Source of the DNA: Escherichia phage moha
Sequence record: MN850590.1
Length of the DNA stretch: 64,000 bases
Direction: 5' to 3' (one strand)
Shown here: positions 1-64,000 of the stretch, piece by piece
Position numbering within the stretch: the stretch's first letter is position 1
Layout: every line of letters begins with the position of its first letter
Notes under the pieces: generated by a model
What the model was told of the DNA's origin: nothing
Seen by the model: only the letters and a program-made list of their open reading frames with translations
Database searches by the model: none
Position numbers and translations under genes: made by a program

Positions 1-2
1 CT

Positions 3-80
3 AACATAATCATGTTACCTACTCAGCAGTTTATGTCAAAAGGAAAACGTTTCTCTGCGAATACTGTTTGGAAATCTTAA
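3..80 (+). CDS. possible 3' end of upstream gene (gene 2-like by T4 synteny), truncated by window edge
   Basis: open frame from window start to TAA at 78-80; only 25 codons visible. Confidence 0.25.
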   Translation, partial: NIIMLPTQQFMSKGKRFSANTVWKS

Positions 81-182
81 TTCTATTCTCTTCCGCTCTT
101 CCGATATTCTGTTAAACCGGATTAATGGAAGAGACCTAAAACCATTATACTGCATTTTTATTAAAGCGTTTTTGAGGTGCTT

Positions 183-767
183 ATGACTCGTCCAGCGAGA
201 CAGATTTTTAACCAAACAAATATAACAAACTTTGTTGTGGATATCCCAGATAGTACACGAACTTCAGGTTTTGTGCTCAATGCCCAAACGGCTCCATTAC
301 CAGGTGTGAGAATTCCTGTTGTTGAAACTGTGACGGGCACAATGGGGTTAGGACGTGCAATGCGCGCAGGCACTACATTTGAATATGACCCTTTTATTGT
401 ACGCTTTATAGTTGATGAAGACATGACGTCCTGGATGAACATGTATAAATGGATGCTCAGCACTAATAACTATATAACCGGTCATAATACAGCCCACTCC
501 GATGGTCCTGAGTTTGTTACTTTGCACATTTTAAACAACAATAAGACTGAAGTAGTTTTGACGGCGAATTTCTATAAACCATGGATTTCTGATTTGAGTG
601 AAATTGAATTTAGTTACACTGAAGACTCTGACCCTGCCGTTACATGCGTAGCAACTATTCACTTCGCGTATATGACGATAGAAAAGGATGGTGAAGTCAT
701 TGTATCTCAACAACCACGTCAAGCAGTCGAATCTAAATCCATTTCTAGACACCCTTCCTTGCGTTAA
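183..767 (+). CDS. 3: gp3-like tail completion/sheath stabilizer protein (assigned by position upstream of gene 1)
   Basis: 194-aa ORF, SD gaggtg before ATG 183; synteny 3-1-57A as in T4; identity not verifiable from motif. Confidence 0.6.
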   Translation: MTRPARQIFNQTNITNFVVDIPDSTRTSGFVLNAQTAPLPGVRIPVVETVTGTMGLGRAMRAGTTFEYDPFIVRFIVDEDMTSWMNMYKWMLSTNNYITGHNTAHSDGPEFVTLHILNNNKTEVVLTANFYKPWISDLSEIEFSYTEDSDPAVTCVATIHFAYMTIEKDGEVIVSQQPRQAVESKSISRHPSLR

Positions 768-793
768 TCGCTTCTAGCTCCGTATGTTATAAT
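768..793 (+). promoter_or_regulatory. possible middle (MotA-type) promoter for gene 1
   Basis: GCTTCTA box about 10 bp upstream of TATAAT at 788-793. Confidence 0.3.
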
Positions 794-820
794 CACTCAT
801 AAATTATATGAGGAAAACCT

Positions 821-1555
821 ATGGAGCTAATCTTTTTAAGTGGCATCAAACGTAGTGGCAAAGATACTACTGCTGATTACATCAATTCAAACTTTAAATC
901 TGTAAAATATCAATTAGCATATCCGATTAAAGACGCTCTAGCAATAGCCTGGGGGCGTAAACATGCTGAAAATCCTGATGTATTCACAGAGTTGAAATAC
1001 GAATACTTTGAAGGCATTGGATACGACCGTGAAACACCATTAAATCTCAATAAGTTGGATGTTATTGAATTATTGGAAGAAGCGCTAATTTATTTGCAAA
1101 GTCAATATTTACCGATTAATAATGTTAAAGTATTATCATCGTTAGAAGGTGGATATTCGTATCTAGATATTAAACCATATGAAGCCCTGCGTGAAGCTAT
1201 AAATAATATCAACGACACATGGTCAATCCGCCGTCTTATGCAAGCCCTCGGTACGGATGTTGTCGTTAATTTATTTGACCGTATGTATTGGGTTAAACTT
1301 TTTGCATTAAACTATATGGATTATATTGGAAGTGATTTCGATTACTATGTTGTAACCGATACACGCCAAGTCCATGAAATGGAAACCGCTAGAGCGATGG
1401 GTGCTACAGTTATTCATGTGGTTCGCTCTGGTACGGAATCCACCGATAAACATATTACAGAAGCTGGGTTGCCTATTGAAGAAGGCGATTTAGTTATTAC
1501 AAACGACGGCTCTTTAGAAGAGCTTTATTCTAAAATTGAAACAATCTTAAGGTAA
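821..1555 (+). CDS. 1: deoxynucleoside monophosphate kinase gp1
   Basis: 244 aa; N-terminus MELIFLSGIKRSGKDTTADY matches T4 gp1 P-loop region. Confidence 0.95.
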   Translation: MELIFLSGIKRSGKDTTADYINSNFKSVKYQLAYPIKDALAIAWGRKHAENPDVFTELKYEYFEGIGYDRETPLNLNKLDVIELLEEALIYLQSQYLPINNVKVLSSLEGGYSYLDIKPYEALREAINNINDTWSIRRLMQALGTDVVVNLFDRMYWVKLFALNYMDYIGSDFDYYVVTDTRQVHEMETARAMGATVIHVVRSGTESTDKHITEAGLPIEEGDLVITNDGSLEELYSKIETILR

Positions 1556-1559
1556 TAAA

Positions 1560-2245
<686 letters not shown>

Positions 2246-2258
2246 TTTTAACAAAACA

Positions 2259-2288
2259 GTTTACATAAGGATGATGGTGTGTTACTAT
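2259..2288 (+). promoter_or_regulatory. early promoter with inverted repeat over -10 (PeSL-like)
   Basis: -35 GTTTACA, 17-bp spacer, -10 TACTAT; IR aggatgat..atcatcct. Confidence 0.6.
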
Positions 2289-2322
2289 CATCCTATCAAA
2301 TAAACAGCCTCAAGGAAATAAA

Positions 2323-2610
2323 ATGAAAACCTATAAAGAATTTATATCACCTGTTGCTAACGTTTCTACTCTGACCGAAGCAACCCTTACTTCCGAAGTT
2401 ATTAAAGCAAATAAAGGACGTGAGGGTAAACCAATGATTAGCCTGGTTGACGGCGAAGAAGTAAAAGGTACTGTTTACTTAGGGGATGGATGGTCTGCTA
2501 AGAAAGACGGCGCTACTATTGTTATCTCTCCGGCCGAAGAGACCGCACTGTTTAAAGCTAAGCATATTTCTGTAGCTCAGCTTAAAATTATTGCAAAAAC
2601 TCTTCTGTAA
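2323..2610 (+). CDS. ipI: internal protein I (capsid-targeted, injected)
   Basis: 95 aa; N-terminal capsid targeting sequence MKTYKEFI; T4 position. Confidence 0.85.
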   Translation: MKTYKEFISPVANVSTLTEATLTSEVIKANKGREGKPMISLVDGEEVKGTVYLGDGWSAKKDGATIVISPAEETALFKAKHISVAQLKIIAKTLL

Positions 2611-2613
2611 GTA

Positions 2614-2643
2614 GTTTACATCTTGATAGGACTATGTTATAGT
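2614..2643 (+). promoter_or_regulatory. early promoter cassette (PeSL-like)
   Basis: -35 GTTTACA / 17 bp / -10 TATAGT; IR ataggact..agtcctat. Confidence 0.6.
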
Positions 2644-2680
2644 AGTCCTATCAAAACAAATGAGTAAATGGAGAAATAAA

Positions 2681-2866
2681 ATGAAACGCGCTGAACTGAT
2701 TCGTAATGTTGCTGTAGTAATTGCTTCAATGGCTTTTAGTTTTTCGATGTTTGTAGGATTCATTTGCGGACTACTGACAACAACTGAAAATTCTATCTCA
2801 TTGGTAGTAGCATTTCTAATCGGTTTAATCGCTATCGTTATGGATAAAATTGCAAAAGGTGAGTAA
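2681..2866 (+). CDS. small membrane protein
   Basis: 61 aa, two hydrophobic helices; SD ggag before ATG 2681. Confidence 0.7.
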   Translation: MKRAELIRNVAVVIASMAFSFSMFVGFICGLLTTTENSISLVVAFLIGLIAIVMDKIAKGE

Positions 2867-2867
2867 A

Positions 2868-3230
2868 ATGAAATATCACGTATATGCGGATTTTGAAGCA
2901 AATCCTTCTAAAGACCCTGATTGTCGTTTGATACGCAAACCATTTGATTCAGCAGCTCAAGCATGGACTTGGATTAAATCTAAATCGCCTGGTTATATGT
3001 TCTTTGAAGTAGTCGATGACAATGGTACACTGCATCCAGAACCTACAGAAACTATTAATTTCCTTCTGTTTGCTGGTTACGACTGTTATCCTCTTGGCGG
3101 TATTGATGATCTTGTTGCTACAGGAAAAACTGTTGAGGCTCTTCGCGAAATTTATAAAAACGCAGAAGAAAATTTTGACTGGTATCATATTGTTGATGCT
3201 CACACCTTTGAAGTGGTGGAACATTCATGA
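2868..3230 (+). CDS. hypothetical protein
   Basis: 120 aa; SD ggtgag before ATG 2868. Confidence 0.75.
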   Translation: MKYHVYADFEANPSKDPDCRLIRKPFDSAAQAWTWIKSKSPGYMFFEVVDDNGTLHPEPTETINFLLFAGYDCYPLGGIDDLVATGKTVEALREIYKNAEENFDWYHIVDAHTFEVVEHS

Positions 3231-3517
3231 TTCTTTATGCTAAGGTAAAATCCGTTGAGAATGGATATGAAAGCGACCGAGCTGCAGCTAAAGCACTAGT
3301 CGATTACTATGGTATTTTGACCCACTTTGAAGTTGAAAAGGTTTACGTCGACCGTTCATCTTCACAGGTTAAATTACTTTGGGAAGACCGCAAATTTAAT
3401 AGTGTGAACTTTGATTTCTTTATTGAAACAGAAAAAGGTCCTCTTGAATATGATATTTTCAAGAATCCTTTGAAATTACGTTGCATTGAATATAATTACA
3501 TTAATATGGTACGGTGA
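3227..3517 (+). CDS. hypothetical protein
   Basis: 96 aa; ATGA overlap with upstream ORF. Confidence 0.7.
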   Translation: MILYAKVKSVENGYESDRAAAKALVDYYGILTHFEVEKVYVDRSSSQVKLLWEDRKFNSVNFDFFIETEKGPLEYDIFKNPLKLRCIEYNYINMVR

Positions 3518-3521
3518 GTAA

Positions 3522-4037
3522 ATGAATATTTGTTTAGGCAGTACAATTCCTAAGGGTTACGTAATTGATGTCACTACTTGGGAAAATGACGGCGACAACT
3601 ATAAAACTAAAACGTTGTTTGGTGTAGAAGAGCATGAGCTCCAACAGTTTAAATATCTTTTGAAGAAATTTAAGAGCCGTCATTCCAGCACTAAAGCTGA
3701 ACGTTACTGTGGTAATACACTATTCAGTGATTGTTCGCTTTTAATCTATGAATACTTGGTTGAAGGATTGTTCTCAGACCAGCTTTATCCAGAATTCATT
3801 AAAAAGGTCTTTGATATTGAAGTCGACCTTGGTAATAAATCTGAAGAAGACGAATCGCGTGTATTTGACCTGTTCCATGAGAATGGATATTTAGTATCAG
3901 AAGGTCTCATTGATATTCTTGGTCATGCTTCTGAATATTATGATTATGATTTCTTGCGTGTAGTTGAATGTGTTGAATTTGCTTATATTGAAGAAGAAAT
4001 CGTTTTGCCGACTGTTAAAATGATTGATTTGCTTTAA
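3522..4037 (+). CDS. hypothetical protein
   Basis: 171 aa ORF. Confidence 0.75.
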   Translation: MNICLGSTIPKGYVIDVTTWENDGDNYKTKTLFGVEEHELQQFKYLLKKFKSRHSSTKAERYCGNTLFSDCSLLIYEYLVEGLFSDQLYPEFIKKVFDIEVDLGNKSEEDESRVFDLFHENGYLVSEGLIDILGHASEYYDYDFLRVVECVEFAYIEEEIVLPTVKMIDLL

Positions 4038-4116
4038 GAATTATGTGTTATTATTAATTCATACCCTCTATTACCAAAGGTGCTCTAAAGTGCCTTTCAT
4101 AATAGAAAGTTATTTA

Positions 4117-4191
4117 GGCCCTGTAGCTCAATGGGAGAGCTGTCAGCTCATAACTGATAGGTAGCTGGATCGAAACCAGCCAGGGTCACCA
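4117..4191 (+). tRNA. tRNA, anticodon CAU (Met or Ile2 type), encoded CCA
   Basis: cloverleaf folded by hand: acceptor GGCCCTG/CAGGGTC, D arm GCTC/GAGC, anticodon loop CTCATAA, T arm GCTGG/CCAGC. Confidence 0.75.
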
Positions 4192-4194
4192 ATC

Positions 4195-4271
<77 letters not shown>

Positions 4272-4289
4272 ACTTTAAGTGAGGAAAAT

Positions 4290-4634
4290 ATGAAAGGCAA
4301 TATTTATCTGGTAGTTCATGACTTAACGTTTTATTTTAACGAACGTGAAACAGTTATTTCCGACCGGTTGATTAATTCGTTATATCAACACGCTGATTAC
4401 GTTTATTTCCAAAATGAATTTGGCCATTGGAAGTTTCTTAAAAACCGTTCAGGGTTAACTAGTTTTGAATACTTTGACCGTAAAGACCTTTTAAACGAAA
4501 TTCCATTACAACATCGGTTCCAGAAACGCGAATCACTATACTATTGTCGTCATATACCAAATGCTGAATGTGTTAATGAAGCGATTAATCTATGGCGGCG
4601 GCGTCGAGAGCAAATTGATGATATGCCAAAATAA
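4290..4634 (+). CDS. hypothetical protein
   Basis: 114 aa; SD gaggaaaa before ATG 4290; the listed 4242 start would overlap the tRNA. Confidence 0.7.
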   Translation: MKGNIYLVVHDLTFYFNERETVISDRLINSLYQHADYVYFQNEFGHWKFLKNRSGLTSFEYFDRKDLLNEIPLQHRFQKRESLYYCRHIPNAECVNEAINLWRRRREQIDDMPK

Positions 4635-4639
4635 GAAGC

Positions 4640-4943
4640 CGGGTCGCTACCGGCAAGTCGTCGGACTGATGTTCCCTGAGTAAGGACTGGTCTTAATAAA
4701 TCTTTACGATTTGTTAATATCCCCTTACATCACAGCAGAAACGGCGCACCGAATTATCGATTCGAGGAAATATCTTTGCCGTAAGCCGAGTAGCGTTTTT
4801 GACGGAACGTTCGGATATGGTCGAGATATGGCCTTTTAAAAATATTGAGTAGCGTCAACTGCTTAATAACCGGGTTCGAATCCCGGCGTTTCGTACAAAC
4901 ACTTGCCTTAGCAGGTGGAACCCCGACAAGGTTGCCGCAAGGC
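4640..4943 (+). ncRNA. candidate small stable RNA(s) or degenerate tRNA remnant
   Basis: ~300 bp without credible ORF between tRNAs and terminator; tRNA-like T arm CCGGGTTCGAATCCCGG at 4870-4886 with acceptor-like CGGAACG/CGTTTCG pairing, but no canonical cloverleaf. Confidence 0.3.
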
Positions 4944-4945
4944 TT

Positions 4946-4975
4946 AGCCCCTTCCGAAAGGTCGGGGCTTTTTGG
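4946..4975 (+). terminator. rho-independent terminator
   Basis: hairpin GCCCC-ttccgaaaggtc-GGGGC followed by TTTTT. Confidence 0.7.
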
Positions 4976-5018
4976 CATAATAATAAATAGATAAGTTAAT
5001 TAACTTAGGAAAAGCAAC

Positions 5019-5483
5019 ATGAAATCATACGCTGAATTTTTGACTGAACAATCTAGTTCAGATGTAAAAGCCGCTGCGATTGCAGCAATTCAAGCAGGTA
5101 AATATTCTTACAAAGACGCCTCTGATGAAGAACGTTTCCGTTTTATTAGAGATTTTAAAGCCGAAGGTTTTACTAATGCTAATACTGTTAGCCGAGTTTT
5201 TAAAAGCCTAGCTGCATCAGGTGAATTGTTCCAGAAAGCTACAGGTAAAGCACCTGCGCCAAAAACAGACCCTAAAGCAGCTCAAGAAAAAAATATCGCC
5301 AAAGGAATTATTTCTAAGTATGAAGCAATTCTTAAAGAGCTTTTAGTAATCAAAACAGAAGGCCAGAAACTGGCACGAGCACATAGCTTCAAAGATAATC
5401 CTCACGCTCATAGCCTTGAGTATGTTGAAGATATCCAAAAACTTATTAAAGACCGTATCTGGTCTGCTAAACAAATTAAATAA
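5019..5483 (+). CDS. capsid-targeting-sequence protein (candidate internal protein)
   Basis: 154 aa; N-terminus MKSYAEFLTEQ resembles the internal-protein leader MKTYxEFI. Confidence 0.75.
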   Translation: MKSYAEFLTEQSSSDVKAAAIAAIQAGKYSYKDASDEERFRFIRDFKAEGFTNANTVSRVFKSLAASGELFQKATGKAPAPKTDPKAAQEKNIAKGIISKYEAILKELLVIKTEGQKLARAHSFKDNPHAHSLEYVEDIQKLIKDRIWSAKQIK

Positions 5484-5489
5484 TAGAAT

Positions 5490-5518
5490 GCCCCTTCCTT
5501 ATGGTTGGGGCCTTTTGG
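5490..5518 (+). terminator. rho-independent terminator
   Basis: GCCCC-ttccttatggtt-GGGGC then CTTTTGG. Confidence 0.7.
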
Positions 5519-5549
5519 TATCTAGGGCATAAAAATATTTCATAAAGAT

Positions 5550-5578
5550 GTTTACTTCTTCTAAGGACATGATACTAT
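5550..5578 (+). promoter_or_regulatory. early promoter
   Basis: -35 GTTTAC, ~16-17 bp, -10 TACTAT. Confidence 0.55.
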
Positions 5579-5606
5579 AGACTTATCAACCATAGAGGAA
5601 AATGTT

Positions 5607-6110
5607 ATGAGTCTTTACACTGAACTGAATAAAAAATCTGAAGAATCTGCTGAAACTATTTTTAAAAACGTGCAAAAGCGTATTTTGGAAAAGATGTATG
5701 ATGCAGCATCTAAAGGTGAAAAATCTTGCCGGTTTCCGATGAGGTGTTCTTCTGATTTATGCGCAAATACTATTGAATGGCTGGAAAGTGAAGGTCTTAC
5801 GGTAGAGAAAAACCCGGCGACTTCTATTGACGGCGAATCATATATTAGTATTTCTTGGGATAAATCAAGGGTAGAAGAGAAAGATGGTGATTGGGTTGTA
5901 GATGTTAAAACTTCTGATGGTGGACGTTCTGTTGAAGTTTCGGCTGTAGTTAAAGGTACCCACGAACAAAGGACTTGGGGTTGGGGTGGTGAAGAAAAAG
6001 AAATTGTTCTTAGTGTGATTGCCAGGTCAACTAGTAATAAAATTGCACAAAGCATCATTGACGCTGCAATTGCTGAAGCAGAAAAAATTTGCAAAATTAA
6101 AAATAAATGA
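5607..6110 (+). CDS. hypothetical protein
   Basis: 167 aa; SD agagga. Confidence 0.8.
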   Translation: MSLYTELNKKSEESAETIFKNVQKRILEKMYDAASKGEKSCRFPMRCSSDLCANTIEWLESEGLTVEKNPATSIDGESYISISWDKSRVEEKDGDWVVDVKTSDGGRSVEVSAVVKGTHEQRTWGWGGEEKEIVLSVIARSTSNKIAQSIIDAAIAEAEKICKIKNK

Positions 6111-6169
6111 TGTACAAACGCCAAGGATGGTGGTACTATAGACTTATCAACTACAGAGGAGTAAACAAA

Positions 6170-6334
6170 ATGACTACTTTAATTATTTGGTTCGATGAAA
6201 ATGAAGAAACATACTGTGTGAATATTGGTGAAAGTCCAATGCCTGAATTTGAATCCTCGGATAAAAACTCTGTTGTATCTTGGGCTGAAGGTTATAAAGC
6301 AGCTAAAGGTGACGTTGAAATAATTTACATCTAA
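6170..6334 (+). CDS. hypothetical small protein
   Basis: 54 aa from ATG 6170 with SD agagga; upstream part of listed ORF overlaps previous gene. Confidence 0.6.
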   Translation: MTTLIIWFDENEETYCVNIGESPMPEFESSDKNSVVSWAEGYKAAKGDVEIIYI

Positions 6335-6352
6335 GTAAGTTTATGTTATAGT
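6324..6352 (+). promoter_or_regulatory. early promoter
   Basis: -35 TTTACA / 17 bp / -10 TATAGT. Confidence 0.55.
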
Positions 6353-6380
6353 AGTCCTATCAAATCAAGAGGAAAACAAA

Positions 6381-6608
6381 ATGGCTAAAGTTAGTATTGA
6401 TGTCGTTGATTATGAATACACAGAAGAAGTTATTCGCAACCGCCACCCTGAAGTTCGTATCGATTCAGTCCAAGATTCCAAGTTCTGGACAACTGAGCTT
6501 AATCTGAGTGGTCCTTATGAAGCTGTTAAGAAGTTCATGGTTGAAGAATACTGCGAAGGCATGCACCCCGAAGACGCCAAGTTTTATGTCAATTTGATTA
6601 AAAAATAA
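6381..6608 (+). CDS. hypothetical protein
   Basis: 75 aa; SD agagga. Confidence 0.7.
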   Translation: MAKVSIDVVDYEYTEEVIRNRHPEVRIDSVQDSKFWTTELNLSGPYEAVKKFMVEEYCEGMHPEDAKFYVNLIKK

Positions 6609-6637
6609 TTTACAAACTCTTGAGAGCAGAGTATAAT
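6609..6637 (+). promoter_or_regulatory. early promoter cassette, second copy at 37520
   Basis: -35 TTTACA / 17 bp / -10 TATAAT; IR gagagca..tgctctc around -10. Confidence 0.6.
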
Positions 6638-6678
6638 GCTCTCGTTGGATAATAAACCACCAATTGAAAGGTAATAAT

Positions 6679-7272
6679 ATGAACACACTGAAGAAACTTG
6701 TTGAATTCATCCGCACTAAACTTGGTACTGCTATGGCTAAAAATCTGACTGTCGAAGAACAGTATAACGCAGCTGCAGATAAGTTGATTACCCAAATCAA
6801 AGAACTAAAAACGGCTTCTGTTAAATCTATTAATGAAGAAAAACGTATTCGCGAACTTGTTAATGAAAAGAACAAGCAAGCCGCTTCTAAGGAACGTGAA
6901 ATTCGTAAGCTCCTGGCTGAAGGACAAGATGTTACCATGCATGCTAAGCTTGGTCTTCTGTATCGTCGAACTGCCGAACAACTTAATACAAAAGCTGACG
7001 GGTATGCCGCTATGCGAATTGAAATTGCTCGTAAGGTGGTTGAACTTGATGATGCTCGTCAGAATCTGGCAATCAAACTCGAATACATTCGTGAAACTCG
7101 AGCAGCCAATGCCCTTGGTATCTCTACGGCCGATGATGTAATTGAAATAGCTGCACTGACTAAGGTTGATATCGAAGACACTCTGACTCGTGTTGAAACG
7201 TTCAATGGCACTCCAGCCGGCGTCGAAACCACTTCTGCTGATGTACAAGAATATATTAACTCTTTGAAATAA
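6679..7272 (+). CDS. coiled-coil protein, function unknown
   Basis: 197 aa from ATG 6679 (SD gaaagg); heptad-rich sequence. Confidence 0.8.
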
Positions 7273-7280
7273 AATAATAC

Positions 7281-7302
7281 GGAGGACTCCGGTCCTCCTT
7301 TT
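7281..7302 (+). terminator. rho-independent terminator
   Basis: GGAGGAC-tccg-GTCCTCC followed by TTTT. Confidence 0.7.
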
Positions 7303-7321
7303 GGATAATAAAGGAGTTAAC

Positions 7322-7924
7322 ATGCGAAACCAAAATAATGATATTGACTCAATGTTCGAAGAGTTCCGAGATAAGGTAAATCCACCTACGTCTTTAGTTG
7401 ATTCATTACGATATGTTGCAACCGGACGTAAATGGTACTGGTCGTCTTCTTATGAGACCACCGAGAAAACGGCTAGCCATAGCAGAAAATCTTTATTAGC
7501 CCCAGGTATTATGATTCATGATATCGGAGCTATTGCTAAACTAGTTGCAGACCATGATATTAGATTCACCGATTTCGTTGCTCCTACATGGTCTGTTTGT
7601 TGTTTAAACACTGAATGGGAATATATCAGCGAACGCTCTAAAGATTATTATGGTTTTAGAGATAAGCTTCTGAGGTCTAATATGTTTTATATCGATACAG
7701 AAGTTCTAGTCGATAATAAAAAATATTACTTTACGTTAATCATCGATTCTGAAACTATGTATGAAGGCAAGCCTTTGCTTAAAAGAGTTGATGCTTTAAG
7801 TGCTATTGATGCGCTTTATGAAACTATGGTTGTTAGTCCTAATTTCACTAACAATTTAATCCTTGAGCAATTTATTATGGAATGTAGAGAATATGTCAAA
7901 GCCAACCCTATACATGCCAAGTAA
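7322..7924 (+). CDS. hypothetical protein
   Basis: 200 aa from ATG 7322, SD aaggag. Confidence 0.8.
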   Translation: MRNQNNDIDSMFEEFRDKVNPPTSLVDSLRYVATGRKWYWSSSYETTEKTASHSRKSLLAPGIMIHDIGAIAKLVADHDIRFTDFVAPTWSVCCLNTEWEYISERSKDYYGFRDKLLRSNMFYIDTEVLVDNKKYYFTLIIDSETMYEGKPLLKRVDALSAIDALYETMVVSPNFTNNLILEQFIMECREYVKANPIHAK

Positions 7925-8285
7925 GCCCTGGGCGTATGAATACAAGCGTAAATTAATCCCAAATGAAGTACTATTTGGCCCTATTTTAGCTTTAGCATTT
8001 TTAATCTTTATGATTATAGGAGCTGTTTTAGATTCTAGTGAAGTTATATCGTCTGATGCAGTGTTTTTACTTATTATAGCCGGGTCGTTTATTGTGCCAT
8101 TTTTATTAATGCCTATTAACTGGGTGGGATATTGGTACCAAGGACGTCATTATAGAGCTCGAGTACGCGAATGGAAAATTCAATGTGCAAAAGCTCAAGC
8201 TCAGTATGATGAAGCTGTTAAAAAGTATGAATATGAAGAAGCTATGGAATTCGTTAAGGAAATAAGATGCAAAAGCCTGAACTGA
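7893..8285 (+). CDS. membrane protein
   Basis: 130 aa; two predicted TM helices; start 7893 or 7914 uncertain. Confidence 0.65.
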   Translation: MSKPTLYMPSKPWAYEYKRKLIPNEVLFGPILALAFLIFMIIGAVLDSSEVISSDAVFLLIIAGSFIVPFLLMPINWVGYWYQGRHYRARVREWKIQCAKAQAQYDEAVKKYEYEEAMEFVKEIRCKSLN

Positions 8286-8383
8286 ATTTATGCTGTTTAC
8301 GCTTCTCAAATGATTAGTTATAATGAACTCCTAGCTAGACGTGAAAATGAAACAATCGAAAACTTTATTAAGGAATGTAGAAA

Positions 8384-8689
8384 ATGAGTAAGATTATTGA
8401 AATTAAAGTACCAGAGTTTAATGATGCCAAATCCGCTTCAGATGCAATTTATAAACTTCTGAATCAAGCTGAACGTATCGAAGAAGAAGCAACAAAGATC
8501 GCAGACCAATATGCCGTATCATTTTCTGTAGGTGATTATGGTAGCGGTCGTACTTATTATCCTAAGGGTGAAATCGTATCCCAGTGGATGAAAAATGAAA
8601 TTGAAAATAACGGTGGCGATGTTAAGCGTGAAGGTAATGGTTACATTATTACTGAAGGTGCTTGGGTTTCGTCTTCTGCGTTGTGTTAA
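8384..8689 (+). CDS. small protein, paralog family with C-terminal GWVSSS..C
   Basis: 101 aa ending GAWVSSSALC. Confidence 0.75.
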   Translation: MSKIIEIKVPEFNDAKSASDAIYKLLNQAERIEEEATKIADQYAVSFSVGDYGSGRTYYPKGEIVSQWMKNEIENNGGDVKREGNGYIITEGAWVSSSALC

Positions 8690-8698
8690 GGAATCATT

Positions 8699-8971
8699 AT
8701 GTCTAAAGAACAAACCGAACTGGCTGAAGCTGTAGCAAAAATCTATGCAGCTATTGAGGCTGCCAAAGAAATTGCTGATAAACAAAACACAACATTCAAC
8801 TTGTACCCAGCTTATGGTATGGGTGGAACCTATCATTCACCCGGACATCTTAAAGCCGATCTTGAACGTTGTACAAAAAACGGCTATGCTGAATGGGCTG
8901 ACGTTTACCAATACGACTACAACCTGAGCCTCGAAACTGGTGGTTGGGTCGCATCTTCTCACACTTGCTAA
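8699..8971 (+). CDS. small protein, paralog family with C-terminal GWVSSS..C
   Basis: 90 aa ending GGWVASSHTC. Confidence 0.75.
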   Translation: MSKEQTELAEAVAKIYAAIEAAKEIADKQNTTFNLYPAYGMGGTYHSPGHLKADLERCTKNGYAEWADVYQYDYNLSLETGGWVASSHTC

Positions 8972-8980
8972 GGAAACAAT

Positions 8981-9178
8981 ATGTCTCGTGAATTAGATTG
9001 TGCTGTACGTACGGCAGTAGCTGCCCTGGAAAACCTGTTCCAAATTGCAACAGAAGAACGCGAAGAAGTTACATTATGGATTGAAGATAACGCAGGTCTG
9101 AATCTCCAGGACGCGATCTCATTATCCCACAATAGTATCACTGTTCAAGGCTGGGTATCATCTAGTTATTCTTGCTAA
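8981..9178 (+). CDS. small protein, paralog family with C-terminal GWVSSS..C
   Basis: 65 aa ending QGWVSSSYSC. Confidence 0.75.
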   Translation: MSRELDCAVRTAVAALENLFQIATEEREEVTLWIEDNAGLNLQDAISLSHNSITVQGWVSSSYSC

Positions 9179-9183
9179 AACAG

Positions 9184-9212
9184 TTTACAACAAGATAGGG
9201 CTATGTTATAGT
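9184..9212 (+). promoter_or_regulatory. early promoter cassette (PeSL-like)
   Basis: -35 TTTACA / 17 bp / -10 TATAGT; IR atagggct..agtcctat. Confidence 0.6.
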
Positions 9213-9240
9213 AGTCCTATCAAAACAAATGGAGTCCACA

Positions 9241-9480
9241 ATGATTTATTACGAAAGTATCGGAACCAAAGTGGTTGGTAAAACCATTACTCGTGAAAAG
9301 TTTGCAAAGATATTCGATATGCGTTATAAAAAATCTGAACACAAAGGCATCCGATTCGAAGATGCGCACTGTACAATTTGCCCTTATAATGAAGACATAA
9401 ACGGTACAATCGTTCCATTGGTAGAGGCTTCACATGATGACCTCTGGGATGAATATAATATCGCATGTCGTGAAATTTAA
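9241..9480 (+). CDS. hypothetical protein
   Basis: 79 aa from ATG 9241, SD ggag. Confidence 0.7.
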   Translation: MIYYESIGTKVVGKTITREKFAKIFDMRYKKSEHKGIRFEDAHCTICPYNEDINGTIVPLVEASHDDLWDEYNIACREI

Positions 9481-9508
9481 GTTAATGAATTAATCCGAGG
9501 AAAATATT

Positions 9509-18025: not shown

Positions 18026-18369
18026 CCAAAATGTTGGCTTTAATAGTTGGCTTGGTTTCATTTAATGCTCTTGCTAATACTACATATACTGATGTAACGG
18101 AGTATACAAACAGAACGGCGTCTGATTATTGTGGTAAAAGTCAAGAGTGTAAAGTAGATTTTTCACAAAAATTGTTATATGCGTATAAAGACGGAGAAAA
18201 AGACGGGGCGTCTAGTAGGTTCAAGGCGTCTACCTTAATTAAAAGATACTATAAAAAATGGCAAATATTAGAATGCTCGGTGGCGGAACCTAAAGATAAG
18301 GCAGCATGCAATTCTATGGTGGACCGTCTAGTTGACTCTTATAATAGAGGACTTGCAGCAAGTGATTAA
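18022..18369 (+). CDS. secreted/periplasmic protein
   Basis: 115 aa; N-terminal signal peptide. Confidence 0.75.
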   Translation: MTKMLALIVGLVSFNALANTTYTDVTEYTNRTASDYCGKSQECKVDFSQKLLYAYKDGEKDGASSRFKASTLIKRYYKKWQILECSVAEPKDKAACNSMVDRLVDSYNRGLAASD

Positions 18370-18826
18370 AAACTATATCAAGGGCGATATTGTCGCCCTG
18401 TTTTCTAAAGGTAATAATATTGCTCATGGGTGTAATTGTTTTCATACAATGGGCGCGGGTGTGGCAGGACAATTAGCAAAGGCTTATCCAAAAATTCTGG
18501 AAGCCGATAAACTTCAAACCGAATTCGGAGACGAGTCTAAACTCGGGACTTATTCGGTTTATGAAAAATATTTTAAGACCCATAAAGCTTATTGCTTTAA
18601 TCTTTATACACAGTTTGAGCCGGGACCTAATTTTGAGTACTCTGCTTTAATGAATTGTATAATAGAATTAAATGAATTCGGAAAGAATAAGATAACAAAG
18701 CCTGTAATTTATATGCCAAGAATTGGTGCAGGTATTGGTGGTGGAAACTGGGATGTCATCGAAGAGATTTTAGATACGTATTCCACTAAACTAGAAATTG
18801 TGATTGTTGATTGGGAACCTAAATGA
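18332..18826 (+). CDS. macro-domain protein (ADP-ribose binding/hydrolase fold)
   Basis: 164 aa; GDIVAL..GCNCFHTMGAGVAGQL and IGAGIGGG match macro-domain glycine motifs; start (ATG 18332 or GTG 18362) uncertain. Confidence 0.75.
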   Translation: MTLIIEDLQQVIKNYIKGDIVALFSKGNNIAHGCNCFHTMGAGVAGQLAKAYPKILEADKLQTEFGDESKLGTYSVYEKYFKTHKAYCFNLYTQFEPGPNFEYSALMNCIIELNEFGKNKITKPVIYMPRIGAGIGGGNWDVIEEILDTYSTKLEIVIVDWEPK

Positions 18827-19005
18827 AATTAACTAAAGAAGAGAAAGCTAAACTGTTCGAACTTATCCATGACCTATTGGATGAACAAGCAGCCACCAAT
18901 GCGTATGATGAATATGCTCCTTTAACAGATGAAGAATATCAAGCATTGATGGAATCATTTGACAGGAAAGAACAAGAACTCATTGACTACGTGAATTCAC
19001 TATAA
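18823..19005 (+). CDS. hypothetical acidic protein
   Basis: 60 aa; ATGA overlap. Confidence 0.6.
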   Translation: MKLTKEEKAKLFELIHDLLDEQAATNAYDEYAPLTDEEYQALMESFDRKEQELIDYVNSL

Positions 19006-19014
19006 GGGACTCTT

Positions 19015-19596
19015 ATGGCTAGTTTAATTTTTACCTATGCCGCTATGAACGCTGGTAAGTCTGCTTCATTACTTACTGCCGCACATAACTATAAAGAACG
19101 TGGCATGGGTGTATTAGTTCTTAAACCGGCTATTGATACTCGCGATTCAAAAGGTGAAATAGTCTCTCGTATTGGTATTCGTCAGGACGCCAATATAATT
19201 ACAAAAGACATGGATATCTTTGAATTTTATAAATGGGCTGCAGCACAAAAGGATATTCACTGCGTATTTGTTGACGAAGCTCAGTTCTTAACTACTGAAA
19301 AGGTGTATCAACTTAGTCGTATTGTTGACGTATACAATGTGCCGGTAATGGCATATGGACTACGAACAGATTTTAAAGGTAATCTATTTGAAGGTTCTCA
19401 AGCATTAATGGCTATTGCCGATAAGCTTGTTGAACTTAAAGGTGTCTGTCATTGTGGTAAAAAGGCCACAATGGTAGCTAGAGTCACGGAAGACGGACTT
19501 CCAATTACAGATGGCAGTCAAATTGAAATTGGTGATACCGATAGATATGTGTCATTATGCCGGAAGCATTGGAACGATTTGACAGGGTTGTTATAA
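19015..19596 (+). CDS. tk: thymidine kinase
   Basis: 193 aa; MASLIFTYAAMNAGKSASLL matches T4 Tk; P-loop and CxxC..C zinc site. Confidence 0.95.
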   Translation: MASLIFTYAAMNAGKSASLLTAAHNYKERGMGVLVLKPAIDTRDSKGEIVSRIGIRQDANIITKDMDIFEFYKWAAAQKDIHCVFVDEAQFLTTEKVYQLSRIVDVYNVPVMAYGLRTDFKGNLFEGSQALMAIADKLVELKGVCHCGKKATMVARVTEDGLPITDGSQIEIGDTDRYVSLCRKHWNDLTGLL

Positions 19597-19599
19597 ATA
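19592..19599 (+). promoter_or_regulatory. late promoter box
   Basis: exact TATAAATA 25 bp upstream of next ORF. Confidence 0.5.
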
Positions 19600-19623
19600 C
19601 TAATATCTAACCAAGAGGTATAT

Positions 19624-19836
19624 ATGCAGCAATTAAACGAAAGACAACTTCGTAATCTTACTGTAACCCAATTGGATGAAATCCGAAGAGAATTAGGACA
19701 TTCTATTTCTCATTTAAACGAGGATATCCGTCAAACTGGTTCTAAAGCTGATTATACACGCAAGCGCAAGCTGGAAAAATACCTCACAGATGTTAAGGCC
19801 GTCCAAAGGCGAAAAATAAATACTGGCCAAAATTAA
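19624..19836 (+). CDS. hypothetical protein
   Basis: 70 aa; SD agaggt. Confidence 0.7.
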
Positions 19837-19848
19837 CAGGAGGCCTAT

Positions 19849-20151
19849 ATGGCCTTAAGAGCGATAGCTGTCATAGCGATGCTGGGGTTTTTTGCAGCAA
19901 CAACTCCTATCGTTGGTACTGCACATATCGACCCATATTTTGATAACTTTATGGAATCAGGGATTAAAAACGTATATACTTTGTTTGAAATTCAAAATGT
20001 CGAGAATTCTGAAAAATTCTATAAGTATATGGCAAAGCATTACAAAAATAGCCCCTGTGATGATGCATTTGAATGTTATGAACAAGGCATAAAAACTGCC
20101 AGACAATTTGCCGAGTTCATGAAAATAAAATTAGAGCCTACATCTATCTAA
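19849..20151 (+). CDS. rI: lysis inhibition regulator RI (antiholin)
   Basis: 100 aa; MALRAIAVIAMLGFF...DPYFDNFMESGI...CDDAFEC resembles T4 RI. Confidence 0.85.
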   Translation: MALRAIAVIAMLGFFAATTPIVGTAHIDPYFDNFMESGIKNVYTLFEIQNVENSEKFYKYMAKHYKNSPCDDAFECYEQGIKTARQFAEFMKIKLEPTSI

Positions 20152-20158
20152 TTTACTA

Positions 20159-20187
20159 GCCCCTTCCGAAAGGTCGGGGCTTTTTGG
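20159..20187 (+). terminator. rho-independent terminator (same sequence as 4946)
   Basis: GCCCC-ttccgaaaggtc-GGGGC TTTTT. Confidence 0.7.
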
Positions 20188-20196
20188 CATCTATCA

Positions 20197-20225
20197 GTTT
20201 ACTTCTCCTCAGGTTGTGTTATAGT
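20197..20225 (+). promoter_or_regulatory. early promoter
   Basis: -35 GTTTAC / 17 bp / -10 TATAGT. Confidence 0.55.
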
Positions 20226-20252
20226 AAACCTTACTTACTAGAGGAGAACGTT

Positions 20253-20432
20253 ATGTCACGTAAAGAAAAAATTTCTAAGTTAATGTTTTTGATTGAAGAG
20301 TACGCTAATGCGGTATCTGATTGGGAAAATGCTCATGGTTGCGAAGATGGAGACATCGACATTAACAGAGCTATGAAAAAGATGGCTGACACCCACACCG
20401 AATTGCAAATGTATGTTAACGAGATTATGTGA
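20253..20432 (+). CDS. hypothetical protein
   Basis: 59 aa from ATG 20253, SD gaggaga. Confidence 0.6.
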   Translation: MSRKEKISKLMFLIEEYANAVSDWENAHGCEDGDIDINRAMKKMADTHTELQMYVNEIM

Positions 20433-20439
20433 GGATATT

Positions 20440-20649
20440 ATGCTTTACGATTATACTGGAAAATCTGAAGACGGTGTACTTGAACTTTTACCTGAAAGCG
20501 CTGAAGATGACGATATGGCGATGGTGATGTTTTGTAAAAATGGTCCTGGGGATAAGGGATGGATTTATCTTCGTCAAGAAAATGACTTAATTGTTTTGGA
20601 CCCTAAACAAGTTGAAGAGCTTTATCAACATTTAAAACACAATCGGTAG
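20440..20649 (+). CDS. hypothetical protein
   Basis: 69 aa from ATG 20440, SD gagga. Confidence 0.6.
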   Translation: MLYDYTGKSEDGVLELLPESAEDDDMAMVMFCKNGPGDKGWIYLRQENDLIVLDPKQVEELYQHLKHNR

Positions 20650-20678
20650 TTTACAACTTGATAGGACTATGTTATAGT
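20649..20678 (+). promoter_or_regulatory. early promoter cassette (PeSL-like)
   Basis: -35 GTTTACA / 17 bp / -10 TATAGT; IR ataggact..agtcctat. Confidence 0.6.
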
Positions 20679-20706
20679 AGTCCTATCAAAACAAATGGAG
20701 AACAAA

Positions 20707-20817
20707 ATGAAACTTTTGCTTATCGCTTATGTTGTAGTACAATACAATTATCCGATGTTTACGTATAACATGGTAAATGGTGTAATGAATCTTATTGAAG
20801 CGAGTATGGTAAAATGA
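20707..20817 (+). CDS. possible 36-aa small ORF (not in ORF track)
   Basis: ATG 8 nt after SD ggaga in the conserved cassette; below length cutoff. Confidence 0.35.
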   Translation: MKLLLIAYVVVQYNYPMFTYNMVNGVMNLIEASMVK

Positions 20818-20914
20818 CCTGTGAAATGGATCTTATTTAATTTTTATAGAAATCAGGTTGATGCTCGTCAGAATGATTTGGTGAATTTTGTTGAAACTTT
20901 AATTGGTGAATAAT

Positions 20915-21445
20915 ATGAAAACTGTAATTGAAACGACTGAGTTGTTTGGTGATTTATGTATCGAAAAACGTGGTTATGCGTACGTTCTGACGCAAGAAGA
21001 TGATGTTGTTACTATTCTTCCTATGGAACTAGACAAGATTTTGAAACTCAATCCACCCGGTCATGCATCTGTAATTAACATTGATGAAGACCTTCAAGTT
21101 CGTTTTTATCACGGACTTTATAGTGGGGTTAATATCGAAACCGAAGATGAATGTTTTTCTATTAATAATTGGAAAACATTTGTCACTAAGGTGAAAGAAT
21201 TCATGGAATCTGAAACAGCCAAAAAGGCCAAACTTCAATGGGCTAAATGCCGTAATGCTTTTATTACAAATCAGGAACGCCCTGACTATACAACAGTCCT
21301 GGGAGTTAATCCTTCTTATGAAGACGGTGATGTCGTAGTTATTCGCCAAATTGATGACCTTCGTCAACATATCATTACATTAGACAAAGATGAGGCAGTT
21401 GCTCTTAAAGCTTATCTCGATTCTATTATCCCAACTTTGAAATAA
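20915..21445 (+). CDS. hypothetical protein
   Basis: 176 aa. Confidence 0.8.
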   Translation: MKTVIETTELFGDLCIEKRGYAYVLTQEDDVVTILPMELDKILKLNPPGHASVINIDEDLQVRFYHGLYSGVNIETEDECFSINNWKTFVTKVKEFMESETAKKAKLQWAKCRNAFITNQERPDYTTVLGVNPSYEDGDVVVIRQIDDLRQHIITLDKDEAVALKAYLDSIIPTLK

Positions 21446-21454
21446 GGAATTATT

Positions 21455-21928
21455 ATGATTATCAATGAAAACTCTTGGCACTTTAAAATTTATGCCGCGT
21501 TCAATAGTACATGGAATCGTCCGAAAACGTTGTGTGCTTATTTTTGGAAAACGTTAATCCCGGTATTGTCTGTTTCAATTATTGGATTTGCGATTTTAGC
21601 AGCAGTCACAATCATTGGCCATGAAATTTTAACTAAATTCTTTGTTTTTAGCAGTCTATGGACATTAGTTCCAGCATCAATTGGTGTAGGCATTTTAATG
21701 GTAGCAGTCATGGCTTTTATTTCTACCGGGTTGGTAATTGGCCCGTCTTGGTTGTTAGACAAATATAACGACAGAAAATATTATAAAGAAATTGAGCTCA
21801 TTGCACAAAACCAAGAACGAATTAAAAATGGACTTGAGCCTATTGAACGTAAGAAATCATTAATAGGCGAATACCTTAAAGCTCGTAAAGAAAAAGTCTG
21901 TCCTACTCTTGAATATAAGGCTAAATGA
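21455..21928 (+). CDS. membrane protein
   Basis: 157 aa; three hydrophobic helices. Confidence 0.8.
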   Translation: MIINENSWHFKIYAAFNSTWNRPKTLCAYFWKTLIPVLSVSIIGFAILAAVTIIGHEILTKFFVFSSLWTLVPASIGVGILMVAVMAFISTGLVIGPSWLLDKYNDRKYYKEIELIAQNQERIKNGLEPIERKKSLIGEYLKARKEKVCPTLEYKAK

Positions 21929-22914
21929 TGAAAACAATTGTGAAAACTTATTTTGGTAGCCACCTTTATGGAACGTCTACCCCAGAATCTGACGTTGATT
22001 TTAAAGAAATTTATGTCCCTCATGCTCGTGATATCTTGACCGGTAACGTTAAAGAACACATGAGCAAGAACACGAATAACACATCTTCTAAGAACACAAA
22101 AGACGACGTGGACCATGAGTTGTATAGTCTCAAATATTTCTTTAAACTAGCTGCGGATGGTGAAACCGTCGCATTAGATATGCTTCACACTCCACAAAGT
22201 CTAGTAGTTAAATCTGATTTGCCTGATGTATGGAAGTATATTCAAGATAACAGGTCTCGTTTCTATACCACTAACATGAAATCTTATTTAGGGTATGTCC
22301 GTAAGCAAGCTTCTAAATACGGTGTCAAGGGTTCTCGACTGGCTGTTCTTCGTCAAGCCCTTAAACGTTCTAATGAATGGGGACAATACTTTGATAATGG
22401 TGCAGTAATTCGTTTATCACATATGAAGAATGTTCTGCCTGTAGGTGAATTTGCTTCGTGGGTTGAAACAGAAAACGAGAAAACAGGTAAGCAAACATTC
22501 TATAATCTGTTAGACCGTAAATTCCAAGATACGTTAACCAATAAAGAGTTCAATGCCATCCTGGTTAAACTGGAAGAGAACTACGGTGAACGTGCTCGTA
22601 AGGCAGAAGCCAACGAAGGTATTGACTGGAAAGCATTGAGTCATGCATGTCGTGGTGGACTTCAACTATTGGAAATTTACAAAACCGGCGACCTGGTTTA
22701 CCCACTTCAGGATGCTCCATTTATTCTCGATGTTAAGCTTGGTAAACATACGTTTAAAACTGTACAAGAATTCCTAGAAGATATCGTTGACCAAGTTGAA
22801 CAAGCATCAGAACAAGCCGCTAAGAACGGTATGCAACAAAAAGTAGATATGAGTTTCTGGGATGATTTCCTTGAGCAAGTCTATCTCGAAAATCATAATT
22901 CTTACTATAAATAA
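21925..22914 (+). CDS. putative nucleotidyltransferase (Pol-beta superfamily motif)
   Basis: 329 aa; GSHLYGTSTPESDVDF fits GS-x(9-13)-DxD. Confidence 0.8.
   Translation: MMKTIVKTYFGSHLYGTSTPESDVDFKEIYVPHARDILTGNVKEHMSKNTNNTSSKNTKDDVDHELYSLKYFFKLAADGETVALDMLHTPQSLVVKSDLPDVWKYIQDNRSRFYTTNMKSYLGYVRKQASKYGVKGSRLAVLRQALKRSNEWGQYFDNGAVIRLSHMKNVLPVGEFASWVETENEKTGKQTFYNLLDRKFQDTLTNKEFNAILVKLEENYGERARKAEANEGIDWKALSHACRGGLQLLEIYKTGDLVYPLQDAPFILDVKLGKHTFKTVQEFLEDIVDQVEQASEQAAKNGMQQKVDMSFWDDFLEQVYLENHNSYYK
22906..22913 (+). promoter_or_regulatory. late promoter box
   Basis: exact TATAAATA upstream of 22946. Confidence 0.5.
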
Positions 22915-22945
22915 ATAGATAAATAACCCTTAACTCGAGGTAAAT

Positions 22946-23212
22946 ATGAAAAAATTAGTAATTGGTTTATTCGCAGTAATGATGGCATTCTCTGTTGGTG
23001 CTACCACAGGTGCAGGAGCTGGTGGTAACCAGTCTTCTGGGCCTTCCAATGGTTCGGTAAATGCATCACATTCTCAGGGTATTGAGAACATTAAATCAAG
23101 CTATATTAATAGCACGGCCGGACAAGCAACTGAAGCATGGTCAAAGGGTCGAGTAGTTACTCGCTCCGTATTCTGTGATATGCCTAATTATGTTGCTAAG
23201 TGCGATAAGTAA
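22946..23212 (+). CDS. secreted protein
   Basis: 88 aa; signal peptide, Gly/Ser-rich. Confidence 0.75.
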   Translation: MKKLVIGLFAVMMAFSVGATTGAGAGGNQSSGPSNGSVNASHSQGIENIKSSYINSTAGQATEAWSKGRVVTRSVFCDMPNYVAKCDK

Positions 23213-23216
23213 ATGT

Positions 23217-23236
23217 GGGGACCTTCGGGTCCCTTT
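23217..23236 (+). terminator. rho-independent terminator
   Basis: GGGGACC-ttcg-GGTCCC TTT. Confidence 0.65.
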
Positions 23237-23263
23237 AGGGGGTTAAAATATTTAAAAAAGTAG

Positions 23264-23291
23264 TGTACATGCTTTTAGGATATGATACTAT
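23264..23291 (+). promoter_or_regulatory. early promoter
   Basis: -35 TGTACA / 16 bp / -10 TACTAT. Confidence 0.45.
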
Positions 23292-23321
23292 AGACCTATC
23301 AAAACAAGAGGAGAAAACAAA

Positions 23322-23540
23322 ATGAAAACCAAAATGTTAGAAATGATTCGTGAAGCAGGTGATAAAGGTCTTATGGTTAACACTCGTGATGCAGACCAAC
23401 GTCAAGCATTCGGTGAACTGAAAGCTAAAGGTCTAGTTAAAGCATCCTTAGGAATAGGTAATGCATTACGAGTCACCTTAACCCCAGCCGGTAAAGCAGT
23501 GTTCTTTCAACCTCTTACCAAAAAATCTCGTCGCAAATAA
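23322..23540 (+). CDS. small basic protein (possible DNA-binding)
   Basis: 72 aa. Confidence 0.7.
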   Translation: MKTKMLEMIREAGDKGLMVNTRDADQRQAFGELKAKGLVKASLGIGNALRVTLTPAGKAVFFQPLTKKSRRK

Positions 23541-23542
23541 TT

Positions 23543-23571
23543 GTTTACTTTTGCTTTAAACATGTTATTAT
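23543..23571 (+). promoter_or_regulatory. early promoter
   Basis: -35 GTTTAC / 17 bp / -10 TATTAT. Confidence 0.55.
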
Positions 23572-23609
23572 AGACCTATCGAAACGAAATGAGTAAATTG
23601 GAGAATAAA

Positions 23610-24590
23610 ATGTTCAACGTTCAAATCAAAAAAGGTATCTATCGTAATAACGAAATCTCTGGTTCTTATGTTGCCACAAAGACCTGGTTCCCGGCAAAGC
23701 TTAATCCTGAATGTTCCCACTTAGGTGACGGTAAAATTTTCGTTATGATTGATGGTTCTGAACGTGGAGTATGGGTCTTCAAATCAGACATCGTAATGGA
23801 AGGAGTTGAGACATCACCAGTTGCAGTTGTTGAAAGCACTGAAGATATGAAAACTCGTATCAACAAACGCTTTAAAGTAATGAACATGATGACGAATGGT
23901 ATTATCGATGGCAAAATTCGTTCACTCATTATTTCAGGTGCAGCCGGTATTGGTAAGACGTATTCTCTGGATAAAGCACTTAATAATGCTAATGATAATG
24001 GTTTCATCAAATACAAAAGCATTAATGGTAAAATCTCTGGTATAGGTCTTTACGAACAACTTTGGCTCAACCGTGATGCAGACAGCGTTCTCTTAATCGA
24101 CGACGTTGACGTATTCTCGGATATGGACATCTTGAACCTTCTTAAAGCAGCATTAGATACCGGTGATAAACGCAAAGTTTGCTGGAGCACTGCATCATCT
24201 TATCTTGATGATAAGGGTATCGATAAAGAATTTGAGTTTGAAGGTACTATCGTTTTCATTACAAACGTTGATATCGATAAAGAGTTAGAACGTGGTTCGA
24301 AACTTGCTCCTCACCTTCAAGCTTTAGTATCTCGTTCAGTATATCTCGATCTTGGAGTACACTCTAATGAAGAGATTATGGTTCGAGTTGAAGATGTAAT
24401 ATTATCTACTGACATGATGCAGAAACGTGGCTTGACTGATGCTGAAACGTACAAAGCATTGTCCTGGATGAAGGCTAACGTATCTCGTCTTCGTAATGTG
24501 TCATTACGTACAGCTCTTTATGTAGCAGATTTTATTTCAACTGATAAAGATGGTTGGGAGGAAATCTCTGAAGTAACTTTACTGAAATAA
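23610..24590 (+). CDS. AAA+ family ATPase
   Basis: 326 aa from ATG 23610; Walker A GAAGIGKT, Walker B LLIDDVD. Confidence 0.85.
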   Translation: MFNVQIKKGIYRNNEISGSYVATKTWFPAKLNPECSHLGDGKIFVMIDGSERGVWVFKSDIVMEGVETSPVAVVESTEDMKTRINKRFKVMNMMTNGIIDGKIRSLIISGAAGIGKTYSLDKALNNANDNGFIKYKSINGKISGIGLYEQLWLNRDADSVLLIDDVDVFSDMDILNLLKAALDTGDKRKVCWSTASSYLDDKGIDKEFEFEGTIVFITNVDIDKELERGSKLAPHLQALVSRSVYLDLGVHSNEEIMVRVEDVILSTDMMQKRGLTDAETYKALSWMKANVSRLRNVSLRTALYVADFISTDKDGWEEISEVTLLK

Positions 24591-24728
24591 GCTTATAGGA
24601 AGTTCTGAGGTAACAAAAGCCATAAAGATGAATAATCATATGGCTTACCTCAAAGAAGGACACCAGGAACCTACTGAGGGCATAGAAATATTTAAAAATA
24701 ATGATGTACAAATCAAAGAGGATATGTT

Positions 24729-25016
24729 ATGGATTTTATGCAAAAAATTAAAGCCGCAGTCGAACTCTATGCTCATCGTATGGTTAGTTCTACAATGCAA
24801 TATAGCGAGGAGGTTCGCCAGGATTCTTCCTTGAAAGGAAAAACTAAAGCCTTAATTACCTTAGACCGTTTGCAAAAGAATGCCATAGAGATGCTCCAGT
24901 ACGACAAGGGTGTATATAAGAAAGAACGGGAAGAGAAACTTAAATCTGAAAAATTACAAAAAATCCCGAAGTCTGTTTGGTTCAGTGGAAAAAATACCGA
25001 AAAAAGTTTCTTTTAG
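24729..25016 (+). CDS. hypothetical protein
   Basis: 95 aa. Confidence 0.6.
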   Translation: MDFMQKIKAAVELYAHRMVSSTMQYSEEVRQDSSLKGKTKALITLDRLQKNAIEMLQYDKGVYKKEREEKLKSEKLQKIPKSVWFSGKNTEKSFF

Positions 25017-25018
25017 TT

Positions 25019-25047
25019 GTTTACAAGGTCTATGGTTATGTTATTAT
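25019..25047 (+). promoter_or_regulatory. early promoter
   Basis: -35 GTTTACA / 16 bp / -10 TATTAT; IR ggtctat..atagacc. Confidence 0.55.
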
Positions 25048-25074
25048 AGACCTATCAACTACTGGAGGTAAAAC

Positions 25075-25602
25075 ATGAACGCTAAAGATATTTTCAACCT
25101 GGTAAATTATAACGACGGTAAATTTAAATCTGAAGCACAAAGCAAGTTCTTTAATGACGTTGCTTATGGTAACGAGATTACCGTGGACGGAGGACAGATT
25201 TTCAAATCTCGTTGGAATTGGATTGTTATCATCGATTCAGTTGGAATTGTGGAAGTCTACAAAAACACTAACAAAAAACGTACATTATTCTGGTCTCGTG
25301 AAACTAACGAGCAGTACAAAAAGGATAAAGCATCTCGTTTATCCAAAGTAACCCAGGAAGATATCGACTTCATCAAGAAAGATATCTTAATGTATGAAAA
25401 TTTAATCGCTGAAGACCAGGCAGTACTCGATAAGTTCGATGAAATTAAAGCTTCTCGAGAAATCCCTGACTTCATGAAAGAAACAGTAAACGAACGTTAC
25501 GCTCTCACTTCAGAACGTATCTTGAACTACACAAAACAGAAAGCAGAACGCATTAGTACTCTTCATAAATTCGAAGAACGTTTAAAGACGGTTCACGCAT
25601 AA
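25075..25602 (+). CDS. hypothetical protein
   Basis: 175 aa. Confidence 0.8.
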   Translation: MNAKDIFNLVNYNDGKFKSEAQSKFFNDVAYGNEITVDGGQIFKSRWNWIVIIDSVGIVEVYKNTNKKRTLFWSRETNEQYKKDKASRLSKVTQEDIDFIKKDILMYENLIAEDQAVLDKFDEIKASREIPDFMKETVNERYALTSERILNYTKQKAERISTLHKFEERLKTVHA

Positions 25603-25664
25603 ACGCTTTACCCAAGGACGGGTTATAATGGTTCTGAGTTCCAATTCAATCTGAGGAAATAGTT

Positions 25665-26636
25665 ATGAGTATTACATCTGATGCAGTAAAACATGAAATT
25701 GCCGGTTTATGTGCTTCACAGATTAAAGTATGGTTTGATGGACATAATGATCGACGTTCACTCAATTATGAGCAAATCGCTATTCAGGTTCACCAATTAC
25801 TGGTTAGTAAATTTGATTTCCACATGCCGTCTGAAATCTATACTAATCTGCCACGAGCAATCATTAAAGCATGTAAAGGCTACGGAAAATCAATGGCAGA
25901 TGGAATCTTCAACGCGTTGAATAAACTTAACGTTCTGTCGATGATTAACTCTAATAATATATTGCGTAATCTCGGACGTACCGATTTGTTTGGACGTGAA
26001 CAGGGTAAAATGCCTTTGAAACAGATTATTGCTCATCTTAACCAGAACCAAACACGTTTTCTGGCTGTAGCAGCTCGCTTACAGACTGGCTTAGACCGAC
26101 AGATGAACTTTAAAACTCATCCACGTTATTCAGGTTCATCTGAGTTCTTTAATTGTGAATTACAAAAAGTTGCTGGTAAAACGGTCTTAGTGGTTCGTGT
26201 AACGTTTGAAGGACGACGTCAAGGATATTTTGACTTAATCGGTTCTGGGCTTAAACACTGTGGATTTATTGACGAAGTTGATATCAAGCGTGACGGCATT
26301 GGATATCGTATTGGGTATGTTTGTACTCTTAAAGAAGAAGAAATTTCAGAACCAGTGCCACCTAAGGTTAAAGCTCCTAAAGAAGTTACATACGATATTA
26401 ACCGAGATGATGCTCTTCAAGGCCTTATTGATGAACTAAACGAGGAAGTTATTCCAGTACAGAAATTTGAATCAAAGCACGCTGAGCAAATCAAATACTT
26501 TGAAGCTTTGATTAACGAACTTAATGTAACTATTCAACAGACCGACGATGAAATCTCACGATTAGCAGGGATGAACGGTAAAAATAAAACAGAACGAGCT
26601 AATCTCATTCAAGTAGTAAAACTTCTTAAGGATTAA
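25665..26636 (+). CDS. hypothetical protein with C-terminal coiled coil (first of three similar-architecture genes)
   Basis: 323 aa. Confidence 0.85.
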   Translation: MSITSDAVKHEIAGLCASQIKVWFDGHNDRRSLNYEQIAIQVHQLLVSKFDFHMPSEIYTNLPRAIIKACKGYGKSMADGIFNALNKLNVLSMINSNNILRNLGRTDLFGREQGKMPLKQIIAHLNQNQTRFLAVAARLQTGLDRQMNFKTHPRYSGSSEFFNCELQKVAGKTVLVVRVTFEGRRQGYFDLIGSGLKHCGFIDEVDIKRDGIGYRIGYVCTLKEEEISEPVPPKVKAPKEVTYDINRDDALQGLIDELNEEVIPVQKFESKHAEQIKYFEALINELNVTIQQTDDEISRLAGMNGKNKTERANLIQVVKLLKD

Positions 26637-26638
26637 TA

Positions 26639-26839
26639 ATGGAAATTATTTGTTTTATTTTTGTATATATTGTGTTAGGGTTCATTATAGTAATGATTGG
26701 ACGAAACCACATGGAAATTAGTTCAGGCGGTGAAGCTGTATTTGCCACATTTATTTGGCCTATTCTTGCTTTATTTGGAATAGTTTGGATTGTATCCTGG
26801 CCTTTAGCTAAACTTTATGAAAAAATATTTAGACTATAA
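26639..26839 (+). CDS. small membrane protein
   Basis: 66 aa, two TM helices. Confidence 0.7.
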   Translation: MEIICFIFVYIVLGFIIVMIGRNHMEISSGGEAVFATFIWPILALFGIVWIVSWPLAKLYEKIFRL

Positions 26840-26858
26840 TACGAAAATTGGAACATGT

Positions 26859-26920
26859 AATGAATGCATTAAAATCATAAAACAGTTTACAACCAAGGAT
26901 GGTTGGAGTATAATAAATCT
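26859..26920 (+). repeat. direct repeat copy A (~62 bp), includes promoter
   Basis: near-identical to 27849-27910 (2 mismatches); begins with AATGAATGCATTAAAATCATAA, which in copy B is the 3' coding end of the upstream gene. Confidence 0.85.
26885..26914 (+). promoter_or_regulatory. early promoter
   Basis: -35 GTTTACA / 17 bp / -10 TATAAT. Confidence 0.6.
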
Positions 26921-26940
26921 TTCAACATGAGGAATACAAA

Positions 26941-27870
26941 ATGGCTTTTATTACACGCAAAGAACTTATCAAAGAATTTACTTCGTATAACGACAAAACC
27001 ACCTACCCTAAGCGTAAAGCTCGGACTCCTGCGCAGATTGAACAGATATGTGCGTACTACGGGATTAATTCTCGCAAATTCAGCGACTTTGAATGTGCTA
27101 CCAATGTGCCTGTTAAAGAGCTCACTAAAAATGGCGAGTTCGCTCGTGTTCTGGCTAAACAGAAACTTCGTAATTTTTGTATTGGCGGCGAAGGCCAATA
27201 TTTTGCTAAGCAGTTCCGAAATAACCTTAACAATCTGATGGCTATTGCTTCTCGTATTCGTTCGCAATCAGTTAACATGAAGCATCTGAAGTATACTTAC
27301 GATAAGTTAGAAATCATGGTTATCAGTGAGAACGAGTTCACTCTCACATATAAACCCGAGAACGATAACGTCGCTCGTGTATTCAACCAAGCGTTGGAAG
27401 TGTTAGGCGATAATATTCATCAGATTAAAGCAATTTATTCTCGTGAGCTTAATATTATCGACCCTGTCAAGAATAAGGGTCATATCGCTATTCAAGCTCG
27501 TGTATCTGTTGGTAAAAAAGTTCCTGCACCGTGGTGGCACAAAGACTCTGAGTATTACCAAAATCTTAAAAAGGAAAATGCAATGTTCGAAGGCAATATT
27601 ACAGCAACACCAGTCGGTAATGCAGAGGTTCTAAGCGCATATTCTACTGCTCCATCTATATACACTTCCGCGACGACTAAACTGGAAATCTCTAACAACC
27701 TTCTTCCAGCCGAAGATTACCATTACAACCAAATCAAGGTCACTGTGGACCAACTGTCTGTTGAACTTGACAAAGCACAAGCTAAGCTTCGTGATGCTCA
27801 AAGTGTTGTAACGAATCTCCAGTTGCAGTATTCTAAACTTTTTAACGCAATGAATGCATTAAAATCATAA
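26941..27870 (+). CDS. hypothetical protein with C-terminal coiled coil
   Basis: 309 aa. Confidence 0.85.
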   Translation: MAFITRKELIKEFTSYNDKTTYPKRKARTPAQIEQICAYYGINSRKFSDFECATNVPVKELTKNGEFARVLAKQKLRNFCIGGEGQYFAKQFRNNLNNLMAIASRIRSQSVNMKHLKYTYDKLEIMVISENEFTLTYKPENDNVARVFNQALEVLGDNIHQIKAIYSRELNIIDPVKNKGHIAIQARVSVGKKVPAPWWHKDSEYYQNLKKENAMFEGNITATPVGNAEVLSAYSTAPSIYTSATTKLEISNNLLPAEDYHYNQIKVTVDQLSVELDKAQAKLRDAQSVVTNLQLQYSKLFNAMNALKS

Positions 27871-27910
27871 AATAGTTTACAACCAAGGATGGTTGGAGTA
27901 TAATGAATCT
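27849..27910 (+). repeat. direct repeat copy B
   Basis: see copy A. Confidence 0.85.
27875..27904 (+). promoter_or_regulatory. early promoter
   Basis: -35 GTTTACA / 17 bp / -10 TATAAT. Confidence 0.6.
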
Positions 27911-27932
27911 ATCTTAACGAGAGGAAAATATT

Positions 27933-28883
27933 ATGACACGTTCACATTACATTGAATACTTTGCAGGTCTTATCGCTAACGTTCATGCCCAACGTGCTTC
28001 TGGTGCACTAGGATTTGATGTTCCACACCGAGATGTAGTAAGTGGTATTCTTCGCGATTTTGGTACATACATAGGCCAAGAAAATCATATCTGTAAAGAT
28101 ACTCAAAATGCGTATTCTCATTCGTTAGGGACGTTGCTTCAATGGTTCAAACGTTCTCGTTTATTATCTTCTACTGTAGCTCGCGATAACATTAAAAACT
28201 TTATGAAGCCGAGCTTTATTAAATCTGTGACATCTAAAACCGATTTGGTTGAATTCACTATTGTTAATGATGTTAAAAAGACTCATTTGGCTGATTGGTT
28301 ATCTACCATTCCTGAAACTAAATTTGCTGATAAATTTGCTTGTGAATTCAATAACCAAGTGAATATGCTTTTTAAACATTCTCGTAAATTATTCACAGGC
28401 GGCGATGATCGTACAAATAAAGTTCATGTTAAAGATTGGGTTACTGCAGTATTCAAACCAACCGGTAATGGTAACGCATCATTATCAATTGATATCCAGG
28501 TTCCTTATTACTACTCACGTAATCTCGGTACCATGAAAGCCGAAGAAATTAATAAGCGCAACAAAACCATTCGTTCGCTGTCTTATAAACTTCGCATGAT
28601 GTTAAGAATCATGGACGTGGTAGAAATGTATGATGAAACCGAAGATAATGGTTCAATGTTATACAGTTCTCGCATTCAAATTAAGTTGAAGAACCCTAAC
28701 GAGTATAAGCCTAAGCCTATTAAAGAGCCTAAAGCAGAAAAAGTTGATAACTTAAGAGAAGAACGCGAATATCTCAAATCTCGTCTGAAAGAAGTCGAAG
28801 CCCAGATTGCAGAACAAACTAAATCGTTAAAAGCTCTGAATGCGAAAGCGGATGGTTTACGAAATGCCATTGAGGTGTTATAA
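27933..28883 (+). CDS. hypothetical protein with C-terminal coiled coil
   Basis: 316 aa. Confidence 0.85.
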   Translation: MTRSHYIEYFAGLIANVHAQRASGALGFDVPHRDVVSGILRDFGTYIGQENHICKDTQNAYSHSLGTLLQWFKRSRLLSSTVARDNIKNFMKPSFIKSVTSKTDLVEFTIVNDVKKTHLADWLSTIPETKFADKFACEFNNQVNMLFKHSRKLFTGGDDRTNKVHVKDWVTAVFKPTGNGNASLSIDIQVPYYYSRNLGTMKAEEINKRNKTIRSLSYKLRMMLRIMDVVEMYDETEDNGSMLYSSRIQIKLKNPNEYKPKPIKEPKAEKVDNLREEREYLKSRLKEVEAQIAEQTKSLKALNAKADGLRNAIEVL

Positions 28884-29188
28884 TGAAACTACGTCTTTTA
28901 GAGGATATTGATATGAGCACTAATCATGGCTTGGTTAAGTTTATTGACGATAGTTCAAAGATTGAATTTGTTCAGCGAGATAAAATCCACGGTGAAGAAG
29001 AGTTCGTTCCTCCGGCATGGAACGAAATAATGAAAATGGTTGAACGACGTGAAAATGCTGCCAAATCGGCAGCAAAACATCCATGTCCGGAATGTGGAAC
29101 TATCCAAGTCCAACTGGTTAACTGGACCAGTGATAACTTGAAATTGAAATGCCGTAAATGCTTCCACAAATTTGAGAGAACATTATAA
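28883..29188 (+). CDS. zinc-ribbon protein
   Basis: 101 aa; CPECG...CRKC. Confidence 0.75.
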   Translation: MKLRLLEDIDMSTNHGLVKFIDDSSKIEFVQRDKIHGEEEFVPPAWNEIMKMVERRENAAKSAAKHPCPECGTIQVQLVNWTSDNLKLKCRKCFHKFERTL

Positions 29189-29601
29189 TGAGATATAGCC
29201 TTCGTTGTTTTATCGCAGCTTTAGTTTTTGCTATTATTCCATTCATTTGGAACAGCCAGAATACTTACATGGAAACTAAAGTAATTCCTGTGGAGGTAGT
29301 GGAATTAATCTCAGGTCAATCTACAGGAAAATATTCTAAATTAGAATTTATTGCAGTCTATAAAGATGAGCAAGGACGAGTTTTTGACAGGCGTGTATCG
29401 CCATCGTTTTATACGCTTCTGAATAAAGGTGATACGATAGCTATAGAAATTCGTGAGATGGATATCAAACAAACTACCAAAGATAACTTGATTTGGTTCT
29501 TTGGTACAGTGTTGTTGGTTTCTATCTGTATCACAGGTTTTATTACATGTATTGTATTTGGCATTGCATATTTAATTGATGAAAGGAAAAATAATGTTTA
29601 A
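29188..29601 (+). CDS. membrane protein
   Basis: 137 aa; N- and C-terminal TM helices. Confidence 0.75.
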   Translation: MRYSLRCFIAALVFAIIPFIWNSQNTYMETKVIPVEVVELISGQSTGKYSKLEFIAVYKDEQGRVFDRRVSPSFYTLLNKGDTIAIEIREMDIKQTTKDNLIWFFGTVLLVSICITGFITCIVFGIAYLIDERKNNV

Positions 29602-29857
29602 AGTGTACGGGTATGACTCTACTATTCATAAATGCATTTATTGTGATAATGCGAAACGATTGCTGACTGTTAAGAAACAACCATTCGAATTCATTAATGT
29701 TATGCCGGAAAAAGGTGTGTTCGATGATGAGAAAATTACTGAGCTTCTGGTTAAGCTTGGACGTGAATCACAAGTTGGATTGACTATGCCTCAGGTGTTT
29801 GCTCCTGACGGAAGTCACATTGGTGGATTTGACCAACTACGAGAATATTTTAAATGA
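29594..29857 (+). CDS. nrdC: thioredoxin/glutaredoxin NrdC
   Basis: 87 aa; MFKVYGYDS..HKCIYCDNAKRLL matches T4 NrdC. Confidence 0.9.
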   Translation: MFKVYGYDSTIHKCIYCDNAKRLLTVKKQPFEFINVMPEKGVFDDEKITELLVKLGRESQVGLTMPQVFAPDGSHIGGFDQLREYFK

Positions 29858-30150
29858 GTATTGATTTAACTTTCCCTGGCCCTTATGACCAGGGTGAATT
29901 AGAAGCTTTATTATATCAAGAAATGTGCTCTCGTGCCAAGAACGATATTCAGTATGCTATCGATAATCCATGGGGCGAATTTCGAGTAATGATGGGTAAT
30001 CGAATCATCGGTGTCCAATGGCGATTCGTTGGCCTTGAGCCTGAGGACTATGAAGAAAACGAGCACGGTGACTGGATTCCTGTTGGTGAATATCACTGGG
30101 AATACGGTGGTCCTGATTTTGAAGTCTCTTGTTCATGGGTAGAACAATAA
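29854..30150 (+). CDS. hypothetical protein
   Basis: 98 aa; ATGA overlap. Confidence 0.7.
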   Translation: MSIDLTFPGPYDQGELEALLYQEMCSRAKNDIQYAIDNPWGEFRVMMGNRIIGVQWRFVGLEPEDYEENEHGDWIPVGEYHWEYGGPDFEVSCSWVEQ

Positions 30151-30168
30151 CCTGCTAGAAAATTTTAA

Positions 30169-30525
30169 ATGACATATTCATTAAATCTTAAAGATTTCCA
30201 AGATGTATACGAAGTTTGTGCCAATGAACTTGGTCCTGATGCTCCAACTATTATTGAAGTTTTAAATGTGCTCCCTTCATCATTAGCTTACGAAGCCAAA
30301 TCATGGGGATGGAACGACACTGTCGTTCGTGATGACCTTTACGTCCTGATGAACGACATGATGGTTAAAAAGGCAGAACCGGTTGCACCAATGGTTACCA
30401 TTACCGTTGAAGAATATAATCGCCTGCAAGCCATTGAAGAGCTTCTGTGGAACATTGAATGTGACCTGCCGTCAGGGCTAGAATCCTGGATTGATTATGA
30501 AGAGCTCAATAAACTCCGGGGTTAA
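30169..30525 (+). CDS. hypothetical protein
   Basis: 118 aa. Confidence 0.7.
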   Translation: MTYSLNLKDFQDVYEVCANELGPDAPTIIEVLNVLPSSLAYEAKSWGWNDTVVRDDLYVLMNDMMVKKAEPVAPMVTITVEEYNRLQAIEELLWNIECDLPSGLESWIDYEELNKLRG

Positions 30526-30574
30526 GCCATGGTATTCGGCTCGATGGGAGACAGTCGAGCCAGACGTCGAAACA

Positions 30575-30604
30575 GTTTACAACGACGAAGAAACGTGTTA
30601 TGAT
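30575..30604 (+). promoter_or_regulatory. early promoter
   Basis: -35 GTTTACA / 17 bp / -10 TATGAT; preceded by hairpin GGCTCGA..TCGAGCC. Confidence 0.5.
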
Positions 30605-30653
30605 GAACCTTCAATAAATGAATTAATTGATATGGAGATGGGAAGAGATTATT

Positions 30654-30824
30654 ATGCAAGTTAAATTATTGTACCGTTTATTAAAAAGTGGCGAACACGA
30701 TTGGTATTTGCTTATTAAAACCGATCCGAATTTTTTCTCTGGACAACCATTTACAGTTCGTCCTACTAAACGTCAGCTTCGCAAAGCTAAACGTTCTCAT
30801 CGTAACTTTTATAGAGAATATTGA
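30654..30824 (+). CDS. small basic protein, RPTKRQ-motif family
   Basis: 56 aa ending VRPTKRQLRKAKRSHRNFYREY. Confidence 0.6.
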   Translation: MQVKLLYRLLKSGEHDWYLLIKTDPNFFSGQPFTVRPTKRQLRKAKRSHRNFYREY

Positions 30825-30825
30825 T

Positions 30826-31239
30826 ATGAATATTTCTGAAACTCGCGGTAAATGGTTCAAGATTGTTAAAGAAGATGAAGAACTACAAGTCAAGTTTCCT
30901 GAATTAAAGAAAGATACGATCATCAAGGTAATTGGTACTACTACCGAAGATGGTTATGGCGACCATGGCATTATTGAAGTGATGTTGAACACAGGTGAGA
31001 AACTTTGCATCTATGACCGTGATACTTCTCTTTGGTGCTTCTGGGAATCCCATTCAATAGATGAACTCGAAGAAATTGACCAAGTAGTTTGTGATGGTGG
31101 ACTTGGCGAATTCGAAGGTGAACGTATTTCTTATGCTTTAGCTAAATTAGCCGCCCAAGAAAATAATGACGGTTATGAAGGTAATCTGATGCAAGCCGCA
31201 GCGGAATACATTGAATATTTAGAAAGACGTTTAAGTTAA
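30826..31239 (+). CDS. hypothetical protein
   Basis: 137 aa from ATG 30826. Confidence 0.75.
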   Translation: MNISETRGKWFKIVKEDEELQVKFPELKKDTIIKVIGTTTEDGYGDHGIIEVMLNTGEKLCIYDRDTSLWCFWESHSIDELEEIDQVVCDGGLGEFEGERISYALAKLAAQENNDGYEGNLMQAAAEYIEYLERRLS

Positions 31240-31248
31240 AGGTTTATT

Positions 31249-31428
31249 ATGAAAACTGAACTATTTTATGGCGAAAGAACAAACGGCCAAAAATCCTGGA
31301 AATTTATTATGATTGGGGCTCCAAACAATCCGAACATGAGGACTTCAATCATTTCGGTAACACGTCCTACTAAAAGAATGATTCGACAGTATAAACGTTT
31401 TCATCGAGACTTTTATAACGTTTACTAA
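31249..31428 (+). CDS. small basic protein, RPTKRQ-motif family (not in ORF track)
   Basis: 59 aa, SD aaagg; ends TRPTKRMIRQYKRFHRDFYNVY. Confidence 0.5.
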   Translation: MKTELFYGERTNGQKSWKFIMIGAPNNPNMRTSIISVTRPTKRMIRQYKRFHRDFYNVY

Positions 31429-31430
31429 AT

Positions 31431-31438
31431 TATAAATA
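31431..31438 (+). promoter_or_regulatory. late promoter box upstream of gene 49
   Basis: exact TATAAATA 29 bp before ATG. Confidence 0.5.
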
Positions 31439-31467
31439 CCCTTATCTATATATGGTAAGGGTTTATT

Positions 31468-31941
31468 ATGTTATTATCTGGCAAATTATACAAAGAAGAA
31501 AAACAAAAATTTTATGATGCACAGAATGGTAAGTGTCCTATTTGCCACCGTGAATTAGACTCTGATGTTCAAGGTAACCATCTTGACCACGACCACGAAT
31601 TAAACGGGCCAAAAGCCGGTAGAGTTCGTGGATTACTCTGTAATCTGTGCAACGCAGCAGAAGGCCAAATGAAGCATAAGTTCAATCGTTCCGGTCTTAA
31701 AGGACGTGATGTTGACTACCTCGAATGGCTTGAAGCTCTTCTTGCTTATTTGAAACAAGATTATTCTGATAATAATATCCATCCTAATTTTGTTCCAGAC
31801 AAAACTAAAGAGTTCTCAAGACTAGGTAAAGAGGAAATGATGGCTGAGATGCTTCAAAGAGGATTTGAATATAATGAATCTGACACCAAAACACAGTTAA
31901 TAGCTTCATTTAAGAAGCAACTTAGAAAGAGTTTAAAATGA
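31468..31941 (+). CDS. 49: endonuclease VII (Holliday junction resolvase) gp49
   Basis: 157 aa; CPICHREL..HLDHDHELNG...CNLCN zinc/His-Me region as in T4 endo VII. Confidence 0.9.
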   Translation: MLLSGKLYKEEKQKFYDAQNGKCPICHRELDSDVQGNHLDHDHELNGPKAGRVRGLLCNLCNAAEGQMKHKFNRSGLKGRDVDYLEWLEALLAYLKQDYSDNNIHPNFVPDKTKEFSRLGKEEMMAEMLQRGFEYNESDTKTQLIASFKKQLRKSLK

Positions 31942-33755
31942 CAATTGAAAAAGAAATTGAAGGATTGATTCATAAAACTAATAAAGACCTTTTAAACGAG
32001 AATGCTAATAAAGATTCTCGTGTTTTTCCAACTCAACGGGACCTTATGGCTGGTATTGTGTCTAAACACATTGCCAAAAATATGGTCCCGTCTTTTATTA
32101 TGAAAGCGCATGAAAGCGGAATTATCCATTTCCACGATATTGATTATTCCCCTGCTCTTCCGTTTACTAATTGCTGTTTAGTCGATTTAAAGGGGATGCT
32201 TGAGAACGGATTTAAATTAGGCAATGCTCAAATTGAAACGCCTAAATCGATTGGTGTTGCTACTGCAATTATGGCACAAATTACTGCACAAGTTGCTTCC
32301 CATCAATACGGCGGAACGACTTTTGCTAATGTAGATAAAGTACTTTCTCCTTATGTTAAACGCACCTATGCAAAACATATTGAGGATGCAGAAAAATGGC
32401 AAATCGCTGATGCGTTGAATTATGCTCAATCTAAAACAGAAAAAGATGTATACGATGCATTCCAAGCTTATGAATATGAAGTAAATACTCTTTTTAGTTC
32501 AAACGGGCAAACGCCTTTTGTAACAATTACATTTGGTACGGGAACTGACTGGACTGAACGAATGATTCAGAAAGCAATTCTGAAAAATCGTATTAAAGGT
32601 CTTGGTCGTGATGGGATAACTCCTATTTTTCCTAAACTTGTTATGTTTGTTGAAGAAGGTGTTAATCTTTATAAAGATGATCCAAACTATGATATTAAAC
32701 AACTTGCGTTAGAATGTGCAAGCAAAAGAATGTATCCTGACATTATTTCGGTTAAGAATAATAAAGCTATTACCGGCTCATCTATTCCTGTTTCTCCAAT
32801 GGGTTGTCGTAGTTTCTTGAGCGTATGGAAAGATTCGACTGGTAATGAAATTCTTGATGGACGTAATAATCTTGGTGTTGTAACACTGAATCTTCCTCGT
32901 ATCGCATTAGATTCTTATATTGGAACCCAGTTCAATGAACAGAAATTTGTTGAATTATTCAATGAACGAATGGATTTATGTTTTGAAGCATTGATGTGCA
33001 GAATTAGTTCCTTAAAAGGAGTTAAAGCGACTGTTGCTCCTATTCTTTACCAAGAAGGTGCATTCGGGGTTCGTCTTAAACCTGATGACGACATAATTGA
33101 GTTATTTAAAAACGGTAGAAGTTCAGTGTCTTTAGGGTACATTGGTATTCACGAATTGAATATTCTTGTCGGTCGTGATATTGGGCAAGAAATTTTAACT
33201 AAAATGAATGCTCATCTTAAGCAGTGGACCGAAAGAACTGGATTTGCTTTTAGTTTATATTCTACTCCTGCTGAAAACCTTTGTTATCGCTTCTGTAAAC
33301 TCGATACAGAAAAATATGGAAGCGTAAAAGATGTTACTGATAAAGGCTGGTACACTAATAGTTTCCATGTTTCAGTAGAAGAAAATATTACTCCGTTTGA
33401 AAAGATTTCTCGTGAAGCGCCATATCATTTCATTGCGACAGGTGGTCACATTTCTTACGTTGAACTTCCTGATATGAAAAATAACCTAAAAGGTCTTGAG
33501 GCCGTGTGGGATTATGCTGCACAACATTTAGATTATTTTGGTGTTAATATGCCAGTAGATAAATGTTTTACATGCGGAAGTACCCATGAAATGACTCCTA
33601 CTGAAAACGGATTTGTTTGTTCTATTTGTGGAGAAACTGATCCTAAAAAGATGAACACAATAAGAAGAACATGCGGATATCTTGGAACTCCTAGCGTTGT
33701 TCCATGGAATTTAGGTAAAATGAAAGAAATGGTAAAACGAGTAAAACATGCATAG
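31938..33755 (+). CDS. nrdD: anaerobic ribonucleoside-triphosphate reductase NrdD
   Basis: 605 aa, uninterrupted; C-terminal glycyl radical motif RRTCGYLG and Cys cluster CFTCG..CSICG. Confidence 0.95.
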   Translation: MTIEKEIEGLIHKTNKDLLNENANKDSRVFPTQRDLMAGIVSKHIAKNMVPSFIMKAHESGIIHFHDIDYSPALPFTNCCLVDLKGMLENGFKLGNAQIETPKSIGVATAIMAQITAQVASHQYGGTTFANVDKVLSPYVKRTYAKHIEDAEKWQIADALNYAQSKTEKDVYDAFQAYEYEVNTLFSSNGQTPFVTITFGTGTDWTERMIQKAILKNRIKGLGRDGITPIFPKLVMFVEEGVNLYKDDPNYDIKQLALECASKRMYPDIISVKNNKAITGSSIPVSPMGCRSFLSVWKDSTGNEILDGRNNLGVVTLNLPRIALDSYIGTQFNEQKFVELFNERMDLCFEALMCRISSLKGVKATVAPILYQEGAFGVRLKPDDDIIELFKNGRSSVSLGYIGIHELNILVGRDIGQEILTKMNAHLKQWTERTGFAFSLYSTPAENLCYRFCKLDTEKYGSVKDVTDKGWYTNSFHVSVEENITPFEKISREAPYHFIATGGHISYVELPDMKNNLKGLEAVWDYAAQHLDYFGVNMPVDKCFTCGSTHEMTPTENGFVCSICGETDPKKMNTIRRTCGYLGTPSVVPWNLGKMKEMVKRVKHA

Positions 33756-34578
33756 GTATTATATAATTTATAAAATAACAAATATAATTAATTCAAAGGA
33801 ATATATCGGTGCGCATAGCACCGATAACATAAATGACGGTTATATGGGGTCAGGAACATTGATTCGTGCCGCTTTATTAAAATATGGTAGAAAAAATTTT
33901 AATAAAGAAATTTTACATGTTTTTGATAATGAAAAACAAATGTATGATAAAGAAGCTGAACTTGTAACCGAAGAGTATTGTCTAAAAGAAAATACATATA
34001 ATATTAAACCTGGTGGAAAAGGTGGAACTGCCTATGAACAGACACTTGAACATCGCCGTAAAAATAGTTTAGCAAATAAAGGTAAAAAGAGAACAGAAGA
34101 AACTAAAATAGCTATTTCACGTGCTTTAAAGAAATATAAACGTACGCCAGAGCATCAAGCAAATTTAAATAAAGCCGTAAGCATAGCTATGAAGCGAAAA
34201 GATGTTAGAAGTAAATTAGCTGGAGAGCGGTCTGAGAAAGATAAATTATCTATATCAAACGGTGTTAAAAAATATTACAATTCTTTGAGTGAAGAAGAAC
34301 GCGAACTTCATCGCAAGCGAATTATTGAAGGTAAAAAGAATTCTCCCATGTCATTGGAATCTAGACAAAAGCTTTCAAAAGCTTTAAAAGGGCTTCAAGT
34401 TGGTTCAAAAAATCCAATGTATGGAAAAATTTCTCCAACTAGCAAAACCGTTTCAGTTGACGGTATTAAATATGATTCAATTAAAAAGTGCTCAAATGCC
34501 ATAAAAGTTTCTAGACATCTTATACTAAAACGCTGTAATTCTACTGATGAAGCTTGGAAAAATTGGATATTATTATGA
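33748..34578 (+). CDS. free-standing GIY-YIG homing endonuclease (Seg-like)
   Basis: 276 aa; IIY..(10)..YIGAHS GIY-YIG motif; repeated basic helix motifs in C-terminal half; overlaps nrdD stop by 8 nt. Confidence 0.85.
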   Translation: MHRYYIIYKITNIINSKEYIGAHSTDNINDGYMGSGTLIRAALLKYGRKNFNKEILHVFDNEKQMYDKEAELVTEEYCLKENTYNIKPGGKGGTAYEQTLEHRRKNSLANKGKKRTEETKIAISRALKKYKRTPEHQANLNKAVSIAMKRKDVRSKLAGERSEKDKLSISNGVKKYYNSLSEEERELHRKRIIEGKKNSPMSLESRQKLSKALKGLQVGSKNPMYGKISPTSKTVSVDGIKYDSIKKCSNAIKVSRHLILKRCNSTDEAWKNWILL

Positions 34579-35045
34579 ATTATGATAGATTTTATCCTTG
34601 CGATTTTGTGAATGGCCCTGGTTGCAGGGTCGTTCTTTTCGTTACAGGTTGTTTGCATAAATGCGAAGGGTGTTATAATAAATCAACATGGAATGCTAGA
34701 AATGGTATTCCATTCACCGGAGAGACACTAGAACAATTAATTGAATGTTTGAATAATGATTATATAGAAGGATTGACTATAACCGGAGGTGACCCTCTCT
34801 ATCCTGATAACAGAGATGTGATTCACTCTGTGGTTCAAACTATTAAAAATCTTTATCCCAATAAAAGCATTTGGCTGTGGACAGGATATAAGTTTGAAGA
34901 TATTAAACAGCTAGAAATGCTTAAATATGTTGATGTTATTATTGATGGGAAGTATGAGAAAAATCTTCCGACTAAAAAGCTGTGGCGAGGATCAGATAAT
35001 CAGCGACTTTGGTCAAATACCGATGGGGTGTGGAAACATGATTAA
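34575..35045 (+). CDS. nrdG: anaerobic RNR activating enzyme NrdG (radical SAM)
   Basis: 156 aa from ATG 34575; CLHKCEGC cluster motif. Confidence 0.9.
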   Translation: MNYDRFYPCDFVNGPGCRVVLFVTGCLHKCEGCYNKSTWNARNGIPFTGETLEQLIECLNNDYIEGLTITGGDPLYPDNRDVIHSVVQTIKNLYPNKSIWLWTGYKFEDIKQLEMLKYVDVIIDGKYEKNLPTKKLWRGSDNQRLWSNTDGVWKHD

Positions 35046-35155
35046 ATTGAATTACATTATGGATACTATAAATGATATGATTTTTCGTTTTGGTCCAGAA
35101 TTTTATTCGCAATATAGTTTAATGATTATCAATGCTTAGTTAATTAAGGGTAAAT

Positions 35156-35371
35156 ATGTACAAATTTCGTAAAGGTTTAGCTGATTTTCTTACAACTGTA
35201 ACGTTCTTTTTGTTTATGGCAGTTGGAGCTATTTTTCTTATTCCTTTTACTGGTGTATTTTTCGTGATTAGTTTAATTTCTCCAGAAAAGGGTTTATCCT
35301 CCAGCGAATTCAATGAACGTTTGGACAAAATTACTAATAAACTGAATTCTGTTCTTGATAAAAAGGCTTAA
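35156..35371 (+). CDS. small membrane protein
   Basis: 71 aa. Confidence 0.7.
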   Translation: MYKFRKGLADFLTTVTFFLFMAVGAIFLIPFTGVFFVISLISPEKGLSSSEFNERLDKITNKLNSVLDKKA

Positions 35372-35373
35372 TT

Positions 35374-35691
35374 ATGATTAGTTTTGAGCGGTATGTAGTA
35401 GAGAGTTGGAATGGTTTTGATATGTTCGGTAATGACTATTATTTCTATGAATGTAGTCTGAACCCAAGCTTCTGGGCTGGACGTGAACAAGACCTCGAAG
35501 AAATCAACGCCCGTGCCGATTTGTTAGGTGAACTGCCTACGGTTTATTTTACCTTTGATGAATCCGGCTTCGTTATCCAGGTTTATTTTCCTGAAGAAAA
35601 CTCTGGTGAGGATTCTGTTAATCCTCCTTATTGGGCTTACCAAGGAATTATTTCTCGTGGAACAAAACTCGAACTTAAAGAACAAGATTGA
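35374..35691 (+). CDS. hypothetical protein
   Basis: 105 aa. Confidence 0.7.
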   Translation: MISFERYVVESWNGFDMFGNDYYFYECSLNPSFWAGREQDLEEINARADLLGELPTVYFTFDESGFVIQVYFPEENSGEDSVNPPYWAYQGIISRGTKLELKEQD

Positions 35692-35980
35692 AATTTATGG
35701 CATCCCTGAAGAAGTTGGACGTTGTCCAGGATGTTATACTGTTACAAAACTTTTAAAGGAGCTCAATGCTCCTTATACATTTTATAAAGTCCTCACTAAT
35801 AATGGTAAGATTGAATATGACCGTCCTTTAATCGTATCTCTTGCTAAACGTGCAGGATTCACTTCACTTAATATTCGTTATCCTGTCATATTTTTAAATG
35901 ATAAGAAACAAAAGAATATTGCAGAGTTTAAAAAGTCCTTGATTTCATTAGGATATGACTCTGATATCATAGAAGATTGA
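35657..35980 (+). CDS. nrdH: glutaredoxin-like protein (NrdH-like), start uncertain
   Basis: KIEIYG...CPGCY redoxin motif; only in-frame start near domain is GTG 35657; listed ATG 35528 would overlap upstream gene by 164 nt. Confidence 0.5.
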   Translation: MEQNSNLKNKIEIYGIPEEVGRCPGCYTVTKLLKELNAPYTFYKVLTNNGKIEYDRPLIVSLAKRAGFTSLNIRYPVIFLNDKKQKNIAEFKKSLISLGYDSDIIED

Positions 35981-36004
35981 CCAGGTGCCGCCTGGTCTTC
36001 TTTA
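35978..36004 (+). terminator. terminator-like hairpin
   Basis: GACCAGG-tgccg-CCTGGTC then TTCTTT. Confidence 0.5.
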
Positions 36005-36090
36005 TCTCATTTCTAATATAATCCATTGGAATCTTCACTTCACTATCTCCTTGTGCCCCTCTCAAATCAAAAAAATATTTTCATAAAACA

Positions 36091-36119
36091 GTTTACATCC
36101 TCGATAGATATGTTAAGAT
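36091..36119 (+). promoter_or_regulatory. early promoter
   Basis: -35 GTTTACA / 16 bp / -10 TAAGAT. Confidence 0.45.
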
Positions 36120-36148
36120 TAACACCATCTACCGCAGAGGAAAATAAA

Positions 36149-36331
36149 ATGACAATTGAAGATAAAGAAATTAAGGTTGACCAGTACTATTCTGTCAATG
36201 GTAATGCCATACAGATAACCAGAGTTTCAAGCCTGGATGTTTGGTACCGTTCAATCAAATATCCAGAAATTGGTGAAATGCTTTGTGACCGTGGTATCTT
36301 CTGTTCAATTGCGAAGGAAATTAAGTCATGA
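36149..36331 (+). CDS. hypothetical protein
   Basis: 60 aa from ATG 36149, SD agagga. Confidence 0.6.
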   Translation: MTIEDKEIKVDQYYSVNGNAIQITRVSSLDVWYRSIKYPEIGEMLCDRGIFCSIAKEIKS

Positions 36332-36576
36332 TTAGTTTAGATTCAAAGAAAGTTGTTCTAACCCTTAAAGTTAATGACGAGCGTCCGATATTCATTACCA
36401 TTTCCGATTTGAACGTTGAAATTGCTAATGGCGTTCGTACTTATCAAGCAAATAAAACTCATTGGGATTATATCCCGATGTTGACGCTTACTCAGCGTTT
36501 AGAATCAATCGGTCTTAAAGACCTTTCAGTAAGTGAAGTGAATTTTATCAAACGCGTTGTATCAATCAACCTCTGA
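36328..36576 (+). CDS. hypothetical protein
   Basis: 82 aa; ATGA overlap. Confidence 0.65.
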   Translation: MISLDSKKVVLTLKVNDERPIFITISDLNVEIANGVRTYQANKTHWDYIPMLTLTQRLESIGLKDLSVSEVNFIKRVVSINL

Positions 36577-36583
36577 GGTACTT

Positions 36584-36877
36584 ATGGGTAAAACATATCG
36601 TCGTAAAGATTTGAAAGTTCGCGATTACGACTATTTTGGTAAGCGTAAAGCTCCTGACGGTGTTAGCCACAAAGACATGGTTGAAAACATCTTCCGCTCA
36701 GATAAATGGAAACGTATGAAAGGCGTTGATTCTGAAGTCAAGAATGAAATGAATCGACAACTCCGCAAAGAAGTTCGTAAGTTGAAAAAAGATGTTTACA
36801 GTAAAGAAGAGTATGATTATAATACTTCTCATACTGAAGCCAAACGTAAAGCTAACGAATGTTATCGTTACAGTTGA
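36584..36877 (+). CDS. basic protein
   Basis: 97 aa from ATG 36584; Lys/Arg-rich. Confidence 0.7.
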   Translation: MGKTYRRKDLKVRDYDYFGKRKAPDGVSHKDMVENIFRSDKWKRMKGVDSEVKNEMNRQLRKEVRKLKKDVYSKEEYDYNTSHTEAKRKANECYRYS

Positions 36878-36884
36878 GGAAATT

Positions 36885-37019
36885 ATGAATATCAAACGAA
36901 TGCTTTTTAAGCAGGGATTATATACTTTAAATGTTAATCCAAAGGGTGATACAACTAAATGGTCTGTAAATGACTGGATTAAGTTCATCGATGAAAATGG
37001 GGCCTGGAACACAAAATGA
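36885..37019 (+). CDS. possible 44-aa protein
   Basis: ATG 36885 with SD gaggaaa; longer listed ORF overlaps upstream gene. Confidence 0.45.
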   Translation: MNIKRMLFKQGLYTLNVNPKGDTTKWSVNDWIKFIDENGAWNTK

Positions 37020-37216
37020 ATCCTGAATCTATGTTATCGCAAAAGCTTCGTGAAGAACGTGCCGAATTCTTTGCCAATATGAAACTCAACGGTGTTGAGG
37101 ACGAAGACTTCTTACGCTGGTTCTGGATTTACAAATACAAAGAATGCCAGCACGCTGTACTACTGACTTGTGCAGTTATGTACGAAGGCTGGAAAGGCGC
37201 TAAAAAGTTCGGTTAA
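37016..37216 (+). CDS. hypothetical protein
   Basis: 66 aa; ATGA overlap. Confidence 0.6.
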   Translation: MNPESMLSQKLREERAEFFANMKLNGVEDEDFLRWFWIYKYKECQHAVLLTCAVMYEGWKGAKKFG

Positions 37217-37279
37217 TAATGTACAACGATAGGAAGACATGTTATTATCTTCCTATCGTCTTAAAATGAGGAAAATATC

Positions 37280-37519
37280 ATGGCCCAAGAATTAGATTTT
37301 ATCAAATTCAAAAAACACCTCGACGTTAAAATTGGGGATTCAATTGTTAGGATTGAGTATGACATTTTAACAGATGCTATTACTGTTAGTTGTGATGGAA
37401 ATAGTTTCAGCTTCGATACAACCGAAAACAAATACCCAATCTATAAAGGCATCTTTGATATGGGTGTTGATATTACTCCACGTGATACAAATTACTTACT
37501 TTTCATGCTTAAAAAATAG
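37280..37519 (+). CDS. hypothetical protein
   Basis: 79 aa, SD gaggaaa. Confidence 0.7.
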   Translation: MAQELDFIKFKKHLDVKIGDSIVRIEYDILTDAITVSCDGNSFSFDTTENKYPIYKGIFDMGVDITPRDTNYLLFMLKK

Positions 37520-37548
37520 TATACAAACTCTTGAGAGATGAGTATAAT
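37520..37548 (+). promoter_or_regulatory. early promoter cassette, near-identical to 6609
   Basis: -35 TATACA / 17 bp / -10 TATAAT; IR gagaga..tctctc. Confidence 0.55.
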
Positions 37549-37585
37549 TCTCTCGTTGGATAATAAAATAACCGAGGAAAATAAT

Positions 37586-37918
37586 ATGTCTACTAAAATC
37601 AAAAACGTAGTTAATTCTTTCGCTTTCGATAAAGTTGTTGCTCTTCTGGAATCTGGCAATATTGTTACTCCTCAAGTTCTTGATGCGTGGGAATTCCGTC
37701 TTTATGAAATCATGCAAAAACACGACCAGAAAATTGGACGTAATTCTATTCGTGAAATTCTAGTACAATATATTCTTTCTGAATTTGACGTTGCTGCATT
37801 TGGTGTTGAATCTAAAGCTTATCAGAAACATGAAATCTCTGAAAAGACTATCCGTCGTATGAAAAATCAACGTAAGAAAAAATTCGTTGACCTTAAAATT
37901 GTTAAGGCGGTAAAATGA
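37586..37918 (+). CDS. hypothetical protein
   Basis: 110 aa from ATG 37586, SD gaggaaa. Confidence 0.7.
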   Translation: MSTKIKNVVNSFAFDKVVALLESGNIVTPQVLDAWEFRLYEIMQKHDQKIGRNSIREILVQYILSEFDVAAFGVESKAYQKHEISEKTIRRMKNQRKKKFVDLKIVKAVK

Positions 37919-38142
37919 GCGTATTAACAGAAACTTTGATTAATGACCTGCATCTAGCTGGTTACGAAGTTGGTACAAATAGTCTAGGTCTTCCTCAGAT
38001 TGAAGGTCCTGGATTTATTCTAGAATACGAATTCAAACAATGGTGGTTATATGCTACGGTTGACGATGCGTTGAATATTGATTTCGTTGACCAATTTGAT
38101 TCGCTGGATGCTGCTCTTGAAGCAGCAAAGGAACTAGAATGA
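37915..38142 (+). CDS. hypothetical acidic protein
   Basis: 75 aa; ATGA overlap. Confidence 0.65.
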   Translation: MSVLTETLINDLHLAGYEVGTNSLGLPQIEGPGFILEYEFKQWWLYATVDDALNIDFVDQFDSLDAALEAAKELE

Positions 38143-38408
38143 AATTAACTCGAATCAGTATAACTGAAGAAAAGCTGGGCGAATTTTATGTTGACGAATA
38201 CATGAAAGTCACGTATTTTCCATTCGTTAAAGGTGTTGGTTTTTGGGAAACTCATGTATCTCAATTAAACGAAGGCGACTATAACGAAACACATGAGAAC
38301 TTTTTAGATTTTCTTTATAATGCCGGTCTTACTGAGCTTTATATCGATATCCATGAGTTCAAACGTTTAATGGAAAAAGTGTTTCAGGCTTATTGTTTGC
38401 TCCGATAG
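38139..38408 (+). CDS. hypothetical protein
   Basis: 89 aa; ATGA overlap. Confidence 0.7.
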   Translation: MKLTRISITEEKLGEFYVDEYMKVTYFPFVKGVGFWETHVSQLNEGDYNETHENFLDFLYNAGLTELYIDIHEFKRLMEKVFQAYCLLR

Positions 38409-38413
38409 TATCT

Positions 38414-38451
38414 CGTGCTTTAAGATAGGTCTCTAAATATTATGATATAAT
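38414..38451 (+). promoter_or_regulatory. possible middle promoter for gene 55
   Basis: MotA-box-like GTGCTTTAA followed by TATGAT/TATAAT; spacing ambiguous. Confidence 0.3.
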
Positions 38452-38480
38452 AGACCTATGAATTGAGCCAAGAGGTACTT

Positions 38481-39038
38481 ATGACTGAACAAAAACCTAA
38501 AAATAACTATGTGAATAATAAAGAGCTTCTCGCCGCTATAATCGAGTGGAAAAAGGAGCTCTTAAATAATAAAGACCCAAACAAAATTATTCGTCAGAAT
38601 GATACCATCGGTTTAGCAATTATGCTTATCGCCGAAGGCCTGTCCAAACGTTTCAACTTTTCAGGATATACCCAGTCTTGGAAGCAGGAGATGATTGCAG
38701 ATGGGATTGAAGCCTCTATTAAGGGACTTCATAATTTCGACGAAACTAAGTACAATAACCCACATGCATACATAACTCGAGCTTGTTTTAATGCTTTTGT
38801 CCAACGTATCAAAAAAGAACGTAAGGAAGTTGCAAAGAAATATAGTTACTTCGTTCATAATGTCTACGACAGTCATGACGATGATATGGTAGCGTTGGTA
38901 GATGAAACGTTTATTCAAGACATCTACGATAAAATGACGCATTATGAAGAATCCGCTTATAAAGCTCCTGGGGCTGAAAAGAAGGAAGTTGTTAGCGATT
39001 CGCCTAGTTTGGATTTTTTATATGAGGATGACAATTGA
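38481..39038 (+). CDS. 55: late-transcription sigma factor gp55
   Basis: 185 aa; [56 protein letters not shown] matches T4 gp55. Confidence 0.9.
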
Positions 39039-39237
39039 CATCTCTAACTACTTAGAAGAACCTTTTGACGAAGCAATCCCTTATTTGGTAAAACTGTTGG
39101 GTCGTGAATTTAAAATTAATTTTGACATCGACCCTTTGAACCCACATGACGTGTCATTTTCGATAAACGGGACTCCAGTTGAATATGAGTTCTGTATTGA
39201 AGAGGATGGACGTTTTTATTTTAATTTAATGAGATAA
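39028..39237 (+). CDS. hypothetical protein
   Basis: 69 aa from ATG 39028, overlaps gp55 stop. Confidence 0.55.
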
Positions 39238-39238
39238 T

Positions 39239-39562
39239 ATGACTACCGAGATTATTGAAAATAAAGAAGCAGAAGATGCAGTAGCTAAAATGCTAAAAGA
39301 AATCCAAAAGAAAAATGAAGCTGAAGCACGTAAAAAATCCGAAAAGATTCTTAAAAAGAATCGTTTTGAACTAAACCGTCTTTATGCTCATGCTCAAGAA
39401 GCAGCAATTCAAAACAACTTCGAAGCTTACGAATATGCTATTAAGAAATCTCGGGATATTCTACGACAACCATACAATGACAAGTTAATTAAAATCCAGT
39501 GGGTTACTACTCGTCAGGCTATTGAGGACATCATTAATGGCGCTAGTTCAAACAAAGTTTAA
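39239..39562 (+). CDS. hypothetical protein
   Basis: 107 aa. Confidence 0.7.
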   Translation: MTTEIIENKEAEDAVAKMLKEIQKKNEAEARKKSEKILKKNRFELNRLYAHAQEAAIQNNFEAYEYAIKKSRDILRQPYNDKLIKIQWVTTRQAIEDIINGASSNKV

Positions 39563-39743
39563 ACGTCTGAAGCTGAACGCAGGGTTCACCCTTAAATTGG
39601 GAGGTCCTCTTTGTGTTAAAATTTCTGAAAAGGAATATCACGACGGTTCTATTACAGAAATTTGTCCGCCTATTGTAAAGGCAGACCCAAAACAACTCGT
39701 ATGGGTTGATTCATTTCAAGTTAAGAAATGGTGGAAACGATGA
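39537..39743 (+). CDS. hypothetical protein
   Basis: 68 aa from ATG 39537, SD gagga. Confidence 0.5.
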   Translation: MALVQTKFKRLKLNAGFTLKLGGPLCVKISEKEYHDGSITEICPPIVKADPKQLVWVDSFQVKKWWKR

Positions 39744-39782
39744 GAGAAATCGATTTAGGTATTTTCTGAGAGGTGCTTATGC

Positions 39783-39956
39783 ATGACGAACATCCCGACT
39801 TCTGAAAATTTCGATAAAATCCGTAAAGGCAAAGCAGAAAGAATGAGACGTTTTAAAGAGTCTTATGATAAAGCTAAAGCCGAAGGAACTATTACGTACA
39901 AGCCCATTCGATTTAAAAGTTCAAATGAGCCTCTGTACGGTGTACTATGTGGATAG
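39783..39956 (+). CDS. possible 57-aa basic protein (not in ORF track)
   Basis: SD gagagg before ATG 39783; followed directly by terminator. Confidence 0.4.
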   Translation: MTNIPTSENFDKIRKGKAERMRRFKESYDKAKAEGTITYKPIRFKSSNEPLYGVLCG

Positions 39957-39979
39957 GAACTCTTCGGAGTTCCTTTTTT
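39956..39979 (+). terminator. rho-independent terminator
   Basis: GGAACTC-ttcg-GAGTTCC TTTTTT. Confidence 0.7.
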
Positions 39980-40025
39980 GCTTTATAAACGGATGATAGA
40001 ATGAATTAACTAATGAGGAAATAAT

Positions 40026-41045
40026 ATGAAAATTTTGCACTTAGGCGACTTCCATATCGGAGTCAAACAAGACGACCCATGGGTTCAAGATATTCAACGT
40101 GATGGTATTCGACAAGCAATTGAATACTCTAAGAAACACGGGATTAAAACTTGGATTCAGTACGGTGATTGGTTTGACGTCCGTAAAGCAATAACACATC
40201 GTACAATGGAATTCAATCGTGAAATCGTTGATATGATTTCTAAAGCAGGCATTCACGTTCATGTCACGATAGGAAATCATGACATGGCGTTTAAGAATAC
40301 AATAACACCTAACACTGTTTCTGAATTGTTAACTCAATTTGAAAACTTTACTATTTACGAGCATCCAACTACTGTAGATTTTGACGGATGTCTGATTGAT
40401 ATCGTTCCATGGATGTGTGAAGAAAATACAGGTGAAATCTTAGAGCACATCAAGACTTCTTCCGCAGCGTATTGTGTTGGGCACTGGGAACTGAATGGCT
40501 TTTATTTCTATAAAGGAATGAAGTCTCATGGGCTTGAACCTGATTTCTTAAAGACCTATAAACAAGTCTGGTCCGGCCACTTCCACACAATCTCTGAAGC
40601 TGCTAACGTCAAATATATTGGGACACCATGGACACTTACTGCAGGTGATGAGAACGACCCGCGCGGATTCTGGGTATTTGACACTGATGTTGAACGTATG
40701 GAATTTATTCCTAATGAAACAACATGGCATCGACGAATCACTTATCCGTTTAAAGGCAAAATCAATTATTCTGATTATACTAATCTAGCCTTACGTGTTA
40801 TAGTATCAGAAATTGATTCAGAGTTGACTAAGTTTGAATCTGAACTTGAAAAAGTAGTTCACTCTCTTCGCATGGTTTCTAAAGTTGATAACAGTGTTGA
40901 ATCTGATGACGACCAGGAAATCGAGATTAAATCACTTCAAGATATCATTAAAGAATATATTGACGCGATTCCAGATATCTCAGACGAAGACAGAGAAGCG
41001 CTGGTCAAATATTCCAACGAACTTTATATTGAGGCAACACAATGA
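40026..41045 (+). CDS. 47: recombination nuclease subunit gp47 (Mre11/SbcD-like)
   Basis: 339 aa; phosphoesterase motifs LHLGDFH and GNHD. Confidence 0.9.
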   Translation: MKILHLGDFHIGVKQDDPWVQDIQRDGIRQAIEYSKKHGIKTWIQYGDWFDVRKAITHRTMEFNREIVDMISKAGIHVHVTIGNHDMAFKNTITPNTVSELLTQFENFTIYEHPTTVDFDGCLIDIVPWMCEENTGEILEHIKTSSAAYCVGHWELNGFYFYKGMKSHGLEPDFLKTYKQVWSGHFHTISEAANVKYIGTPWTLTAGDENDPRGFWVFDTDVERMEFIPNETTWHRRITYPFKGKINYSDYTNLALRVIVSEIDSELTKFESELEKVVHSLRMVSKVDNSVESDDDQEIEIKSLQDIIKEYIDAIPDISDEDREALVKYSNELYIEATQ

Positions 41046-41299
41046 CTTTAGATGAATTTAACAATGCTGGGCTCGGGCTTGAAGTTGAAATAGACGTTAA
41101 AGATGATGATGGATTCGAGAACACCATCAAGTATTGGATTGAGCCAATACGCGTTGAAGGCGATGAAGTTAAAGCAGTTCATGTCTGCACCGACTGGGCT
41201 ATTGAATTTAGCTTTAATATAATGGACAACGATACTCCCGGCTCTATTCTTAAAATGGCTGAAGCATGTATTGAGGATGCGTATAATGACGAAGACTGA
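41042..41299 (+). CDS. hypothetical acidic protein
   Basis: 85 aa; ATGA overlap. Confidence 0.7.
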   Translation: MTLDEFNNAGLGLEVEIDVKDDDGFENTIKYWIEPIRVEGDEVKAVHVCTDWAIEFSFNIMDNDTPGSILKMAEACIEDAYNDED

Positions 41300-41525
41300 T
41301 TATGAAATCCATCGTCATGAATTTAGTATTGGTGACGGTTATATTGGTATCGTTGAATGGACTGAGAATTACGAGGAATCAACTCCTCGTTTCTTTGGAA
41401 CAATGTATGTTACTTGCGAGTATGCACCAGGTGTTGTTATGTATGCAGAACTAGATGAATATTTTGCTGATAGAGATGACATGTTAAAATATGTAGAGGA
41501 CTTCATTCGAAGAGAATACATATGA
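41286..41525 (+). CDS. hypothetical protein
   Basis: 79 aa from ATG 41286, SD gagga. Confidence 0.6.
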   Translation: MTKTDYEIHRHEFSIGDGYIGIVEWTENYEESTPRFFGTMYVTCEYAPGVVMYAELDEYFADRDDMLKYVEDFIRREYI

Positions 41526-43210
41526 AATCATTTAAATTAAATCGTGTTCGTTATCAAAACATCATGTCGGTAGGTGGGAATCCTATCGATATCCAATTAG
41601 ATAAAGTCCAAAAGACCTTAATCACCGGTAAAAATGGCGGTGGTAAATCTACGATGTTAGAAGCCATTACTTTCGGACTTTTCGGTAAACCATTTCGTGA
41701 TGTTAAGAAAGGACAAATCATTAATAGCACGAACAAGAAAGAGCTCTTAGTTGAGCTTTGGATGGAATTCGATGATAAAAAATACTTCATTAGACGCGGC
41801 CAAAAGCCCAATATTTTCGAAATCTCCGTTGACGGTGTTCGTCTCGATGAATCTGCCAGCAGTCGTGACTTCCAAGAAGAATTTGAACGTAGCATCGGAA
41901 TGTCATACGCGTCTTTTAAACAAATCGTTGTGCTTGGGACGGCAGGGTATACCCCTTTCATGGCTCTTAGCACCCCTGCTCGTAGAAAACTTGTCGAAGA
42001 CCTTTTAGAAGTCGGCACACTCGCTGAAATGGATAAAATCAATAAGTCTCAAGTTCGAGAACTTAATTCCCAGGGACAAGTTCTCGATGCTAAGAAAGAT
42101 GGTGTTATCCAACAAATTAAGATTTATAACGAGAATATCGAACGTCAAAAGAAATTATCTGGTGATAATGTAGCGCGTCTACAGAATATGTATGACGACC
42201 TAGCCAAAGAAGCTCGTTCATTAAAAGCAGAAATCGAAGAAGCTAATGAGCGACTACTTAATATCGTTCTTGATGAAGACCCTACTGAGGCATTCAACAA
42301 GATAGGACAAGAAGCATTCTTGATTAAATCTAAAATCGACTCATATAACAAAGTTATTAAGATGTATCATGACGGTGGCACATGTCCTACTTGTGCATCA
42401 CAGTTGCACCAGGGTGATCCTATTGTCTCTAAGATTACCGATAAGCTTCACGAATGTAATCACTCATTCGAACAACTTACATGTCACAGAGATAATCTGA
42501 GTGTCCTAGTGGACGAATACAGAGCCAATGTTAAGACTAAACAGGACCTTGCATCTGATATTCGTACCAAGAAACAAGCAATGATTGCCACTATTGATAA
42601 AGCTAAGAAAGTTAAAGCTGCAATAGAGCAAGCCTCAGCAGAATTTATCGACCATGCCGATGAGATAGCTTTGCTTCAAAAAGAACTTGATAAAATCATT
42701 AAAACAAAATCAGATATCGTTCTTGAAAAATACCATCGTGGTATTATCACAGATATGTTAAAAGATTCTGGTATTAAAGGTGCTATCATTAAAAAATATG
42801 TGCCTCTGTTCAACAAGCAGATTAACCATTATCTTAAAATCATGGAAGCTGATTACGTGTTTTCTATTGATGAAGAATTCAATGAATCTATAAAATCACG
42901 TGGTCGTGAAGATTTTAGTTATGCTTCATTTAGTCAAGGTGAAAAAGCACGCATTGATATCGCGTTGTTGTTTACATGGCGAGATATTGCTGAAAAGGTC
43001 TCTGGTGTTAAAATCAACACTCTGATTCTTGATGAGGTTTTTGATGGGGCAGTTGATTCTGAAGCTGTTAAGGCTATAGATACCATTCTTGGAAGTTTAC
43101 AAAATACTAACGTGTTCATTATTTCTCATAGGGACCATGACCCTCAACGTTATGGACAACATTTGCAAATGAGCAAAGTTGGACGATTTACTGTAATGAC
43201 TGTTTCATAA
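41522..43210 (+). CDS. 46: recombination ATPase subunit gp46 (Rad50/SbcC-like)
   Basis: 562 aa; Walker A GKNGGGKST, central coiled coil with CPTC zinc hook, signature SQGEKA, Walker B LILDEVF. Confidence 0.9.
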   Translation: MKSFKLNRVRYQNIMSVGGNPIDIQLDKVQKTLITGKNGGGKSTMLEAITFGLFGKPFRDVKKGQIINSTNKKELLVELWMEFDDKKYFIRRGQKPNIFEISVDGVRLDESASSRDFQEEFERSIGMSYASFKQIVVLGTAGYTPFMALSTPARRKLVEDLLEVGTLAEMDKINKSQVRELNSQGQVLDAKKDGVIQQIKIYNENIERQKKLSGDNVARLQNMYDDLAKEARSLKAEIEEANERLLNIVLDEDPTEAFNKIGQEAFLIKSKIDSYNKVIKMYHDGGTCPTCASQLHQGDPIVSKITDKLHECNHSFEQLTCHRDNLSVLVDEYRANVKTKQDLASDIRTKKQAMIATIDKAKKVKAAIEQASAEFIDHADEIALLQKELDKIIKTKSDIVLEKYHRGIITDMLKDSGIKGAIIKKYVPLFNKQINHYLKIMEADYVFSIDEEFNESIKSRGREDFSYASFSQGEKARIDIALLFTWRDIAEKVSGVKINTLILDEVFDGAVDSEAVKAIDTILGSLQNTNVFIISHRDHDPQRYGQHLQMSKVGRFTVMTVS

Positions 43211-43212
43211 AC

Positions 43213-43236
43213 GCTTTAACACGATGTGGTTATAAT
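43213..43236 (+). promoter_or_regulatory. possible middle promoter
   Basis: MotA-box-like GCTTTA, 12 bp, -10 TATAAT. Confidence 0.4.
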
Positions 43237-43264
43237 GACCACATCAAATTAAATGGAGAACAAC

Positions 43265-43453
43265 ATGGAGTATTCAACTGGACAACATCTTCTCGTTGTC
43301 CCTGAAATTAAAAAATATGTTTTGACCAATACGTTTTCAGGTGAAGAACATATTGTCACTGAACAAATGCTCAAATCTGCTTTTAAAGATGAGTATAATA
43401 AAATAATGTCTAATCGCAATTCCGCATGGACAGTTACCGACTTCTACGAATAA
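43265..43453 (+). CDS. hypothetical protein
   Basis: 62 aa from ATG 43265, SD ggaga. Confidence 0.65.
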   Translation: MEYSTGQHLLVVPEIKKYVLTNTFSGEEHIVTEQMLKSAFKDEYNKIMSNRNSAWTVTDFYE

Positions 43454-43465
43454 GAGAGAAATAAT

Positions 43466-43882
43466 ATGTTTACTACTGCTAAAGGTTTTACCGCTGCTGA
43501 TCTGAAAGTTACTTCTATCCGTACTGACGCTAACCCACATAACCATAATCGTGTTCGTAAAGCATGGGTCCTGCATTGTGATGACGCAAGTGCTAAAAAA
43601 CTCCAATCTTTGCCACAAGAAACTCGTTTTATGATTTATGGTTTTATTGATAACGATGTATCTGATATGTGGATTCATCTGATGCGTAAGCACTATAAAG
43701 ATTCTATTGAAGCTGGCGGAAAAATCGTTCTTGATAAAGACGGTTCTGAGCGTCTGGAAGATTTCTACTGTGTTGATGCCGACGAACAACTAATTGCCGC
43801 TGGTGAAATTGTTGCTTCTAAAATTCCAGAATATATTGAATCACTGCCTGAAGCTATTAAAAAGCAGATGGTTGCTGCATAA
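43466..43882 (+). CDS. rpbA: RNA polymerase-binding protein RpbA-like (by position)
   Basis: 138 aa immediately upstream of gene 45 as in T4. Confidence 0.55.
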   Translation: MFTTAKGFTAADLKVTSIRTDANPHNHNRVRKAWVLHCDDASAKKLQSLPQETRFMIYGFIDNDVSDMWIHLMRKHYKDSIEAGGKIVLDKDGSERLEDFYCVDADEQLIAAGEIVASKIPEYIESLPEAIKKQMVAA

Positions 43883-43924
43883 TAAATTTGTTATAAACTT
43901 TGAATTGTCTTGAAAGGAAATAAA

Positions 43925-44611
43925 ATGAAACTGTCTAAAGATACTATCGCTATTCTGAAAAACTTTGCCTCTATTAACTCCGGCATTCTGCTGAGTCAAG
44001 GTAAATTTATTATGACTCGTGCAGTTAATGGCACCACTTATGCGGAAGCAAATATCTCTGATGAAATTGATTTTGACGTAGCACTTTATGATTTGAATAG
44101 CTTCTTAAGCATTTTGAGTCTAGTGTCCGATGATGCTGAAATTTCAATGCACACCGATGGCAATATTAAAATTGCAGATACACGTTCCACAGTTTATTGG
44201 CCTGCCGCTGACAAGAGCACCATTGTTTTTCCTAATAAGCCAATTCAATTCCCAGTGGCTTCTGTGATTACTGAAATTAAAGCTGAAGACCTTCAACAAT
44301 TGCTTCGAGTTTCACGTGGTCTTCAGATTGATACAATTGCTATTACAAATAAAGATGGTAAAATTGTTATCAATGGCTATAATAAAGTTGAAGATTCTGG
44401 GCTAACTCGTCCTAAGTATTCTTTGACTCTTACCGATTATGATGGTTCTAACAATTTTAACTTCGTAATCAATATGGCTAATATGAAAATCCAGCCAGGT
44501 AACTATAAAGTAATGTTGTGGGGAGCTGGTGATAAAGTTGCAGCCAAGTTTGAAAGCTCTCAAGTAAGTTATGTTATTGCGATGGAAGCCGATTCTACTC
44601 ACGACTTCTAA
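43925..44611 (+). CDS. 45: sliding clamp gp45
   Basis: 228 aa; MKLSKDTIAILKNFASINSGI...MTRAVNGTTYAEANIS matches T4 gp45. Confidence 0.9.
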   Translation: MKLSKDTIAILKNFASINSGILLSQGKFIMTRAVNGTTYAEANISDEIDFDVALYDLNSFLSILSLVSDDAEISMHTDGNIKIADTRSTVYWPAADKSTIVFPNKPIQFPVASVITEIKAEDLQQLLRVSRGLQIDTIAITNKDGKIVINGYNKVEDSGLTRPKYSLTLTDYDGSNNFNFVINMANMKIQPGNYKVMLWGAGDKVAAKFESSQVSYVIAMEADSTHDF

Positions 44612-44686
44612 GTCAAAGCTTTACGTTTATTGTGATACGATTATGGAGGAGAAATCCTCCAGTTTAATGATAATGAGGAAAATTAC

Positions 44687-45649
44687 ATGATTACTATCAA
44701 TTCCAAAGAACACATTCTAGAACAGAAATATCGTCCTTCTTCCATTGACGAATGTATTCTGCCTGCGTATGACCATGAAACATTCAAGTCTTTAGTATCT
44801 AAAGGAAAACTTCCTCATATTATTTTGCACTCTCCTTCTCCTGGTACCGGTAAAACAACCGTAGCAAAAGCATTATGTAATGATATCAATGCCGAAATGA
44901 TGTTCGTCAACGGTTCTGATTGTAAGATTGATTTTGTGCGGGGTCCGTTAACCGCATTCGCTCGTTCAGTCTCAATGGAAGGCAAGCCTAAAGTTATTGT
45001 TATTGATGAATTTGACCGTAGTGGCCTCGCCGAATCACAACGTCACCTTCGTACGTTTATGGAAGAATTCTCTAGTAACTGCTCTATTGTTATTACTGCT
45101 AACAACATCGATGGAATTATTGAACCATTACGTAGTCGTTGTCGAGTTATCGAATTCGGACGTCCAACCGAAGAAGATAAAATCTCGATGATGAAGAAAA
45201 TGATTCATCGTATGGTTGAAATCTGTAAGAATGAAAATATCGAAATCGCTGATATGAAAGTTGTTGCAGCTCTGGTTAAAAAGAACTTCCCAGACTTTCG
45301 TCGCACAATTGGTCAATTAGACCAGTACTCGTCTAAAGGTGTTCTTGATGCGGGTATTTTGTCTATCGTAACTAATGACCGTGGCACAGTCTCTGATGTT
45401 ATCGAAGCAATGAAGAACAAAGATATCAAACAGCTTCGTGCATTAGCTCCAAAATATGCTGCAGATTATTCATGGTTCATCGATAAATTAGTTTCAGAAT
45501 GTTATGACCAAGTTGCACCTGGTAAAAGTATTATTTCGCTTTACGAAATTGCAGGCGAAAATAATAAGTTTCATGGACTAGCAAGTAATATTGAATTACA
45601 TGTTATGTATATGCTTCTTCAACTGACCTGCGAACTGACTTGGAAATAA
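44687..45649 (+). CDS. 44: clamp loader large subunit gp44
   Basis: 320 aa; Walker [15 protein letters not shown] Walker B; matches T4 gp44. Confidence 0.95.
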
Positions 45650-45650
45650 T

Positions 45651-46214
45651 ATGAACTTATTCGATGATGACGTCCAGCTTAACGAGCACCAAATTGCATG
45701 GAAGTCTAATGACGCTGATGCGATTCAAAAATGTGCTGATATGTTTAAAGAAAAACCTGAGAATGAATTCTTTAAAATCATTAATGCTATTAATGAAAAG
45801 AAATCTATGTCAATTGCTCAGGTCGACTACTCAAAATTTATGGTTGAGAACTCGTTATCCCAGTTCCCAGAATGTATGCCAGCTGTTTACATGATGAACT
45901 TAGTCGGTTCTGAATTAAGCGATGAAGCGCACTTCAACTATATGATGGCGGCAATTCCGCGTGGTCGTCGATTCTCTAAATGGGCTAAACTAGTCGAAGA
46001 CACTTCAGAGTTACTAGTTATCAAACTGTTGATGAAACATTACACAATCAACATGAATGATGCTACTGAGTATAAGCGGCTCCTTGAAAAAAATAACAAG
46101 TTGCCAATAGTCCTTAAAGAACTGAAGGCCATGGTCACTGATGAGTTTCTCAAAGAAGTTACAAAAAATGTGAAAGAACAAAAACAATTTAAAAAATTAG
46201 CATTGGAATGGTAA
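45651..46214 (+). CDS. 62: clamp loader small subunit gp62
   Basis: 187 aa; position between 44 and regA. Confidence 0.85.
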
Positions 46215-46216
46215 AA

Positions 46217-46585
46217 ATGATTGAAATTAAATTGAAGAACCCTGAAGATTTTCTGAAAGTCAAAGAGACTTTGACCCGTATGGGCATCGCTAATAACAAG
46301 GATAAAGTTCTTTATCAGTCCTGTCATATCCTCCAAAAGCAAGGTAAGTACTATATTGTCCACTTTAAAGAAATGTTGCGTATGGATGGACGTCAGGTTG
46401 ATATTGATGGTGAAGACTATCAGCGTCGTGATTCGATTGCTCAGTTGCTTGAAGACTGGGGCTTGATTGTTATTGAAGACTCTGCTCGTGAAGATCTGTT
46501 TAGCCTGACTAATAACTTCCGTGTTATCTCTTTTAAACAGAAAGATGACTGGACTTTGAAAGCAAAATATACAATTGGTAATTAA
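46217..46585 (+). CDS. regA: translational repressor RegA
   Basis: 122 aa; MIEIKLKNPEDFLKVKETLTRMGIANNKDKVLYQSCHILQK matches T4 RegA. Confidence 0.9.
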   Translation: MIEIKLKNPEDFLKVKETLTRMGIANNKDKVLYQSCHILQKQGKYYIVHFKEMLRMDGRQVDIDGEDYQRRDSIAQLLEDWGLIVIEDSAREDLFSLTNNFRVISFKQKDDWTLKAKYTIGN

Positions 46586-46589
46586 AGCA

Positions 46590-46610
46590 ATGGGACTTCG
46601 GTCCCATTTG
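46590..46610 (+). promoter_or_regulatory. hairpin upstream of gene 43 (terminator or operator element)
   Basis: ATGGGAC-ttcg-GTCCCAT followed by TTGG and TATAAT. Confidence 0.35.
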
Positions 46611-46666
46611 GAGTATAATAAGTTCATCAACAAACAAAAGACAATAACTCGTCTAAAGGAAATTAA

Positions 46667-49378
46667 ATGAAAGAATTTTACTTAACGGTTGAACAGATTG
46701 GTGATTCAATTTTTGAACGTTACATCGATTCTAATGGCCGTGAACGTACTCGTGAAGTAGAATATAAACCATCACTGTTTGCTCATTGTCCAGAAAGTCA
46801 GGCTACGAAATATTTCGATATCTACGGTAAGCCGTGTACTCGTAAGTTGTTCGCCAATATGCGTGATGCCTCCCAATGGATTAAACGCATGGAAGATATC
46901 GGTCTTGAAGCATTAGGTATGGACGATTTCAAATTGGCGTATTTGTCTGACACTTATAACTATGAAATCAAATACGACCATACAAAAATTCGTGTGGCTA
47001 ACTTCGACATCGAAGTAACATCTCCAGATGGGTTCCCTGAGCCGTCACAAGCAAAACATCCGATTGATGCTATCACCCATTATGACTCAATTGACGACAG
47101 GTTCTACGTATTTGATCTATTGAATTCTCCATATGGTAATGTAGAAGAATGGTCTATTGAAATCGCTGCTAAGCTTCAAGAACAAGGCGGTGATGAAGTT
47201 CCATCCGAAATTATCGATAAAATCATTTATATGCCGTTCGATAACGAAAAAGAATTGTTGATGGAATATCTCAACTTCTGGCAACAGAAAACTCCTGTCA
47301 TTTTGACTGGATGGAACGTTGAGTCATTTGATATTCCATATGTGTATAACCGAATCAAGAATATTTTTGGCGAATCTACTGCGAAACGTTTATCACCACA
47401 TCGTAAAACTCGTGTTAAAGTTATCGAAAACATGTATGGTTCTCGTGAAATCATTACATTGTTCGGTATCTCTGTTCTTGATTACATTGACCTTTACAAA
47501 AAATTCTCTTTTACCAATCAACCGTCGTATTCTCTGGATTACATTTCAGAATTTGAATTGAACGTTGGTAAACTGAAATATGACGGCCCTATTTCTAAGC
47601 TTCGTGAAAGCAATCACCAACGATATATTTCTTATAACATTATCGACGTGTATCGTGTATTGCAAATTGATGCTAAGCGTCAGTTCATCAACTTGAGTTT
47701 GGACATGGGTTATTATGCTAAGATACAGATTCAATCTGTGTTTAGCCCAATTAAAACATGGGATGCTATTATTTTTAATAGCCTTAAAGAGCAGAACAAG
47801 GTGATTCCACAAGGTCGTTCTCACCCTGTTCAACCTTATCCTGGCGCTTTTGTTAAGGAACCTATTCCAAATCGATACAAATATGTAATGAGTTTCGACC
47901 TTACATCTCTGTATCCAAGTATTATTCGCCAAGTGAATATTAGCCCAGAAACAATAGCAGGAACGTTTAAAGTAGCTCCATTGCATGATTATATTAACGC
48001 AATCGCTGAACGTCCTTCTGATGTGTACAGTTGTTCTCCTAACGGCATGATGTATTATAAAGACCGTGACGGTGTTGTTCCAACTGAAATCACTAAGGTC
48101 TTTAATCAACGTAAAGAACATAAAGGTTATATGCTTGCGGCTCAACGTAATGGTGAAATAATTAAAGAGGCACTGCATAATCCTAATCTTTCTGTTGACG
48201 AACCATTAGATGTTGATTATCGTTTCGACTTCAGTGATGAGATTAAAGAAAAGATTAAAAAGTTGTCTGCTAAATCTCTTAATGAAATGTTGTTTAGAGC
48301 TCAACGTACTGAAGTTGCAGGTATGACTGCACAGATTAACCGTAAATTGCTTATCAACTCACTTTATGGTGCACTTGGCAACGTTTGGTTCCGTTATTAT
48401 GATTTGCGTAATGCTACTGCAATCACAACATTCGGTCAAATGGCTTTACAGTGGATTGAACGTAAAGTTAATGAATATCTGAATGAAGTTTGTGGTACAG
48501 AAGGTGAAGCTTTCGTTCTTTATGGTGATACAGACTCTATTTACGTATCTGCTGATAAAATTATCGATAAGGTTGGTGAATCTAAATTCCGTGATACCAA
48601 CCATTGGGTAGACTTCTTAGATAAGTTCGCACGTGAACGTATGGAACCGGCTATTGATAGAGGTTTCCGTGAAATGTGTGAATACATGAACAATAAACAA
48701 CACTTAATGTTCATGGACCGAGAAGCTATCGCTGGTCCTCCGCTCGGTTCTAAAGGTATTGGTGGATTCTGGACTGGTAAGAAACGTTATGCATTAAACG
48801 TTTGGGATATGGAAGGTACTCGTTACGCTGAGCCTAAACTCAAAATCATGGGTCTAGAGACTCAGAAATCTTCGACTCCTAAAGCAGTACAGAAAGCTCT
48901 TAAAGAATGTATTCGTCGTATGCTTCAAGAAGGTGAAGAATCATTACAAGAATATTTTAAAGAGTTTGAAAAAGAATTCCGTCAATTGAATTATATTAGC
49001 ATCGCGTCGGTATCTTCTGCGAATAACATTGCTAAATATGACGTTGGTGGATTCCCTGGTCCTAAATGTCCGTTCCATATTCGTGGAATTCTGACGTATA
49101 ACCGGGCTATCAAAGGTAATATTGATGCTCCACAAGTTGTAGAAGGTGAAAAAGTATATGTTCTGCCTTTACGTGAAGGAAACCCATTCGGTGATAAATG
49201 TATCGCATGGCCTTCTGGTACTGAAATCACAGATTTAATTAAAGACGACGTACTTCATTGGATGGACTACACTGTTCTCCTTGAGAAGACATTTATTAAA
49301 CCACTTGAAGGATTCACATCAGCAGCGAAACTCGATTACGAGAAGAAAGCATCTCTGTTCGATATGTTCGATTTTTGA
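46667..49378 (+). CDS. 43: DNA polymerase gp43 (family B)
   Basis: 903 aa; exo motif FDIEV, pol motifs SLYPSI and YGDTDS; N-terminus matches RB69 gp43 as recalled. Confidence 0.97.
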   Translation: MKEFYLTVEQIGDSIFERYIDSNGRERTREVEYKPSLFAHCPESQATKYFDIYGKPCTRKLFANMRDASQWIKRMEDIGLEALGMDDFKLAYLSDTYNYEIKYDHTKIRVANFDIEVTSPDGFPEPSQAKHPIDAITHYDSIDDRFYVFDLLNSPYGNVEEWSIEIAAKLQEQGGDEVPSEIIDKIIYMPFDNEKELLMEYLNFWQQKTPVILTGWNVESFDIPYVYNRIKNIFGESTAKRLSPHRKTRVKVIENMYGSREIITLFGISVLDYIDLYKKFSFTNQPSYSLDYISEFELNVGKLKYDGPISKLRESNHQRYISYNIIDVYRVLQIDAKRQFINLSLDMGYYAKIQIQSVFSPIKTWDAIIFNSLKEQNKVIPQGRSHPVQPYPGAFVKEPIPNRYKYVMSFDLTSLYPSIIRQVNISPETIAGTFKVAPLHDYINAIAERPSDVYSCSPNGMMYYKDRDGVVPTEITKVFNQRKEHKGYMLAAQRNGEIIKEALHNPNLSVDEPLDVDYRFDFSDEIKEKIKKLSAKSLNEMLFRAQRTEVAGMTAQINRKLLINSLYGALGNVWFRYYDLRNATAITTFGQMALQWIERKVNEYLNEVCGTEGEAFVLYGDTDSIYVSADKIIDKVGESKFRDTNHWVDFLDKFARERMEPAIDRGFREMCEYMNNKQHLMFMDREAIAGPPLGSKGIGGFWTGKKRYALNVWDMEGTRYAEPKLKIMGLETQKSSTPKAVQKALKECIRRMLQEGEESLQEYFKEFEKEFRQLNYISIASVSSANNIAKYDVGGFPGPKCPFHIRGILTYNRAIKGNIDAPQVVEGEKVYVLPLREGNPFGDKCIAWPSGTEITDLIKDDVLHWMDYTVLLEKTFIKPLEGFTSAAKLDYEKKASLFDMFDF

Positions 49379-49418
49379 TATAATACCATGGACGGTAAAC
49401 TAATTAAATGAGAGAAAT

Positions 49419-50054
49419 ATGAAAACTACTCCTATTACTATCGCTATTGACGCAATCGTAAAACAAGCTTCTTCTTTGGCTACTATGGCCAAAGTAATTA
49501 GTCAAAACCCTGCTCGTTATAATGCTATTCTAGAAACTCTTCGACGCCCAGGACTTAGCAATTATGAAAGCCGAGTAATTATTACAGGTGTTGGTAAGAA
49601 TGCTAATATTGCAACTAAAGCTTCTGAGACATTTGCTTCACTCGGTATCCCAAGTATGTACTTGAACACCGGGCATTATTCTCACGGTGATGCAGGATTC
49701 ATTGCGCCTAATGATGTGTTGATTCATATTAGTCGTTCTGGTAAGACCGAAGAAATGATAGGTGTTGCTAAACATCTTCGTATGATTCGTCCGAACGTCA
49801 AACAGATTCTGTTGCATTGTAACCCAGACATTCCACAAGAAAATGAAGCCCTTTTTGATTACTCTTTCTGTACAGGCATCGCAGTAGAGGTTGACGAGAA
49901 CTCTTTAGCTCCGACTATGTCTACTACATTGTTGTTAGCGCTTATCGATACGTTTGCTATCAACCTTTCGTCTGAGCGTGGATTTACCTCTAATGACTTC
50001 CTTAAGTTCCACCCTGGTGGTGCACTAGGTGCCATGTTACGAGGCGAACAATGA
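49419..50054 (+). CDS. SIS-domain sugar-phosphate isomerase (KdsD/GutQ arabinose-5-phosphate isomerase-like)
   Basis: 211 aa; GVGKNANIATK...HGDAGF...ISRSGKTEE aligns with KdsD SIS core GMGKSGHIG..HGDLGM..ISNSGES. Confidence 0.8.
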   Translation: MKTTPITIAIDAIVKQASSLATMAKVISQNPARYNAILETLRRPGLSNYESRVIITGVGKNANIATKASETFASLGIPSMYLNTGHYSHGDAGFIAPNDVLIHISRSGKTEEMIGVAKHLRMIRPNVKQILLHCNPDIPQENEALFDYSFCTGIAVEVDENSLAPTMSTTLLLALIDTFAINLSSERGFTSNDFLKFHPGGALGAMLRGEQ

Positions 50055-50194
50055 AAGCAATAACAATAGGACTTTTACTATTGATGCTTGTCATGACTAT
50101 CTACTGGAGCTTAACAGCTCCAGTAATGATTCCAACACTTGTAATTGGATGGATTATGATTGGACTACAAGCAAAGTATGAATGCTTTAACTAG
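50051..50194 (+). CDS. possible 47-aa membrane peptide (not in ORF track)
   Basis: ATGA overlap with SIS gene stop; hydrophobic with IGWIMIG; sits where T4 imm lies. Confidence 0.4.
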   Translation: MKAITIGLLLLMLVMTIYWSLTAPVMIPTLVIGWIMIGLQAKYECFN

Positions 50195-50235
50195 AATAGT
50201 GTACAATACTCCTACTTACCAATGAGGACTTCAAC

Positions 50236-51921
50236 ATGAAAAAAGCTGTTATTCTTGGTGCTGGATTGGCAACTCGTTTATATCCAATAACGCATCATAT
50301 TCCTAAGGTGCTTGTTAACTATAAACAAGACACTATTCTGAGCAATTTGTATACAATTTATTCTGACCTTGGCGCAGATGAAATTATTGTAGTAGTTCAT
50401 TCAAAATTTGCTGAAACTGTTCGAGCTTATTGTGAGCAAGAAGGGTTCAATGTGACTATTCGTACAGTTGATGAAGCGTATGGATCTGCTTATGCTCTTG
50501 CTAAATTACACAAAGATTTAGACGGCCATAATGTAATTGTTAACTGGTGTGATATTATTCCTGATTTTGGTTCATGGTCTTGGAATGTTAACGCAATCTA
50601 TGTTAAAGGTGACGAATGTCGATATAATTTCGACGGTGAAAATATCACTAACGTAGGTTCAACAGGTGGTAATGTTGTAGGAATTTATCAGTTCAAAGAC
50701 TGGGAATTCTATATGGGTTCTACTGATGAAGAAATTCATGAATACTGCAAAGGACGTGATTTCGTAGAATTCCTTTACGCCAGCGCATTCAATAAATCAG
50801 AGCTTATGAATCTAATTGATTTAGGTGATATGCCTAAACTTGAAAAGGCTCATGAAGTTCGTGAACTTAATCGTAGTTTTAATGCAGTTGAAATTGGTGA
50901 AGAAACTGTAACTAAATTCGCATTGACCGAACAGGGTCGAGCTCTTCAGAAAGATGAGATTTCATGGTATCTTAAAGTGAAATCGGATTCAGTTCCTCAG
51001 TTAGTTTCTGTTAATGAAAATAACTTTGAAATGGAACGCATTAAAGGTAAGCCGGCATTTGAATATATTAAATCCAAATCAAGTCTTGCTCGTCCACAAA
51101 TTGTTGATGCAATTTTAGATGCACTGAAATTCAGCACAGACACTTATTTTGTAAGTCCTGAAACTGTTCGTCGTGATTTCACTAAAGAATTCTATACGAA
51201 AGTTATTGATCGTTGTGAAAGCATTCAACCATTGATTGATTCATTTGGTAAAATCACGCATGTGAACTACACTAAGATTGGACGTCTGAAGCCAATGCTG
51301 AAACAAGCTTTAGAACACCTTATTCGTTATCATAACCGTTCTCAGGGGCAGTACTCTGTTATTCACGGTGACCCGAACTTCAGTAATACTATGATTACTG
51401 ATAACGGCGAAGTCAAGTTTATCGACCCTCGTGGATATTTTGGCGAAACCAAGATTTACGGGCCAAAATTGTATGATGAAGCTAAAGTGCTTTATGCTGT
51501 TTCAGGTTATGATGAATTCAATGCTAATCCGACCTGGGGACAGTTTACTATTGATGAAACAACTTGTAATGTGACTATTAACATCAATCCATTAGTTTAC
51601 AAATATGGAAAGATGAGTTCGTTTAACGAGTATCATCATTTGGCAGTGGCAATTATCTGGATTGCATTAGGTGGTTATTTCAAGAATAATCCACTTAAAG
51701 CGGTAGCCGCATATTATAAAGGTATGGAACTTCTGACTAAGCAATTACGTAACATGGGCCGTGTACTTCAGGACGGCTCTATTAGTTATGACGTAGCAGA
51801 ACCTGTAACGGCTACTCTGATTACAAAAAATCCTGGTAAATGGGTACTAACTGATAAAGAAACTGGTGTTTCCTATCGTCCAATCGGTGGCGATATCACT
51901 CATCAATGGGAACGAATCTAA
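50236..51921 (+). CDS. bifunctional sugar-1-phosphate nucleotidyltransferase / APH-choline-kinase-like sugar kinase
   Basis: 561 aa; N-terminal ILGAGLATRL nucleotidyltransferase loop; C-terminal HGDPNFSN...FIDPRGYFG kinase catalytic/Mg motifs. Confidence 0.85.
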   Translation: MKKAVILGAGLATRLYPITHHIPKVLVNYKQDTILSNLYTIYSDLGADEIIVVVHSKFAETVRAYCEQEGFNVTIRTVDEAYGSAYALAKLHKDLDGHNVIVNWCDIIPDFGSWSWNVNAIYVKGDECRYNFDGENITNVGSTGGNVVGIYQFKDWEFYMGSTDEEIHEYCKGRDFVEFLYASAFNKSELMNLIDLGDMPKLEKAHEVRELNRSFNAVEIGEETVTKFALTEQGRALQKDEISWYLKVKSDSVPQLVSVNENNFEMERIKGKPAFEYIKSKSSLARPQIVDAILDALKFSTDTYFVSPETVRRDFTKEFYTKVIDRCESIQPLIDSFGKITHVNYTKIGRLKPMLKQALEHLIRYHNRSQGQYSVIHGDPNFSNTMITDNGEVKFIDPRGYFGETKIYGPKLYDEAKVLYAVSGYDEFNANPTWGQFTIDETTCNVTININPLVYKYGKMSSFNEYHHLAVAIIWIALGGYFKNNPLKAVAAYYKGMELLTKQLRNMGRVLQDGSISYDVAEPVTATLITKNPGKWVLTDKETGVSYRPIGGDITHQWERI

Positions 51922-52307
51922 TGCCCCGTGTAGAAAACATGCTTAATCTTTGTTTTGATGTCGATGATTGCATCACGGAATGGAATAACAATCGTGATTA
52001 CGTGAACTTCAAACCAGACGTCGAAATGGTGTCTGCCATTAATGCCCTGTATGATGCAGGGCATACCATAACGCTTTACACTGCTCGTGGTATGAAGTCA
52101 GTAGGTCCTGGTCGTATAGCAATTGACATTCTCCCAAGTCTGATTCAGAACTTGGAAAACATTGGTTTGAAGTACCATAATTTGCTAACACATAAACCAG
52201 TATATGATTGGATTATCGACGACAAAGCTATGCGTCCTGATGAATTCAAAGCTCTTATGAATAAAGGCGAATTCGAAACATTTAAATCATATAAACCAAA
52301 TCTATAA
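51921..52307 (+). CDS. HAD-superfamily phosphatase
   Basis: 128 aa from ATG 51921 (TAATG overlap); motif I FDVDDCIT, later TARG and IIDDK. Confidence 0.75.
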   Translation: MPRVENMLNLCFDVDDCITEWNNNRDYVNFKPDVEMVSAINALYDAGHTITLYTARGMKSVGPGRIAIDILPSLIQNLENIGLKYHNLLTHKPVYDWIIDDKAMRPDEFKALMNKGEFETFKSYKPNL

Positions 52308-52364
52308 TAATTTAAGTAAGACCTGCAAAAACCATCGCATCAATTAACGTGAGATGCAAAAAAA

Positions 52365-53525
52365 ATGAATACTTTTAAAATCGGAACGAATTTTGATTTA
52401 GCTCTTCTTGATAAAATCGTAGAGCTCAATAAAACCTATCCTAATAGCTTGATAAACGAAGTATATGGCTCTACAAGAGAAATGGCTTTTGTAGCAGCCA
52501 GACCTGATTTTAGGCTTCCTGACGTTGACAAAAAGATGTTAGAAGACTACGTTAAACGTTGTAACGAATTAGGTATTTGCTTTAACTATACACTCAACAC
52601 GATAAATCCTGGTTCAAAAAGAGAACTAGTTGAGTGGAAGAAGAAAGCTATTCAGGATTATGTTCAGTATCTTTGGTCAATAGGCGTATGGCGTATTACT
52701 ATCGCTAACCCTGTTGTTATGGAAATTGTTCGTGAAGTCAATAAAGATATTGAGATTGAAGTTTCAACAATTCTACATGTCGATGCTGTAACTCAAATAA
52801 AATACTTGCATGACCAATATAACATCAAAAAGGTCTGTTGCGGAATTCATAAGAACCGTTCAGTTTCTTTCCTGAAGCGTGCAGCAGAGTTTTGCAATAA
52901 GAACAATATAATATTTGAAGTTCTTGTAAATGAGTTCTGTTCTAATGCTGGTAAAGGGTATACAACACATTGTAGCTATCGTGACTCTTGCTATATTTTC
53001 CATAGTACTGATGTTACCGCTGATGATGCTAAATCCTTAAATGGATATCCAATGCAACACTGCATTAAAGCTCGTGATACAGACCCATTTAACTGGCTGA
53101 GAACTCGTTTTGTTCGTCCTCAAGATTTGAAACTTTATAATGATATTGGTATCACTCAATTCAAAGTTTCAGGACGTACAGGTAGCACAGACTACATTTT
53201 GAAAGTTCTTGAAGCATACGCTTCTGAAAAGTTTGAAGGTAATTTGTTAGAACTGTGGAAGCCTTTAGAGACTATTTTCACTCTTGAAAACGAAACTGAG
53301 TTTTCACATACAGTAAATATTGAAACCTCTTTGTTAGATGGCTTTTTAGAAAAAAGGTGGTTCAGACATCCAGATTTCGATTGTGCTAATGAAATCTGCG
53401 GGACGACGTGTACATATTGTGAAAGATATTATAAACGTCAATTATCTAAAAACGGGTTAGCAGAAAACTCTATATCTATTATTGATATAACTAACTCTGA
53501 TGACGCTTTGAGGTACCCGGAATGA
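52365..53525 (+). CDS. hypothetical protein with C-terminal Cys cluster
   Basis: 386 aa; CANEICGTTCTYC (C-x3-C-x3-C-x2-C) near C-terminus; no confident fold. Confidence 0.85.
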   Translation: MNTFKIGTNFDLALLDKIVELNKTYPNSLINEVYGSTREMAFVAARPDFRLPDVDKKMLEDYVKRCNELGICFNYTLNTINPGSKRELVEWKKKAIQDYVQYLWSIGVWRITIANPVVMEIVREVNKDIEIEVSTILHVDAVTQIKYLHDQYNIKKVCCGIHKNRSVSFLKRAAEFCNKNNIIFEVLVNEFCSNAGKGYTTHCSYRDSCYIFHSTDVTADDAKSLNGYPMQHCIKARDTDPFNWLRTRFVRPQDLKLYNDIGITQFKVSGRTGSTDYILKVLEAYASEKFEGNLLELWKPLETIFTLENETEFSHTVNIETSLLDGFLEKRWFRHPDFDCANEICGTTCTYCERYYKRQLSKNGLAENSISIIDITNSDDALRYPE

Positions 53526-53761
53526 TTTCTAGAAAAACTTTTAACCACCAACTTAATGAAGAGATTTTGACTATGAAACTGAACACTAATGAACAAATTC
53601 TTAAAAAGGCCCTGATGGGCCTTTTTGAAACTAAAGCGGCTAAAGTGATTAAAGAACCTGTTCAATTAGAATACTACGCTGATGCATTTCTTCATAGTGT
53701 TCTTGGAAGTATCGATGCCGAAGCTTTACGTTATATCAATATTGCCAAGAAATTCAAATAA
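53522..53761 (+). CDS. hypothetical small protein (doubtful)
   Basis: 79 aa; contains terminator-like hairpin GGCCC-tgat-GGGCC TTTTT at 53606-53624. Confidence 0.45.
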   Translation: MISRKTFNHQLNEEILTMKLNTNEQILKKALMGLFETKAAKVIKEPVQLEYYADAFLHSVLGSIDAEALRYINIAKKFK

Positions 53762-53784
53762 GCTTTACGAATTGAGTATATAAT
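53762..53784 (+). promoter_or_regulatory. possible middle promoter
   Basis: GCTTTA box, 11 bp, TATAAT; the box motif is duplicated 40 bp upstream. Confidence 0.4.
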
Positions 53785-53802
53785 AATTGTATTGAGGTAA
53801 AC

Positions 53803-54519
53803 ATGGGAAAACATAACACAATGAAATATATCAAAGCCGCAGATTTTCAAACCGCATTTAAAGCAGTCAATCGTGAAATTTTAGAAAACCCGGAATTCGT
53901 AACTGATTCTCGTATTGGACGTTGTAATGAAATTGGGTCTATGACAGTAGTTGTTGACACTCCATCATCATTCAAAATGACCGACCCACGTATTAACCGC
54001 ATCTCTTATGAATATGCCGAAGACTTCTGGAAGTTTATGATTTCTGGTGGTACCAACGCAGAAGAAGCGTTTAAGGCATATCCTAATGTCGCTAAATTTA
54101 TTTCTAAACCAAAATCAGATGTTTTGCCGGCGAACTTCAACACTTTCTATGGTCCTCGCATTGCGGCTCAATTACCAGCTCTTCTAAAAGAACTTAAAGA
54201 GAAGCCTAACTCTCGAAGAGTTGTGTTCCAAATTCTAGAAAGTTCTGATCAGGCTTTGCTTGATTCGGACGAAACGCTTGAATATCCATGTACTGACTCA
54301 GTGACTTATTATATTCGTGATGGTAAGCTTTATACCCACTGTCATATGCGTTCTCAGAACTGTGCTGTTGTTATGCAGTTGGATTTTTATCTCCAAGGAA
54401 AATTACTTCATTATATCGCTAACGAATGTGGTGTAGAAGTTGGTGATTATACTCATACCATGGTAAGTGCCCATGTGTTTGAACGTGATTTTGATTATGT
54501 TAAAGGATTCCTTGACTAA
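53803..54519 (+). CDS. 42: thymidylate-synthase-fold pyrimidine hydroxymethylase (gp42-like dCMP hydroxymethylase, divergent)
   Basis: 238 aa; NSRR...YPCTDSVTYYIRD...MRSQN pattern parallels T4 gp42 DSRR...MCTNTVQYLIRD...MRSND. Confidence 0.7.
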   Translation: MGKHNTMKYIKAADFQTAFKAVNREILENPEFVTDSRIGRCNEIGSMTVVVDTPSSFKMTDPRINRISYEYAEDFWKFMISGGTNAEEAFKAYPNVAKFISKPKSDVLPANFNTFYGPRIAAQLPALLKELKEKPNSRRVVFQILESSDQALLDSDETLEYPCTDSVTYYIRDGKLYTHCHMRSQNCAVVMQLDFYLQGKLLHYIANECGVEVGDYTHTMVSAHVFERDFDYVKGFLD

Positions 54520-55418
54520 TGGCTATTTTCCGCGTACCTATCTTGAGTATGCGGTCTTATGAAACTGGACAGTATGCTATCCTTAAGGATGGCAACTTCC
54601 AACTTCATTTGCACCGTGCTAATCCAGGTGATGTGATTACATATCCACGTAATGCATCTGATATTAAAGAATGTGAACGTCTTTTCCCAGAATTTAAGTT
54701 TGTTCCATTATGGTATAAAGATAACGCGTATAACACTCGTAAATATTTCTGGTCTGAAAATGAATTTGTGGTTGATTCATTAATTGCTTATTATGATTGT
54801 GATTTTCTAATCACAGATATCACTGGATATGATGGTGCTTTTGATGTAGAATTCAATTTCAATATCACTGCAGACCCTAATAAACCACGTTTTTATATTG
54901 ACGAATTCTTAAAAACTGATATGTTGTCGGTTAATCGTTCACTTCAAACTACTGTGTTGAATGAACGTCAAAAAGAAGTGCTGGTTAACGCAGGTGCAAA
55001 TGGTAATAAGATTATCGTAACGCAGAAAGTTATACGTCCTTCCATCATGCAGCGTCTTGTAGGTGATTTGGCTCCTATTCATCTAGATGGTATTTTTCAT
55101 CCATTTCGAATTAGTGACCCATGCTATCGTTTTGAACAAGTGGTTGAATGTGCAATTCAATTAGGTCAACCGCTTTATATAACCGATCCAAATAATAGCT
55201 TCGACAGAAATAAGTATCCTGAAGAAGCGTTGATTCGAATTTTTAAACCAACTAAAACTGAGTACTATCAAATTCTTAAAGGACGTCCGAAGATTCAATA
55301 TTTCGAAAATCCTGAAGAAGTATTCCATCCAGGTCTTGGTGAGTTCATCTACTTTAATGCTTTAATTTCTTCGCCGTATAATATACCTAAATACGAAGAT
55401 GTCGTAATCGAGGAATAA
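54519..55418 (+). CDS. hypothetical protein at beta-glucosyltransferase position (candidate transferase)
   Basis: 299 aa; TAATG overlap with upstream gene; no motif recognised. Confidence 0.8.
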   Translation: MAIFRVPILSMRSYETGQYAILKDGNFQLHLHRANPGDVITYPRNASDIKECERLFPEFKFVPLWYKDNAYNTRKYFWSENEFVVDSLIAYYDCDFLITDITGYDGAFDVEFNFNITADPNKPRFYIDEFLKTDMLSVNRSLQTTVLNERQKEVLVNAGANGNKIIVTQKVIRPSIMQRLVGDLAPIHLDGIFHPFRISDPCYRFEQVVECAIQLGQPLYITDPNNSFDRNKYPEEALIRIFKPTKTEYYQILKGRPKIQYFENPEEVFHPGLGEFIYFNALISSPYNIPKYEDVVIEE

Positions 55419-55419
55419 A

Positions 55420-55968
55420 ATGGCTAAAATTATTTTAGTAGACGGCCCAGATAATGCTGGTAAAACAACTTTCATTAATGACATAATGGAAATTAGTGAA
55501 AGATATGTAAAGATTGATTTCCCTAAACGAACAGTTGATGGACGTTTCGATGTTAAGTCTCGAAATGAAGTTGGCTGTTTCGAAACGATGTTGAATTATT
55601 TAGACCCTACTAAGATTTATCTGTTAGACCGTGGATATATTAGTAACTGGGTTTATGGACGTATTCGACAAGATGCGGACTCGGTTCTTGATGTTTATGA
55701 ACAGGATTATGTTCGTCTTTGCCAAAACCATGATGTGTTCACAATTATTTTAACACGTAACGAAATGACTGAAAGTTTTGAAGACGACCTTATTACTTTG
55801 TCTTCATTCGGTTTTAATACAGTCATTTCACATTTTGAAGAGTTTGCAATTCATAACAAAATCCAAACGTATCAATTACTTAATCATGATGGTGCTAACA
55901 AAGTTATAGGATTTAATGCAAGCGAACGTAATGATTTGATTACAGAAATCATCAAATGGGCTCGTTAA
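55420..55968 (+). CDS. P-loop kinase (nucleoside/nucleotide kinase-like)
   Basis: 182 aa; Walker A VDGPDNAGKTT; LLDRGY motif. Confidence 0.8.
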   Translation: MAKIILVDGPDNAGKTTFINDIMEISERYVKIDFPKRTVDGRFDVKSRNEVGCFETMLNYLDPTKIYLLDRGYISNWVYGRIRQDADSVLDVYEQDYVRLCQNHDVFTIILTRNEMTESFEDDLITLSSFGFNTVISHFEEFAIHNKIQTYQLLNHDGANKVIGFNASERNDLITEIIKWAR

Positions 55969-55987
55969 GAGCCATTTAAAGTTTTAA

Positions 55988-56013
55988 ATGCTGTATAACC
56001 CTTAGTATATAAT
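55988..56013 (+). promoter_or_regulatory. possible middle promoter for uvsX
   Basis: ATGCTGTA box, ~13 bp, TATAAT. Confidence 0.35.

Positions 56014-64000: not shown

Follow-up and report, generated by a model that had tools for sequence, protein, structure and literature searches.

The window (the whole 64,000-nucleotide stretch of Escherichia phage moha DNA that was analysed, record MN850590.1) carries genes of anaerobic ribonucleotide reduction together with a small glutaredoxin-like gene, nrdH, all on the plus strand. nrdD (31938-33755) and nrdG (34575-35045) are followed by a homologue of T4 gene 55.8 (35156-35371), by a gene that we refer to as gene A (35374-35691), and by nrdH (35657-35980), which has a GTG start, 107 codons and a TGA stop at 35978-35980. 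Positions ~35000 to 36400 are 99.6% identical to Shigella phage JK45, which identifies the source as a T4-like coliphage, and share 97-99.4% identity with the other best T4-like coliphages among the matches listed, mostly Mosigvirus. In all, 656 phage records match this region. The order nrdD, nrdG, 55.8, (gene A), nrdH, 55.6 is conserved in JK45, APCEc01, PhAPEC2, T4 and Sf21, as well as in the window.

The 55.8 homologue, the first gene after nrdG, encodes a predicted membrane protein of only 71 aa that belongs to phrog_1930 (E=1.9e-35). It is similar to T4 gp55.8 according to the annotation of PhAPEC2 and Sf21, and the corresponding product of relatives matches PF26812 (Phage_T4_Y04H). Gene A encodes an acidic protein of 105 aa that resembles RB69ORF082c and falls in phrog_2749 (E=1.1e-49), with no Pfam or NCBIfam match. 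On the other side of nrdH, a terminator scan found a terminator-like hairpin, GACCAGGTGCCGCCTGGTC, with a T-rich tail on the plus strand (35979-36007; hairpin 35979-35997). The hairpin begins inside the nrdH stop codon; a terminator is annotated at the same place in PhAPEC2, and another hairpin, GC-rich, occupies the matching position in T4. A consensus scan placed a plus-strand promoter-like site at 36092-36119 (TTTACA, 16 nt, TAAGAT, with TG), 5' of the 55.6 homologue, which starts at ATG 36149 on the same strand. Given the hairpin and the promoter-like site that follows it, nrdH appears, on these consensus scans, to be the last gene of its transcription unit.

Between nrdD and nrdG lies a segH-like gene for a GIY-YIG homing endonuclease of 276 aa (33748-34578, plus strand). 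It begins before nrdD has ended (33755), and its stop codon shares bases with the ATG of nrdG (ATGA, 34575-34578). This known mobile element is ~99% identical to segH of RB3, LZ2 and PP01 and is missing from the closest relatives JK45, APCEc01 and PhAPEC2, and T4 has the HNH gene mobC there. At least 80% query coverage was seen in only 70 of the 844 records that match the gene. In the list of open reading frames, nrdG begins at TTG 34554. Relatives annotate a 156-aa form from the equivalent of ATG 34575 (MNYDRFYP...), which we take as the true start, and this is another case, besides that of nrdH discussed below, of the longest open reading frame over-extending a gene.

A divergent glutaredoxin-like protein

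An earlier note on this DNA had described the redoxin core of the gene as intact, and so it proved: KIEIYGIPEEVGRCPGC is read in the frame 35528-35980, with the redox-active CPGC motif at 35723-35734 on the plus strand (Cys23 and Cys26 of the 107-aa protein). The product belongs to phrog_22 (E=1.2e-15) and is 86% identical to T4 NrdH, both by tblastn over residues 8-107 and in an alignment of the family. Homologues occur in ~1350 phage records. Judged by these alignments, it is the ortholog of T4 NrdH, a small glutaredoxin-like protein of predicted thioredoxin fold, whose gene lies 3' of nrdD and nrdG, the genes of anaerobic ribonucleotide reductase. Its putative glutaredoxin activity rests on the T4 record, which carries the note 'has glutaredoxin activity'.

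The closest solved structure is T4 glutaredoxin (NrdC, formerly 'T4 thioredoxin'; 1AAZ, 1ABA, 1DE1, 1DE2). All 14 sequences of the family alignment have C23, C26 and P76, which align with CVYC and Met-Pro of T4 glutaredoxin. Both proteins have a CxxC after the first beta-strand and a conserved proline before beta-3, although the similarity between them is only distant. The profile of the 14 family members matches 1AAZ over its whole length (E=6.6e-9), with profile position 5 (IEIYG) aligned to residue 2 of the 87-residue chain. The fold would start essentially at IEIYG, so that no long N-terminal leader is needed. NrdH differs from T4 glutaredoxin in having CPGC instead of CVYC, and it has FLNDKKQKNI where classical glutaredoxins have Gly-Gly, as well as an extra acidic C-terminal tail (LGYDSDIIED).

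In Pfam, the 107-aa protein scores 21.0 bits against Glutaredoxin PF00462 (E=3.8e-4) and the 150-aa version of the frame 19.9 bits, both below the gathering threshold of 22.9. Twelve of the 14 family members match the same model at E<=0.01, the best at 9.7e-7. NrdH is, on these profile scores, a divergent relative of PF00462 just below the threshold.

The phage protein has its name in common with bacterial NrdH-redoxin, the reductant of class Ib ribonucleotide reductase in, for example, E. coli, as well as a small thioredoxin fold and an association with ribonucleotide reductase genes. Bacterial NrdH-redoxins are characterized by a C-V/M-Q-C active site and the motif WSGFRP. The moha protein has CPGC instead of C-V/M-Q-C, and it has no tryptophan, so WSGFRP is absent; its neighbours are the class III genes nrdDG, not class Ib genes. 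No NCBIfam match was obtained at E<=0.01, and PDB searches with the single sequence and with the profile returned no chain named NrdH, only T4 glutaredoxin, one Glutaredoxin 1 chain and weak chance matches to myosin light chains. Membership in the bacterial NrdH-redoxin family is not supported by this combination of motif, composition, neighbourhood and database results.

The GTG start of nrdH and the open frame before it

The earlier note had pointed to a gene lacking an ATG near its domain, with the only nearby in-frame start inside the preceding gene. This description is accurate. The nearest in-frame canonical start 5' of the core is GTG 35657-35659, which lies inside the 3' end of gene A (TGA 35689-35691) and gives an overlap of 35 nt. 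No ATG occurs between this codon and the core, the codons being GTG GAA CAA AAC TCG AAC TTA AAG AAC AAG ATT. The same note had offered a long frame from an ATG at 35528 that overlaps gene A by 164 nt. The figure of 164 nt is correct, but the codon at 35528 is GTG (gGTGaac). The first in-frame ATG is at 35558-35560, with an overlap of 134 nt with gene A, and TTG 35555 and GTG 35606 are also in frame.

A Shine-Dalgarno sequence, AAGGAA, is present at 35642-35647 on the plus strand, within the Tyr-Gln-Gly-Ile codons of gene A (context ...CCAAGGAATTATTTCTC-GTG-GAA-CAA-AAC-...). Its predicted duplex with the 3' end of 16S rRNA has an energy of -5.4 kcal/mol, a value equalled or bettered at 8% of window positions, and homologous sites in relatives range from -5.4 to -8.6 kcal/mol. 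The pairing is moderate, and a spacer of 9-10 nt to GTG 35657 is towards the upper end of what is usual. The remaining four in-frame starts (35528, 35555, 35558 and 35606) lack a Shine-Dalgarno sequence, with values of +0.3 to -2.4 kcal/mol.

The comparison with the T4 nrdH start, which the earlier note had called for, is informative. T4 nrdH (NP_049686.1; UniProt P07077, 'NrdH glutaredoxin') is annotated from the homologous GTG, in the context ...AGTAAGGAATAGTT-GTG-AAA-CAA-AAT-AAG-ATT-GAA-GTC-TAT-GGA (protein VKQNKIEVYG...). It has in common with the moha gene the CPGC motif, the GTG with AAGGAA, the place after nrdD, nrdG and 55.8 and before 55.6, and a terminator hairpin directly after the stop. 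T4 differs in lacking gene A, its nrdH following 55.8 directly with the GTG 2 nt past the 55.8 stop, and the moha protein has five more N-terminal residues (VEQNSNLKNK vs VKQNK). With gene A standing between 55.8 and nrdH in the window, the start that is free in T4 is buried 35 nt inside that gene.

The T4 frame is open for only 3 codons ahead of the GTG, which makes this the only canonical start of T4 nrdH. Its predicted N-terminus is (f)M-KQNKIEVYGIPDEVGR, with the peptide MKQNKIEVYGIPDEVGR. In a time-resolved proteome of T4 infection, NrdH (P07077) is among the classified proteins, with early RNA and late protein (PMC9697503). A gene whose sole canonical start is this GTG is thus translated. 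No N-terminal peptide information for NrdH was found there. A search of the literature on the NrdH N-terminus and on initiation-site profiling in T4 or moha found neither a mapped N-terminus nor such a profile for NrdH.

The GTG recurs among relatives. Our sample of about 28-29 related loci comprised T4 and others taken from viral contigs, GenBank phages and public assemblies. All Tequatrovirus, Mosigvirus, Gaprivervirus, Dhakavirus and Kanagawavirus loci in the sample have the homologous GTG, with AAGGA, AAGGAG or GAAGGTGG before it. Two Mosigvirus-type loci that lack gene A (L025 and L026) have a T4-like layout, ...GGCAAGGAATAATT-GTG, again 2 nt past the end of 55.8. Phages less closely related (Jiaodavirus, Karamvirus, Krischvirus, RB16, and Acinetobacter, Proteus and Citrobacter phages) start with ATG, which in all but Karamvirus stands 0-3 residues before IEIYG. 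The GTG with an AAGGA-type Shine-Dalgarno sequence is, among the loci sampled, a property of the T4-like clade only.

GTG starts are annotated in JK45, APCEc01, Sf21, RZ and UP19, and the RefSeq record of phage Sf21 states 'alternate start codon GTG'. JK45, APCEc01, JS09 and Sf21 (Mosigvirus/Tequatrovirus) have DNA 99-100% identical to that of the window and the same annotated GTG and overlap; a C-to-T change in the Sf21-type allele makes gene A two codons shorter and leaves an overlap of 29 nt. The GTG start of nrdH is already known from the T4 reference annotation and from most related phage records. The suggestion that moha uses an unusual start can be set aside: GTG is ordinary for nrdH, and T4 nrdH is annotated with the homologous codon.

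We weighed a longer product, beginning at ATG 35558 (140 aa) or GTG 35528 (150 aa), whose hydrophobic N-terminus (…RILLILLIGL…) might anchor the redoxin in the membrane or serve as its signal peptide. In favour of it, the window and its closest relatives keep the frame open back to 35528, the extension is hydrophobic, and the 140-aa form has been annotated in PhAPEC2, ST2 and 172859UKE1. However, the way in which the extension (35528-35656, plus strand) has evolved speaks strongly against its being coding in the nrdH frame. Substitutions were counted between the window and a Tequatrovirus allele, which are ~85% identical without gaps. Within the extension there are 14, of which 12 are synonymous in the gene A frame and a single one is synonymous in the nrdH frame, the other 13 being non-synonymous there. 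In the remainder of nrdH beyond gene A (35692-35980) the relation is reversed, with 39 of 61 substitutions synonymous in the nrdH frame and 6 in the gene A frame.

Further evidence against the longer product comes from the relatives and from the composition of gene A. A stop codon stands 2 codons 5' of the homologous GTG in Gaprivervirus RZ (L015) and in two loci whose NrdH falls in the 90% cluster of the window's protein (L027 and L028), which cuts the extension to 2 codons; in T4 and the two Mosigvirus-type loci without gene A it is absent altogether. Where an extension does exist, its translations are unrelated between alleles. An open frame of 43 codons is also nothing unusual in this context: 1983 of 5000 synonymous-codon permutations of gene A (40%) had one at least as long. 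None of the possible long starts has a Shine-Dalgarno sequence. The comparative data (substitutions, stops in relatives, Shine-Dalgarno sequences and permutations) essentially refute the long isoform, to which we give almost no credence, and the extension is better regarded as open and non-coding, holding the rejected starts GTG 35528, TTG 35555, ATG 35558 and GTG 35606.

Taken as an annotation-relevant overlap, which was another of the possibilities in the earlier note, the region does deserve attention. PhAPEC2 (NC_024794.1), ST2 (OM982647.1) and vB_EcoM-172859UKE1 carry a 140-aa 'glutaredoxin/NrdH' from the equivalent of ATG 35558. Among exact products in a public protein collection, the 107-aa form occurs on 249 contigs and that of 140 aa on 2, with no instance of the 150-aa form; near-identical 140-aa forms occur in other records besides those 2 contigs. 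The comparison indicates that the 140-aa form is an N-terminal over-extension of the 107-aa protein. The practical consequence is that the over-long entries of PhAPEC2, ST2 and 172859UKE1 should be the 107-aa form; otherwise the matter is one of annotation hygiene.

We are highly confident that nrdH is an ordinary T4-type gene that starts at GTG 35657 and yields a product of 107 aa by direct Shine-Dalgarno initiation. Orthology with T4 nrdH, conservation of the GTG with its Shine-Dalgarno sequence and the non-coding evolution of the extension are all apparent at the level of sequence, and they strongly support direct ribosome initiation at the GTG through the Shine-Dalgarno sequence. In this scenario, ribosomes would bind AAGGAA at 35642-35647 and initiate at GTG 35657, so that the 107-aa NrdH would begin about nine residues before the first beta-strand (IEIYG) and CPGC. 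Both the ribosome-binding site and the GTG lie within the last codons of gene A, whose frame differs from that of nrdH over the 35 nt that the two genes share. The longer frame, open as far back as 35528, is an accident of gene A codon usage and no part of NrdH.

The overlap with gene A

Gene A is under purifying selection in its own frame, with 12-13 of 16-19 substitutions synonymous in 35374-35527, in addition to the excess in 35528-35656 given above. An alignment of six alleles shows a conserved C-terminal motif, W-x-Y-Q/E-G-x-I-S/T-R/C-G. The last 12 codons of the gene contain the nrdH start codon and the first 11 codons of nrdH, and the stretch 35657-35691 (plus strand) can be read from the sequence as GTKLELKEQD* in gene A and fM-EQNSNLKNKI in NrdH. 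Only 1 substitution is found in these 35 nt when the window is compared with the Tequatrovirus allele, vs 14 in the 129 nt upstream and 61 in the 289 nt downstream. This sole change is synonymous in nrdH and turns CAA into TAA in gene A, which becomes two codons shorter.

The presence of gene A between 55.8 and nrdH is polymorphic, even among phages with near-identical nrdH. The alleles of gene A fall into at least two diverged groups (window/Sf21 and phi25-307/RZ/UP19), with a Kanagawavirus form besides. In genomes without gene A, the AAGGAA of nrdH falls in the last codons of 55.8.

The constraint on the overlap bears on two further ways of making the protein, a near-cognate start close to the domain (e.g., ATT 35687) and a +1 frameshift that fuses gene A to NrdH. 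The ATT stands directly before EIYG, and distant homologues begin M-IEIYG; for the fusion, the frame relation of gene A and nrdH fits a +1 shift. However, no Shine-Dalgarno sequence precedes ATT 35687, and the codons that lead from the GTG to IEIYG are constrained as nrdH sequence: the one substitution in the overlap is synonymous in nrdH. Initiation at this codon was rejected on these grounds. Inspection of 35657-35691 revealed no recognisable slippery site, which counts against the frameshift, and NrdH is encoded by a free-standing gene wherever gene A is missing, as in T4, so the fusion was rejected as well. We regard either route as exceedingly improbable.

Translational coupling was another explanation that the earlier note had proposed. 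The GTG would then be used chiefly by ribosomes that finish gene A at TGA 35689-35691 and re-initiate 32 nt upstream, and the amount of NrdH made would depend on gene A being translated and not on independent recruitment through the Shine-Dalgarno sequence. The start is inside gene A in every sampled locus that has this gene, with overlaps of 20, 20, 20, 26, 29 and 35 nt, and such arrangements of overlapping start and stop are typical of coupled phage genes. In addition, a GTG start is weaker than an ATG, and pairing of the Shine-Dalgarno sequence is only moderate. Against this, T4 and the two Mosigvirus-type loci lack gene A and still have this GTG with its Shine-Dalgarno sequence, and backward re-initiation over 32 nt is inefficient in known cases.

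Nor does a stable RNA structure hide the site. Folding of 100 nt around the start gave minimum free energy z-scores of +0.6 for the window, +0.7 for T4 and -0.35 to -1.3 for the other relatives, none of them significant, and obligatory coupling through a start-hiding structure was rejected for the window, T4 and the other relatives alike. Given that the start functions in T4, where gene A is missing, and that no significant structure is predicted, coupling is not needed to explain the locus, and we consider it improbable.

In every sampled locus with gene A, the nrdH GTG is formed by (C/T)GT-GGx codons (Arg or Cys, then Gly), in the window by CGT-GGA (Arg-Gly). An ATG at this position would force His or Tyr into gene A, and GTG may persist for this reason. 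T4 and the two Mosigvirus-type loci keep GTG without gene A, and more distant relatives without gene A use ATG. It is conceivable, though doubtful, that the GTG is not simply a neutral variant: in T4 it would be left over from an ancestral overlap, the other gene having since been deleted, and the overlap, where present, could couple NrdH output to gene A. If correct, the gene A product may work with NrdH or with the anaerobic ribonucleotide reductase. A minor evolutionary point is that a gene that is present in some of these phages and absent from others supplies, in its own last codons, the ribosome-binding site and start codon of its neighbour.

Follow-up and report, generated by a model that had tools for sequence, protein, structure and literature searches.

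We analyzed a 64,000-nucleotide stretch of Escherichia phage moha (MN850590.1), here called the window, which is of Mosigvirus type and of ordinary base composition (GC, 0.34 to 0.41). Between gp43 (46667 to 49378) and uvsX (56067 to 57239), the ORF listing gave nine plus-strand ORFs, from 49419 to 55968, exactly reproducing the coordinates of the original prediction for this DNA. That prediction had set the interval against imm, 42 and beta-gt of T4, a layout confirmed by the T4 gene order (43, imm.1, imm, 42, b-gt, segA, uvsX). The nine ORFs are closely spaced, with overlapping stop and start codons at several junctions. They form a 6.55-kb block that is about 98% identical across about 150 Mosigvirus genomes and that shares 97.7% DNA identity with positions 24047 to 30598 of RB69, in full synteny from gp55 to gp45.

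The cluster has already been characterised in RB69-type phages: as the cytosine arabinosylation cluster gp45-gp55 of RB69 (Thomas et al. 2018, PMC6024577; Lee et al., NAR 2026, PMC13326640) and also as the Afh genes of HY126 (He et al. 2026) and in Serratia LC53/92A1 (Mahler et al. 2025). In these RB69-type phages, cytosine is replaced by arabinose-decorated 5-hydroxycytosine, the arabinose being ether-linked to C5 of cytosine, as reported by NMR for RB69. Positions 49419 to 55968 of moha, a phage known here from its genes alone, very probably constitute the Mosigvirus (RB69-type) arabinosyl-5-hydroxycytosine cluster. The RB69 gp45-gp55, HY126 and LC53 clusters are gene for gene the same as that of moha, and the sole meaningful difference is that genes 46:47 and 52:53, which sequencing errors split in the RB69 GenBank record, are intact in moha.

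Synthesis of the sugar donor

The first ORF (49419 to 50054, 211 aa) encodes the ortholog of RB69 gp55, a predicted SIS-only D-arabinose-5-phosphate isomerase. It matched Pfam SIS (41 bits), NCBIfam KpsF/GutQ (5e-32) and KdsD (2e-30) and PHROG 5670. Both NCBIfam scores lie under the equivalog cutoffs because the moha protein is a SIS domain alone, lacking the CBS pair of KdsD. The predicted function of this isomerase is the conversion of ribulose-5-P to arabinose-5-P (PMC13326640), the reaction that it would also carry out in moha. It is followed by the ortholog of RB69 gp54 (50051 to 50194), a hydrophobic 47-aa peptide with two TM segments that had no family match beyond PHROG 3610 (unknown function). 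This peptide has counterparts in Serratia phage LC53 (59.6% identity) and in JS98 (orf44).

The next ORF (50236 to 51921) encodes a 561-aa AfhE-type bifunctional nucleotidyltransferase/kinase, corresponding to RB69 gp53:52; its single intact frame agrees with the RB69 correction in Thomas 2018 (PMC6024577). Residues 3 to 99 matched Pfam NTP_transferase (39 bits), with further matches to NCBIfam sugar-1-P nucleotidyltransferases and to PDB 1JYK (2e-5), while weak matches to kinase families fell at residues 344 to 409 and the kinase part carries an HGD379-x4-N384 motif. The 133-aa product of the fourth ORF (51906 to 52307) is a HAD-family phosphatase of the AfhF type, corresponding to RB69 gp51 (PHROG 1238). 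It matched the NCBIfam capsule biosynthesis phosphatase TIGR01689 (1.9e-13) and has FDVDDCIT as motif I, with D18-x-D20. The SIS, nucleotidyltransferase/kinase and HAD folds, for which the original prediction had asked for profile and structure searches, were thus upheld by Pfam and NCBIfam.

The activated D-arabinose donor that had been proposed to arise from ribulose-5-P agrees with PMC13326640. The proposed order of steps, modeled on KdsC and AmgK, had to be reversed. PMC13326640 credits He et al. with showing that HY126 AfhE converts Ara5P to Ara-1,5-P2, AfhF then converts Ara-1,5-P2 to Ara-1-P, and AfhE also joins Ara-1-P and UTP into UDP-Araf. By homology with HY126, the C-terminal APH-like kinase of the moha 561-aa protein would add the 1-phosphate to Ara5P, the HAD enzyme would remove the 5-phosphate from Ara-1,5-P2, and the N-terminal nucleotidyltransferase would make UDP-arabinofuranose from Ara-1-P and UTP. 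Since phosphorylation at C1 precedes 5-dephosphorylation, the sugar would be held in the furanose form. Like KdsD/KdsC and AmgK/MurU, the pathway would open with a KdsD-like SIS reaction and close with a nucleotidyltransferase resembling MurU/RmlA. However, whereas AmgK/MurU salvage begins with a free sugar followed by the anomeric kinase, the moha kinase would use a 5-phosphorylated sugar, with the phosphatase second.

Base hydroxylation and transfer

The ortholog of RB69 gp48 (53803 to 54519, 238 aa) matched Pfam Thymidylat_synt and aligned with PDB 9IQC/9IR2 over 238/238 residues (536 bits, about 97% identity). It retains Cys146 and carries D169N, N177D and L143E. D169N is the signature of 5hodCMP synthases and separates the moha enzyme from T4 gp42. 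RB69 gp48 makes 5-hydroxy-dCMP with O2 and a bound flavin, and label from 18O2 is incorporated (PMC13326640). Judged by its sequence, the moha enzyme is a flavin/O2-dependent dCMP 5-hydroxylase and not a hydroxymethylase; of the original assignment, the thymidylate synthase (TS) fold stood and the hydroxymethylase activity did not. The base is therefore predicted to be 5-hydroxycytosine, with the sugar ether-linked.

An alternative is that this enzyme makes hmdCMP as in T4, that isomerase, phosphatase, anomeric kinase and nucleotidyltransferase act in turn, and that the DNA contains arabinosyl-hydroxymethylcytosine, the base named in the original prediction. In favor of this idea are the TS fold and a position syntenic with T4 gene 42; ara-hmC was indeed what was reported in 2018 (PMC6024577), and phosphatase-first wording still stands in Table 1 of PMC13326640. 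We give it almost no weight. The D169N signature is unlike T4 gp42, the order of the HY126 reactions runs against a phosphatase-first scheme, and the 2018 assignment is now held to be erroneous (PMC13390438); the alternative has already been refuted by LC-MS, NMR and labelling data published for RB69.

With the 5-hydroxylase assignment, the comparison with T4 gene 42 and beta-gt is one of shared position and logic: in both phages, C5-oxygenated dCMP comes from a TS-fold enzyme ahead of replication and is decorated afterwards by a glycosyltransferase (GT). T4 gp42, however, is folate dependent, adds CH2OH and keeps D169, and T4 draws on host UDP-glucose, whereas moha would make its own UDP-arabinofuranose and have the sugar ether-linked directly to C5. 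As for the RB69 ortholog, the TS-fold enzyme would hydroxylate dCMP at C5, and the resulting 5hodCMP would be phosphorylated, incorporated by gp43 and then glycosylated.

The 299-aa product of the eighth ORF (54519 to 55418), the ortholog of RB69 gp47:46, is the predicted GT-B DNA arabinosyltransferase 1. It had no sequence-family match in Pfam or NCBIfam and only PHROG 3891; a GT-B fold is given for RB69 gp47:46 (PMC13326640 Table 1). The ORF is whole in moha and frameshifted in the RB69 record. This putative GT would place the first alpha-Araf on 5hoC, and a second GT, encoded outside the window, would add the next arabinose. The last ORF (55420 to 55968, 182 aa), the ortholog of RB69 gp45, encodes a P-loop TMK-like nucleotide kinase, as originally proposed. 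It matched PHROG 761, thymidylate kinase (1.6e-45), and weakly TIGR00041, and it has a G9-x4-GKT P-loop; RB69 gp45 is listed as a "nucleotide kinase" (PMC13326640). The original view of a self-contained module did not hold in full, since the second arabinosyltransferase (RB69 gp3), a dCTPase and a dNMP kinase are encoded elsewhere (PMC13326640).

A U32 family protein and its gene neighborhoods

The fifth gene of the published cluster (52365 to 53525, RB69 gp50) is strongly conserved. Its 386-aa product had been described as Cys-rich, which it is, with no function offered; Pfam placed it in Peptidase_U32 (42 bits). In the available portions of the published accounts, we found no discussion of it beyond its label in Table 1 of PMC13326640, "sugar or heterocycle reductase." It is the most conserved protein of the cluster, with 79 to 87% identity between genera. 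The AF2 model (pLDDT, 87.9) is a TIM barrel whose top PDB fold match is 5D88. Among the E. coli paralogs, hhalign gave RlhA, the 5-hydroxycytidine synthase, as the best match (probability, 82.5%), with weak alignments to UbiU, TrhP and UbiV. E190, C203 and C209, invariant in the phage subfamily, correspond to the essential E161, C169 and C176 of RlhA.

The phage proteins thus share the Peptidase_U32 motif, the TIM barrel, the essential Glu and two Cys, and further conserved Cys with RlhA (23S rRNA ho5C2501), TrhP (tRNA ho5U34) and UbiU/UbiV (ubiquinone). They differ in forming a separate, phage-encoded subfamily of about 360 to 390 aa with no UbiT-like partner and, in the Pfam search, no DUF3656, which RlhA has. 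Their presumed substrate, a deoxynucleotide or DNA, differs as well. The third and fourth Fe-S ligands had no aligned counterpart in RlhA, TrhP or UbiU, and an invariant four-Cys block (CX4CX3CX2C) lies at the C terminus.

Phage and cellular U32 proteins also share a genomic tie to prephenate supply. At all five loci inspected, from five lineages, an AroQ chorismate mutase (CM) scoring over the Pfam gathering score either separated U32 from the TS-fold gene or adjoined U32. An overlap of the CM with the U32 stop codon was seen at four of the loci; one is Thanatos-1, whose cluster is rearranged but still has the CM next to U32. By tblastn, a U32-associated CM was found in 51 related phage records. 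No CM is present in the moha window. The slot is occupied by a 79-aa ORF (53522 to 53761) that is joined to U32 by an ATGA stop/start overlap and whose 32 homologs are all from Mosigvirus; moha/Entb_45 DNA homology breaks off exactly over it. Its product had no Pfam, NCBIfam or PDB match and no similarity to the Entb_45 CM, and the AF2 model has three helices (pLDDT, 63). We rejected it as an AroQ CM (hhalign probability against the CM profile, 0.2%).

Downstream of U32 in unrelated metagenomic phages come a DAHP synthase gene (at locus L005) and a gene for a DAHP synthase-CM fusion (at L026). Ten metagenomic U32 loci were examined over 4 to 10 kb on each side of U32. Eight had gp45-like kinases, which thus accompany both TS-type and U32-type clusters, and gp46:47-like GTs were found in seven (six strong matches, one weak). 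None had a TS-fold gene within that span, though one could sit elsewhere, and SIS, AfhE and HAD genes were missing from nine. Both in Straboviridae and in DnaE-type phages unrelated to them, U32 travels with GT, TMK-like kinase, dCMP deaminase, dUTPase and UDG genes. Conversely, U32 is missing from Acinetobacter phage Maestro and coliphage JS98, which do have TS, GT and kinase genes. This either/or/both distribution of U32 and the TS-fold gene is, at the level of gene content, the pattern of isofunctional enzymes.

A possible second route to 5-hydroxycytosine

From these comparisons we infer that the U32 protein, a predicted Fe-S protein, may hydroxylate cytosine at C5 in a reaction that needs prephenate but no O2, giving the phage a second route to 5-hydroxycytosine. 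UbiU/V are established to draw their O from prephenate, which RlhA also requires; the phage protein would likewise take its oxygen from prephenate, with dCMP, dUMP, DNA or something else as the candidate substrate. An O2-dependent partner with the same proposed product lies beside it, as in TrhO/TrhP and UbiI,H,F/UbiU,V. Related genera would supply prephenate through the adjacent CM, and the Mosigviruses, having lost it, would depend on host PheA/TyrA.

The published label suggests instead that U32 serves the sugar branch, for example by tailoring arabinose or its nucleotide carrier. The U32 gene is set within the sugar/base cluster, with the HAD phosphatase gene before it and the TS-fold gene after it, the TIM barrel of its product is common to many sugar-acting enzymes, and in L005 an AfhE homolog lies on one side of it and an epimerase-like gene on the other. 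We nevertheless consider this role unlikely: UDP-Araf synthesis is complete without U32, Acinetobacter and JS98-type clusters run the same pathway without it, the sugar genes are absent from nine of the ten metagenomic U32 loci over the span inspected, its CM and DAHP synthase partners provide prephenate rather than a sugar, and reductase activity is not known for any U32 protein. A take-over or auxiliary metabolic function on a host target, as an RlhA/TrhP-like rRNA or tRNA hydroxylase, a UbiU/V-like quinone hydroxylase or a true peptidase, seems similarly doubtful. RNA or quinones are the substrates of every U32 hydroxylase characterised so far, RlhA is the best hhalign match and collagenase activity has been reported for some U32 proteins, but DUF3656 is missing, and U32 travels with DNA-modification genes in two unrelated phage groups and stands in for the TS-fold gene in the metagenomic clusters, over the span inspected.

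It is also conceivable, though barely so, that the CM feeds Cx-SAM (CmoA-type) carboxymethylation and adjoins U32 by coincidence, as a phage CmoA turns prephenate into Cx-SAM for 5-carboxymethylcytosine in DNA (PMC12783734). However, the annotations of the inspected clusters include no CmoA, CmoB or CmoX-like gene, and only arabinosylated 5hoC is reported for these phages. The stop-codon overlaps, the adjacency that survives rearrangement, and the DAHP synthase and DAHP synthase-CM genes flanking U32 in unrelated phages likewise speak against coincidence.

Several observations count against the prephenate-dependent hydroxylase itself: the third and fourth Fe-S ligands do not match those of the cellular proteins, the hhalign alignments to UbiU, TrhP and UbiV are weak, the moha window has no CM, and the published label names a reductase. 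JS98-type coliphages, moreover, share the facultatively anaerobic host yet lack U32, and therefore the link with host aerobiosis is imperfect. The TS-fold route requires O2 (PMC13326640). If the proposal is true, U32 would allow 5hoC synthesis to go on in an anoxic gut.

The gp43-uvsX interval

Between gp43 (46667-49378) and uvsX (56067-57239), we found all nine plus-strand ORFs of the original prediction, exactly where it had placed them (49419-55968), and the T4 gene order with which it had compared them (43, imm.1, imm, 42, b-gt, segA, uvsX) was also correct. The ORFs are closely spaced, several of them with stop/start codon overlaps such as the ATGA joining the 386-aa and 79-aa ORFs, and the base composition of the block is unremarkable. 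About 150 Mosigvirus genomes match the block at about 98% identity, and over its full length it shares 97.7% identity with RB69 24047-30598, the opposite-strand stretch RB69p055 to RB69p045. In the RB69 record (NC_004928; our locus L001, 2598-3498 and 6095-7781), 046/047 and 052/053 are each split, which we attribute to single-base sequencing errors; both are intact in the window (299 and 561 aa). Elsewhere in the window, 3' of the replication genes, lie Spackle (61066-61359; PF25676) and AdfA, anti-DarT factor A (61352-62011; PF23813, 397 bits), a known counter-defence gene. ORFs of 124, 105 and 164 aa in the gp41-to-primase interval (59114-59488, 59544-59861 and 62203-62697) had no Pfam match.

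Thomas et al. 2018 (PMC6024577) reported that RB69 DNA contains arabinose, singled out the same gp43-uvsX module, corrected the 53/52 frameshift and suggested a UDP-arabinose role for the enzymes ORF055c and ORF53_52c. Lee et al. 2026 (PMC13326640) described the gp45-gp55 region as the arabinosylation cluster and, by LC-MS and NMR, found 5-hydroxycytosine (5hoC) ether-linked to alpha-Araf and to beta-Araf-(1-3)-alpha-Araf. According to a 2026 AEM paper (PMC13390438), the original assignment of arabinosyl-hmC was erroneous. The replacement of C in virion DNA by mono- and di-arabinosyl-5hoC was established by LC-MS and NMR on RB69 and Mosigvirus NP, genomes other than that of the window (PMC13326640, PMC13390438). 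We assign the interval to this known arabinosyl-5hoC cluster with high confidence.

Searches against the Pfam, NCBIfam and PHROG families mostly upheld the predicted folds. Together with catalytic motifs read in the sequence, they revealed a full sugar-activation set: a SIS isomerase, the nucleotidyltransferase/kinase AfhE and the HAD protein AfhF (gene names of phage HY126), orthologs of RB69 gp55, gp53:52 and gp51, respectively. The 211-aa isomerase is related to KpsF/GutQ/KdsD (NCBIfam, 5e-32 and 2e-30) but has the SIS domain only. Its residues 48-207 align with KdsD 47-202 of 328, and because it has no tandem CBS pair it falls under the NCBIfam equivalog cut-offs (106 bits versus 505). Being the SIS catalytic domain alone, it is therefore likely to be KdsD-like in action and not a full-length KdsD/GutQ member. 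In the 561-aa protein, a sugar-1-phosphate nucleotidyltransferase domain at the N terminus is joined to an APH/choline-kinase-like C-terminal region that bears H377-G-D379-x4-N384 and D397. The 133-aa protein, which contains a DxD motif, matches TIGR01689, the HAD family named 'capsule biosynthesis phosphatase'. These matches and the published RB69 and HY126 work bear out the enzyme classes and the arabinose donor that had been predicted. The prediction had the kinase and phosphatase in the wrong order: for the HY126 homologs, in the account of He et al. 2026 cited in PMC13326640, AfhE first makes Ara-1,5-P2 from Ara5P, AfhF then takes off the 5-phosphate, and AfhE finally makes UDP-Ara.

The 299-, 79- and 47-aa proteins matched solely PHROGs of unknown function, and the 182-aa protein is a P-loop TMK-like kinase. 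The 299-aa protein is the intact ortholog of RB69 gp47:46, adjoins the thymidylate-synthase (TS)-fold gene and is recognized by no sequence family; the GT-B fold of the presumed RB69 arabinosyltransferase is taken from Table 1 of PMC13326640. The 47-aa ORF (50051-50194), between the isomerase and nucleotidyltransferase/kinase genes, encodes a two-TM peptide with counterparts in JS98 (orf44) and, at 59.6% identity, in Serratia phage LC53. The peptide is retained within the sugar-activation operon across genera, and the papers on the cluster that we consulted do not mention it.

The 238-aa protein has a TS fold and shares about 97% identity with PDB 9IQC/9IR2 across its full 238 residues (536 bits). 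Its alignment with ThyA and T4 gp42 revealed D169N (E. coli ThyA numbering), N177D and L143E, with Cys146 kept (motifs MRSQN...QLD and LEYPC), and the same signature was found in every other arabinosyl-5hoC phage enzyme of the alignment. T4 gp42 and ThyA have Asp at ThyA position 169, whereas the window enzyme has Asn, which sets it apart from T4-type dCMP hydroxymethylases and their folate-dependent CH2 transfer. RB69 gp48 turns dCMP into 5hodCMP, takes 18O from 18O2 and binds flavin (PMC13326640). The base chemistry is hydroxylation, as D169N and the work on gp48 indicate, and not the hydroxymethylation originally proposed. Nor is the module fully self-contained, as had been proposed, since a second arabinosyltransferase (RB69 gp3), a dCTPase and a dNMP kinase are all encoded elsewhere.

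The module is real as an observation, partly right as originally interpreted, and already known; it is the textbook alternative to T4 glucosyl-hmC and, having been published, gains nothing from being found again. The remaining interest lies in the U32-family gene, the 79-aa and 47-aa ORFs and the TMK-like kinase.

The U32-family protein

The 386-aa Cys-rich protein, encoded on the plus strand at 52365-53525, is the ortholog of RB69 gp50 and belongs to Peptidase_U32 (PF01136, 42.2 bits versus a Pfam cut-off of 22.4). In PMC13326640, gp50 has a table entry, 'sugar or heterocycle reductase', and no discussion; the Discussion of that paper presents the pathways of RlhA and TrhP as other, unrelated ways of hydroxylating pyrimidines and leaves the family member in the cluster itself unremarked. 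RlhA (23S rRNA 5-hydroxycytidine), TrhP (tRNA ho5U) and UbiU/V are Fe-S proteins for O2-independent hydroxylation that require prephenate, the proven O donor for ubiquinone hydroxylation (PMC5727448, PMC10990095).

A PDB sequence search with the phage U32 protein found nothing. Its AlphaFold2 model (pLDDT 87.9, pTM 0.88) had as its best PDB fold match 5D88, the only solved U32 protein (E 2.5e-7, TM 0.69), the others being generic TIM barrels. For the subfamily, 1.84 billion representatives yielded 1185 relatives at E <=1e-3, 114 of them at <=1e-30. Ten cysteines are invariant in a 25-member alignment (C158, C177, C192, C203, C209, C233 and a CX4CX3CX2C block at 340-352), as is E190. When the U32 profile was compared with the four E. 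coli paralogs, RlhA was the best match (probability 82.5%, E 1e-5, 203 columns), and the matches to UbiU, TrhP and UbiV were weak.

The residues E161, C169 and C176, essential in RlhA (PMC5727448), align with the invariant E190, C203 and C209 of the phage protein. The family cysteines lie at about C169, C176, C193, and C197 or C232; the first two align in phage U32, but the third and fourth do not. Either C192 and C233, both invariant, or cysteines of the 340-352 block are candidates for the third and fourth [4Fe-4S] ligands. RlhA also requires its C-terminal Cys residues (PMC5727448), and phage U32 has a C-terminal four-Cys block of its own. RlhA, at 653 aa, carries DUF3656 C-terminal to the U32 motif, whereas the phage protein has PF01136 alone and no DUF3656.

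Across genera, U32 has the highest identity in the cluster (79-87%, versus 68-82% for the TS-fold protein, 44-71% for AfhE and 38-72% for the kinase), and it is better conserved than UvsX in two of the four phages in which both were compared (LC53 and Rgz1). Homology and gene neighborhood make an O2-independent, prephenate-dependent dCMP C5 hydroxylase the best-supported function for U32, and we would give this proposal about an even chance of being correct. The substrate might instead be dUMP or DNA cytosine.

Chorismate mutase in the slot after U32

In Enterobacter phage Entb_45, the slot directly after U32 holds an AroQ chorismate mutase (CM) gene (Pfam CM_2, 40.9 bits versus a cut-off of 27), which is identical to the window's 79-aa ORF in length and in its 4-nt (ATGA) overlap with the U32 stop. 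Prephenate is the product of chorismate mutase. The slot lies at 53522-53761 in the window and, in five loci of related phages with CM, at 5658-5897 (L009), 4983-5240 (L010), 4884-5228 (L011), 4986-5231 (L012) and 4854-5231 (L013). Using tblastn, we found CM in at least 51 phage records spanning about a dozen host genera: phages of Klebsiella, Serratia (including LC53 and 92A1), Yersinia, Enterobacter, Edwardsiella, Erwinia, Pectobacterium, Kosakonia, Providencia and Morganella, coliphage EcS1 and Shewanella phage Thanatos. All five examined (Entb_45, Thanatos, LC53, P545 and Rgz1) passed the Pfam CM threshold, and their invariant residues (R8, R25, K36, E49, S71 and Q75) appear to be spaced like the catalytic residues of E. 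coli CM. The Thanatos-1 cluster is rearranged, with U32 after the kinase gene and not ahead of the TS-fold gene; U32 and CM still adjoin and overlap there. That the CM serves a CmoA-type pathway (PMC12783734) is disfavored by this gene neighborhood.

The 79-aa ORF had no match to the CM_2 or NCBIfam CM models even at E 10. We considered whether it is a diverged or frame-shifted CM and rejected this, as BLASTP found nothing and a profile-profile comparison with the phage CM gave a probability of 0.2%. DNA homology between the window and Entb_45 ends at the 3' end of U32 and restarts at the start of the TS-fold gene, and a search of all frames of the 64-kb window found no CM-like sequence (best E 0.17). 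With no CM in the window, Mosigviruses would depend on host PheA/TyrA for prephenate. The 79-aa ORF is confined to Mosigviruses, some of which carry truncated versions of 47-58 aa (proteins P0291-P0301), and its AlphaFold2 model (pLDDT 63) was too poor for a fold search.

U32 and its partners in cultured and uncultured phages

AfhE-type proteins were present in 373 phage records, 57 of them from Acinetobacter phages, and U32 in 221, all from phages of Enterobacterales or Shewanella. Both were present in 153/153 Mosigvirus-level records, and U32 was found in none of the 57 Acinetobacter phage records carrying AfhE. Direct inspection of the clusters of Acinetobacter phage Maestro and coliphage JS98 showed AfhE, HAD, TS-fold, GT and kinase genes in both, SIS in Maestro only, and neither U32 nor CM in either. 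U32 is an optional cassette, missing in phages of a strict aerobe and dispensable in one coliphage lineage too. A strict correlation of U32 with host anaerobiosis was rejected as partial only: U32 is missing from Acinetobacter phages but also from JS98-type coliphages.

U32 proteins 48-58% identical to that of the window occur in uncultured phages with DnaE-type polymerases. We took ten such metagenomic loci, 4-10 kb on each side of U32, and searched all six-frame ORFs at maximum sensitivity with profile HMMs built from six Straboviridae genera. Within these distances, the TS-fold hydroxylase was found in 0/10 loci. The gp45-like kinase was present in eight of the ten, and the gp46:47-like GT gave six strong matches (E 1e-17 to 6e-29) and one weak one. 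Five of the six strong GT matches lie directly upstream of U32; the sixth, in L005, lies about 2 kb upstream, with a SIS gene and a full-length AfhE homolog (29% identity, 2e-50) in between. The idea that unannotated U32 neighbors are cryptic TS-fold proteins was rejected, those of about 300-340 aa being gp46:47-like GTs; further unannotated neighbors are proteins of 248 and 254 aa (downstream in L014 and L002) and 265 aa (L003).

Directly downstream of U32, L005 encodes a DAHP synthase (9145-9891) and L026 a DAHP synthase-CM fusion (11219-12316), both shikimate-pathway enzymes borne by DnaE-type phages. A KDO8P synthase identity for the L005 gene, a DAHP_synth_1 match, would have pointed to arabinose-5-P; it was rejected because DAHP synthase models score higher (237 bits versus 63).

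Several other genes were seen at these loci. A radical SAM/SPASM protein recurs a few genes from U32 (L003 12160-14360, L002 1-249, L018 7980-9011 and L024 7972-9000), and L003 has a second, very diverged U32-like gene beside a nucleoside deoxyribosyltransferase-like gene. L025 (8850-11816) has ThyX, a long dCMP-deaminase fusion and an OGG_N protein near U32. In L016 (7777-16179), U32 is accompanied by two GTs, one Gly_transf_sug and the other TAGT-like, together with a dUTPase/DCD and a UDP-galactopyranose mutase; the set recalls phage RL38J1 with its galactofuranosyl-5hoC, except that no TS-fold gene is present at the locus.

The GT and kinase accompany the TS-fold protein, U32 or both, as would be expected if these two enzymes did the same job. 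A supply of prephenate is likewise suggested by the neighborhood, with CM beside U32 in the 51 phage records and a DAHP synthase or its CM fusion next to metagenomic U32. These neighborhood data disfavor both the published designation of U32 as a sugar or heterocycle reductase and its action on a host target as a hydroxylase or peptidase. As a prephenate-dependent hydroxylase, U32 would complement the O2- and flavin-dependent TS-fold enzyme with an O2-independent route to 5hoC, a pairing that would mirror TrhP/TrhO and UbiU/V versus UbiI/H/F. In many uncultured phages, U32 would act with the GT and kinase, sometimes with the phage's own CM or DAHP synthase, as the sole hydroxylase. A full-text literature search found no paper tying phage U32 or CM to 5hoC; He et al. 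2026 and Mahler et al. 2025, which lay outside its reach, may address it.

The sole demonstrated route to 5hoC needs O2, whereas these phages prey on enteric bacteria in the anoxic gut. A prephenate-dependent U32 hydroxylase, if confirmed, would resolve this conflict and would account for the presence of CM in related phages and for the cluster's most conserved gene being a 'peptidase'. Enzymologists could also gain from it a U32 enzyme that is small and soluble and whose substrate is the size of a mononucleotide; as of a 2024 PNAS paper, no U32 hydroxylase had been reconstituted in vitro. Judging from homology and gene context, the arguments seem to us evenly balanced on whether U32 is the first prephenate-dependent hydroxylase to be viral and the first to act on deoxynucleotides or DNA, providing a parallel O2-independent route to 5hoC and, as the sole hydroxylase in many uncultured phages, defining a second widespread class of 5-hydroxy-pyrimidine hypermodification. 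This uncultured phage family probably carries glycosylated 5-hydroxypyrimidines made without a TS-fold enzyme, and searches based on the D169N signature would miss such phages.

Follow-up and report, generated by a model that had tools for sequence, protein, structure and literature searches.

The window analysed here is a whole stretch of 64,000 nt from an RB69-type phage, in which a gene encoding 386 amino acids lies within the DNA-modification cluster found between the genes for DNA polymerase and UvsX. The original prediction had placed a 386-aa protein with a C-terminal four-cysteine cluster inside a modification module, and both the ORF coordinates and the motif were reproduced, as was the setting of the gene. 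The gene is an ortholog of RB69 gp50 and belongs to the U32 family, with no second U32 copy in the 64,000-nt window. The features referred to below are the following.

31938..33755, + strand, anaerobic ribonucleotide reductase NrdD (Pfam NRDD, 572 bits; Gly_radical, 88 bits)
34554..35045, + strand, NrdG-type radical-SAM activase (Pfam Fer4_12, 165.8 bits; Radical_SAM, 32.4 bits)
49419..50054, + strand, SIS-domain arabinose-5-phosphate isomerase (RB69 gp55; domain and RB69 comparison; PMC13326640)
50236..51921, + strand, bifunctional nucleotidyltransferase/kinase, AfhE-like (RB69 gp52:53), which forms UDP-arabinose (PMC13326640)
51906..52307, + strand, HAD-type phosphatase, AfhF-like (RB69 gp51; PMC13326640)
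52281..52308, + strand, candidate sigma-70-type promoter TTTAAA-16-TATAAT, a consensus match only, 57 nt before the U32 start
52365..53525, + strand, putative U32-family Fe-S protein, RB69 gp50 (RB69p050) ortholog, 386 aa, ATG start (ORF listing)
52938..53063, + strand, core cysteine region (C192, C203, C209, C233) in the insertion that separates barrel strands 7 and 8
53382..53420, + strand, C-terminal CX4CX3CX2C block CANEICGTTCTYC, residues 340-352 (C340, C345, C349, C352)
53522..53761, + strand, 79-aa gp49-type protein (PHROG 8601), its ATG overlapping the U32 stop codon (ATGA)
53803..54519, + strand, ThyA homolog (RB69 gp48), published as a flavin- and O2-dependent 5-hydroxy-dCMP synthase (Pfam Thymidylat_synt; PMC13326640)
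54519..55418, + strand, DNA arabinosyltransferase 1 (RB69 gp46:47; PHROG 3891; PMC13326640 Table 1)
55420..55968, + strand, thymidylate-kinase-like nucleotide kinase (RB69 gp45; RB69 comparison)

The start annotated in RB69 lies 9 nt further upstream, at an ATG that is out of frame here (A8 tract versus A6 in RB69), and the homologs begin with MNTFK. Promoter and terminator scans of the region gave site numbers not above shuffle expectation. Two genes downstream of the U32 gene, the ThyA homolog was identical to RB69 gp48 at 236 of 238 positions.

The original prediction reported no motif match for the 386-aa protein, which has to be corrected. Residues 94-286 matched Peptidase_U32 (PF01136) with 42.2 bits for a gathering cut-off of 22.4 (E 7e-11), and the protein has the U32 TIM-barrel fold, as in the solved structure Mk0906 (5d88). 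The best profile match among characterised U32 enzymes was RlhA (hhalign probability 73%, E 3e-5), and the match of the TrhP profile to the phage family was weak. The similarity to RlhA was modest. Across the NCBIfam equivalogs (UbiU, TrhP, and others), the sole match was UbiU with 18.5 bits for a cut-off of 440, placing the protein in a separate subfamily, of which 492 representatives were found at E ≤ 1e-30. A PDB sequence search with the U32 protein returned nothing at E ≤ 1, and the domain fusions of ten longer family members were uninformative apart from an intein and tails of the DUF2621 type. We infer from the sequence that the gene product is a single-domain U32-family iron-sulfur enzyme. 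Apart from the name given to the family in the past and the annotations in GenBank, nothing points to a genuine peptidase or collagenase, an activity that we regard as extremely improbable: all U32 proteins that have been given a cellular role are tied to hydroxylation (PMC10990095), the residues found to be invariant form an Fe-S-type pattern of cysteines and arginines, and the genomic context is nucleotide metabolism.

A segment of 13 residues with at least four cysteines occurred in 4.7% of shuffles (13 cysteines in 386 residues), which makes the cluster only marginally unusual for this sequence taken alone. Nonetheless, C340, C345, C349, and C352 were invariant in 83 of 83 homologs (47-87% identity, mean column identity of 49%), and each of them was present in 109-116 of 130 more distant full-length representatives, the other columns being mostly gaps. 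Judged by these alignments, the conservation of the four residues is far beyond chance. Conserved cysteines bind [4Fe-4S] clusters in the U32 members characterised so far (PMC6747719), and the earlier suggestion of a metal or Fe-S site in this invariant C-terminal cluster is sound. The residues corresponding to the canonical U32 ligands are, however, C203, C209, and C233, and the C-terminal block is additional to them. The further invariant cysteines in the 83 homologs were C158, C192, C203, C209, and C233, and the core region spanning the last four is presumed to be the canonical U32 [4Fe-4S] site. Indeed, C203, C209, and C233 aligned with C169, C176, and C192 of RlhA, C170, C177, and C193 of TrhP, and C169, C176, and C193 of UbiU. 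The core spacing is CX5CX23C, compared with CX6CX15CX3/4C or a variant of it in the O2-independent U32 hydroxylases, and the canonical position of the fourth cysteine is occupied by an invariant arginine (R237). The fourth ligand could be C192 or a C-terminal cysteine, as UbiU likewise uses a distant cysteine. The C-terminal four-cysteine block was absent from RlhA, TrhP, UbiU, and UbiV in the alignment, and it is predicted to be a family-specific extra metal site, probably a second Fe-S cluster. Its C345-C349-C352 portion (CX3CX2C, here CX3CXYC) can also be read as a radical SAM motif, which is expected near the N-terminus of the barrel. This reading was rejected, with no Radical_SAM Pfam match at E ≤ 0.01 and the motif at the wrong position, in the C-terminal helical extension past the barrel.

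We then compared the protein with characterised U32 members. RlhA (YdcP), the E. coli 5-hydroxycytidine-2501 synthase of 23S rRNA, shares with it the U32 family and the alignment of a CX6C pair and third cysteine with C203, C209, and C233; its product is a C5-hydroxylated cytosine and its activity is prephenate- and iron-linked (PMC5727448). RlhA differs by its 653 aa, its two U32 domains, its rRNA substrate, the presence of the canonical CX3C fourth ligand, and the lack of a C-terminal CX4CX3CX2C; the phage protein has no NCBIfam match at cut-off and the similarity is remote. TrhP (YegQ) performs a prephenate-dependent, O2-independent hydroxylation of a pyrimidine at C5 (tRNA ho5U34) next to the unrelated O2-dependent TrhO, which yields the same product in the same organism (PMC6599085), and this is the logic that we propose for gp50 and gp48. 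Unlike the phage protein, TrhP acts on tRNA, is 453 aa long with an extra domain at its C-terminus, and bears the cysteine motif in its canonical form (CX6CX15CX3C). The U32 proteins UbiU and UbiV, carrying one [4Fe-4S] each on conserved cysteines (PMC6747719), are O2-independent ubiquinone hydroxylases that back up O2-requiring flavin monooxygenases, and prephenate was proven to be their oxygen donor (PMC10990095). Like the phage protein, UbiU is missing the CX3C fourth cysteine, whereas UbiU-UbiV is a heterodimer of two U32 proteins that needs the lipid-binding UbiT and acts on a polyprenyl phenol. Mk0906 (PDB 5d88, Methanopyrus kandleri), at 11-14% identity, has only 247 residues and no C-terminal helical extension with a four-cysteine block.

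RB69 DNA contains arabinosyl-5-hydroxycytosine, made via the flavin- and O2-dependent ThyA homolog gp48, for which 18O2 labelling and a flavin cofactor were reported, the oxygen atom coming from O2 (PMC13326640). This work left gp50 unexplained, and described a route from Ru5P to UDP-arabinofuranose that is complete without any redox step (PMC13326640). ThyA-type synthases (RB69 gp48, DLP3 gp80, and the HY126 enzyme) share with the U32 protein the proposed product and the gene cluster, but differ by their thymidylate synthase fold, flavin cofactor, and O2-derived oxygen (PMC13326640). The original prediction saw in the U32 gene a candidate for the sugar transfer or tailoring step, and Table 1 of PMC13326640 labels it in the same direction, as a reductase of a sugar or heterocycle or a tailoring enzyme within the arabinose branch. 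The gene directly follows three sugar-activation genes and the TIM barrel of its product resembles many sugar and redox enzymes, yet we find such a role very unlikely. Not only does the sugar route need no redox step, but Acinetobacter phage DLP3, without U32, makes the same arabinosyl-5-hydroxycytosine as RB69 (PMC13326640), and pentose activation involves neither chorismate mutase nor DAHP synthase, the conserved partners described below. The evidence points to base hydroxylation instead of a sugar step. A redox partner for the ThyA-type synthase, for instance an Fe-S protein supplying electrons to the flavin of the synthase without being a hydroxylase itself, would fit the requirement of gp48 for reduced flavin (PMC13326640) and the proximity of the two genes, linked by overlapping small ORFs in several phages. 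We rate this option slightly lower still, considering that gp48 and dNMP kinase suffice in E. coli (PMC13326640), that the U32 gene occurs without a nearby ThyA homolog in contigs from anaerobes, and that the link to chorismate mutase would be left unexplained.

Since chorismate mutase is missing in all Mosigviruses, and none was detected in the 64,000-nt window by tblastn, the strongest clue comes from relatives of the phage. Chorismate mutase is the enzyme that forms prephenate. AroQ chorismate mutases (Pfam CM_2) have conserved Arg/Arg/Lys/Ser/Gln active-site residues, and the active-site residues were invariant. A gene of this type scoring above the Pfam threshold directly adjoins U32 in Kanagawavirus (40.9 bits), Tegunavirus (36.0 bits), Bragavirus (46.8 bits), and Shewanella phage Thanatos (32.8 bits), and tblastn found chorismate mutase in 51 phage records. 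Altogether, it lies beside U32 in at least four Straboviridae genera and in three unrelated contigs, DAHP synthase lies beside U32 in two cases, and the adjacency of U32 and chorismate mutase is kept despite a rearranged cluster order. Among the unrelated contigs, the same pairing was seen in those assigned to Erysipelotrichales (68.1 bits) and Romboutsia (51.6 bits), a Gastranaerophilaceae contig pairs U32 with a DAHP synthase::chorismate mutase fusion, and DAHP synthase follows U32 in contig L010. In U32-dependent hydroxylation, the oxygen donor is prephenate (PMC10990095). In Serratia 92A1 and Pectobacterium PM2, the gp49-type ORF separates U32 from chorismate mutase; its 79-aa counterpart here (53522-53761) was tried as a cryptic AroQ chorismate mutase and rejected, with no Pfam or NCBIfam match at E ≤ 10 and an hhalign probability of 0.08% with the phage chorismate mutase profile.

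The U32 gene was present in 221 phage records, whose hosts were all Enterobacterales or Shewanella, and absent from the 57 Acinetobacter phages that have the sugar pathway, although these counts are not phylogenetically independent. The phages of Acinetobacter, a strict aerobe, have only the ThyA homolog, and in the Acinetobacter cluster inspected the HAD gene is directly followed by the gene for this homolog. Some 40 E. coli phages of the Dhakavirus type, of which Bp7 was inspected, have the pathway and lack U32, so that enteric phages do not strictly need the gene. Petrov 2010 offered nothing usable about nrdD in phages of Acinetobacter. Cellular and metagenome-assembled (MAG) U32 matches came almost entirely from obligate anaerobes. 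Contigs L010, L020, L021, and L024 have AfhE-like and GT1-like genes around U32, and a SIS gene as well except in L024, with no ThyA homolog within approximately 8 kb of U32 in any of the four (tblastn and family HMM). Homologs of DNA arabinosyltransferase 1 adjoin U32 in the unrelated anaerobe-associated contigs L010, L012, and L013 (tblastn, E 1e-11 to 1e-14), and in L012 U32 adjoins a TET-associated glycosyltransferase (TAGT, 33.9 bits). The neighbors of more distant homologs are dCMP deaminase, dNK, NT5C, and thymidylate kinase. In MAGs of Bacteroidota, Clostridia, and other groups, U32 is immediately preceded by a "class B" partner of approximately 250 aa, which had no Pfam or NCBIfam match. 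From these neighborhoods, U32 and the ThyA homolog appear to be interchangeable across clusters with common sugar and glycosyltransferase genes. They also bear on whether the protein might hydroxylate RNA as TrhP and RlhA do, making ho5U or ho5C in tRNA or rRNA of the phage or its host so as to tune translation, the cluster position being incidental. U32 enzymes with nucleic-acid substrates act only on RNA, RlhA is the top profile match, and the tRNA cmo5U pathway is also fed by prephenate. We nevertheless hold this to be unlikely, as the gene is embedded among DNA glycosyltransferase, sugar-activation, and deoxynucleotide genes in Straboviridae as well as in unrelated anaerobe-associated contigs, where, within approximately 8 kb, it replaces the ThyA-type hydroxylase, and the cluster contains no CmoA/CmoB-type gene.

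With moderate confidence, we propose that the U32 protein is an O2-independent isozyme of the phage 5-hydroxy-dCMP synthase. Whether it would also be the first enzyme to hydroxylate a DNA precursor without O2, using prephenate, we judge to be evenly balanced. Following the mechanism published as a proposal for UbiU/V, TrhP, and RlhA, the enzyme would oxidise a cytosine nucleotide at its C5=C6 bond, the likeliest substrate being dCMP supplied by the phage dCTPase, and hydroxide from the decarboxylation of prephenate would quench the intermediate to give 5-hydroxy-dCMP, phenylpyruvate, and CO2. The two electrons could exit via the canonical Fe-S site (C203, C209, C233, and possibly C192) and then the C-terminal four-cysteine site, which would serve as an internal relay. 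The product would pass through dNMP kinase and polymerase before being arabinosylated on DNA. As there is no phage chorismate mutase in the window, host prephenate would be drawn on. The same chemistry could take place at another substrate level, on cytosine in DNA after replication or on dCTP or dCDP instead of dCMP. The substrates of RlhA and TrhP are polynucleotides (PMC5727448, PMC6599085), and the TAGT adjoining U32 in L012 belongs to a family acting on hydroxylated bases at the DNA level. On the other hand, T4-type phages fully replace cytosine before replication by means of dCTPase and dNMP kinase (PMC13326640), and the neighbors of distant homologs are mononucleotide enzymes (dCMP deaminase, dNK, NT5C, thymidylate kinase), making another substrate level fairly unlikely. 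For the putative 5-hydroxy-dCMP synthase, a division of labor can be envisaged in which gp48 would operate in air and the U32 route alone would be workable in the anoxic gut. Judged by its NrdD and NrdG matches, the phage has the means to make dNTPs under anoxia. NrdAB and NrdDG offer a precedent for an O2-independent isozyme in DNA-precursor synthesis of a T4-type phage, although NrdDG differs from the U32 enzyme by its glycyl radical chemistry and protein families.

This proposal addresses how gut phages could replicate under anoxia: they degrade dCTP and encode an anaerobic ribonucleotide reductase, yet the papers of 2025-2026 that solved the arabinosyl-5-hydroxycytosine pathway showed that its first step requires O2. 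We found no earlier statement linking U32, prephenate, or chorismate mutase with phage or 5-hydroxycytosine in the full-text literature outside He et al. 2026 (Nat Chem Biol) and Mahler et al. 2025 (Cell Host Microbe). If correct, phages would have two non-homologous routes to 5-hydroxycytosine, one of the flavin/O2 ThyA type and one based on U32 and prephenate, which would track host oxygen physiology: the ThyA type alone in phages of strict aerobes, both in those of facultative anaerobes, and U32 alone in those of strict anaerobes. Viral chorismate mutase and DAHP synthase would be auxiliary genes serving DNA modification. No U32 enzyme has so far been reconstituted in vitro as a hydroxylase, because lipids or large RNAs serve as substrates (PMC10990095, PMC6747719). 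A single-chain enzyme of 386 aa with a soluble nucleotide substrate (dCMP) would provide this missing assay and make the prephenate mechanism directly testable. Glycosylated 5-hydroxypyrimidine DNA would then be widespread in phages of gut anaerobes. The module also occurs in contigs of strict anaerobes, which leads us to predict that gut microbiomes harbor a hidden reservoir of hypermodified phage DNA, with relevance to restriction and CRISPR evasion, phage therapy, and sequencing bias.

The window comes from a Mosigvirus, a T4-type phage, and sequence comparison of its region 49300-56100 revealed 98% identity to many RB69-like phages. The 386-aa protein encoded at 52365-53525 was identical to RB69 gp50 (RB69p050) at 384 of 386 residues, while the nearby ThyA homolog and 79-aa ORF matched RB69 gp48 and gp49 at 236 of 238 and 76 of 79 residues, respectively. 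The genes are arranged in the following order:

46667-49378, DNA polymerase, first gene in the cluster order
49419-50054, SIS isomerase (arabinose-5-phosphate isomerase)
50236-51921, bifunctional nucleotidyltransferase/kinase for sugar activation, 561 aa
51906-52307, HAD phosphatase, directly before the U32 gene
52365-53525, plus strand, U32 family gene (gp50), between the HAD phosphatase and the 79-aa ORF
53522-53761, 79-aa ORF of the RB69 gp49 type, between the U32 gene and the ThyA homolog
53803-54519, ThyA homolog
54519-55418, glycosyltransferase (arabinosyltransferase), 299 aa
55420-55968, kinase, followed by UvsX

The sugar-activation and arabinosyltransferase genes are each a single intact ORF in the window and are split in the RB69 reference record (ORF052/053 and ORF046/047); the intact ORFs agree with the published view that these splits are sequencing errors. 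The conserved start of the U32 gene is at 52365. The homopolymer ahead of it (52354-52364) is A8 in the window versus A6 in RB69, which puts the annotated upstream ATG of RB69 out of frame here and explains the 389-aa RB69 annotation as compared with 386 aa in the window. The A-tract length also alters the distance from a GAG Shine-Dalgarno-like element to the start codon.

The original prediction assigned no motif to this protein, yet it matched Pfam Peptidase_U32 above the threshold (42.2 vs. 22.4 bits). A peptidase function has no support beyond that family name. The AlphaFold model, built with an 83-sequence alignment, was confident (pLDDT 93.1, pTM 0.91) and predicted eight barrel strands, an insertion of about 75 residues separating strands 7 and 8, and a helical extension at the C-terminus. 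When 1.84 billion representatives were searched with the profile, a discrete, small family emerged, numbering 492 members with E <= 1e-30, or 1,700 when the cut-off was relaxed to E <= 1e-3. RlhA, the 23S rRNA 5-hydroxycytidine synthase, gave the strongest profile match of the characterized E. coli U32 enzymes (probability 73%, E 3e-5), and the UbiU and TrhP equivalog models of NCBIfam fell far short of a match. The protein is thus an uncharacterized member of a distinct U32 subfamily. One distant member of 699 aa (P0182) had an intein (Hint and Intein_splicing matches) inserted around the core cysteines. Inteins are typically found at conserved sites in genes for replication and nucleotide metabolism.

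The first three [4Fe-4S] ligands of RlhA, TrhP and UbiU aligned with C203, C209 and C233. The canonical fourth cysteine is missing and, because an invariant arginine occupies its position, the invariant C192 is a candidate for the fourth ligand. Eight cysteines are universally conserved in the family, a number sufficient for two [4Fe-4S] clusters per chain, and we predict that the protein carries both. In the characterized U32 systems that have two clusters, these are spread over two domains or two subunits (PMC6747719). The ORF and its C-terminal CANEICGTTCTYC block were exactly as first described. Within the single sequence the block is marginally unusual (matched in 4.7% of shuffles), but C340, C345, C349 and C352 were invariant in 83/83 homologs (47-87% identity), each was kept in 109-116 of 130 distant representatives, and the alignment showed no such block in RlhA, TrhP, UbiU or UbiV. 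The block is real as a feature, and these alignments mark it as an added site and a marker of this U32 family. The metal or Fe-S site first proposed for it is a reasonable idea given this invariance. The canonical ligand positions are the three core cysteines; the block, probably a second Fe-S cluster, would act as an electron relay.

The DNA modification of RB69 is arabinosylated 5-hydroxycytosine, not hydroxymethylcytosine; the flavin-binding gp48 makes 5-hydroxy-dCMP with oxygen from O2, as determined by 18O2 labelling, and three sugar genes suffice for UDP-arabinofuranose (PMC13326640). The same study mentions RB69p050 solely in its Table 1, as 'Sugar or heterocycle reductase' and without discussion, and refers to other pyrimidine hydroxylation pathways for RNA, drawing no link to gp50. 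An earlier survey noted 'homologs among peptidases' (PMC8056088). RlhA, TrhP and UbiU/V are O2-independent U32 proteins requiring Fe-S clusters (PMC10990095, PMC6599085, PMC6747719), for UbiU/V, prephenate has been proven to donate the oxygen (PMC10990095), and no in vitro assay exists for U32 hydroxylases (PMC10990095, PMC6599085, PMC6747719). We found no published statement, in the literature searched, of an anaerobic 5-hydroxycytosine route as the function of gp50. Such a route is its most probable predicted function, and one that is directly testable. Family, neighborhood and distribution suggest, as the simplest account, that gp50 would be an O2-independent, prephenate-dependent counterpart of gp48, a pairing with parallels in TrhP/TrhO, in UbiUV/UbiIHF and in the phage's own NrdDG/NrdAB. 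Its substrate would most likely be dCMP, since T4-type phages replace cytosine before replication, with a reaction at the DNA level as a possible alternative.

A link to prephenate synthesis was found in related phages. The 79-aa gene overlapping the U32 end in Enterobacter phage Entb_45 encodes a chorismate mutase of the AroQ type (Pfam CM_2, 40.9 bits, cut-off 27). Corresponding genes at U32 scored 36.0 bits in Yersinia phage TG1, 46.8 bits in Proteus phage Pm5461 and 32.8 bits in Shewanella phage Thanatos-2. By tblastn, at least 51 phage records covering a dozen host genera carry the gene, a lower bound as Proteus copies were missed. The cluster order is rearranged in Thanatos-2, with U32 and chorismate mutase still adjacent (4-nt overlap), and Serratia phage 92A1 and Pectobacterium phage PM2 have an overlapping chain of U32, gp49-like, chorismate mutase and ThyA homolog genes. 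Residues R8, R25, K36, S71 and Q75 were invariant among the phage enzymes; their equivalents in E. coli chorismate mutase are the active-site Arg11', Arg28, Lys39, Ser84 and Gln88. Outside Straboviridae, chorismate mutase adjoins U32 in Erysipelotrichales-binned (68.1 bits) and Romboutsia-binned (51.6 bits) contigs. In contig L010, U32 is followed by a DAHP synthase gene, which scored 237 bits with DAHPS models and 63 bits with KDO8P synthase models. In a Gastranaerophilaceae MAG contig (L021, 6931-7959), the gene directly upstream of U32 is a DAHP synthase::chorismate mutase fusion (112.7 + 67.3 bits). This fusion, with its mutase half C-terminal, is apparently a viral or MAG shikimate-pathway auxiliary gene; its cluster also holds AfhE-like (nucleotidyltransferase/kinase), HAD, SIS and 525-aa GT1-like genes. 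As counter-evidence to the proposed role of gp50, Mosigviruses, including the window, lack a chorismate mutase of their own. The 79-aa ORF of the window was considered for this role and rejected, having no family match. The ORF lacks cysteine, begins with an ATG that overlaps the stop codon of U32, and shares a conserved YYxDAFxHSxxG motif with its counterparts in TG1, 92A1 and PM2, where the gp49-type gene is flanked by U32 and chorismate mutase. Its product may assist the U32 enzyme as an accessory factor.

Other loci suggest that U32 can stand in for the ThyA-type enzyme. In L010, L012 and L013, the U32 neighbors of about 330 aa are homologous to arabinosyltransferase 1 of the window (E 1e-11 to 1e-14); homologs of these neighbors in turn adjoin U32 in L018, L020, L021, L023 and L024. 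SIS and AfhE-like genes are also present in L010, L020 and L021, and AfhE-like and HAD genes in L024. No ThyA-family gene was detected in 19 loci with flanks of about 8 kb (tblastn and an HMM from eight phage ThyA homologs), indicating one glycosylation module that can be accompanied by the ThyA-type enzyme, by U32 or by the two together. Since U32 is found without gp48 homologs, a redox partner of gp48 is disfavored; a sugar transfer or tailoring role, as originally predicted, is likewise disfavored because phages that have the gene and phages that lack it carry the same sugar, whose pathway needs no redox step. Indeed, Acinetobacter phage DLP3 has the identical modification without U32 (PMC13326640). 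The consistent DNA-modification context of U32 also disfavors an RNA hydroxylase. In the phage-like L012 (5777-14179), U32 is flanked by GT1-like, TET-associated glycosyltransferase (TAGT), dUTPase/DCD-type, second TAGT-like and UDP-galactopyranose mutase genes, with no TET or ThyA gene seen nearby; this module may perform galactofuranosyl-hydroxypyrimidine DNA modification via U32.

The distribution of U32 is consistent with an anaerobic role for gp50. Counting records regardless of phylogenetic kinship, U32 occurs in 221 phage records, all with Enterobacterales or Shewanella hosts, and the AfhE-like gene in 368, of which 57 are from Acinetobacter phages and one is from a Pseudomonas phage. 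In the one Acinetobacter cluster inspected, HAD is followed directly by ThyA. Among 185,579 species genomes, only 13 U32 loci were found, nearly all in obligate-anaerobe MAGs (Oscillospiraceae, Romboutsia, Erysipelotrichales, Gastranaerophilaceae, Tannerella, Phocaeicola, colon Clostridia). The window encodes NrdD and NrdG, and NrdD, a known anaerobic isozyme, similarly does not stand out among Acinetobacter phages (genus outside the top ten, the tenth having 41 records). As counter-evidence, Dhakavirus E. coli phages lack U32; if the hypothesis is true, they should need O2 for cytosine modification or another solution. The Dhakavirus Bp7 cluster (L008, 5440-10151) has AfhE-like, HAD, kinase, ThyA homolog and glycosyltransferase genes, without chorismate mutase or an annotated SIS isomerase.

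In the window, Endonuclease VII (31468-31941) and NrdD (31938-33755) are followed by a NUMOD3/I-TevI-like homing endonuclease (33748-34578), a mobile gene overlapping the nrdD end and inserted before the NrdG activase (34554-35045). Distant U32 homologs adjoin dCMP deaminase, thymidylate kinase, dNK, NT5C and UDG. Radical SAM-SPASM proteins of about 310-340 aa, absent from Straboviridae clusters, lie a few genes from U32 in a 466-kb megaphage-like contig (L001, 1314-2249), L013 (5972-7000) and L002 (14160-15185). In a second U32 subclass (L002, L019, L022, L025-L030; 40-47% identity to gp50), the gene directly upstream invariably encodes a conserved protein of about 250 aa without Pfam or NCBIfam match. 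With NT5C, an NMN transporter, dNK, radical SAM-SPASM, a second, very divergent U32 and nucleoside deoxyribosyltransferase added in L002 and L019, this subclass has the appearance of a distinct system for nucleoside modification in the genomes of anaerobes.

Follow-up and report, generated by a model that had tools for sequence, protein, structure and literature searches.

Escherichia phage moha, an RB69-like Mosigvirus, possesses a tightly packed core of three genes coding for a ThyA-superfamily hydroxylase, a 299-aa glycosyltransferase (GT1) and a 182-aa P-loop kinase. The assignment of GT1 to the 5-hydroxycytosine pathway as its base-proximal glycosyltransferase, and of the kinase as a nucleotide kinase dedicated to the same pathway, is robust. 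The function assigned to both genes is already known from the literature. New here are the tight packing of the hydroxylase, GT1 and kinase genes, the finding that they remain linked in about 345 phage genomes as well as in viral contigs unrelated to these, and the existence of single polypeptides which join GT1 and the kinase. The donor, the acceptor and the linkage made by GT1, the substrate of the kinase and the order of the steps are what we infer from these data.

The window analyzed is a 64,000-nucleotide stretch of the record MN850590.1, and the positions of all features are given in Table 1. The 2.2-kb stretch with the three genes shows 99% identity to many RB69-like coliphages. The ATG of GT1 overlaps the stop codon of the synthase gene by one base (TAATG), and a single base separates the stop codon of GT1 from the ATG of the kinase (TAAaATG). 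Downstream of the kinase, uvsX begins at 56067 and is followed by gene 40 and gene 41. As the gene order in T4 is 42, b-gt, segA and uvsX, an earlier sequence-only reading was correct in placing the 299-aa ORF, directly after a gp42-like gene, in the position of the beta-glucosyltransferase. A tblastn search of 50,697 phage genomes identified GT1 homologues in 348 records and kinase homologues in 343 records; with the confident AlphaFold models of both proteins, this indicates that the two ORFs are real genes. The candidate promoter ahead of the three-gene unit contains GCTTTA, which we take to be a match to the MotA-box consensus, while generic scans for sigma-70 promoters and terminators gave no enrichment over shuffled sequence. 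The U32-family gene of the cluster was found in 221 phage records, none of them from Acinetobacter phages. A 79-aa ORF (53522-53761) was considered as a chorismate mutase and rejected, as it showed no similarity to the CM_2 proteins which fill the same slot in other genera.

Table 1. Position of the three-gene core and related features in the window
Feature	Position	Strand	Basis and remarks
T4 gp1-type dNMP kinase	821..1555	+	E 5.8e-92 to PDB 1DEK
SIS-domain arabinose-5-phosphate isomerase, donor-sugar pathway	49419..50054	+	Pfam SIS; phrog_5670; role of RB69 gp55 published
Bifunctional nucleotidyltransferase and sugar kinase (AfhE-like), UDP-arabinofuranose synthesis	50236..51921	+	Pfam NTP_transferase, weak kinase-family matches; HY126 AfhE and RB69 gp52:53 published
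HAD-type phosphatase (AfhF-like)	51906..52307	+	phrog_1238; role published
Peptidase-U32-family protein in the cluster	52365..53525	+	Pfam Peptidase_U32 E 7.3e-11
Candidate T4-type middle promoter	53762..53784	+	GCTTTA, 11 nt, TATAAT, ahead of the three-gene unit; low confidence
ThyA-superfamily 5-hydroxy-dCMP synthase ("gp42-like")	53803..54519	+	Pfam Thymidylat_synt E 2.3e-15; match to PDB 9iqc/9ir2
GT1, 299 aa, ATG start	54519..55418	+	Predicted compact GT-B, GT4-like; orthologue of RB69 gp46:47, DLP3 gp79 and Thanatos TH1_063
P-loop NMP kinase, 182 aa, ATG start	55420..55968	+	Thymidylate-kinase fold (model); RB69 gp45 orthologue

The product of the first gene matched PDB 9iqc/9ir2 with an E of 7.9e-161 and 5 mismatches over 238 residues (~98% identity). 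We take these entries to be the HY126 enzyme, the crystal structure of which is cited by the 2026 paper on RB69 and DLP3. In the numbering of E. coli ThyA, the moha protein possesses N169, D177 and E143, while T4 gp42 has D169. RB69 DNA contains mono- and di-arabinosylated 5-hydroxycytosine and not arabinosyl-hmC (Lee et al., Nucleic Acids Res 2026, PMC13326640). The same study identified RB69 gp48, the ThyA homologue, as a flavin- and O2-dependent 5-hydroxy-dCMP synthase and N169 as diagnostic of such enzymes; it also found that the gp1 orthologue RB69 gp159 phosphorylates 5hodCMP and that gp48 and gp159 alone bring bare 5hodC into DNA (Lee et al., PMC13326640). The synthesis of UDP-arabinofuranose has also been published for near-identical phages (HY126 AfhE, RB69 gp52:53). 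By its residues and the 9iqc match, the gp42-like gene codes for a 5-hydroxy-dCMP synthase, which provides the hydroxyl for glycosylation. With this enzyme encoded upstream, the acceptor base of GT1 would be 5-hydroxycytosine rather than hmC. The sequence-only reading, which had proposed the two downstream genes as candidates for glycosyl transfer and for the handling of a modified nucleotide, was therefore right in kind and wrong in its assumed hmC acceptor. As a whole, its interpretation holds in part, and publications of 2025-2026 on near-identical phages have since gone beyond it.

GT1 shows 99.0% identity over residues 1-299 to RB69 ORF046c and ORF047c. In the RB69 reference record the glycosyltransferase is split by a sequencing frameshift and was recovered as two tblastn pieces, while in moha it is a single ORF. 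It was assigned to phrog_3891, a PHROG of unknown function (E 3.5e-156). The earlier remark on the lack of a recognisable glycosyltransferase signature holds at the level of sequence, as searches returned no Pfam family (E<=0.1), no NCBIfam family and no PDB chain (phmmer, E<=10). The family has no solved structure. Fold comparison was the sole informative route. Fold prediction, which had been suggested as a check of the 299-aa protein, returned a GT-B fold: the AlphaFold model, built from an alignment of 51 homologues (pLDDT 95.3, pTM 0.90), consists of two Rossmann-like domains with an interdomain cleft. The best structural neighbours of the model were sucrose-phosphate synthase and BshA. 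On the basis of this model, GT1 is predicted to be a minimal, compact GT-B glycosyltransferase of GT4-like type. In its C-terminal half, the part in which GT4-like enzymes carry an acidic donor-binding motif of EX7E type and basic diphosphate ligands, R197, K246 and H270-P271-G272 are invariant and E275 is conserved. The family is small: among 1.84 billion representative proteins, an exhaustive search with a profile found only 228 relatives.

T4 beta-GT shares with GT1 the slot between the gene of a ThyA homologue and uvsX, the attachment of sugar to a C5-oxygenated cytosine and the GT-B architecture, but it has no detectable homology to GT1; BLASTP of GT1 against T4 alpha-GT, T4 beta-GT and the second Mosigvirus glycosyltransferase gave no similarity. 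The latter enzyme (RB69 gp3 / HY126 GT, PDB 9iqz/9ir0) differs from GT1 in having 366 aa and only 11% identity. Its gene lies beside the topoisomerase gene, outside the moha window, it adds the second sugar, and its homologues DLP3 gp76 and gp77 were shown to act on DNA.

The orthologue from phage Thanatos, TH1_063, shows 47.5% identity to GT1 and leads to another reading of the 299-aa protein, as a UDP-pentose pyrophosphorylase and not a cytosine transferase. According to the part of the Thanatos study available, purified TH1_063 converted UTP and xylose-1-phosphate to UDP-xylose in vitro and gave no transfer to unmodified C acceptors. This negative transfer result is uninformative because the acceptors were unmodified C, and a contaminating host activity of GalU type may have been present in the preparation as that part describes it. 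The fold of the protein is GT-B and not that of a nucleotidyltransferase, and the same cluster codes for the AfhE-type nucleotidyltransferase-kinase, the published maker of UDP-arabinose. This reading is thus highly improbable for GT1, and the protein is treated below as a glycosyltransferase.

The 182-aa kinase contains the motifs noted earlier, GPDNAGKTT at residues 9-17 and LLDRGY at residues 68-73, and it is indeed additional to the gp1 dNMP kinase, which is encoded by a separate gene of the window. A confident AlphaFold model showed an NMP-kinase fold with the P-loop and a DR(Y/H/F) motif. The profile of the kinase family matched vaccinia thymidylate kinase in the PDB (E 0.004), with an alignment over the P-loop and the FPxR motif. 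The protein scored 16.6 bits against TIGR00041, for which the cut-off is 83.25, and PF02223 was not reported for it in the Pfam search. As these scores are far under the curated cut-offs, the name dTMP kinase is unsuitable. Comparison with T4 gp1 (1DEK) showed no similarity in sequence or structure. In the hhalign comparison of the family with E. coli Tmk, the P-loop alone was aligned, and a reading of the base specificity from the residues which contact thymine was given up for this reason. With the thymidylate kinases (vaccinia A48R 2v54, S. tokodaii 2plr) the kinase shares the fold, the acidic third residue of the P-loop, FPxR and DR(Y); unlike them, it is always linked to the 5hoC hydroxylase and GT1 and sometimes fused to GT1. 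This genomic context points to a modified dCMP, and not dTMP, as the presumed substrate. In feeding modified dCMP into DNA synthesis as a phage kinase, it would resemble T4 gp1.

A small P-loop kinase within a base-hypermodification cluster also recalls the 5-HMUDK systems, the DNA kinases of thymidine-hypermodifying phages. By analogy with these 5-hydroxymethyluracil DNA kinases, the 182-aa protein might phosphorylate 5hoC in the polymer. This is scarcely credible, as both its fold and its motifs are of the mononucleotide-kinase type and the protein is acidic (pI 4.9). A phosphate leaving group would also be unneeded, since the final product keeps the 5-oxygen, derived from O2, as the glycosidic bridge.

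The orthologues of both proteins have been named on the basis of predicted function: RB69 gp46:47 / DLP3 gp79 as "arabinosyltransferase 1" and RB69 gp45 / DLP3 gp78 as "nucleotide kinase" (Lee et al. 2026, PMC13326640). The same paper proposed that a protein of GT1 type places the first arabinose onto 5-hydroxycytosine and that the kinase type phosphorylates a modified nucleotide (PMC13326640). The RB69 pair gp46:47 and gp45 shows no material difference from the moha pair, being near-identical copies. Transferase or kinase activity of the GT1 or 182-aa kinase type is not reported in the literature covered. Later papers citing the work of 2025-2026 on such phages provide no detail on GT1 or the kinase, and a transposon-mutagenesis preprint contains no data on whether these genes are essential.

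On this basis a pathway can be proposed in which the SIS, nucleotidyltransferase-kinase and HAD genes upstream would provide UDP-arabinofuranose. GT1 would most likely use this donor for attaching arabinose, as the first and base-proximal sugar, to the 5-hydroxyl group of 5-hydroxycytosine, and the second glycosyltransferase (RB69 gp3 / PDB 9iqz type, encoded outside the window) would add the next sugar. The 182-aa kinase would be an NMP kinase dedicated to modified deoxycytidylate. In the conventional, post-replicative order, 5hodCMP would be phosphorylated by this kinase and/or by gp1, NDP kinase would form 5hodCTP, and GT1 would act on 5hoC in DNA after polymerisation. We estimate as about even the chance that the triad serves, in this order, a pathway by which 5-O-arabinosyl-5-hydroxycytosine takes the place of each cytosine in the phage DNA. 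The order is in agreement with all known phage DNA glycosylation, which is post-replicative, with the incorporation of 5hodC by gp48 and gp159 alone, and with the addition of the later sugars on DNA.

Against this order stand the published assays with the DLP3 enzymes. Tested singly, the DLP3 glycosyltransferases, including the GT1 orthologue gp79, did not arabinosylate 5hoC-DNA with UDP-Araf or UDP-Arap, while gp76 and gp77 in the same study placed a third arabinose onto RB69 DNA; the authors could not distinguish between the mononucleotide and DNA as the acceptor (PMC13326640). The extra kinase also looks redundant in the conventional route, as 5hodCMP is already a substrate of the gp1 orthologue. 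Even so, essentially all genomes with GT1 have retained the extra kinase. Further, the GT1 family is acidic, with a median pI of 5.2 (4.7 for DLP3 gp79); T4 beta-GT has a pI of 9.05, and the values of the DNA-acting DLP3 glycosyltransferases are 5.7-7.2. GT1 was the most acidic of the glycosyltransferases compared; as T4 alpha-GT and DLP3 gp77 are acidic too, this is weak evidence against action on DNA.

Analysis of the distribution revealed that GT1 and the kinase are spread over the host genera in nearly the same way. The numbers of GT1/kinase records were 176/176 for Escherichia, 57/57 for Acinetobacter, 15/15 for Shigella and 26/25 for Klebsiella. The ThyA homologue, GT1 and the kinase were present as a triad in almost all of 51 IMG/VR loci, and N169 was conserved in 49 of the 50 GT1-linked ThyA homologues. 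The non-T4-like contigs L030-L043 contain the triad without detected genes of the arabinose pathway in the available sequence, up to 10 kb per side. In L030 and L035, the two which were annotated, a flavodoxin-like FMN reductase adjoins the hydroxylase. In some genera the kinase gene is positioned between the HAD and U32/ThyA genes, away from GT1 yet inside the cluster.

Another conceivable role of the kinase is on the donor side. The kinase would then re-phosphorylate the UDP/UMP which GT1 sets free, so that product inhibition is lifted and the UDP-arabinose pyrophosphorylase is supplied with UTP again, and it would not act on a cytosine nucleotide. We consider this unlikely: the best matches of the kinase are dTMP kinases, its acidic P-loop residue, FPxR and DRx are typical of thymidylate kinases which bind dNMP, and host Ndk and PyrH already perform UDP/UMP recycling. 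Moreover, contigs in which no sugar-nucleotide genes were detected nearby contain the kinase together with GT1 and the hydroxylase.

GT1 and the kinase were also found as single polypeptides of 519-599 aa in at least eight representative clusters at 50% identity (representatives P0247, P0254, P0256, P0260, P0268, P0280, P0285 and P0286). Their C-terminal domain of about 190 aa carries a P-loop of thymidylate-kinase type (LEGFDRIGKD / VEGFDRAGKSS), and its motif TRLFxSDxVYG corresponds to DRGYISNWVYG of the 182-aa kinase. A narrow HMM built from close relatives of the kinase missed these domains, and their detection needed profile-profile comparison. By hhalign the domain matched the moha kinase family with a probability of 84.5% and E 7e-6 over 134 columns. 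Its best PDB match was thymidylate kinase 9wd2 (E 0.024), and Pfam Thymidylate_kin was matched with E 1.2e-4. One fused gene was verified on its contig, where it is followed by the SIS, nucleotidyltransferase-kinase, HAD-like and U32 genes. Fusions of HAD and GT1 exist too.

The GT1::kinase fusions count against the conventional order and for a pre-replicative one, to which we give a tentative and distinctly smaller probability. Here GT1 would arabinosylate free 5hodCMP to Ara-5hodCMP, the kinase, dedicated to this bulky product, would convert it to Ara-5hodCDP, host NDP kinase would form the triphosphate and the polymerase would incorporate it, so that only the second and third sugars would be added on DNA. 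The genes for the hydroxylase, the glycosyltransferase and the kinase, whose stop and start codons overlap or abut, are arranged in the order of these reactions. The universal retention of a second kinase beside gp1, which handles 5hodCMP, the negative result of the single DLP3 enzymes on 5hoC-DNA with a mononucleotide acceptor left possible by the authors, and the acidity of GT1 also favor it; the structural neighbours of GT1, sucrose-phosphate synthase and BshA, act on small anionic acceptors. A further point for glycosylation before incorporation is that 5-hydroxycytosine, when present in DNA, causes mutations and is attacked by repair glycosylases of the host. The available part of the literature on virion DNA reports only arabinosylated forms, with unglycosylated 5hoC unmentioned there. 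Against a free-nucleotide acceptor, all characterised phage DNA glycosylation is post-replicative, and the HAD::GT1 fusions are examples from this pathway of joined steps which are not consecutive. In addition, gp1 would compete for 5hodCMP, as gp48 and gp159 drive bare 5hodC into DNA, the kinase gene is apart from GT1 in some genera, and acceptance of Ara-5hodCTP by the polymerase has to be presumed. None of the evidence points for the pre-replicative order is decisive.

RB69-like phages are common coliphages in phage-therapy and defence-system work. According to the part of the source available, DNA with arabinosyl-5-hydroxycytosine resists type II restriction enzymes in vitro and is cited as resistant to type I CRISPR-Cas and the Brig1 glycosylase. 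Installation of the base-proximal sugar is the one step of the pathway without a published reconstitution, and the GT1::kinase fusions sharpen the hypothesis on what GT1 uses as acceptor and what the kinase phosphorylates. Whether the sugar is placed on DNA or on the nucleotide decides how the modification is engineered or stripped, and sugar on the nucleotide would mean that enzymatic routes to glycosylated dNTPs exist. If true, the pre-replicative order would provide the first DNA precursor glycosylated before replication, and the hydroxylase-GT-kinase triad would represent a portable "glyco-dNTP" module across several virus lineages.

The cluster encodes a peptidase-U32-family protein. The U32 members RlhA, TrhP and UbiU/V are prephenate-linked, O2-independent hydroxylases, and by analogy the protein of the cluster may be an O2-independent C5 hydroxylase serving as a backup to the O2-dependent ThyA-like synthase. 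Its match to UbiU is weak. It was found in 221 phage records at an identity of at least 82%, while the phage-record search detected it in none of the 57 Acinetobacter phages with both the 299-aa glycosyltransferase (GT1) and the 182-aa kinase; Acinetobacter is a strict aerobe. The ThyA homologue was undetectable in three viral loci possessing kinase, GT1 and U32 (L050, L051 and L061). A gene for a CM_2 chorismate mutase, the enzyme type which forms prephenate, separates the U32 gene from the ThyA gene in both Klebsiella phage KLB31 and Erwinia phage Virsaitis27. A 2026 study of RB69 and DLP3 labelled the U32-family protein a 'sugar or heterocycle reductase' and mentioned neither U32 nor RlhA (Lee et al., Nucleic Acids Res 2026, PMC13326640).

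A flavodoxin-like/NADPH-FMN-reductase gene adjoins the ThyA homologue with asparagine at position 169 in three annotated viral contigs (L030, L035 and L052), an arrangement consistent with the hydroxylase being provided with reduced flavin. The annotation of L030 and L035 shows no T4-type marker genes, and the window cluster has no such reductase gene.

The stop codon of the U32 gene is overlapped by a 79-aa ORF of unknown function (phrog_8601), which is kept across several genera. It was found to be unrelated to the chorismate mutases occupying the equivalent slot in other genomes. Directly 3' of its stop lies GCTTTA, 11 nt and TATAAT, with the ATG of the ThyA homologue 19 nt further. By sequence, this element resembles a T4 MotA-dependent middle promoter.

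The window also has a 47-aa hydrophobic ORF, and an annotated 144-nt gene occupies its slot in Bas46, NRG-P0074, KLB31 (there annotated as transmembrane) and Virsaitis27, a correspondence of position. In phage NRG-P0074 the HAD gene is split off from the nucleotidyltransferase-kinase gene by an inserted homing-endonuclease gene, and Virsaitis27 has a Seg-like homing-endonuclease gene; the window has none. The NRG-P0074 record mis-annotates the 561-aa nucleotidyltransferase-kinase as 'dCMP deaminase'.

A distant GT1 relative (26% identity) in L049 is flanked by a ThyA homologue with S, not N, at position 169 and by UDP-galactopyranose mutase; the kinase was undetected in this 10.5-kb locus. By analogy, L049 may represent a galactofuranose variant like that of Rhizobium phage RL38J1. 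In other GT1-family proteins, of about 536-553 aa, a KdsC-like HAD phosphatase domain with DxDG...GDD motifs is fused N-terminally to GT1. These fusions link GT1 to the sugar-nucleotide branch.

Coordinates of the features in the window and in the compared GT1-bearing viral loci (L numbers), with representative proteins of the GT1-family profile search (P numbers)
Feature	Sequence	Coordinates	Remarks
47-aa hydrophobic ORF	window	50051-50194	between SIS and nucleotidyltransferase genes
HAD gene	window	51906-52307	
Peptidase-U32-family protein gene	window	52365-53525	
79-aa ORF	window	53522-53761	
GCTTTA-11 nt-TATAAT	window	53762-53784	
Homing-endonuclease gene	L001	4403-5164	NRG-P0074
CM_2 chorismate mutase gene	L059	4655-4894	
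CM_2 chorismate mutase gene	L060	4658-5002	
Flavodoxin-like/NADPH-FMN-reductase gene	L030	8216-8743	
Flavodoxin-like/NADPH-FMN-reductase gene	L035	8715-9290	
Flavodoxin-like/NADPH-FMN-reductase gene	L052	8232-8702	minus strand
HAD::GT1 fusion	L052	9452-11107	
HAD::GT1 fusions			proteins P0166, P0175, P0181, P0197, P0201, P0265
Locus of distant GT1 relative	L049	3615-6201

Follow-up and report, generated by a model that had tools for sequence, protein, structure and literature searches.

The closest experimentally described relative of the protein studied here is gp48 of phage RB69, which is a 5-hydroxy-dCMP (5hodCMP) synthase and not a dCMP hydroxymethylase (Lee et al., NAR 2026, PMC13326640; 2025 preprint). 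Expression of gp48 in E. coli, most effectively together with the phage dNMP kinase, leads to 5-hydroxy-deoxycytidine (5hodC) in DNA. This product elutes together with an authentic 5hodC standard and is heavier by 2 Da after growth under 18O2 (PMC13326640), and the new oxygen thus derives from O2. Assayed side by side, T4 gp42 produced 5hmdC and RB69 gp48 produced 5hodC; purified gp48 is yellow (absorption peaks at 370 and 455 nm) and carries a loosely bound, FMN-like flavin that it releases as FMN (PMC13326640). All nine of the other D169N homologs that were assayed likewise made 5hodC (PMC13326640). A crystal structure with flavin and in vitro reconstitution are reported for the homolog from phage HY126 (He et al., Nat Chem Biol 2026, as cited in PMC13326640), and this homolog and gp80 of Acinetobacter phage DLP3 are described as further 5hodCMP synthases (PMC13326640; He et al. 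2026, as cited there). RB69 virion DNA is reported to contain mono- and poly-arabinosylated 5-hydroxycytosine (5hoC), joined by an ether linkage at C5 (PMC13326640). Thomas 2018 (PMC6024577) had read the modification as arabinosyl-hydroxymethylcytosine, with hydroxymethylcytosine (hmC) inferred from homology to gp42; that reading is superseded by the 2026 NMR and MS work.

The window analyzed here is a 64,000-nucleotide stretch of Escherichia phage moha (sequence record MN850590.1). Working from the letters alone, an initial annotation had flagged the ORF at 53803..54519 as a strongly diverged hydroxymethylase of the thymidylate synthase (TS) fold, possibly with altered specificity or representing a replaced gene. 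The oddity is real, yet it is already explained, as the enzyme is already known from the characterization of RB69 gp48. We assign the ORF, with a probability of about 95%, as encoding the 5hodCMP synthase of an RB69-like (Mosigvirus) phage; the allele itself is known from sequence. Table 1 lists the features of the locus. The protein is identical to RB69 gp48 (ORF048c, NP_861738.1), an experimentally characterized member of the family, at 236 of 238 residues (99%), and the two substitutions (N85D and V107A) are conservative and lie away from the active-site motifs. Proteins 100% identical to it are present in phages JK42, phiE142, and NHEP29. PDB chains 9iqc, 9ir2, and 9iqu are ∼98% identical (five differences) and are named merely “Thymidylate synthase” in the PDB; we infer that they belong to the work of He et al. 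The protein is expected to work as RB69 gp48 and the PDB chains do. More distant homologs occur in Acinetobacter Lazarusvirus (69% identical) and in Rhizobium Pootjesviridae (32%), the latter with the same active-site signature. The 6 kb surrounding the gene share 98.2 to 98.6% DNA identity with many Mosigvirus (RB69-like) genomes, and public records name the gene thymidylate synthase, thyA, dCMP hydroxymethylase, or hypothetical protein.

Table 1. Features of the putative 5hodCMP synthase gene and its neighborhood in the phage moha window
Feature	Coordinates	Strand	Basis or remark
Predicted arabinose-5-phosphate isomerase, RB69 gp55 homolog, 211 aa	49419..50054	+	Pfam SIS domain, E = 1.9e-10
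Predicted bifunctional sugar kinase/nucleotidyltransferase, RB69 gp52:53, AfhE-like, 561 aa	50236..51921	+	Pfam NTP_transferase, E = 8.4e-10, N-terminal part
Predicted HAD-type sugar phosphatase, RB69 gp51, AfhF-like, 133 aa	51906..52307	+	PHROG 1238, E = 1.5e-42
U32-family Fe-S protein, RB69 gp50 homolog, 386 aa	52365..53525	+	PF01136 Peptidase_U32, E = 7.3e-11
Small ORF, RB69 gp49 type, 79 aa	53522..53761	+	Start overlaps U32 stop codon; PHROG 8601, E = 5e-52
Putative T4-type middle (MotA-dependent) promoter, GCTTTA-11 nt-TATAAT	53762..53784	+	18 nt from promoter end to start codon
Shine-Dalgarno GAGG	53794..53797	+	5 nt spacing to ATG; read from sequence
Probable 5hodCMP synthase gene, RB69 gp48 allele	53803..54519	+	ATG-started ORF, 238 aa
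S137-R138-R139	54211..54219	+	Arginines align with ThyA R126/R127 (phosphate binding from partner subunit); invariant in the alignment
E160-Y-P-C163	54280..54291	+	C163 = ThyA C146, catalytic nucleophile; E160 at ThyA L143 (L143E)
Y161-P-C163-T-D165 motif	54283..54297	+	Read from sequence
M182-R-S-Q-N186 motif	54346..54360	+	Read from sequence
R183-S184-Q185-N186	54349..54360	+	N186 at ThyA D169/T4 D171, published 5hodCMP synthase diagnostic
D194	54382..54384	+	ThyA N177/T4 D179 position; cytosine over uracil specificity
Predicted DNA arabinosyltransferase 1, RB69 gp46:47 homolog, 299 aa	54519..55418	+	Start overlaps synthase stop codon; PHROG 3891, E = 3.5e-156
P-loop nucleotide-kinase-like protein, RB69 gp45 homolog (RB69p045), 182 aa	55420..55968	+	PHROG 761 “thymidylate kinase”, E = 1.6e-45

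The product has the TS fold: PF00303 (Thymidylat_synt) matches its C-terminal half at 56.9 bits (E = 2.3e-15), above the 24.3-bit cut-off, and its full length is matched by PHROG 160 (“thymidylate synthase”; E = 7e-47). An AlphaFold2 model from the single sequence was too poor to use (mean pLDDT 37.4), and the close sequence match in the PDB renders it superfluous. The fold, together with a map position between gene 43 and uvsX that is that of gene 42 in T4, would suit a diverged but ordinary folate-dependent dCMP hydroxymethylase, that is, a gp42 ortholog making hydroxymethyl-dCMP. Several records indeed carry the name “dCMP hydroxymethylase”, and hmC was what Thomas 2018 (PMC6024577) inferred. 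We consider this explanation very unlikely. Identity to T4 gp42 is just 25% (54 of 218 aligned residues; 53.5 bits), compared with 62% for gp43, 68% for UvsX, 77% for gp44, and 86% for gp41 and their T4 counterparts. The excess divergence that had been noticed is therefore borne out, and the ordinary high identity to characterized dCMP hydroxymethylases expected of an ortholog was not seen. E. coli ThyA scores 57.4 bits (30% identity across 115 residues of the C-terminal core), and in the PDB ranking all T4 gp42 chains fall behind true thymidylate synthases and MilA, with none of them among the best 60 matches. A ThyA score close to that of gp42, taken with this ranking, points to a separate branch of the superfamily occupying the map position of gene 42, and not to a drifted ortholog. 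With gp42 no nearer a relative than ThyA or MilA, the gene looks displaced, in keeping with the suggestion that it had been replaced.

The active site was compared in a MAFFT alignment of the window protein with homologs from Dhakavirus JS10, Acinetobacter phage Konradin, and Rhizobium phage RHph_I46, with hydroxymethylase-type sequences (Bacteroides phage BF503P4, Aeromonas phage 31 gp42, and T4 gp42), and with E. coli ThyA. Residues were mapped programmatically to E. coli ThyA numbering; the N-terminal half of the alignment is less reliable. Columns Y94, R126/R127, C146, R166, S167, and H207 are invariant across all sequences, and the catalytic pattern first read from the ORF (SRR, the Cys of YPCTD, and MRSQN) is present in full. 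The MRSQN motif is also found in all 15 related loci from IMG/VR. At the positions whose roles are described in PMC13326640 (L143, C146, and N177D), the window protein has E160, C163, and D194. Two of these, the Asp at the N177 position and the acidic residue at L143, are as in gp42, the latter being shared with hydroxymethylases generally, and to this extent they favor a hydroxymethylase. The D169N replacement, which is stated in PMC13326640 to be diagnostic of 5hodCMP synthases, is present as N186; the folate-using relatives all have Asp there.

Further replacements in the window protein are E58 to F75, W80 to A97, C168 to Q185, and G173 to V190, the first two mapped toward the N terminus, where the alignment is weaker. 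The set F75/A97/Q185/N186/V190 is common to the window protein and the JS10, Konradin, and RHph_I46 homologs, and it is missing from T4 gp42, Aeromonas gp42, the Bacteroides phage homolog, and ThyA. The folate-site residues of gp42, Asp171, Glu60, and Trp82 (ThyA D169, E58, and W80), which the two gp42s, the Bacteroides homolog, and ThyA retain, are thus Asn, Phe, and Ala here, the latter two in the region of weaker alignment. We take ThyA E58, W80, D169, and G173, from our knowledge of TS structures, to line the folate site, and their joint loss fits a cofactor switch away from folate. For RB69 gp48 the folate-dependent reading has already been refuted by published assay, in which T4 gp42 gave 5hmdC and gp48 gave 5hodC with its oxygen from 18O2 (PMC13326640), and RB69 DNA reportedly contains 5hoC ethers (PMC13326640). 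The proposal of an altered product specificity is therefore upheld by a 99%-identical enzyme; by the same result, and by N186 at the Asp169 position, the label “hydroxymethylase” has to be withdrawn.

The genes flanking the ORF run in the order gene 43, SIS isomerase, kinase/nucleotidyltransferase, HAD phosphatase, U32 protein, small ORF, TS homolog, glycosyltransferase, kinase-like protein, and uvsX. This order is collinear with RB69 gp55 to gp44 and agrees with the published RB69 cluster at each gene, which places the TS homolog within a 5hoC glycosylation cluster, with an arabinosyltransferase-1 homolog downstream and NDP-sugar genes upstream. The gp55 homolog is labeled arabinose 5-phosphate isomerase in NRG-P0074 and RB69, as well as in Table 1 of PMC13326640. 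The function of RB69 gp52:53 (AfhE-like) as a sugar kinase/nucleotidyltransferase is reported in PMC13326640, as is the role of the HAD phosphatase in UDP-arabinose synthesis for the HY126 and RB69 homologs. The 299-aa gene has the same position as RB69 ORF046c/047c, for which arabinosyltransferase 1 function is predicted (PMC13326640, Table 1); its product stands in the position of the β-glucosyltransferase, and direct comparison detected no similarity to T4 β-gt.

Immediately upstream of the TS homolog, the segment 53762..53784 is a probable T4-type middle promoter, typed as MotA-dependent on what we take to be the T4 MotA-box consensus. Across the window, the pattern GCTTNA-N10-13-TANNNT occurs in 46 copies, this one included, against 14.2 ± 4.2 expected (about three-fold). 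A scan for σ70 promoters and terminators between 51800 and 56200 found no −35/−10 pair upstream of the synthase gene; its 15 hits compare with 17.1 expected and are not above chance.

The U32-family protein encoded two genes upstream recurs alongside this type of TS homolog. Homologs of at least 80% identity are present in 221 phage records, and the host genera listed for them (all but seven names with low counts) belong to Enterobacterales or are Shewanella, with no Acinetobacter or Rhizobium phage among them. In 15 IMG/VR loci retrieved with a phage-U32 profile, an MRSQN-type TS homolog lies immediately downstream of the U32 gene in every case, with a chorismate mutase between the two in 13. 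Such linkage raises the alternative that the TS homolog is not self-sufficient and is instead a hydroxylase subunit working only with the adjacent U32 Fe-S protein; we give this no more than a very small chance. In E. coli, gp48 yielded 5hodC by itself or when joined only by the dNMP kinase (PMC13326640); Konradin, DLP3 (per PMC13326640), and Dhakavirus JS10 have the TS homolog in a cluster that contains no U32 gene; and the HY126 enzyme reportedly makes 5hodCMP in vitro without U32 (PMC13326640). Also counted among carriers of the TS homolog are 91 Acinetobacter phage records that match it as a query, the sampled ones with a ∼69%-identical copy; the Acinetobacter and Rhizobium phages that carry it are without the U32/chorismate mutase module.

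That the gene encodes a thymidylate synthase or a dUMP-specific enzyme, as most automated annotations have it (Pfam, NCBIfam, and PHROG each give “thymidylate synthase” as the best name, and many records follow), is close to untenable, because the NCBIfam TS models score 17 to 68 bits against cut-offs of 108 to 427 (e.g., 68 against 174.55), below the equivalog level for ThyA (EC 2.1.1.45), the uracil-selecting Asn177 is replaced by Asp (D194), the final stretch of ThyA, ∼50 residues down to its C terminus, has no counterpart, the Pfam match is limited to the C-terminal half, and RB69 carries a separate, ordinary td thymidylate synthase next to frd, so that its dTMP supply is independent of gp48.

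We return to the assignment as a 5hodCMP synthase. Flavin- and O2-dependent hydroxylation of dCMP is ascribed to the window protein by way of its likeness to RB69 gp48 and, reportedly, the HY126 enzyme. As across TS-family enzymes, Cys163 would add to C6 of dCMP and render C5 nucleophilic, Asp194 (the ThyA N177 position) being the residue expected to select cytosine. The C5 enamine would then attack an oxygenated flavin, of the C4a-hydroperoxide type, in place of the methylene of CH2-tetrahydrofolate; the replacements D169 to N186, E58 to F75, W80 to A97, and G173 to V190 would take the place of the folate site, fitting the change of cofactor. Elimination of the cysteine would restore the aromaticity of the ring and release 5hodCMP, and a reductant would recycle the flavin. 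The redox cycle, the reductant, and the order of steps are modeled on TS-family and flavin-monooxygenase chemistry. Thereafter, the phage dNMP kinase and host kinases would convert 5hodCMP to the triphosphate, the polymerase would insert 5hoC instead of C, and the adjacent arabinosyltransferase, with a second one elsewhere in the genome, would add arabinose to the 5-OH. The donor UDP-arabinose would come from the upstream isomerase, kinase/uridylyltransferase, and phosphatase genes, and the arabinosylated DNA would withstand host nucleases. Phosphorylation of 5hodCMP by the phage dNMP kinase, incorporation, and arabinosylation with UDP-arabinose are shown or predicted in PMC13326640.

The conserved U32 gene may have a role of its own. 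U32 proteins with assigned roles are all tied to O2-independent, prephenate-dependent hydroxylation, and they include RlhA (5-hydroxycytidine in 23S rRNA), TrhP (5-hydroxyuridine in tRNA), and UbiU/UbiV (ubiquinone) (PMC10990095; see also PMC5727448 and PMC6599085). RB69 gp50 is listed only as a “sugar or heterocycle reductase” in PMC13326640, the text of which mentions neither U32 nor prephenate. The 386-aa protein of the window could not be placed in a U32 subfamily: it is 18 to 20% identical to all four E. coli paralogs (UbiU, UbiV, RlhA, and TrhP), with a single weak match, to UbiU (E = 9e-4). Of the four cysteine columns that bind the cluster in these paralogs, three are retained, and the protein has an extra C-terminal C-x4-C-x3-C-x2-C group. 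Between the window and Shewanella phage Thanatos-2, the U32 proteins are 82% identical, the TS homologs 71%, and the UvsX proteins 68%.

Chorismate mutase makes prephenate. Seven phage genomes of other lineages (from six named genera, plus the unclassified Thanatos-2) encode a type II chorismate mutase between the U32 protein and the TS homolog; all seven matches exceed the Pfam cut-off, and the six catalytic residues are invariant across the seven aligned sequences. The Mosigviruses, the window included, have no such gene, and its place is taken by the unrelated 79-aa ORF. A chorismate mutase profile had no match in the whole window, and with the seven mutase sequences as tblastn queries no significant hit came up there or in the portions of RB69 examined. 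The idea that the 79-aa ORF is itself a diverged mutase was dropped: it has no Pfam or NCBIfam match, hhalign gives a probability of 0.06%, and ORFs of its type coexist with a chorismate mutase in Yersinia phages, which makes it a separate gene.

We tentatively propose, at somewhat less than even odds and by inference from gene context, that the U32 protein and a phage or host chorismate mutase form an O2-independent, prephenate-dependent route to 5-hydroxycytosine, of which the TS-fold hydroxylase is the aerobic half. The U32 protein (gp50 homolog) would be the candidate O2-independent hydroxylase, acting at cytosine C5 and fed by phage or host chorismate mutase; Mosigviruses would depend on host PheA/TyrA for prephenate. 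Two routes of this kind could allow these phages, whose hosts are facultative anaerobes, to modify their DNA also in the gut, where a lack of oxygen would disable the flavin/O2 enzyme. The whole U32/mutase module is missing from Dhakavirus JS10, an E. coli phage, and the module is thus not essential for 5hoC as such; JS10 also breaks the rule, which we had considered, that phages of facultatively anaerobic hosts have U32. A link between U32 or prephenate and 5-hydroxycytosine may already be published.

Correct naming of this gene matters, as it commits RB69-like phages to 5-hydroxycytosine DNA, a chemistry recognized only in 2025-2026 that changes the way RB69-like therapeutic phages look to restriction, CRISPR, and type IV systems. 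The enzyme further shows clearly how the scaffold of a folate enzyme has been reused for flavin/O2 hydroxylation. If the proposal for the U32 protein is true, the phage protein would be the first U32 enzyme linked to a DNA precursor, as a prephenate-dependent, O2-independent nucleobase hydroxylase, and it would account for the ability of a modification pathway that needs O2 to serve phages of gut bacteria.

Set against the known systems, the window protein is most like RB69 gp48, sharing its length, its signature (C146, L143E, D169N, and N177D), and the neighborhood U32-small ORF-synthase-arabinosyltransferase-kinase-uvsX. With T4 gp42 it has in common the Cys nucleophile, the Arg pair, the Arg-Ser motif, the Asp at the cytosine-selecting position, and the acidic L143 position, as well as the TS fold and the map position between gene 43 and uvsX; in both systems the enzyme would carry out the initial C5 modification, on dCMP before replication, with glycosylation following in DNA. 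It differs from gp42 in having N186, F75, and A97 for D171, E60, and W82, and, by the evidence for RB69 gp48, in using flavin and O2 instead of CH2-tetrahydrofolate and giving a 5-OH instead of a 5-CH2OH product (PMC13326640). MilA, the mildiomycin CMP 5-hydroxymethylase (PDB 5b6d and 5jnh), is by contrast folate-dependent, acts on CMP, and forms a hydroxymethyl product, and at ∼325 to 342 residues it has additional C-terminal sequence. Relative to E. coli ThyA, the protein keeps Y94, R126/R127, C146, R166, S167, and H207 but carries N177D, D169N, E58F, W80A, and L143E, and its predicted substrate, cofactor, and product are each different.

Gene order around the U32-family Fe-S protein suggests a route to 5-hydroxycytosine whose hydroxylation step would need prephenate, supplied by chorismate mutase, but no O2. 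Comparison of the U32 loci (the window and the comparison phage loci L011, L012, L015-L019 and L023-L037) shows that a type II chorismate mutase gene lies between U32 and the thymidylate synthase (TS) homolog in 13 of the 15 IMG/VR loci found with the phage-U32 profile; the same order is found in all seven of the other annotated phages checked (7/7). Homologs of U32 at least 80% identical occur in 221 phage records, and the host genera listed for them are all members of the Enterobacterales or Shewanella, with no Acinetobacter or Rhizobium phages among the genera listed at that level of identity. The slot held by chorismate mutase in other genera is filled in the window by a 79-aa ORF. A relationship between this ORF and chorismate mutase was ruled out by profile comparison (hhalign probability 0.06%); Yersinia phages TG1 and phiR1-RT carry both a homolog of the ORF and a chorismate mutase.

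An alignment of the window TS homolog (53803..54519) with homologs from JS10, Konradin, RHph_I46 and BF503P4, gp42 of Aeromonas phage 31, T4 gp42 and ThyA reveals residues common to the hydroxylase-type homologs beyond the published D169N: E58F, W80A, C168Q and G173V (ThyA numbering). The corresponding motif of Shewanella phage Thanatos-2 is RSEN; position 168 is thus variable, and N169 is kept. Provided that a crystal structure confirms the alignment, these four substitutions could serve as added diagnostic positions.

Coordinates of features in and around the modification cluster
Feature	Position	Strand	Remark
Kinase/nucleotidyltransferase, 561 aa	50236..51921	+	one unbroken ORF
U32-family Fe-S protein	52365..53525	+	directly 5' of the 5hodCMP synthase gene
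79-aa ORF (RB69 gp49 type, PHROG 8601)	53522..53761	+	ATGA overlap of its start codon with the U32 stop
Arabinosyltransferase, 299 aa	54519..55418	+	one unbroken ORF
MotA-box-like copies, examples	39980, 43213, 44618, 50184, 53762, 55359	+	pattern match

The RB69 reference record (L004) divides the arabinosyltransferase (7598-8498; ORF046c/047c) and the kinase/nucleotidyltransferase (11095-12781; ORF052c/053c) into two pieces each, whereas both are intact in the window, in line with the published interpretation of the RB69 splits as sequencing errors (PMC13326640). Public records that match window 49400-56000 annotate the cluster inconsistently and in many cases incorrectly. The 5hodCMP synthase is labeled thymidylate synthase, thyA, dCMP hydroxymethylase or hypothetical protein. 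For the kinase/nucleotidyltransferase the names “dCMP deaminase” and “GlmU” are used, and for the HAD phosphatase “phosphoheptose isomerase”; U32 appears either as “collagenase-like protease” or as “enzyme involved in UDP-arabinose biosynthesis”.

The MotA-box-like pattern GCTTNA-N10-13-TANNNT occurs 46 times across the window (14.2 ± 4.2 expected from shuffling), and several plus-strand copies lie just 5' of early or middle genes. This is consistent with T4-type middle promoters.

Homing-endonuclease genes are variably present within the cluster (window, L001, L016 and L017 compared). NRG-P0074 and phage a20 have one between the nucleotidyltransferase and HAD phosphatase genes (L001, 6407-7168), in Edwardsiella phage PEi26 and Serratia phage X20 a seg-like gene separates the HAD gene from U32 (L016 and L017, 552-1190), and the window has none at about 51900-52365. 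In T4, imm and imm.1 separate gene 43 from gene 42 (L002, 12374-13014), whereas in RB69 the arabinose/U32 cluster occupies the gap between gene 43 and the synthase gene, with imm/imm.1 placed on the far side of dmd, close to sp (L004, 2012-2690). This difference in imm/imm.1 placement puts the modification module at a rearranged junction; the window (49400-53800) follows the RB69 map.
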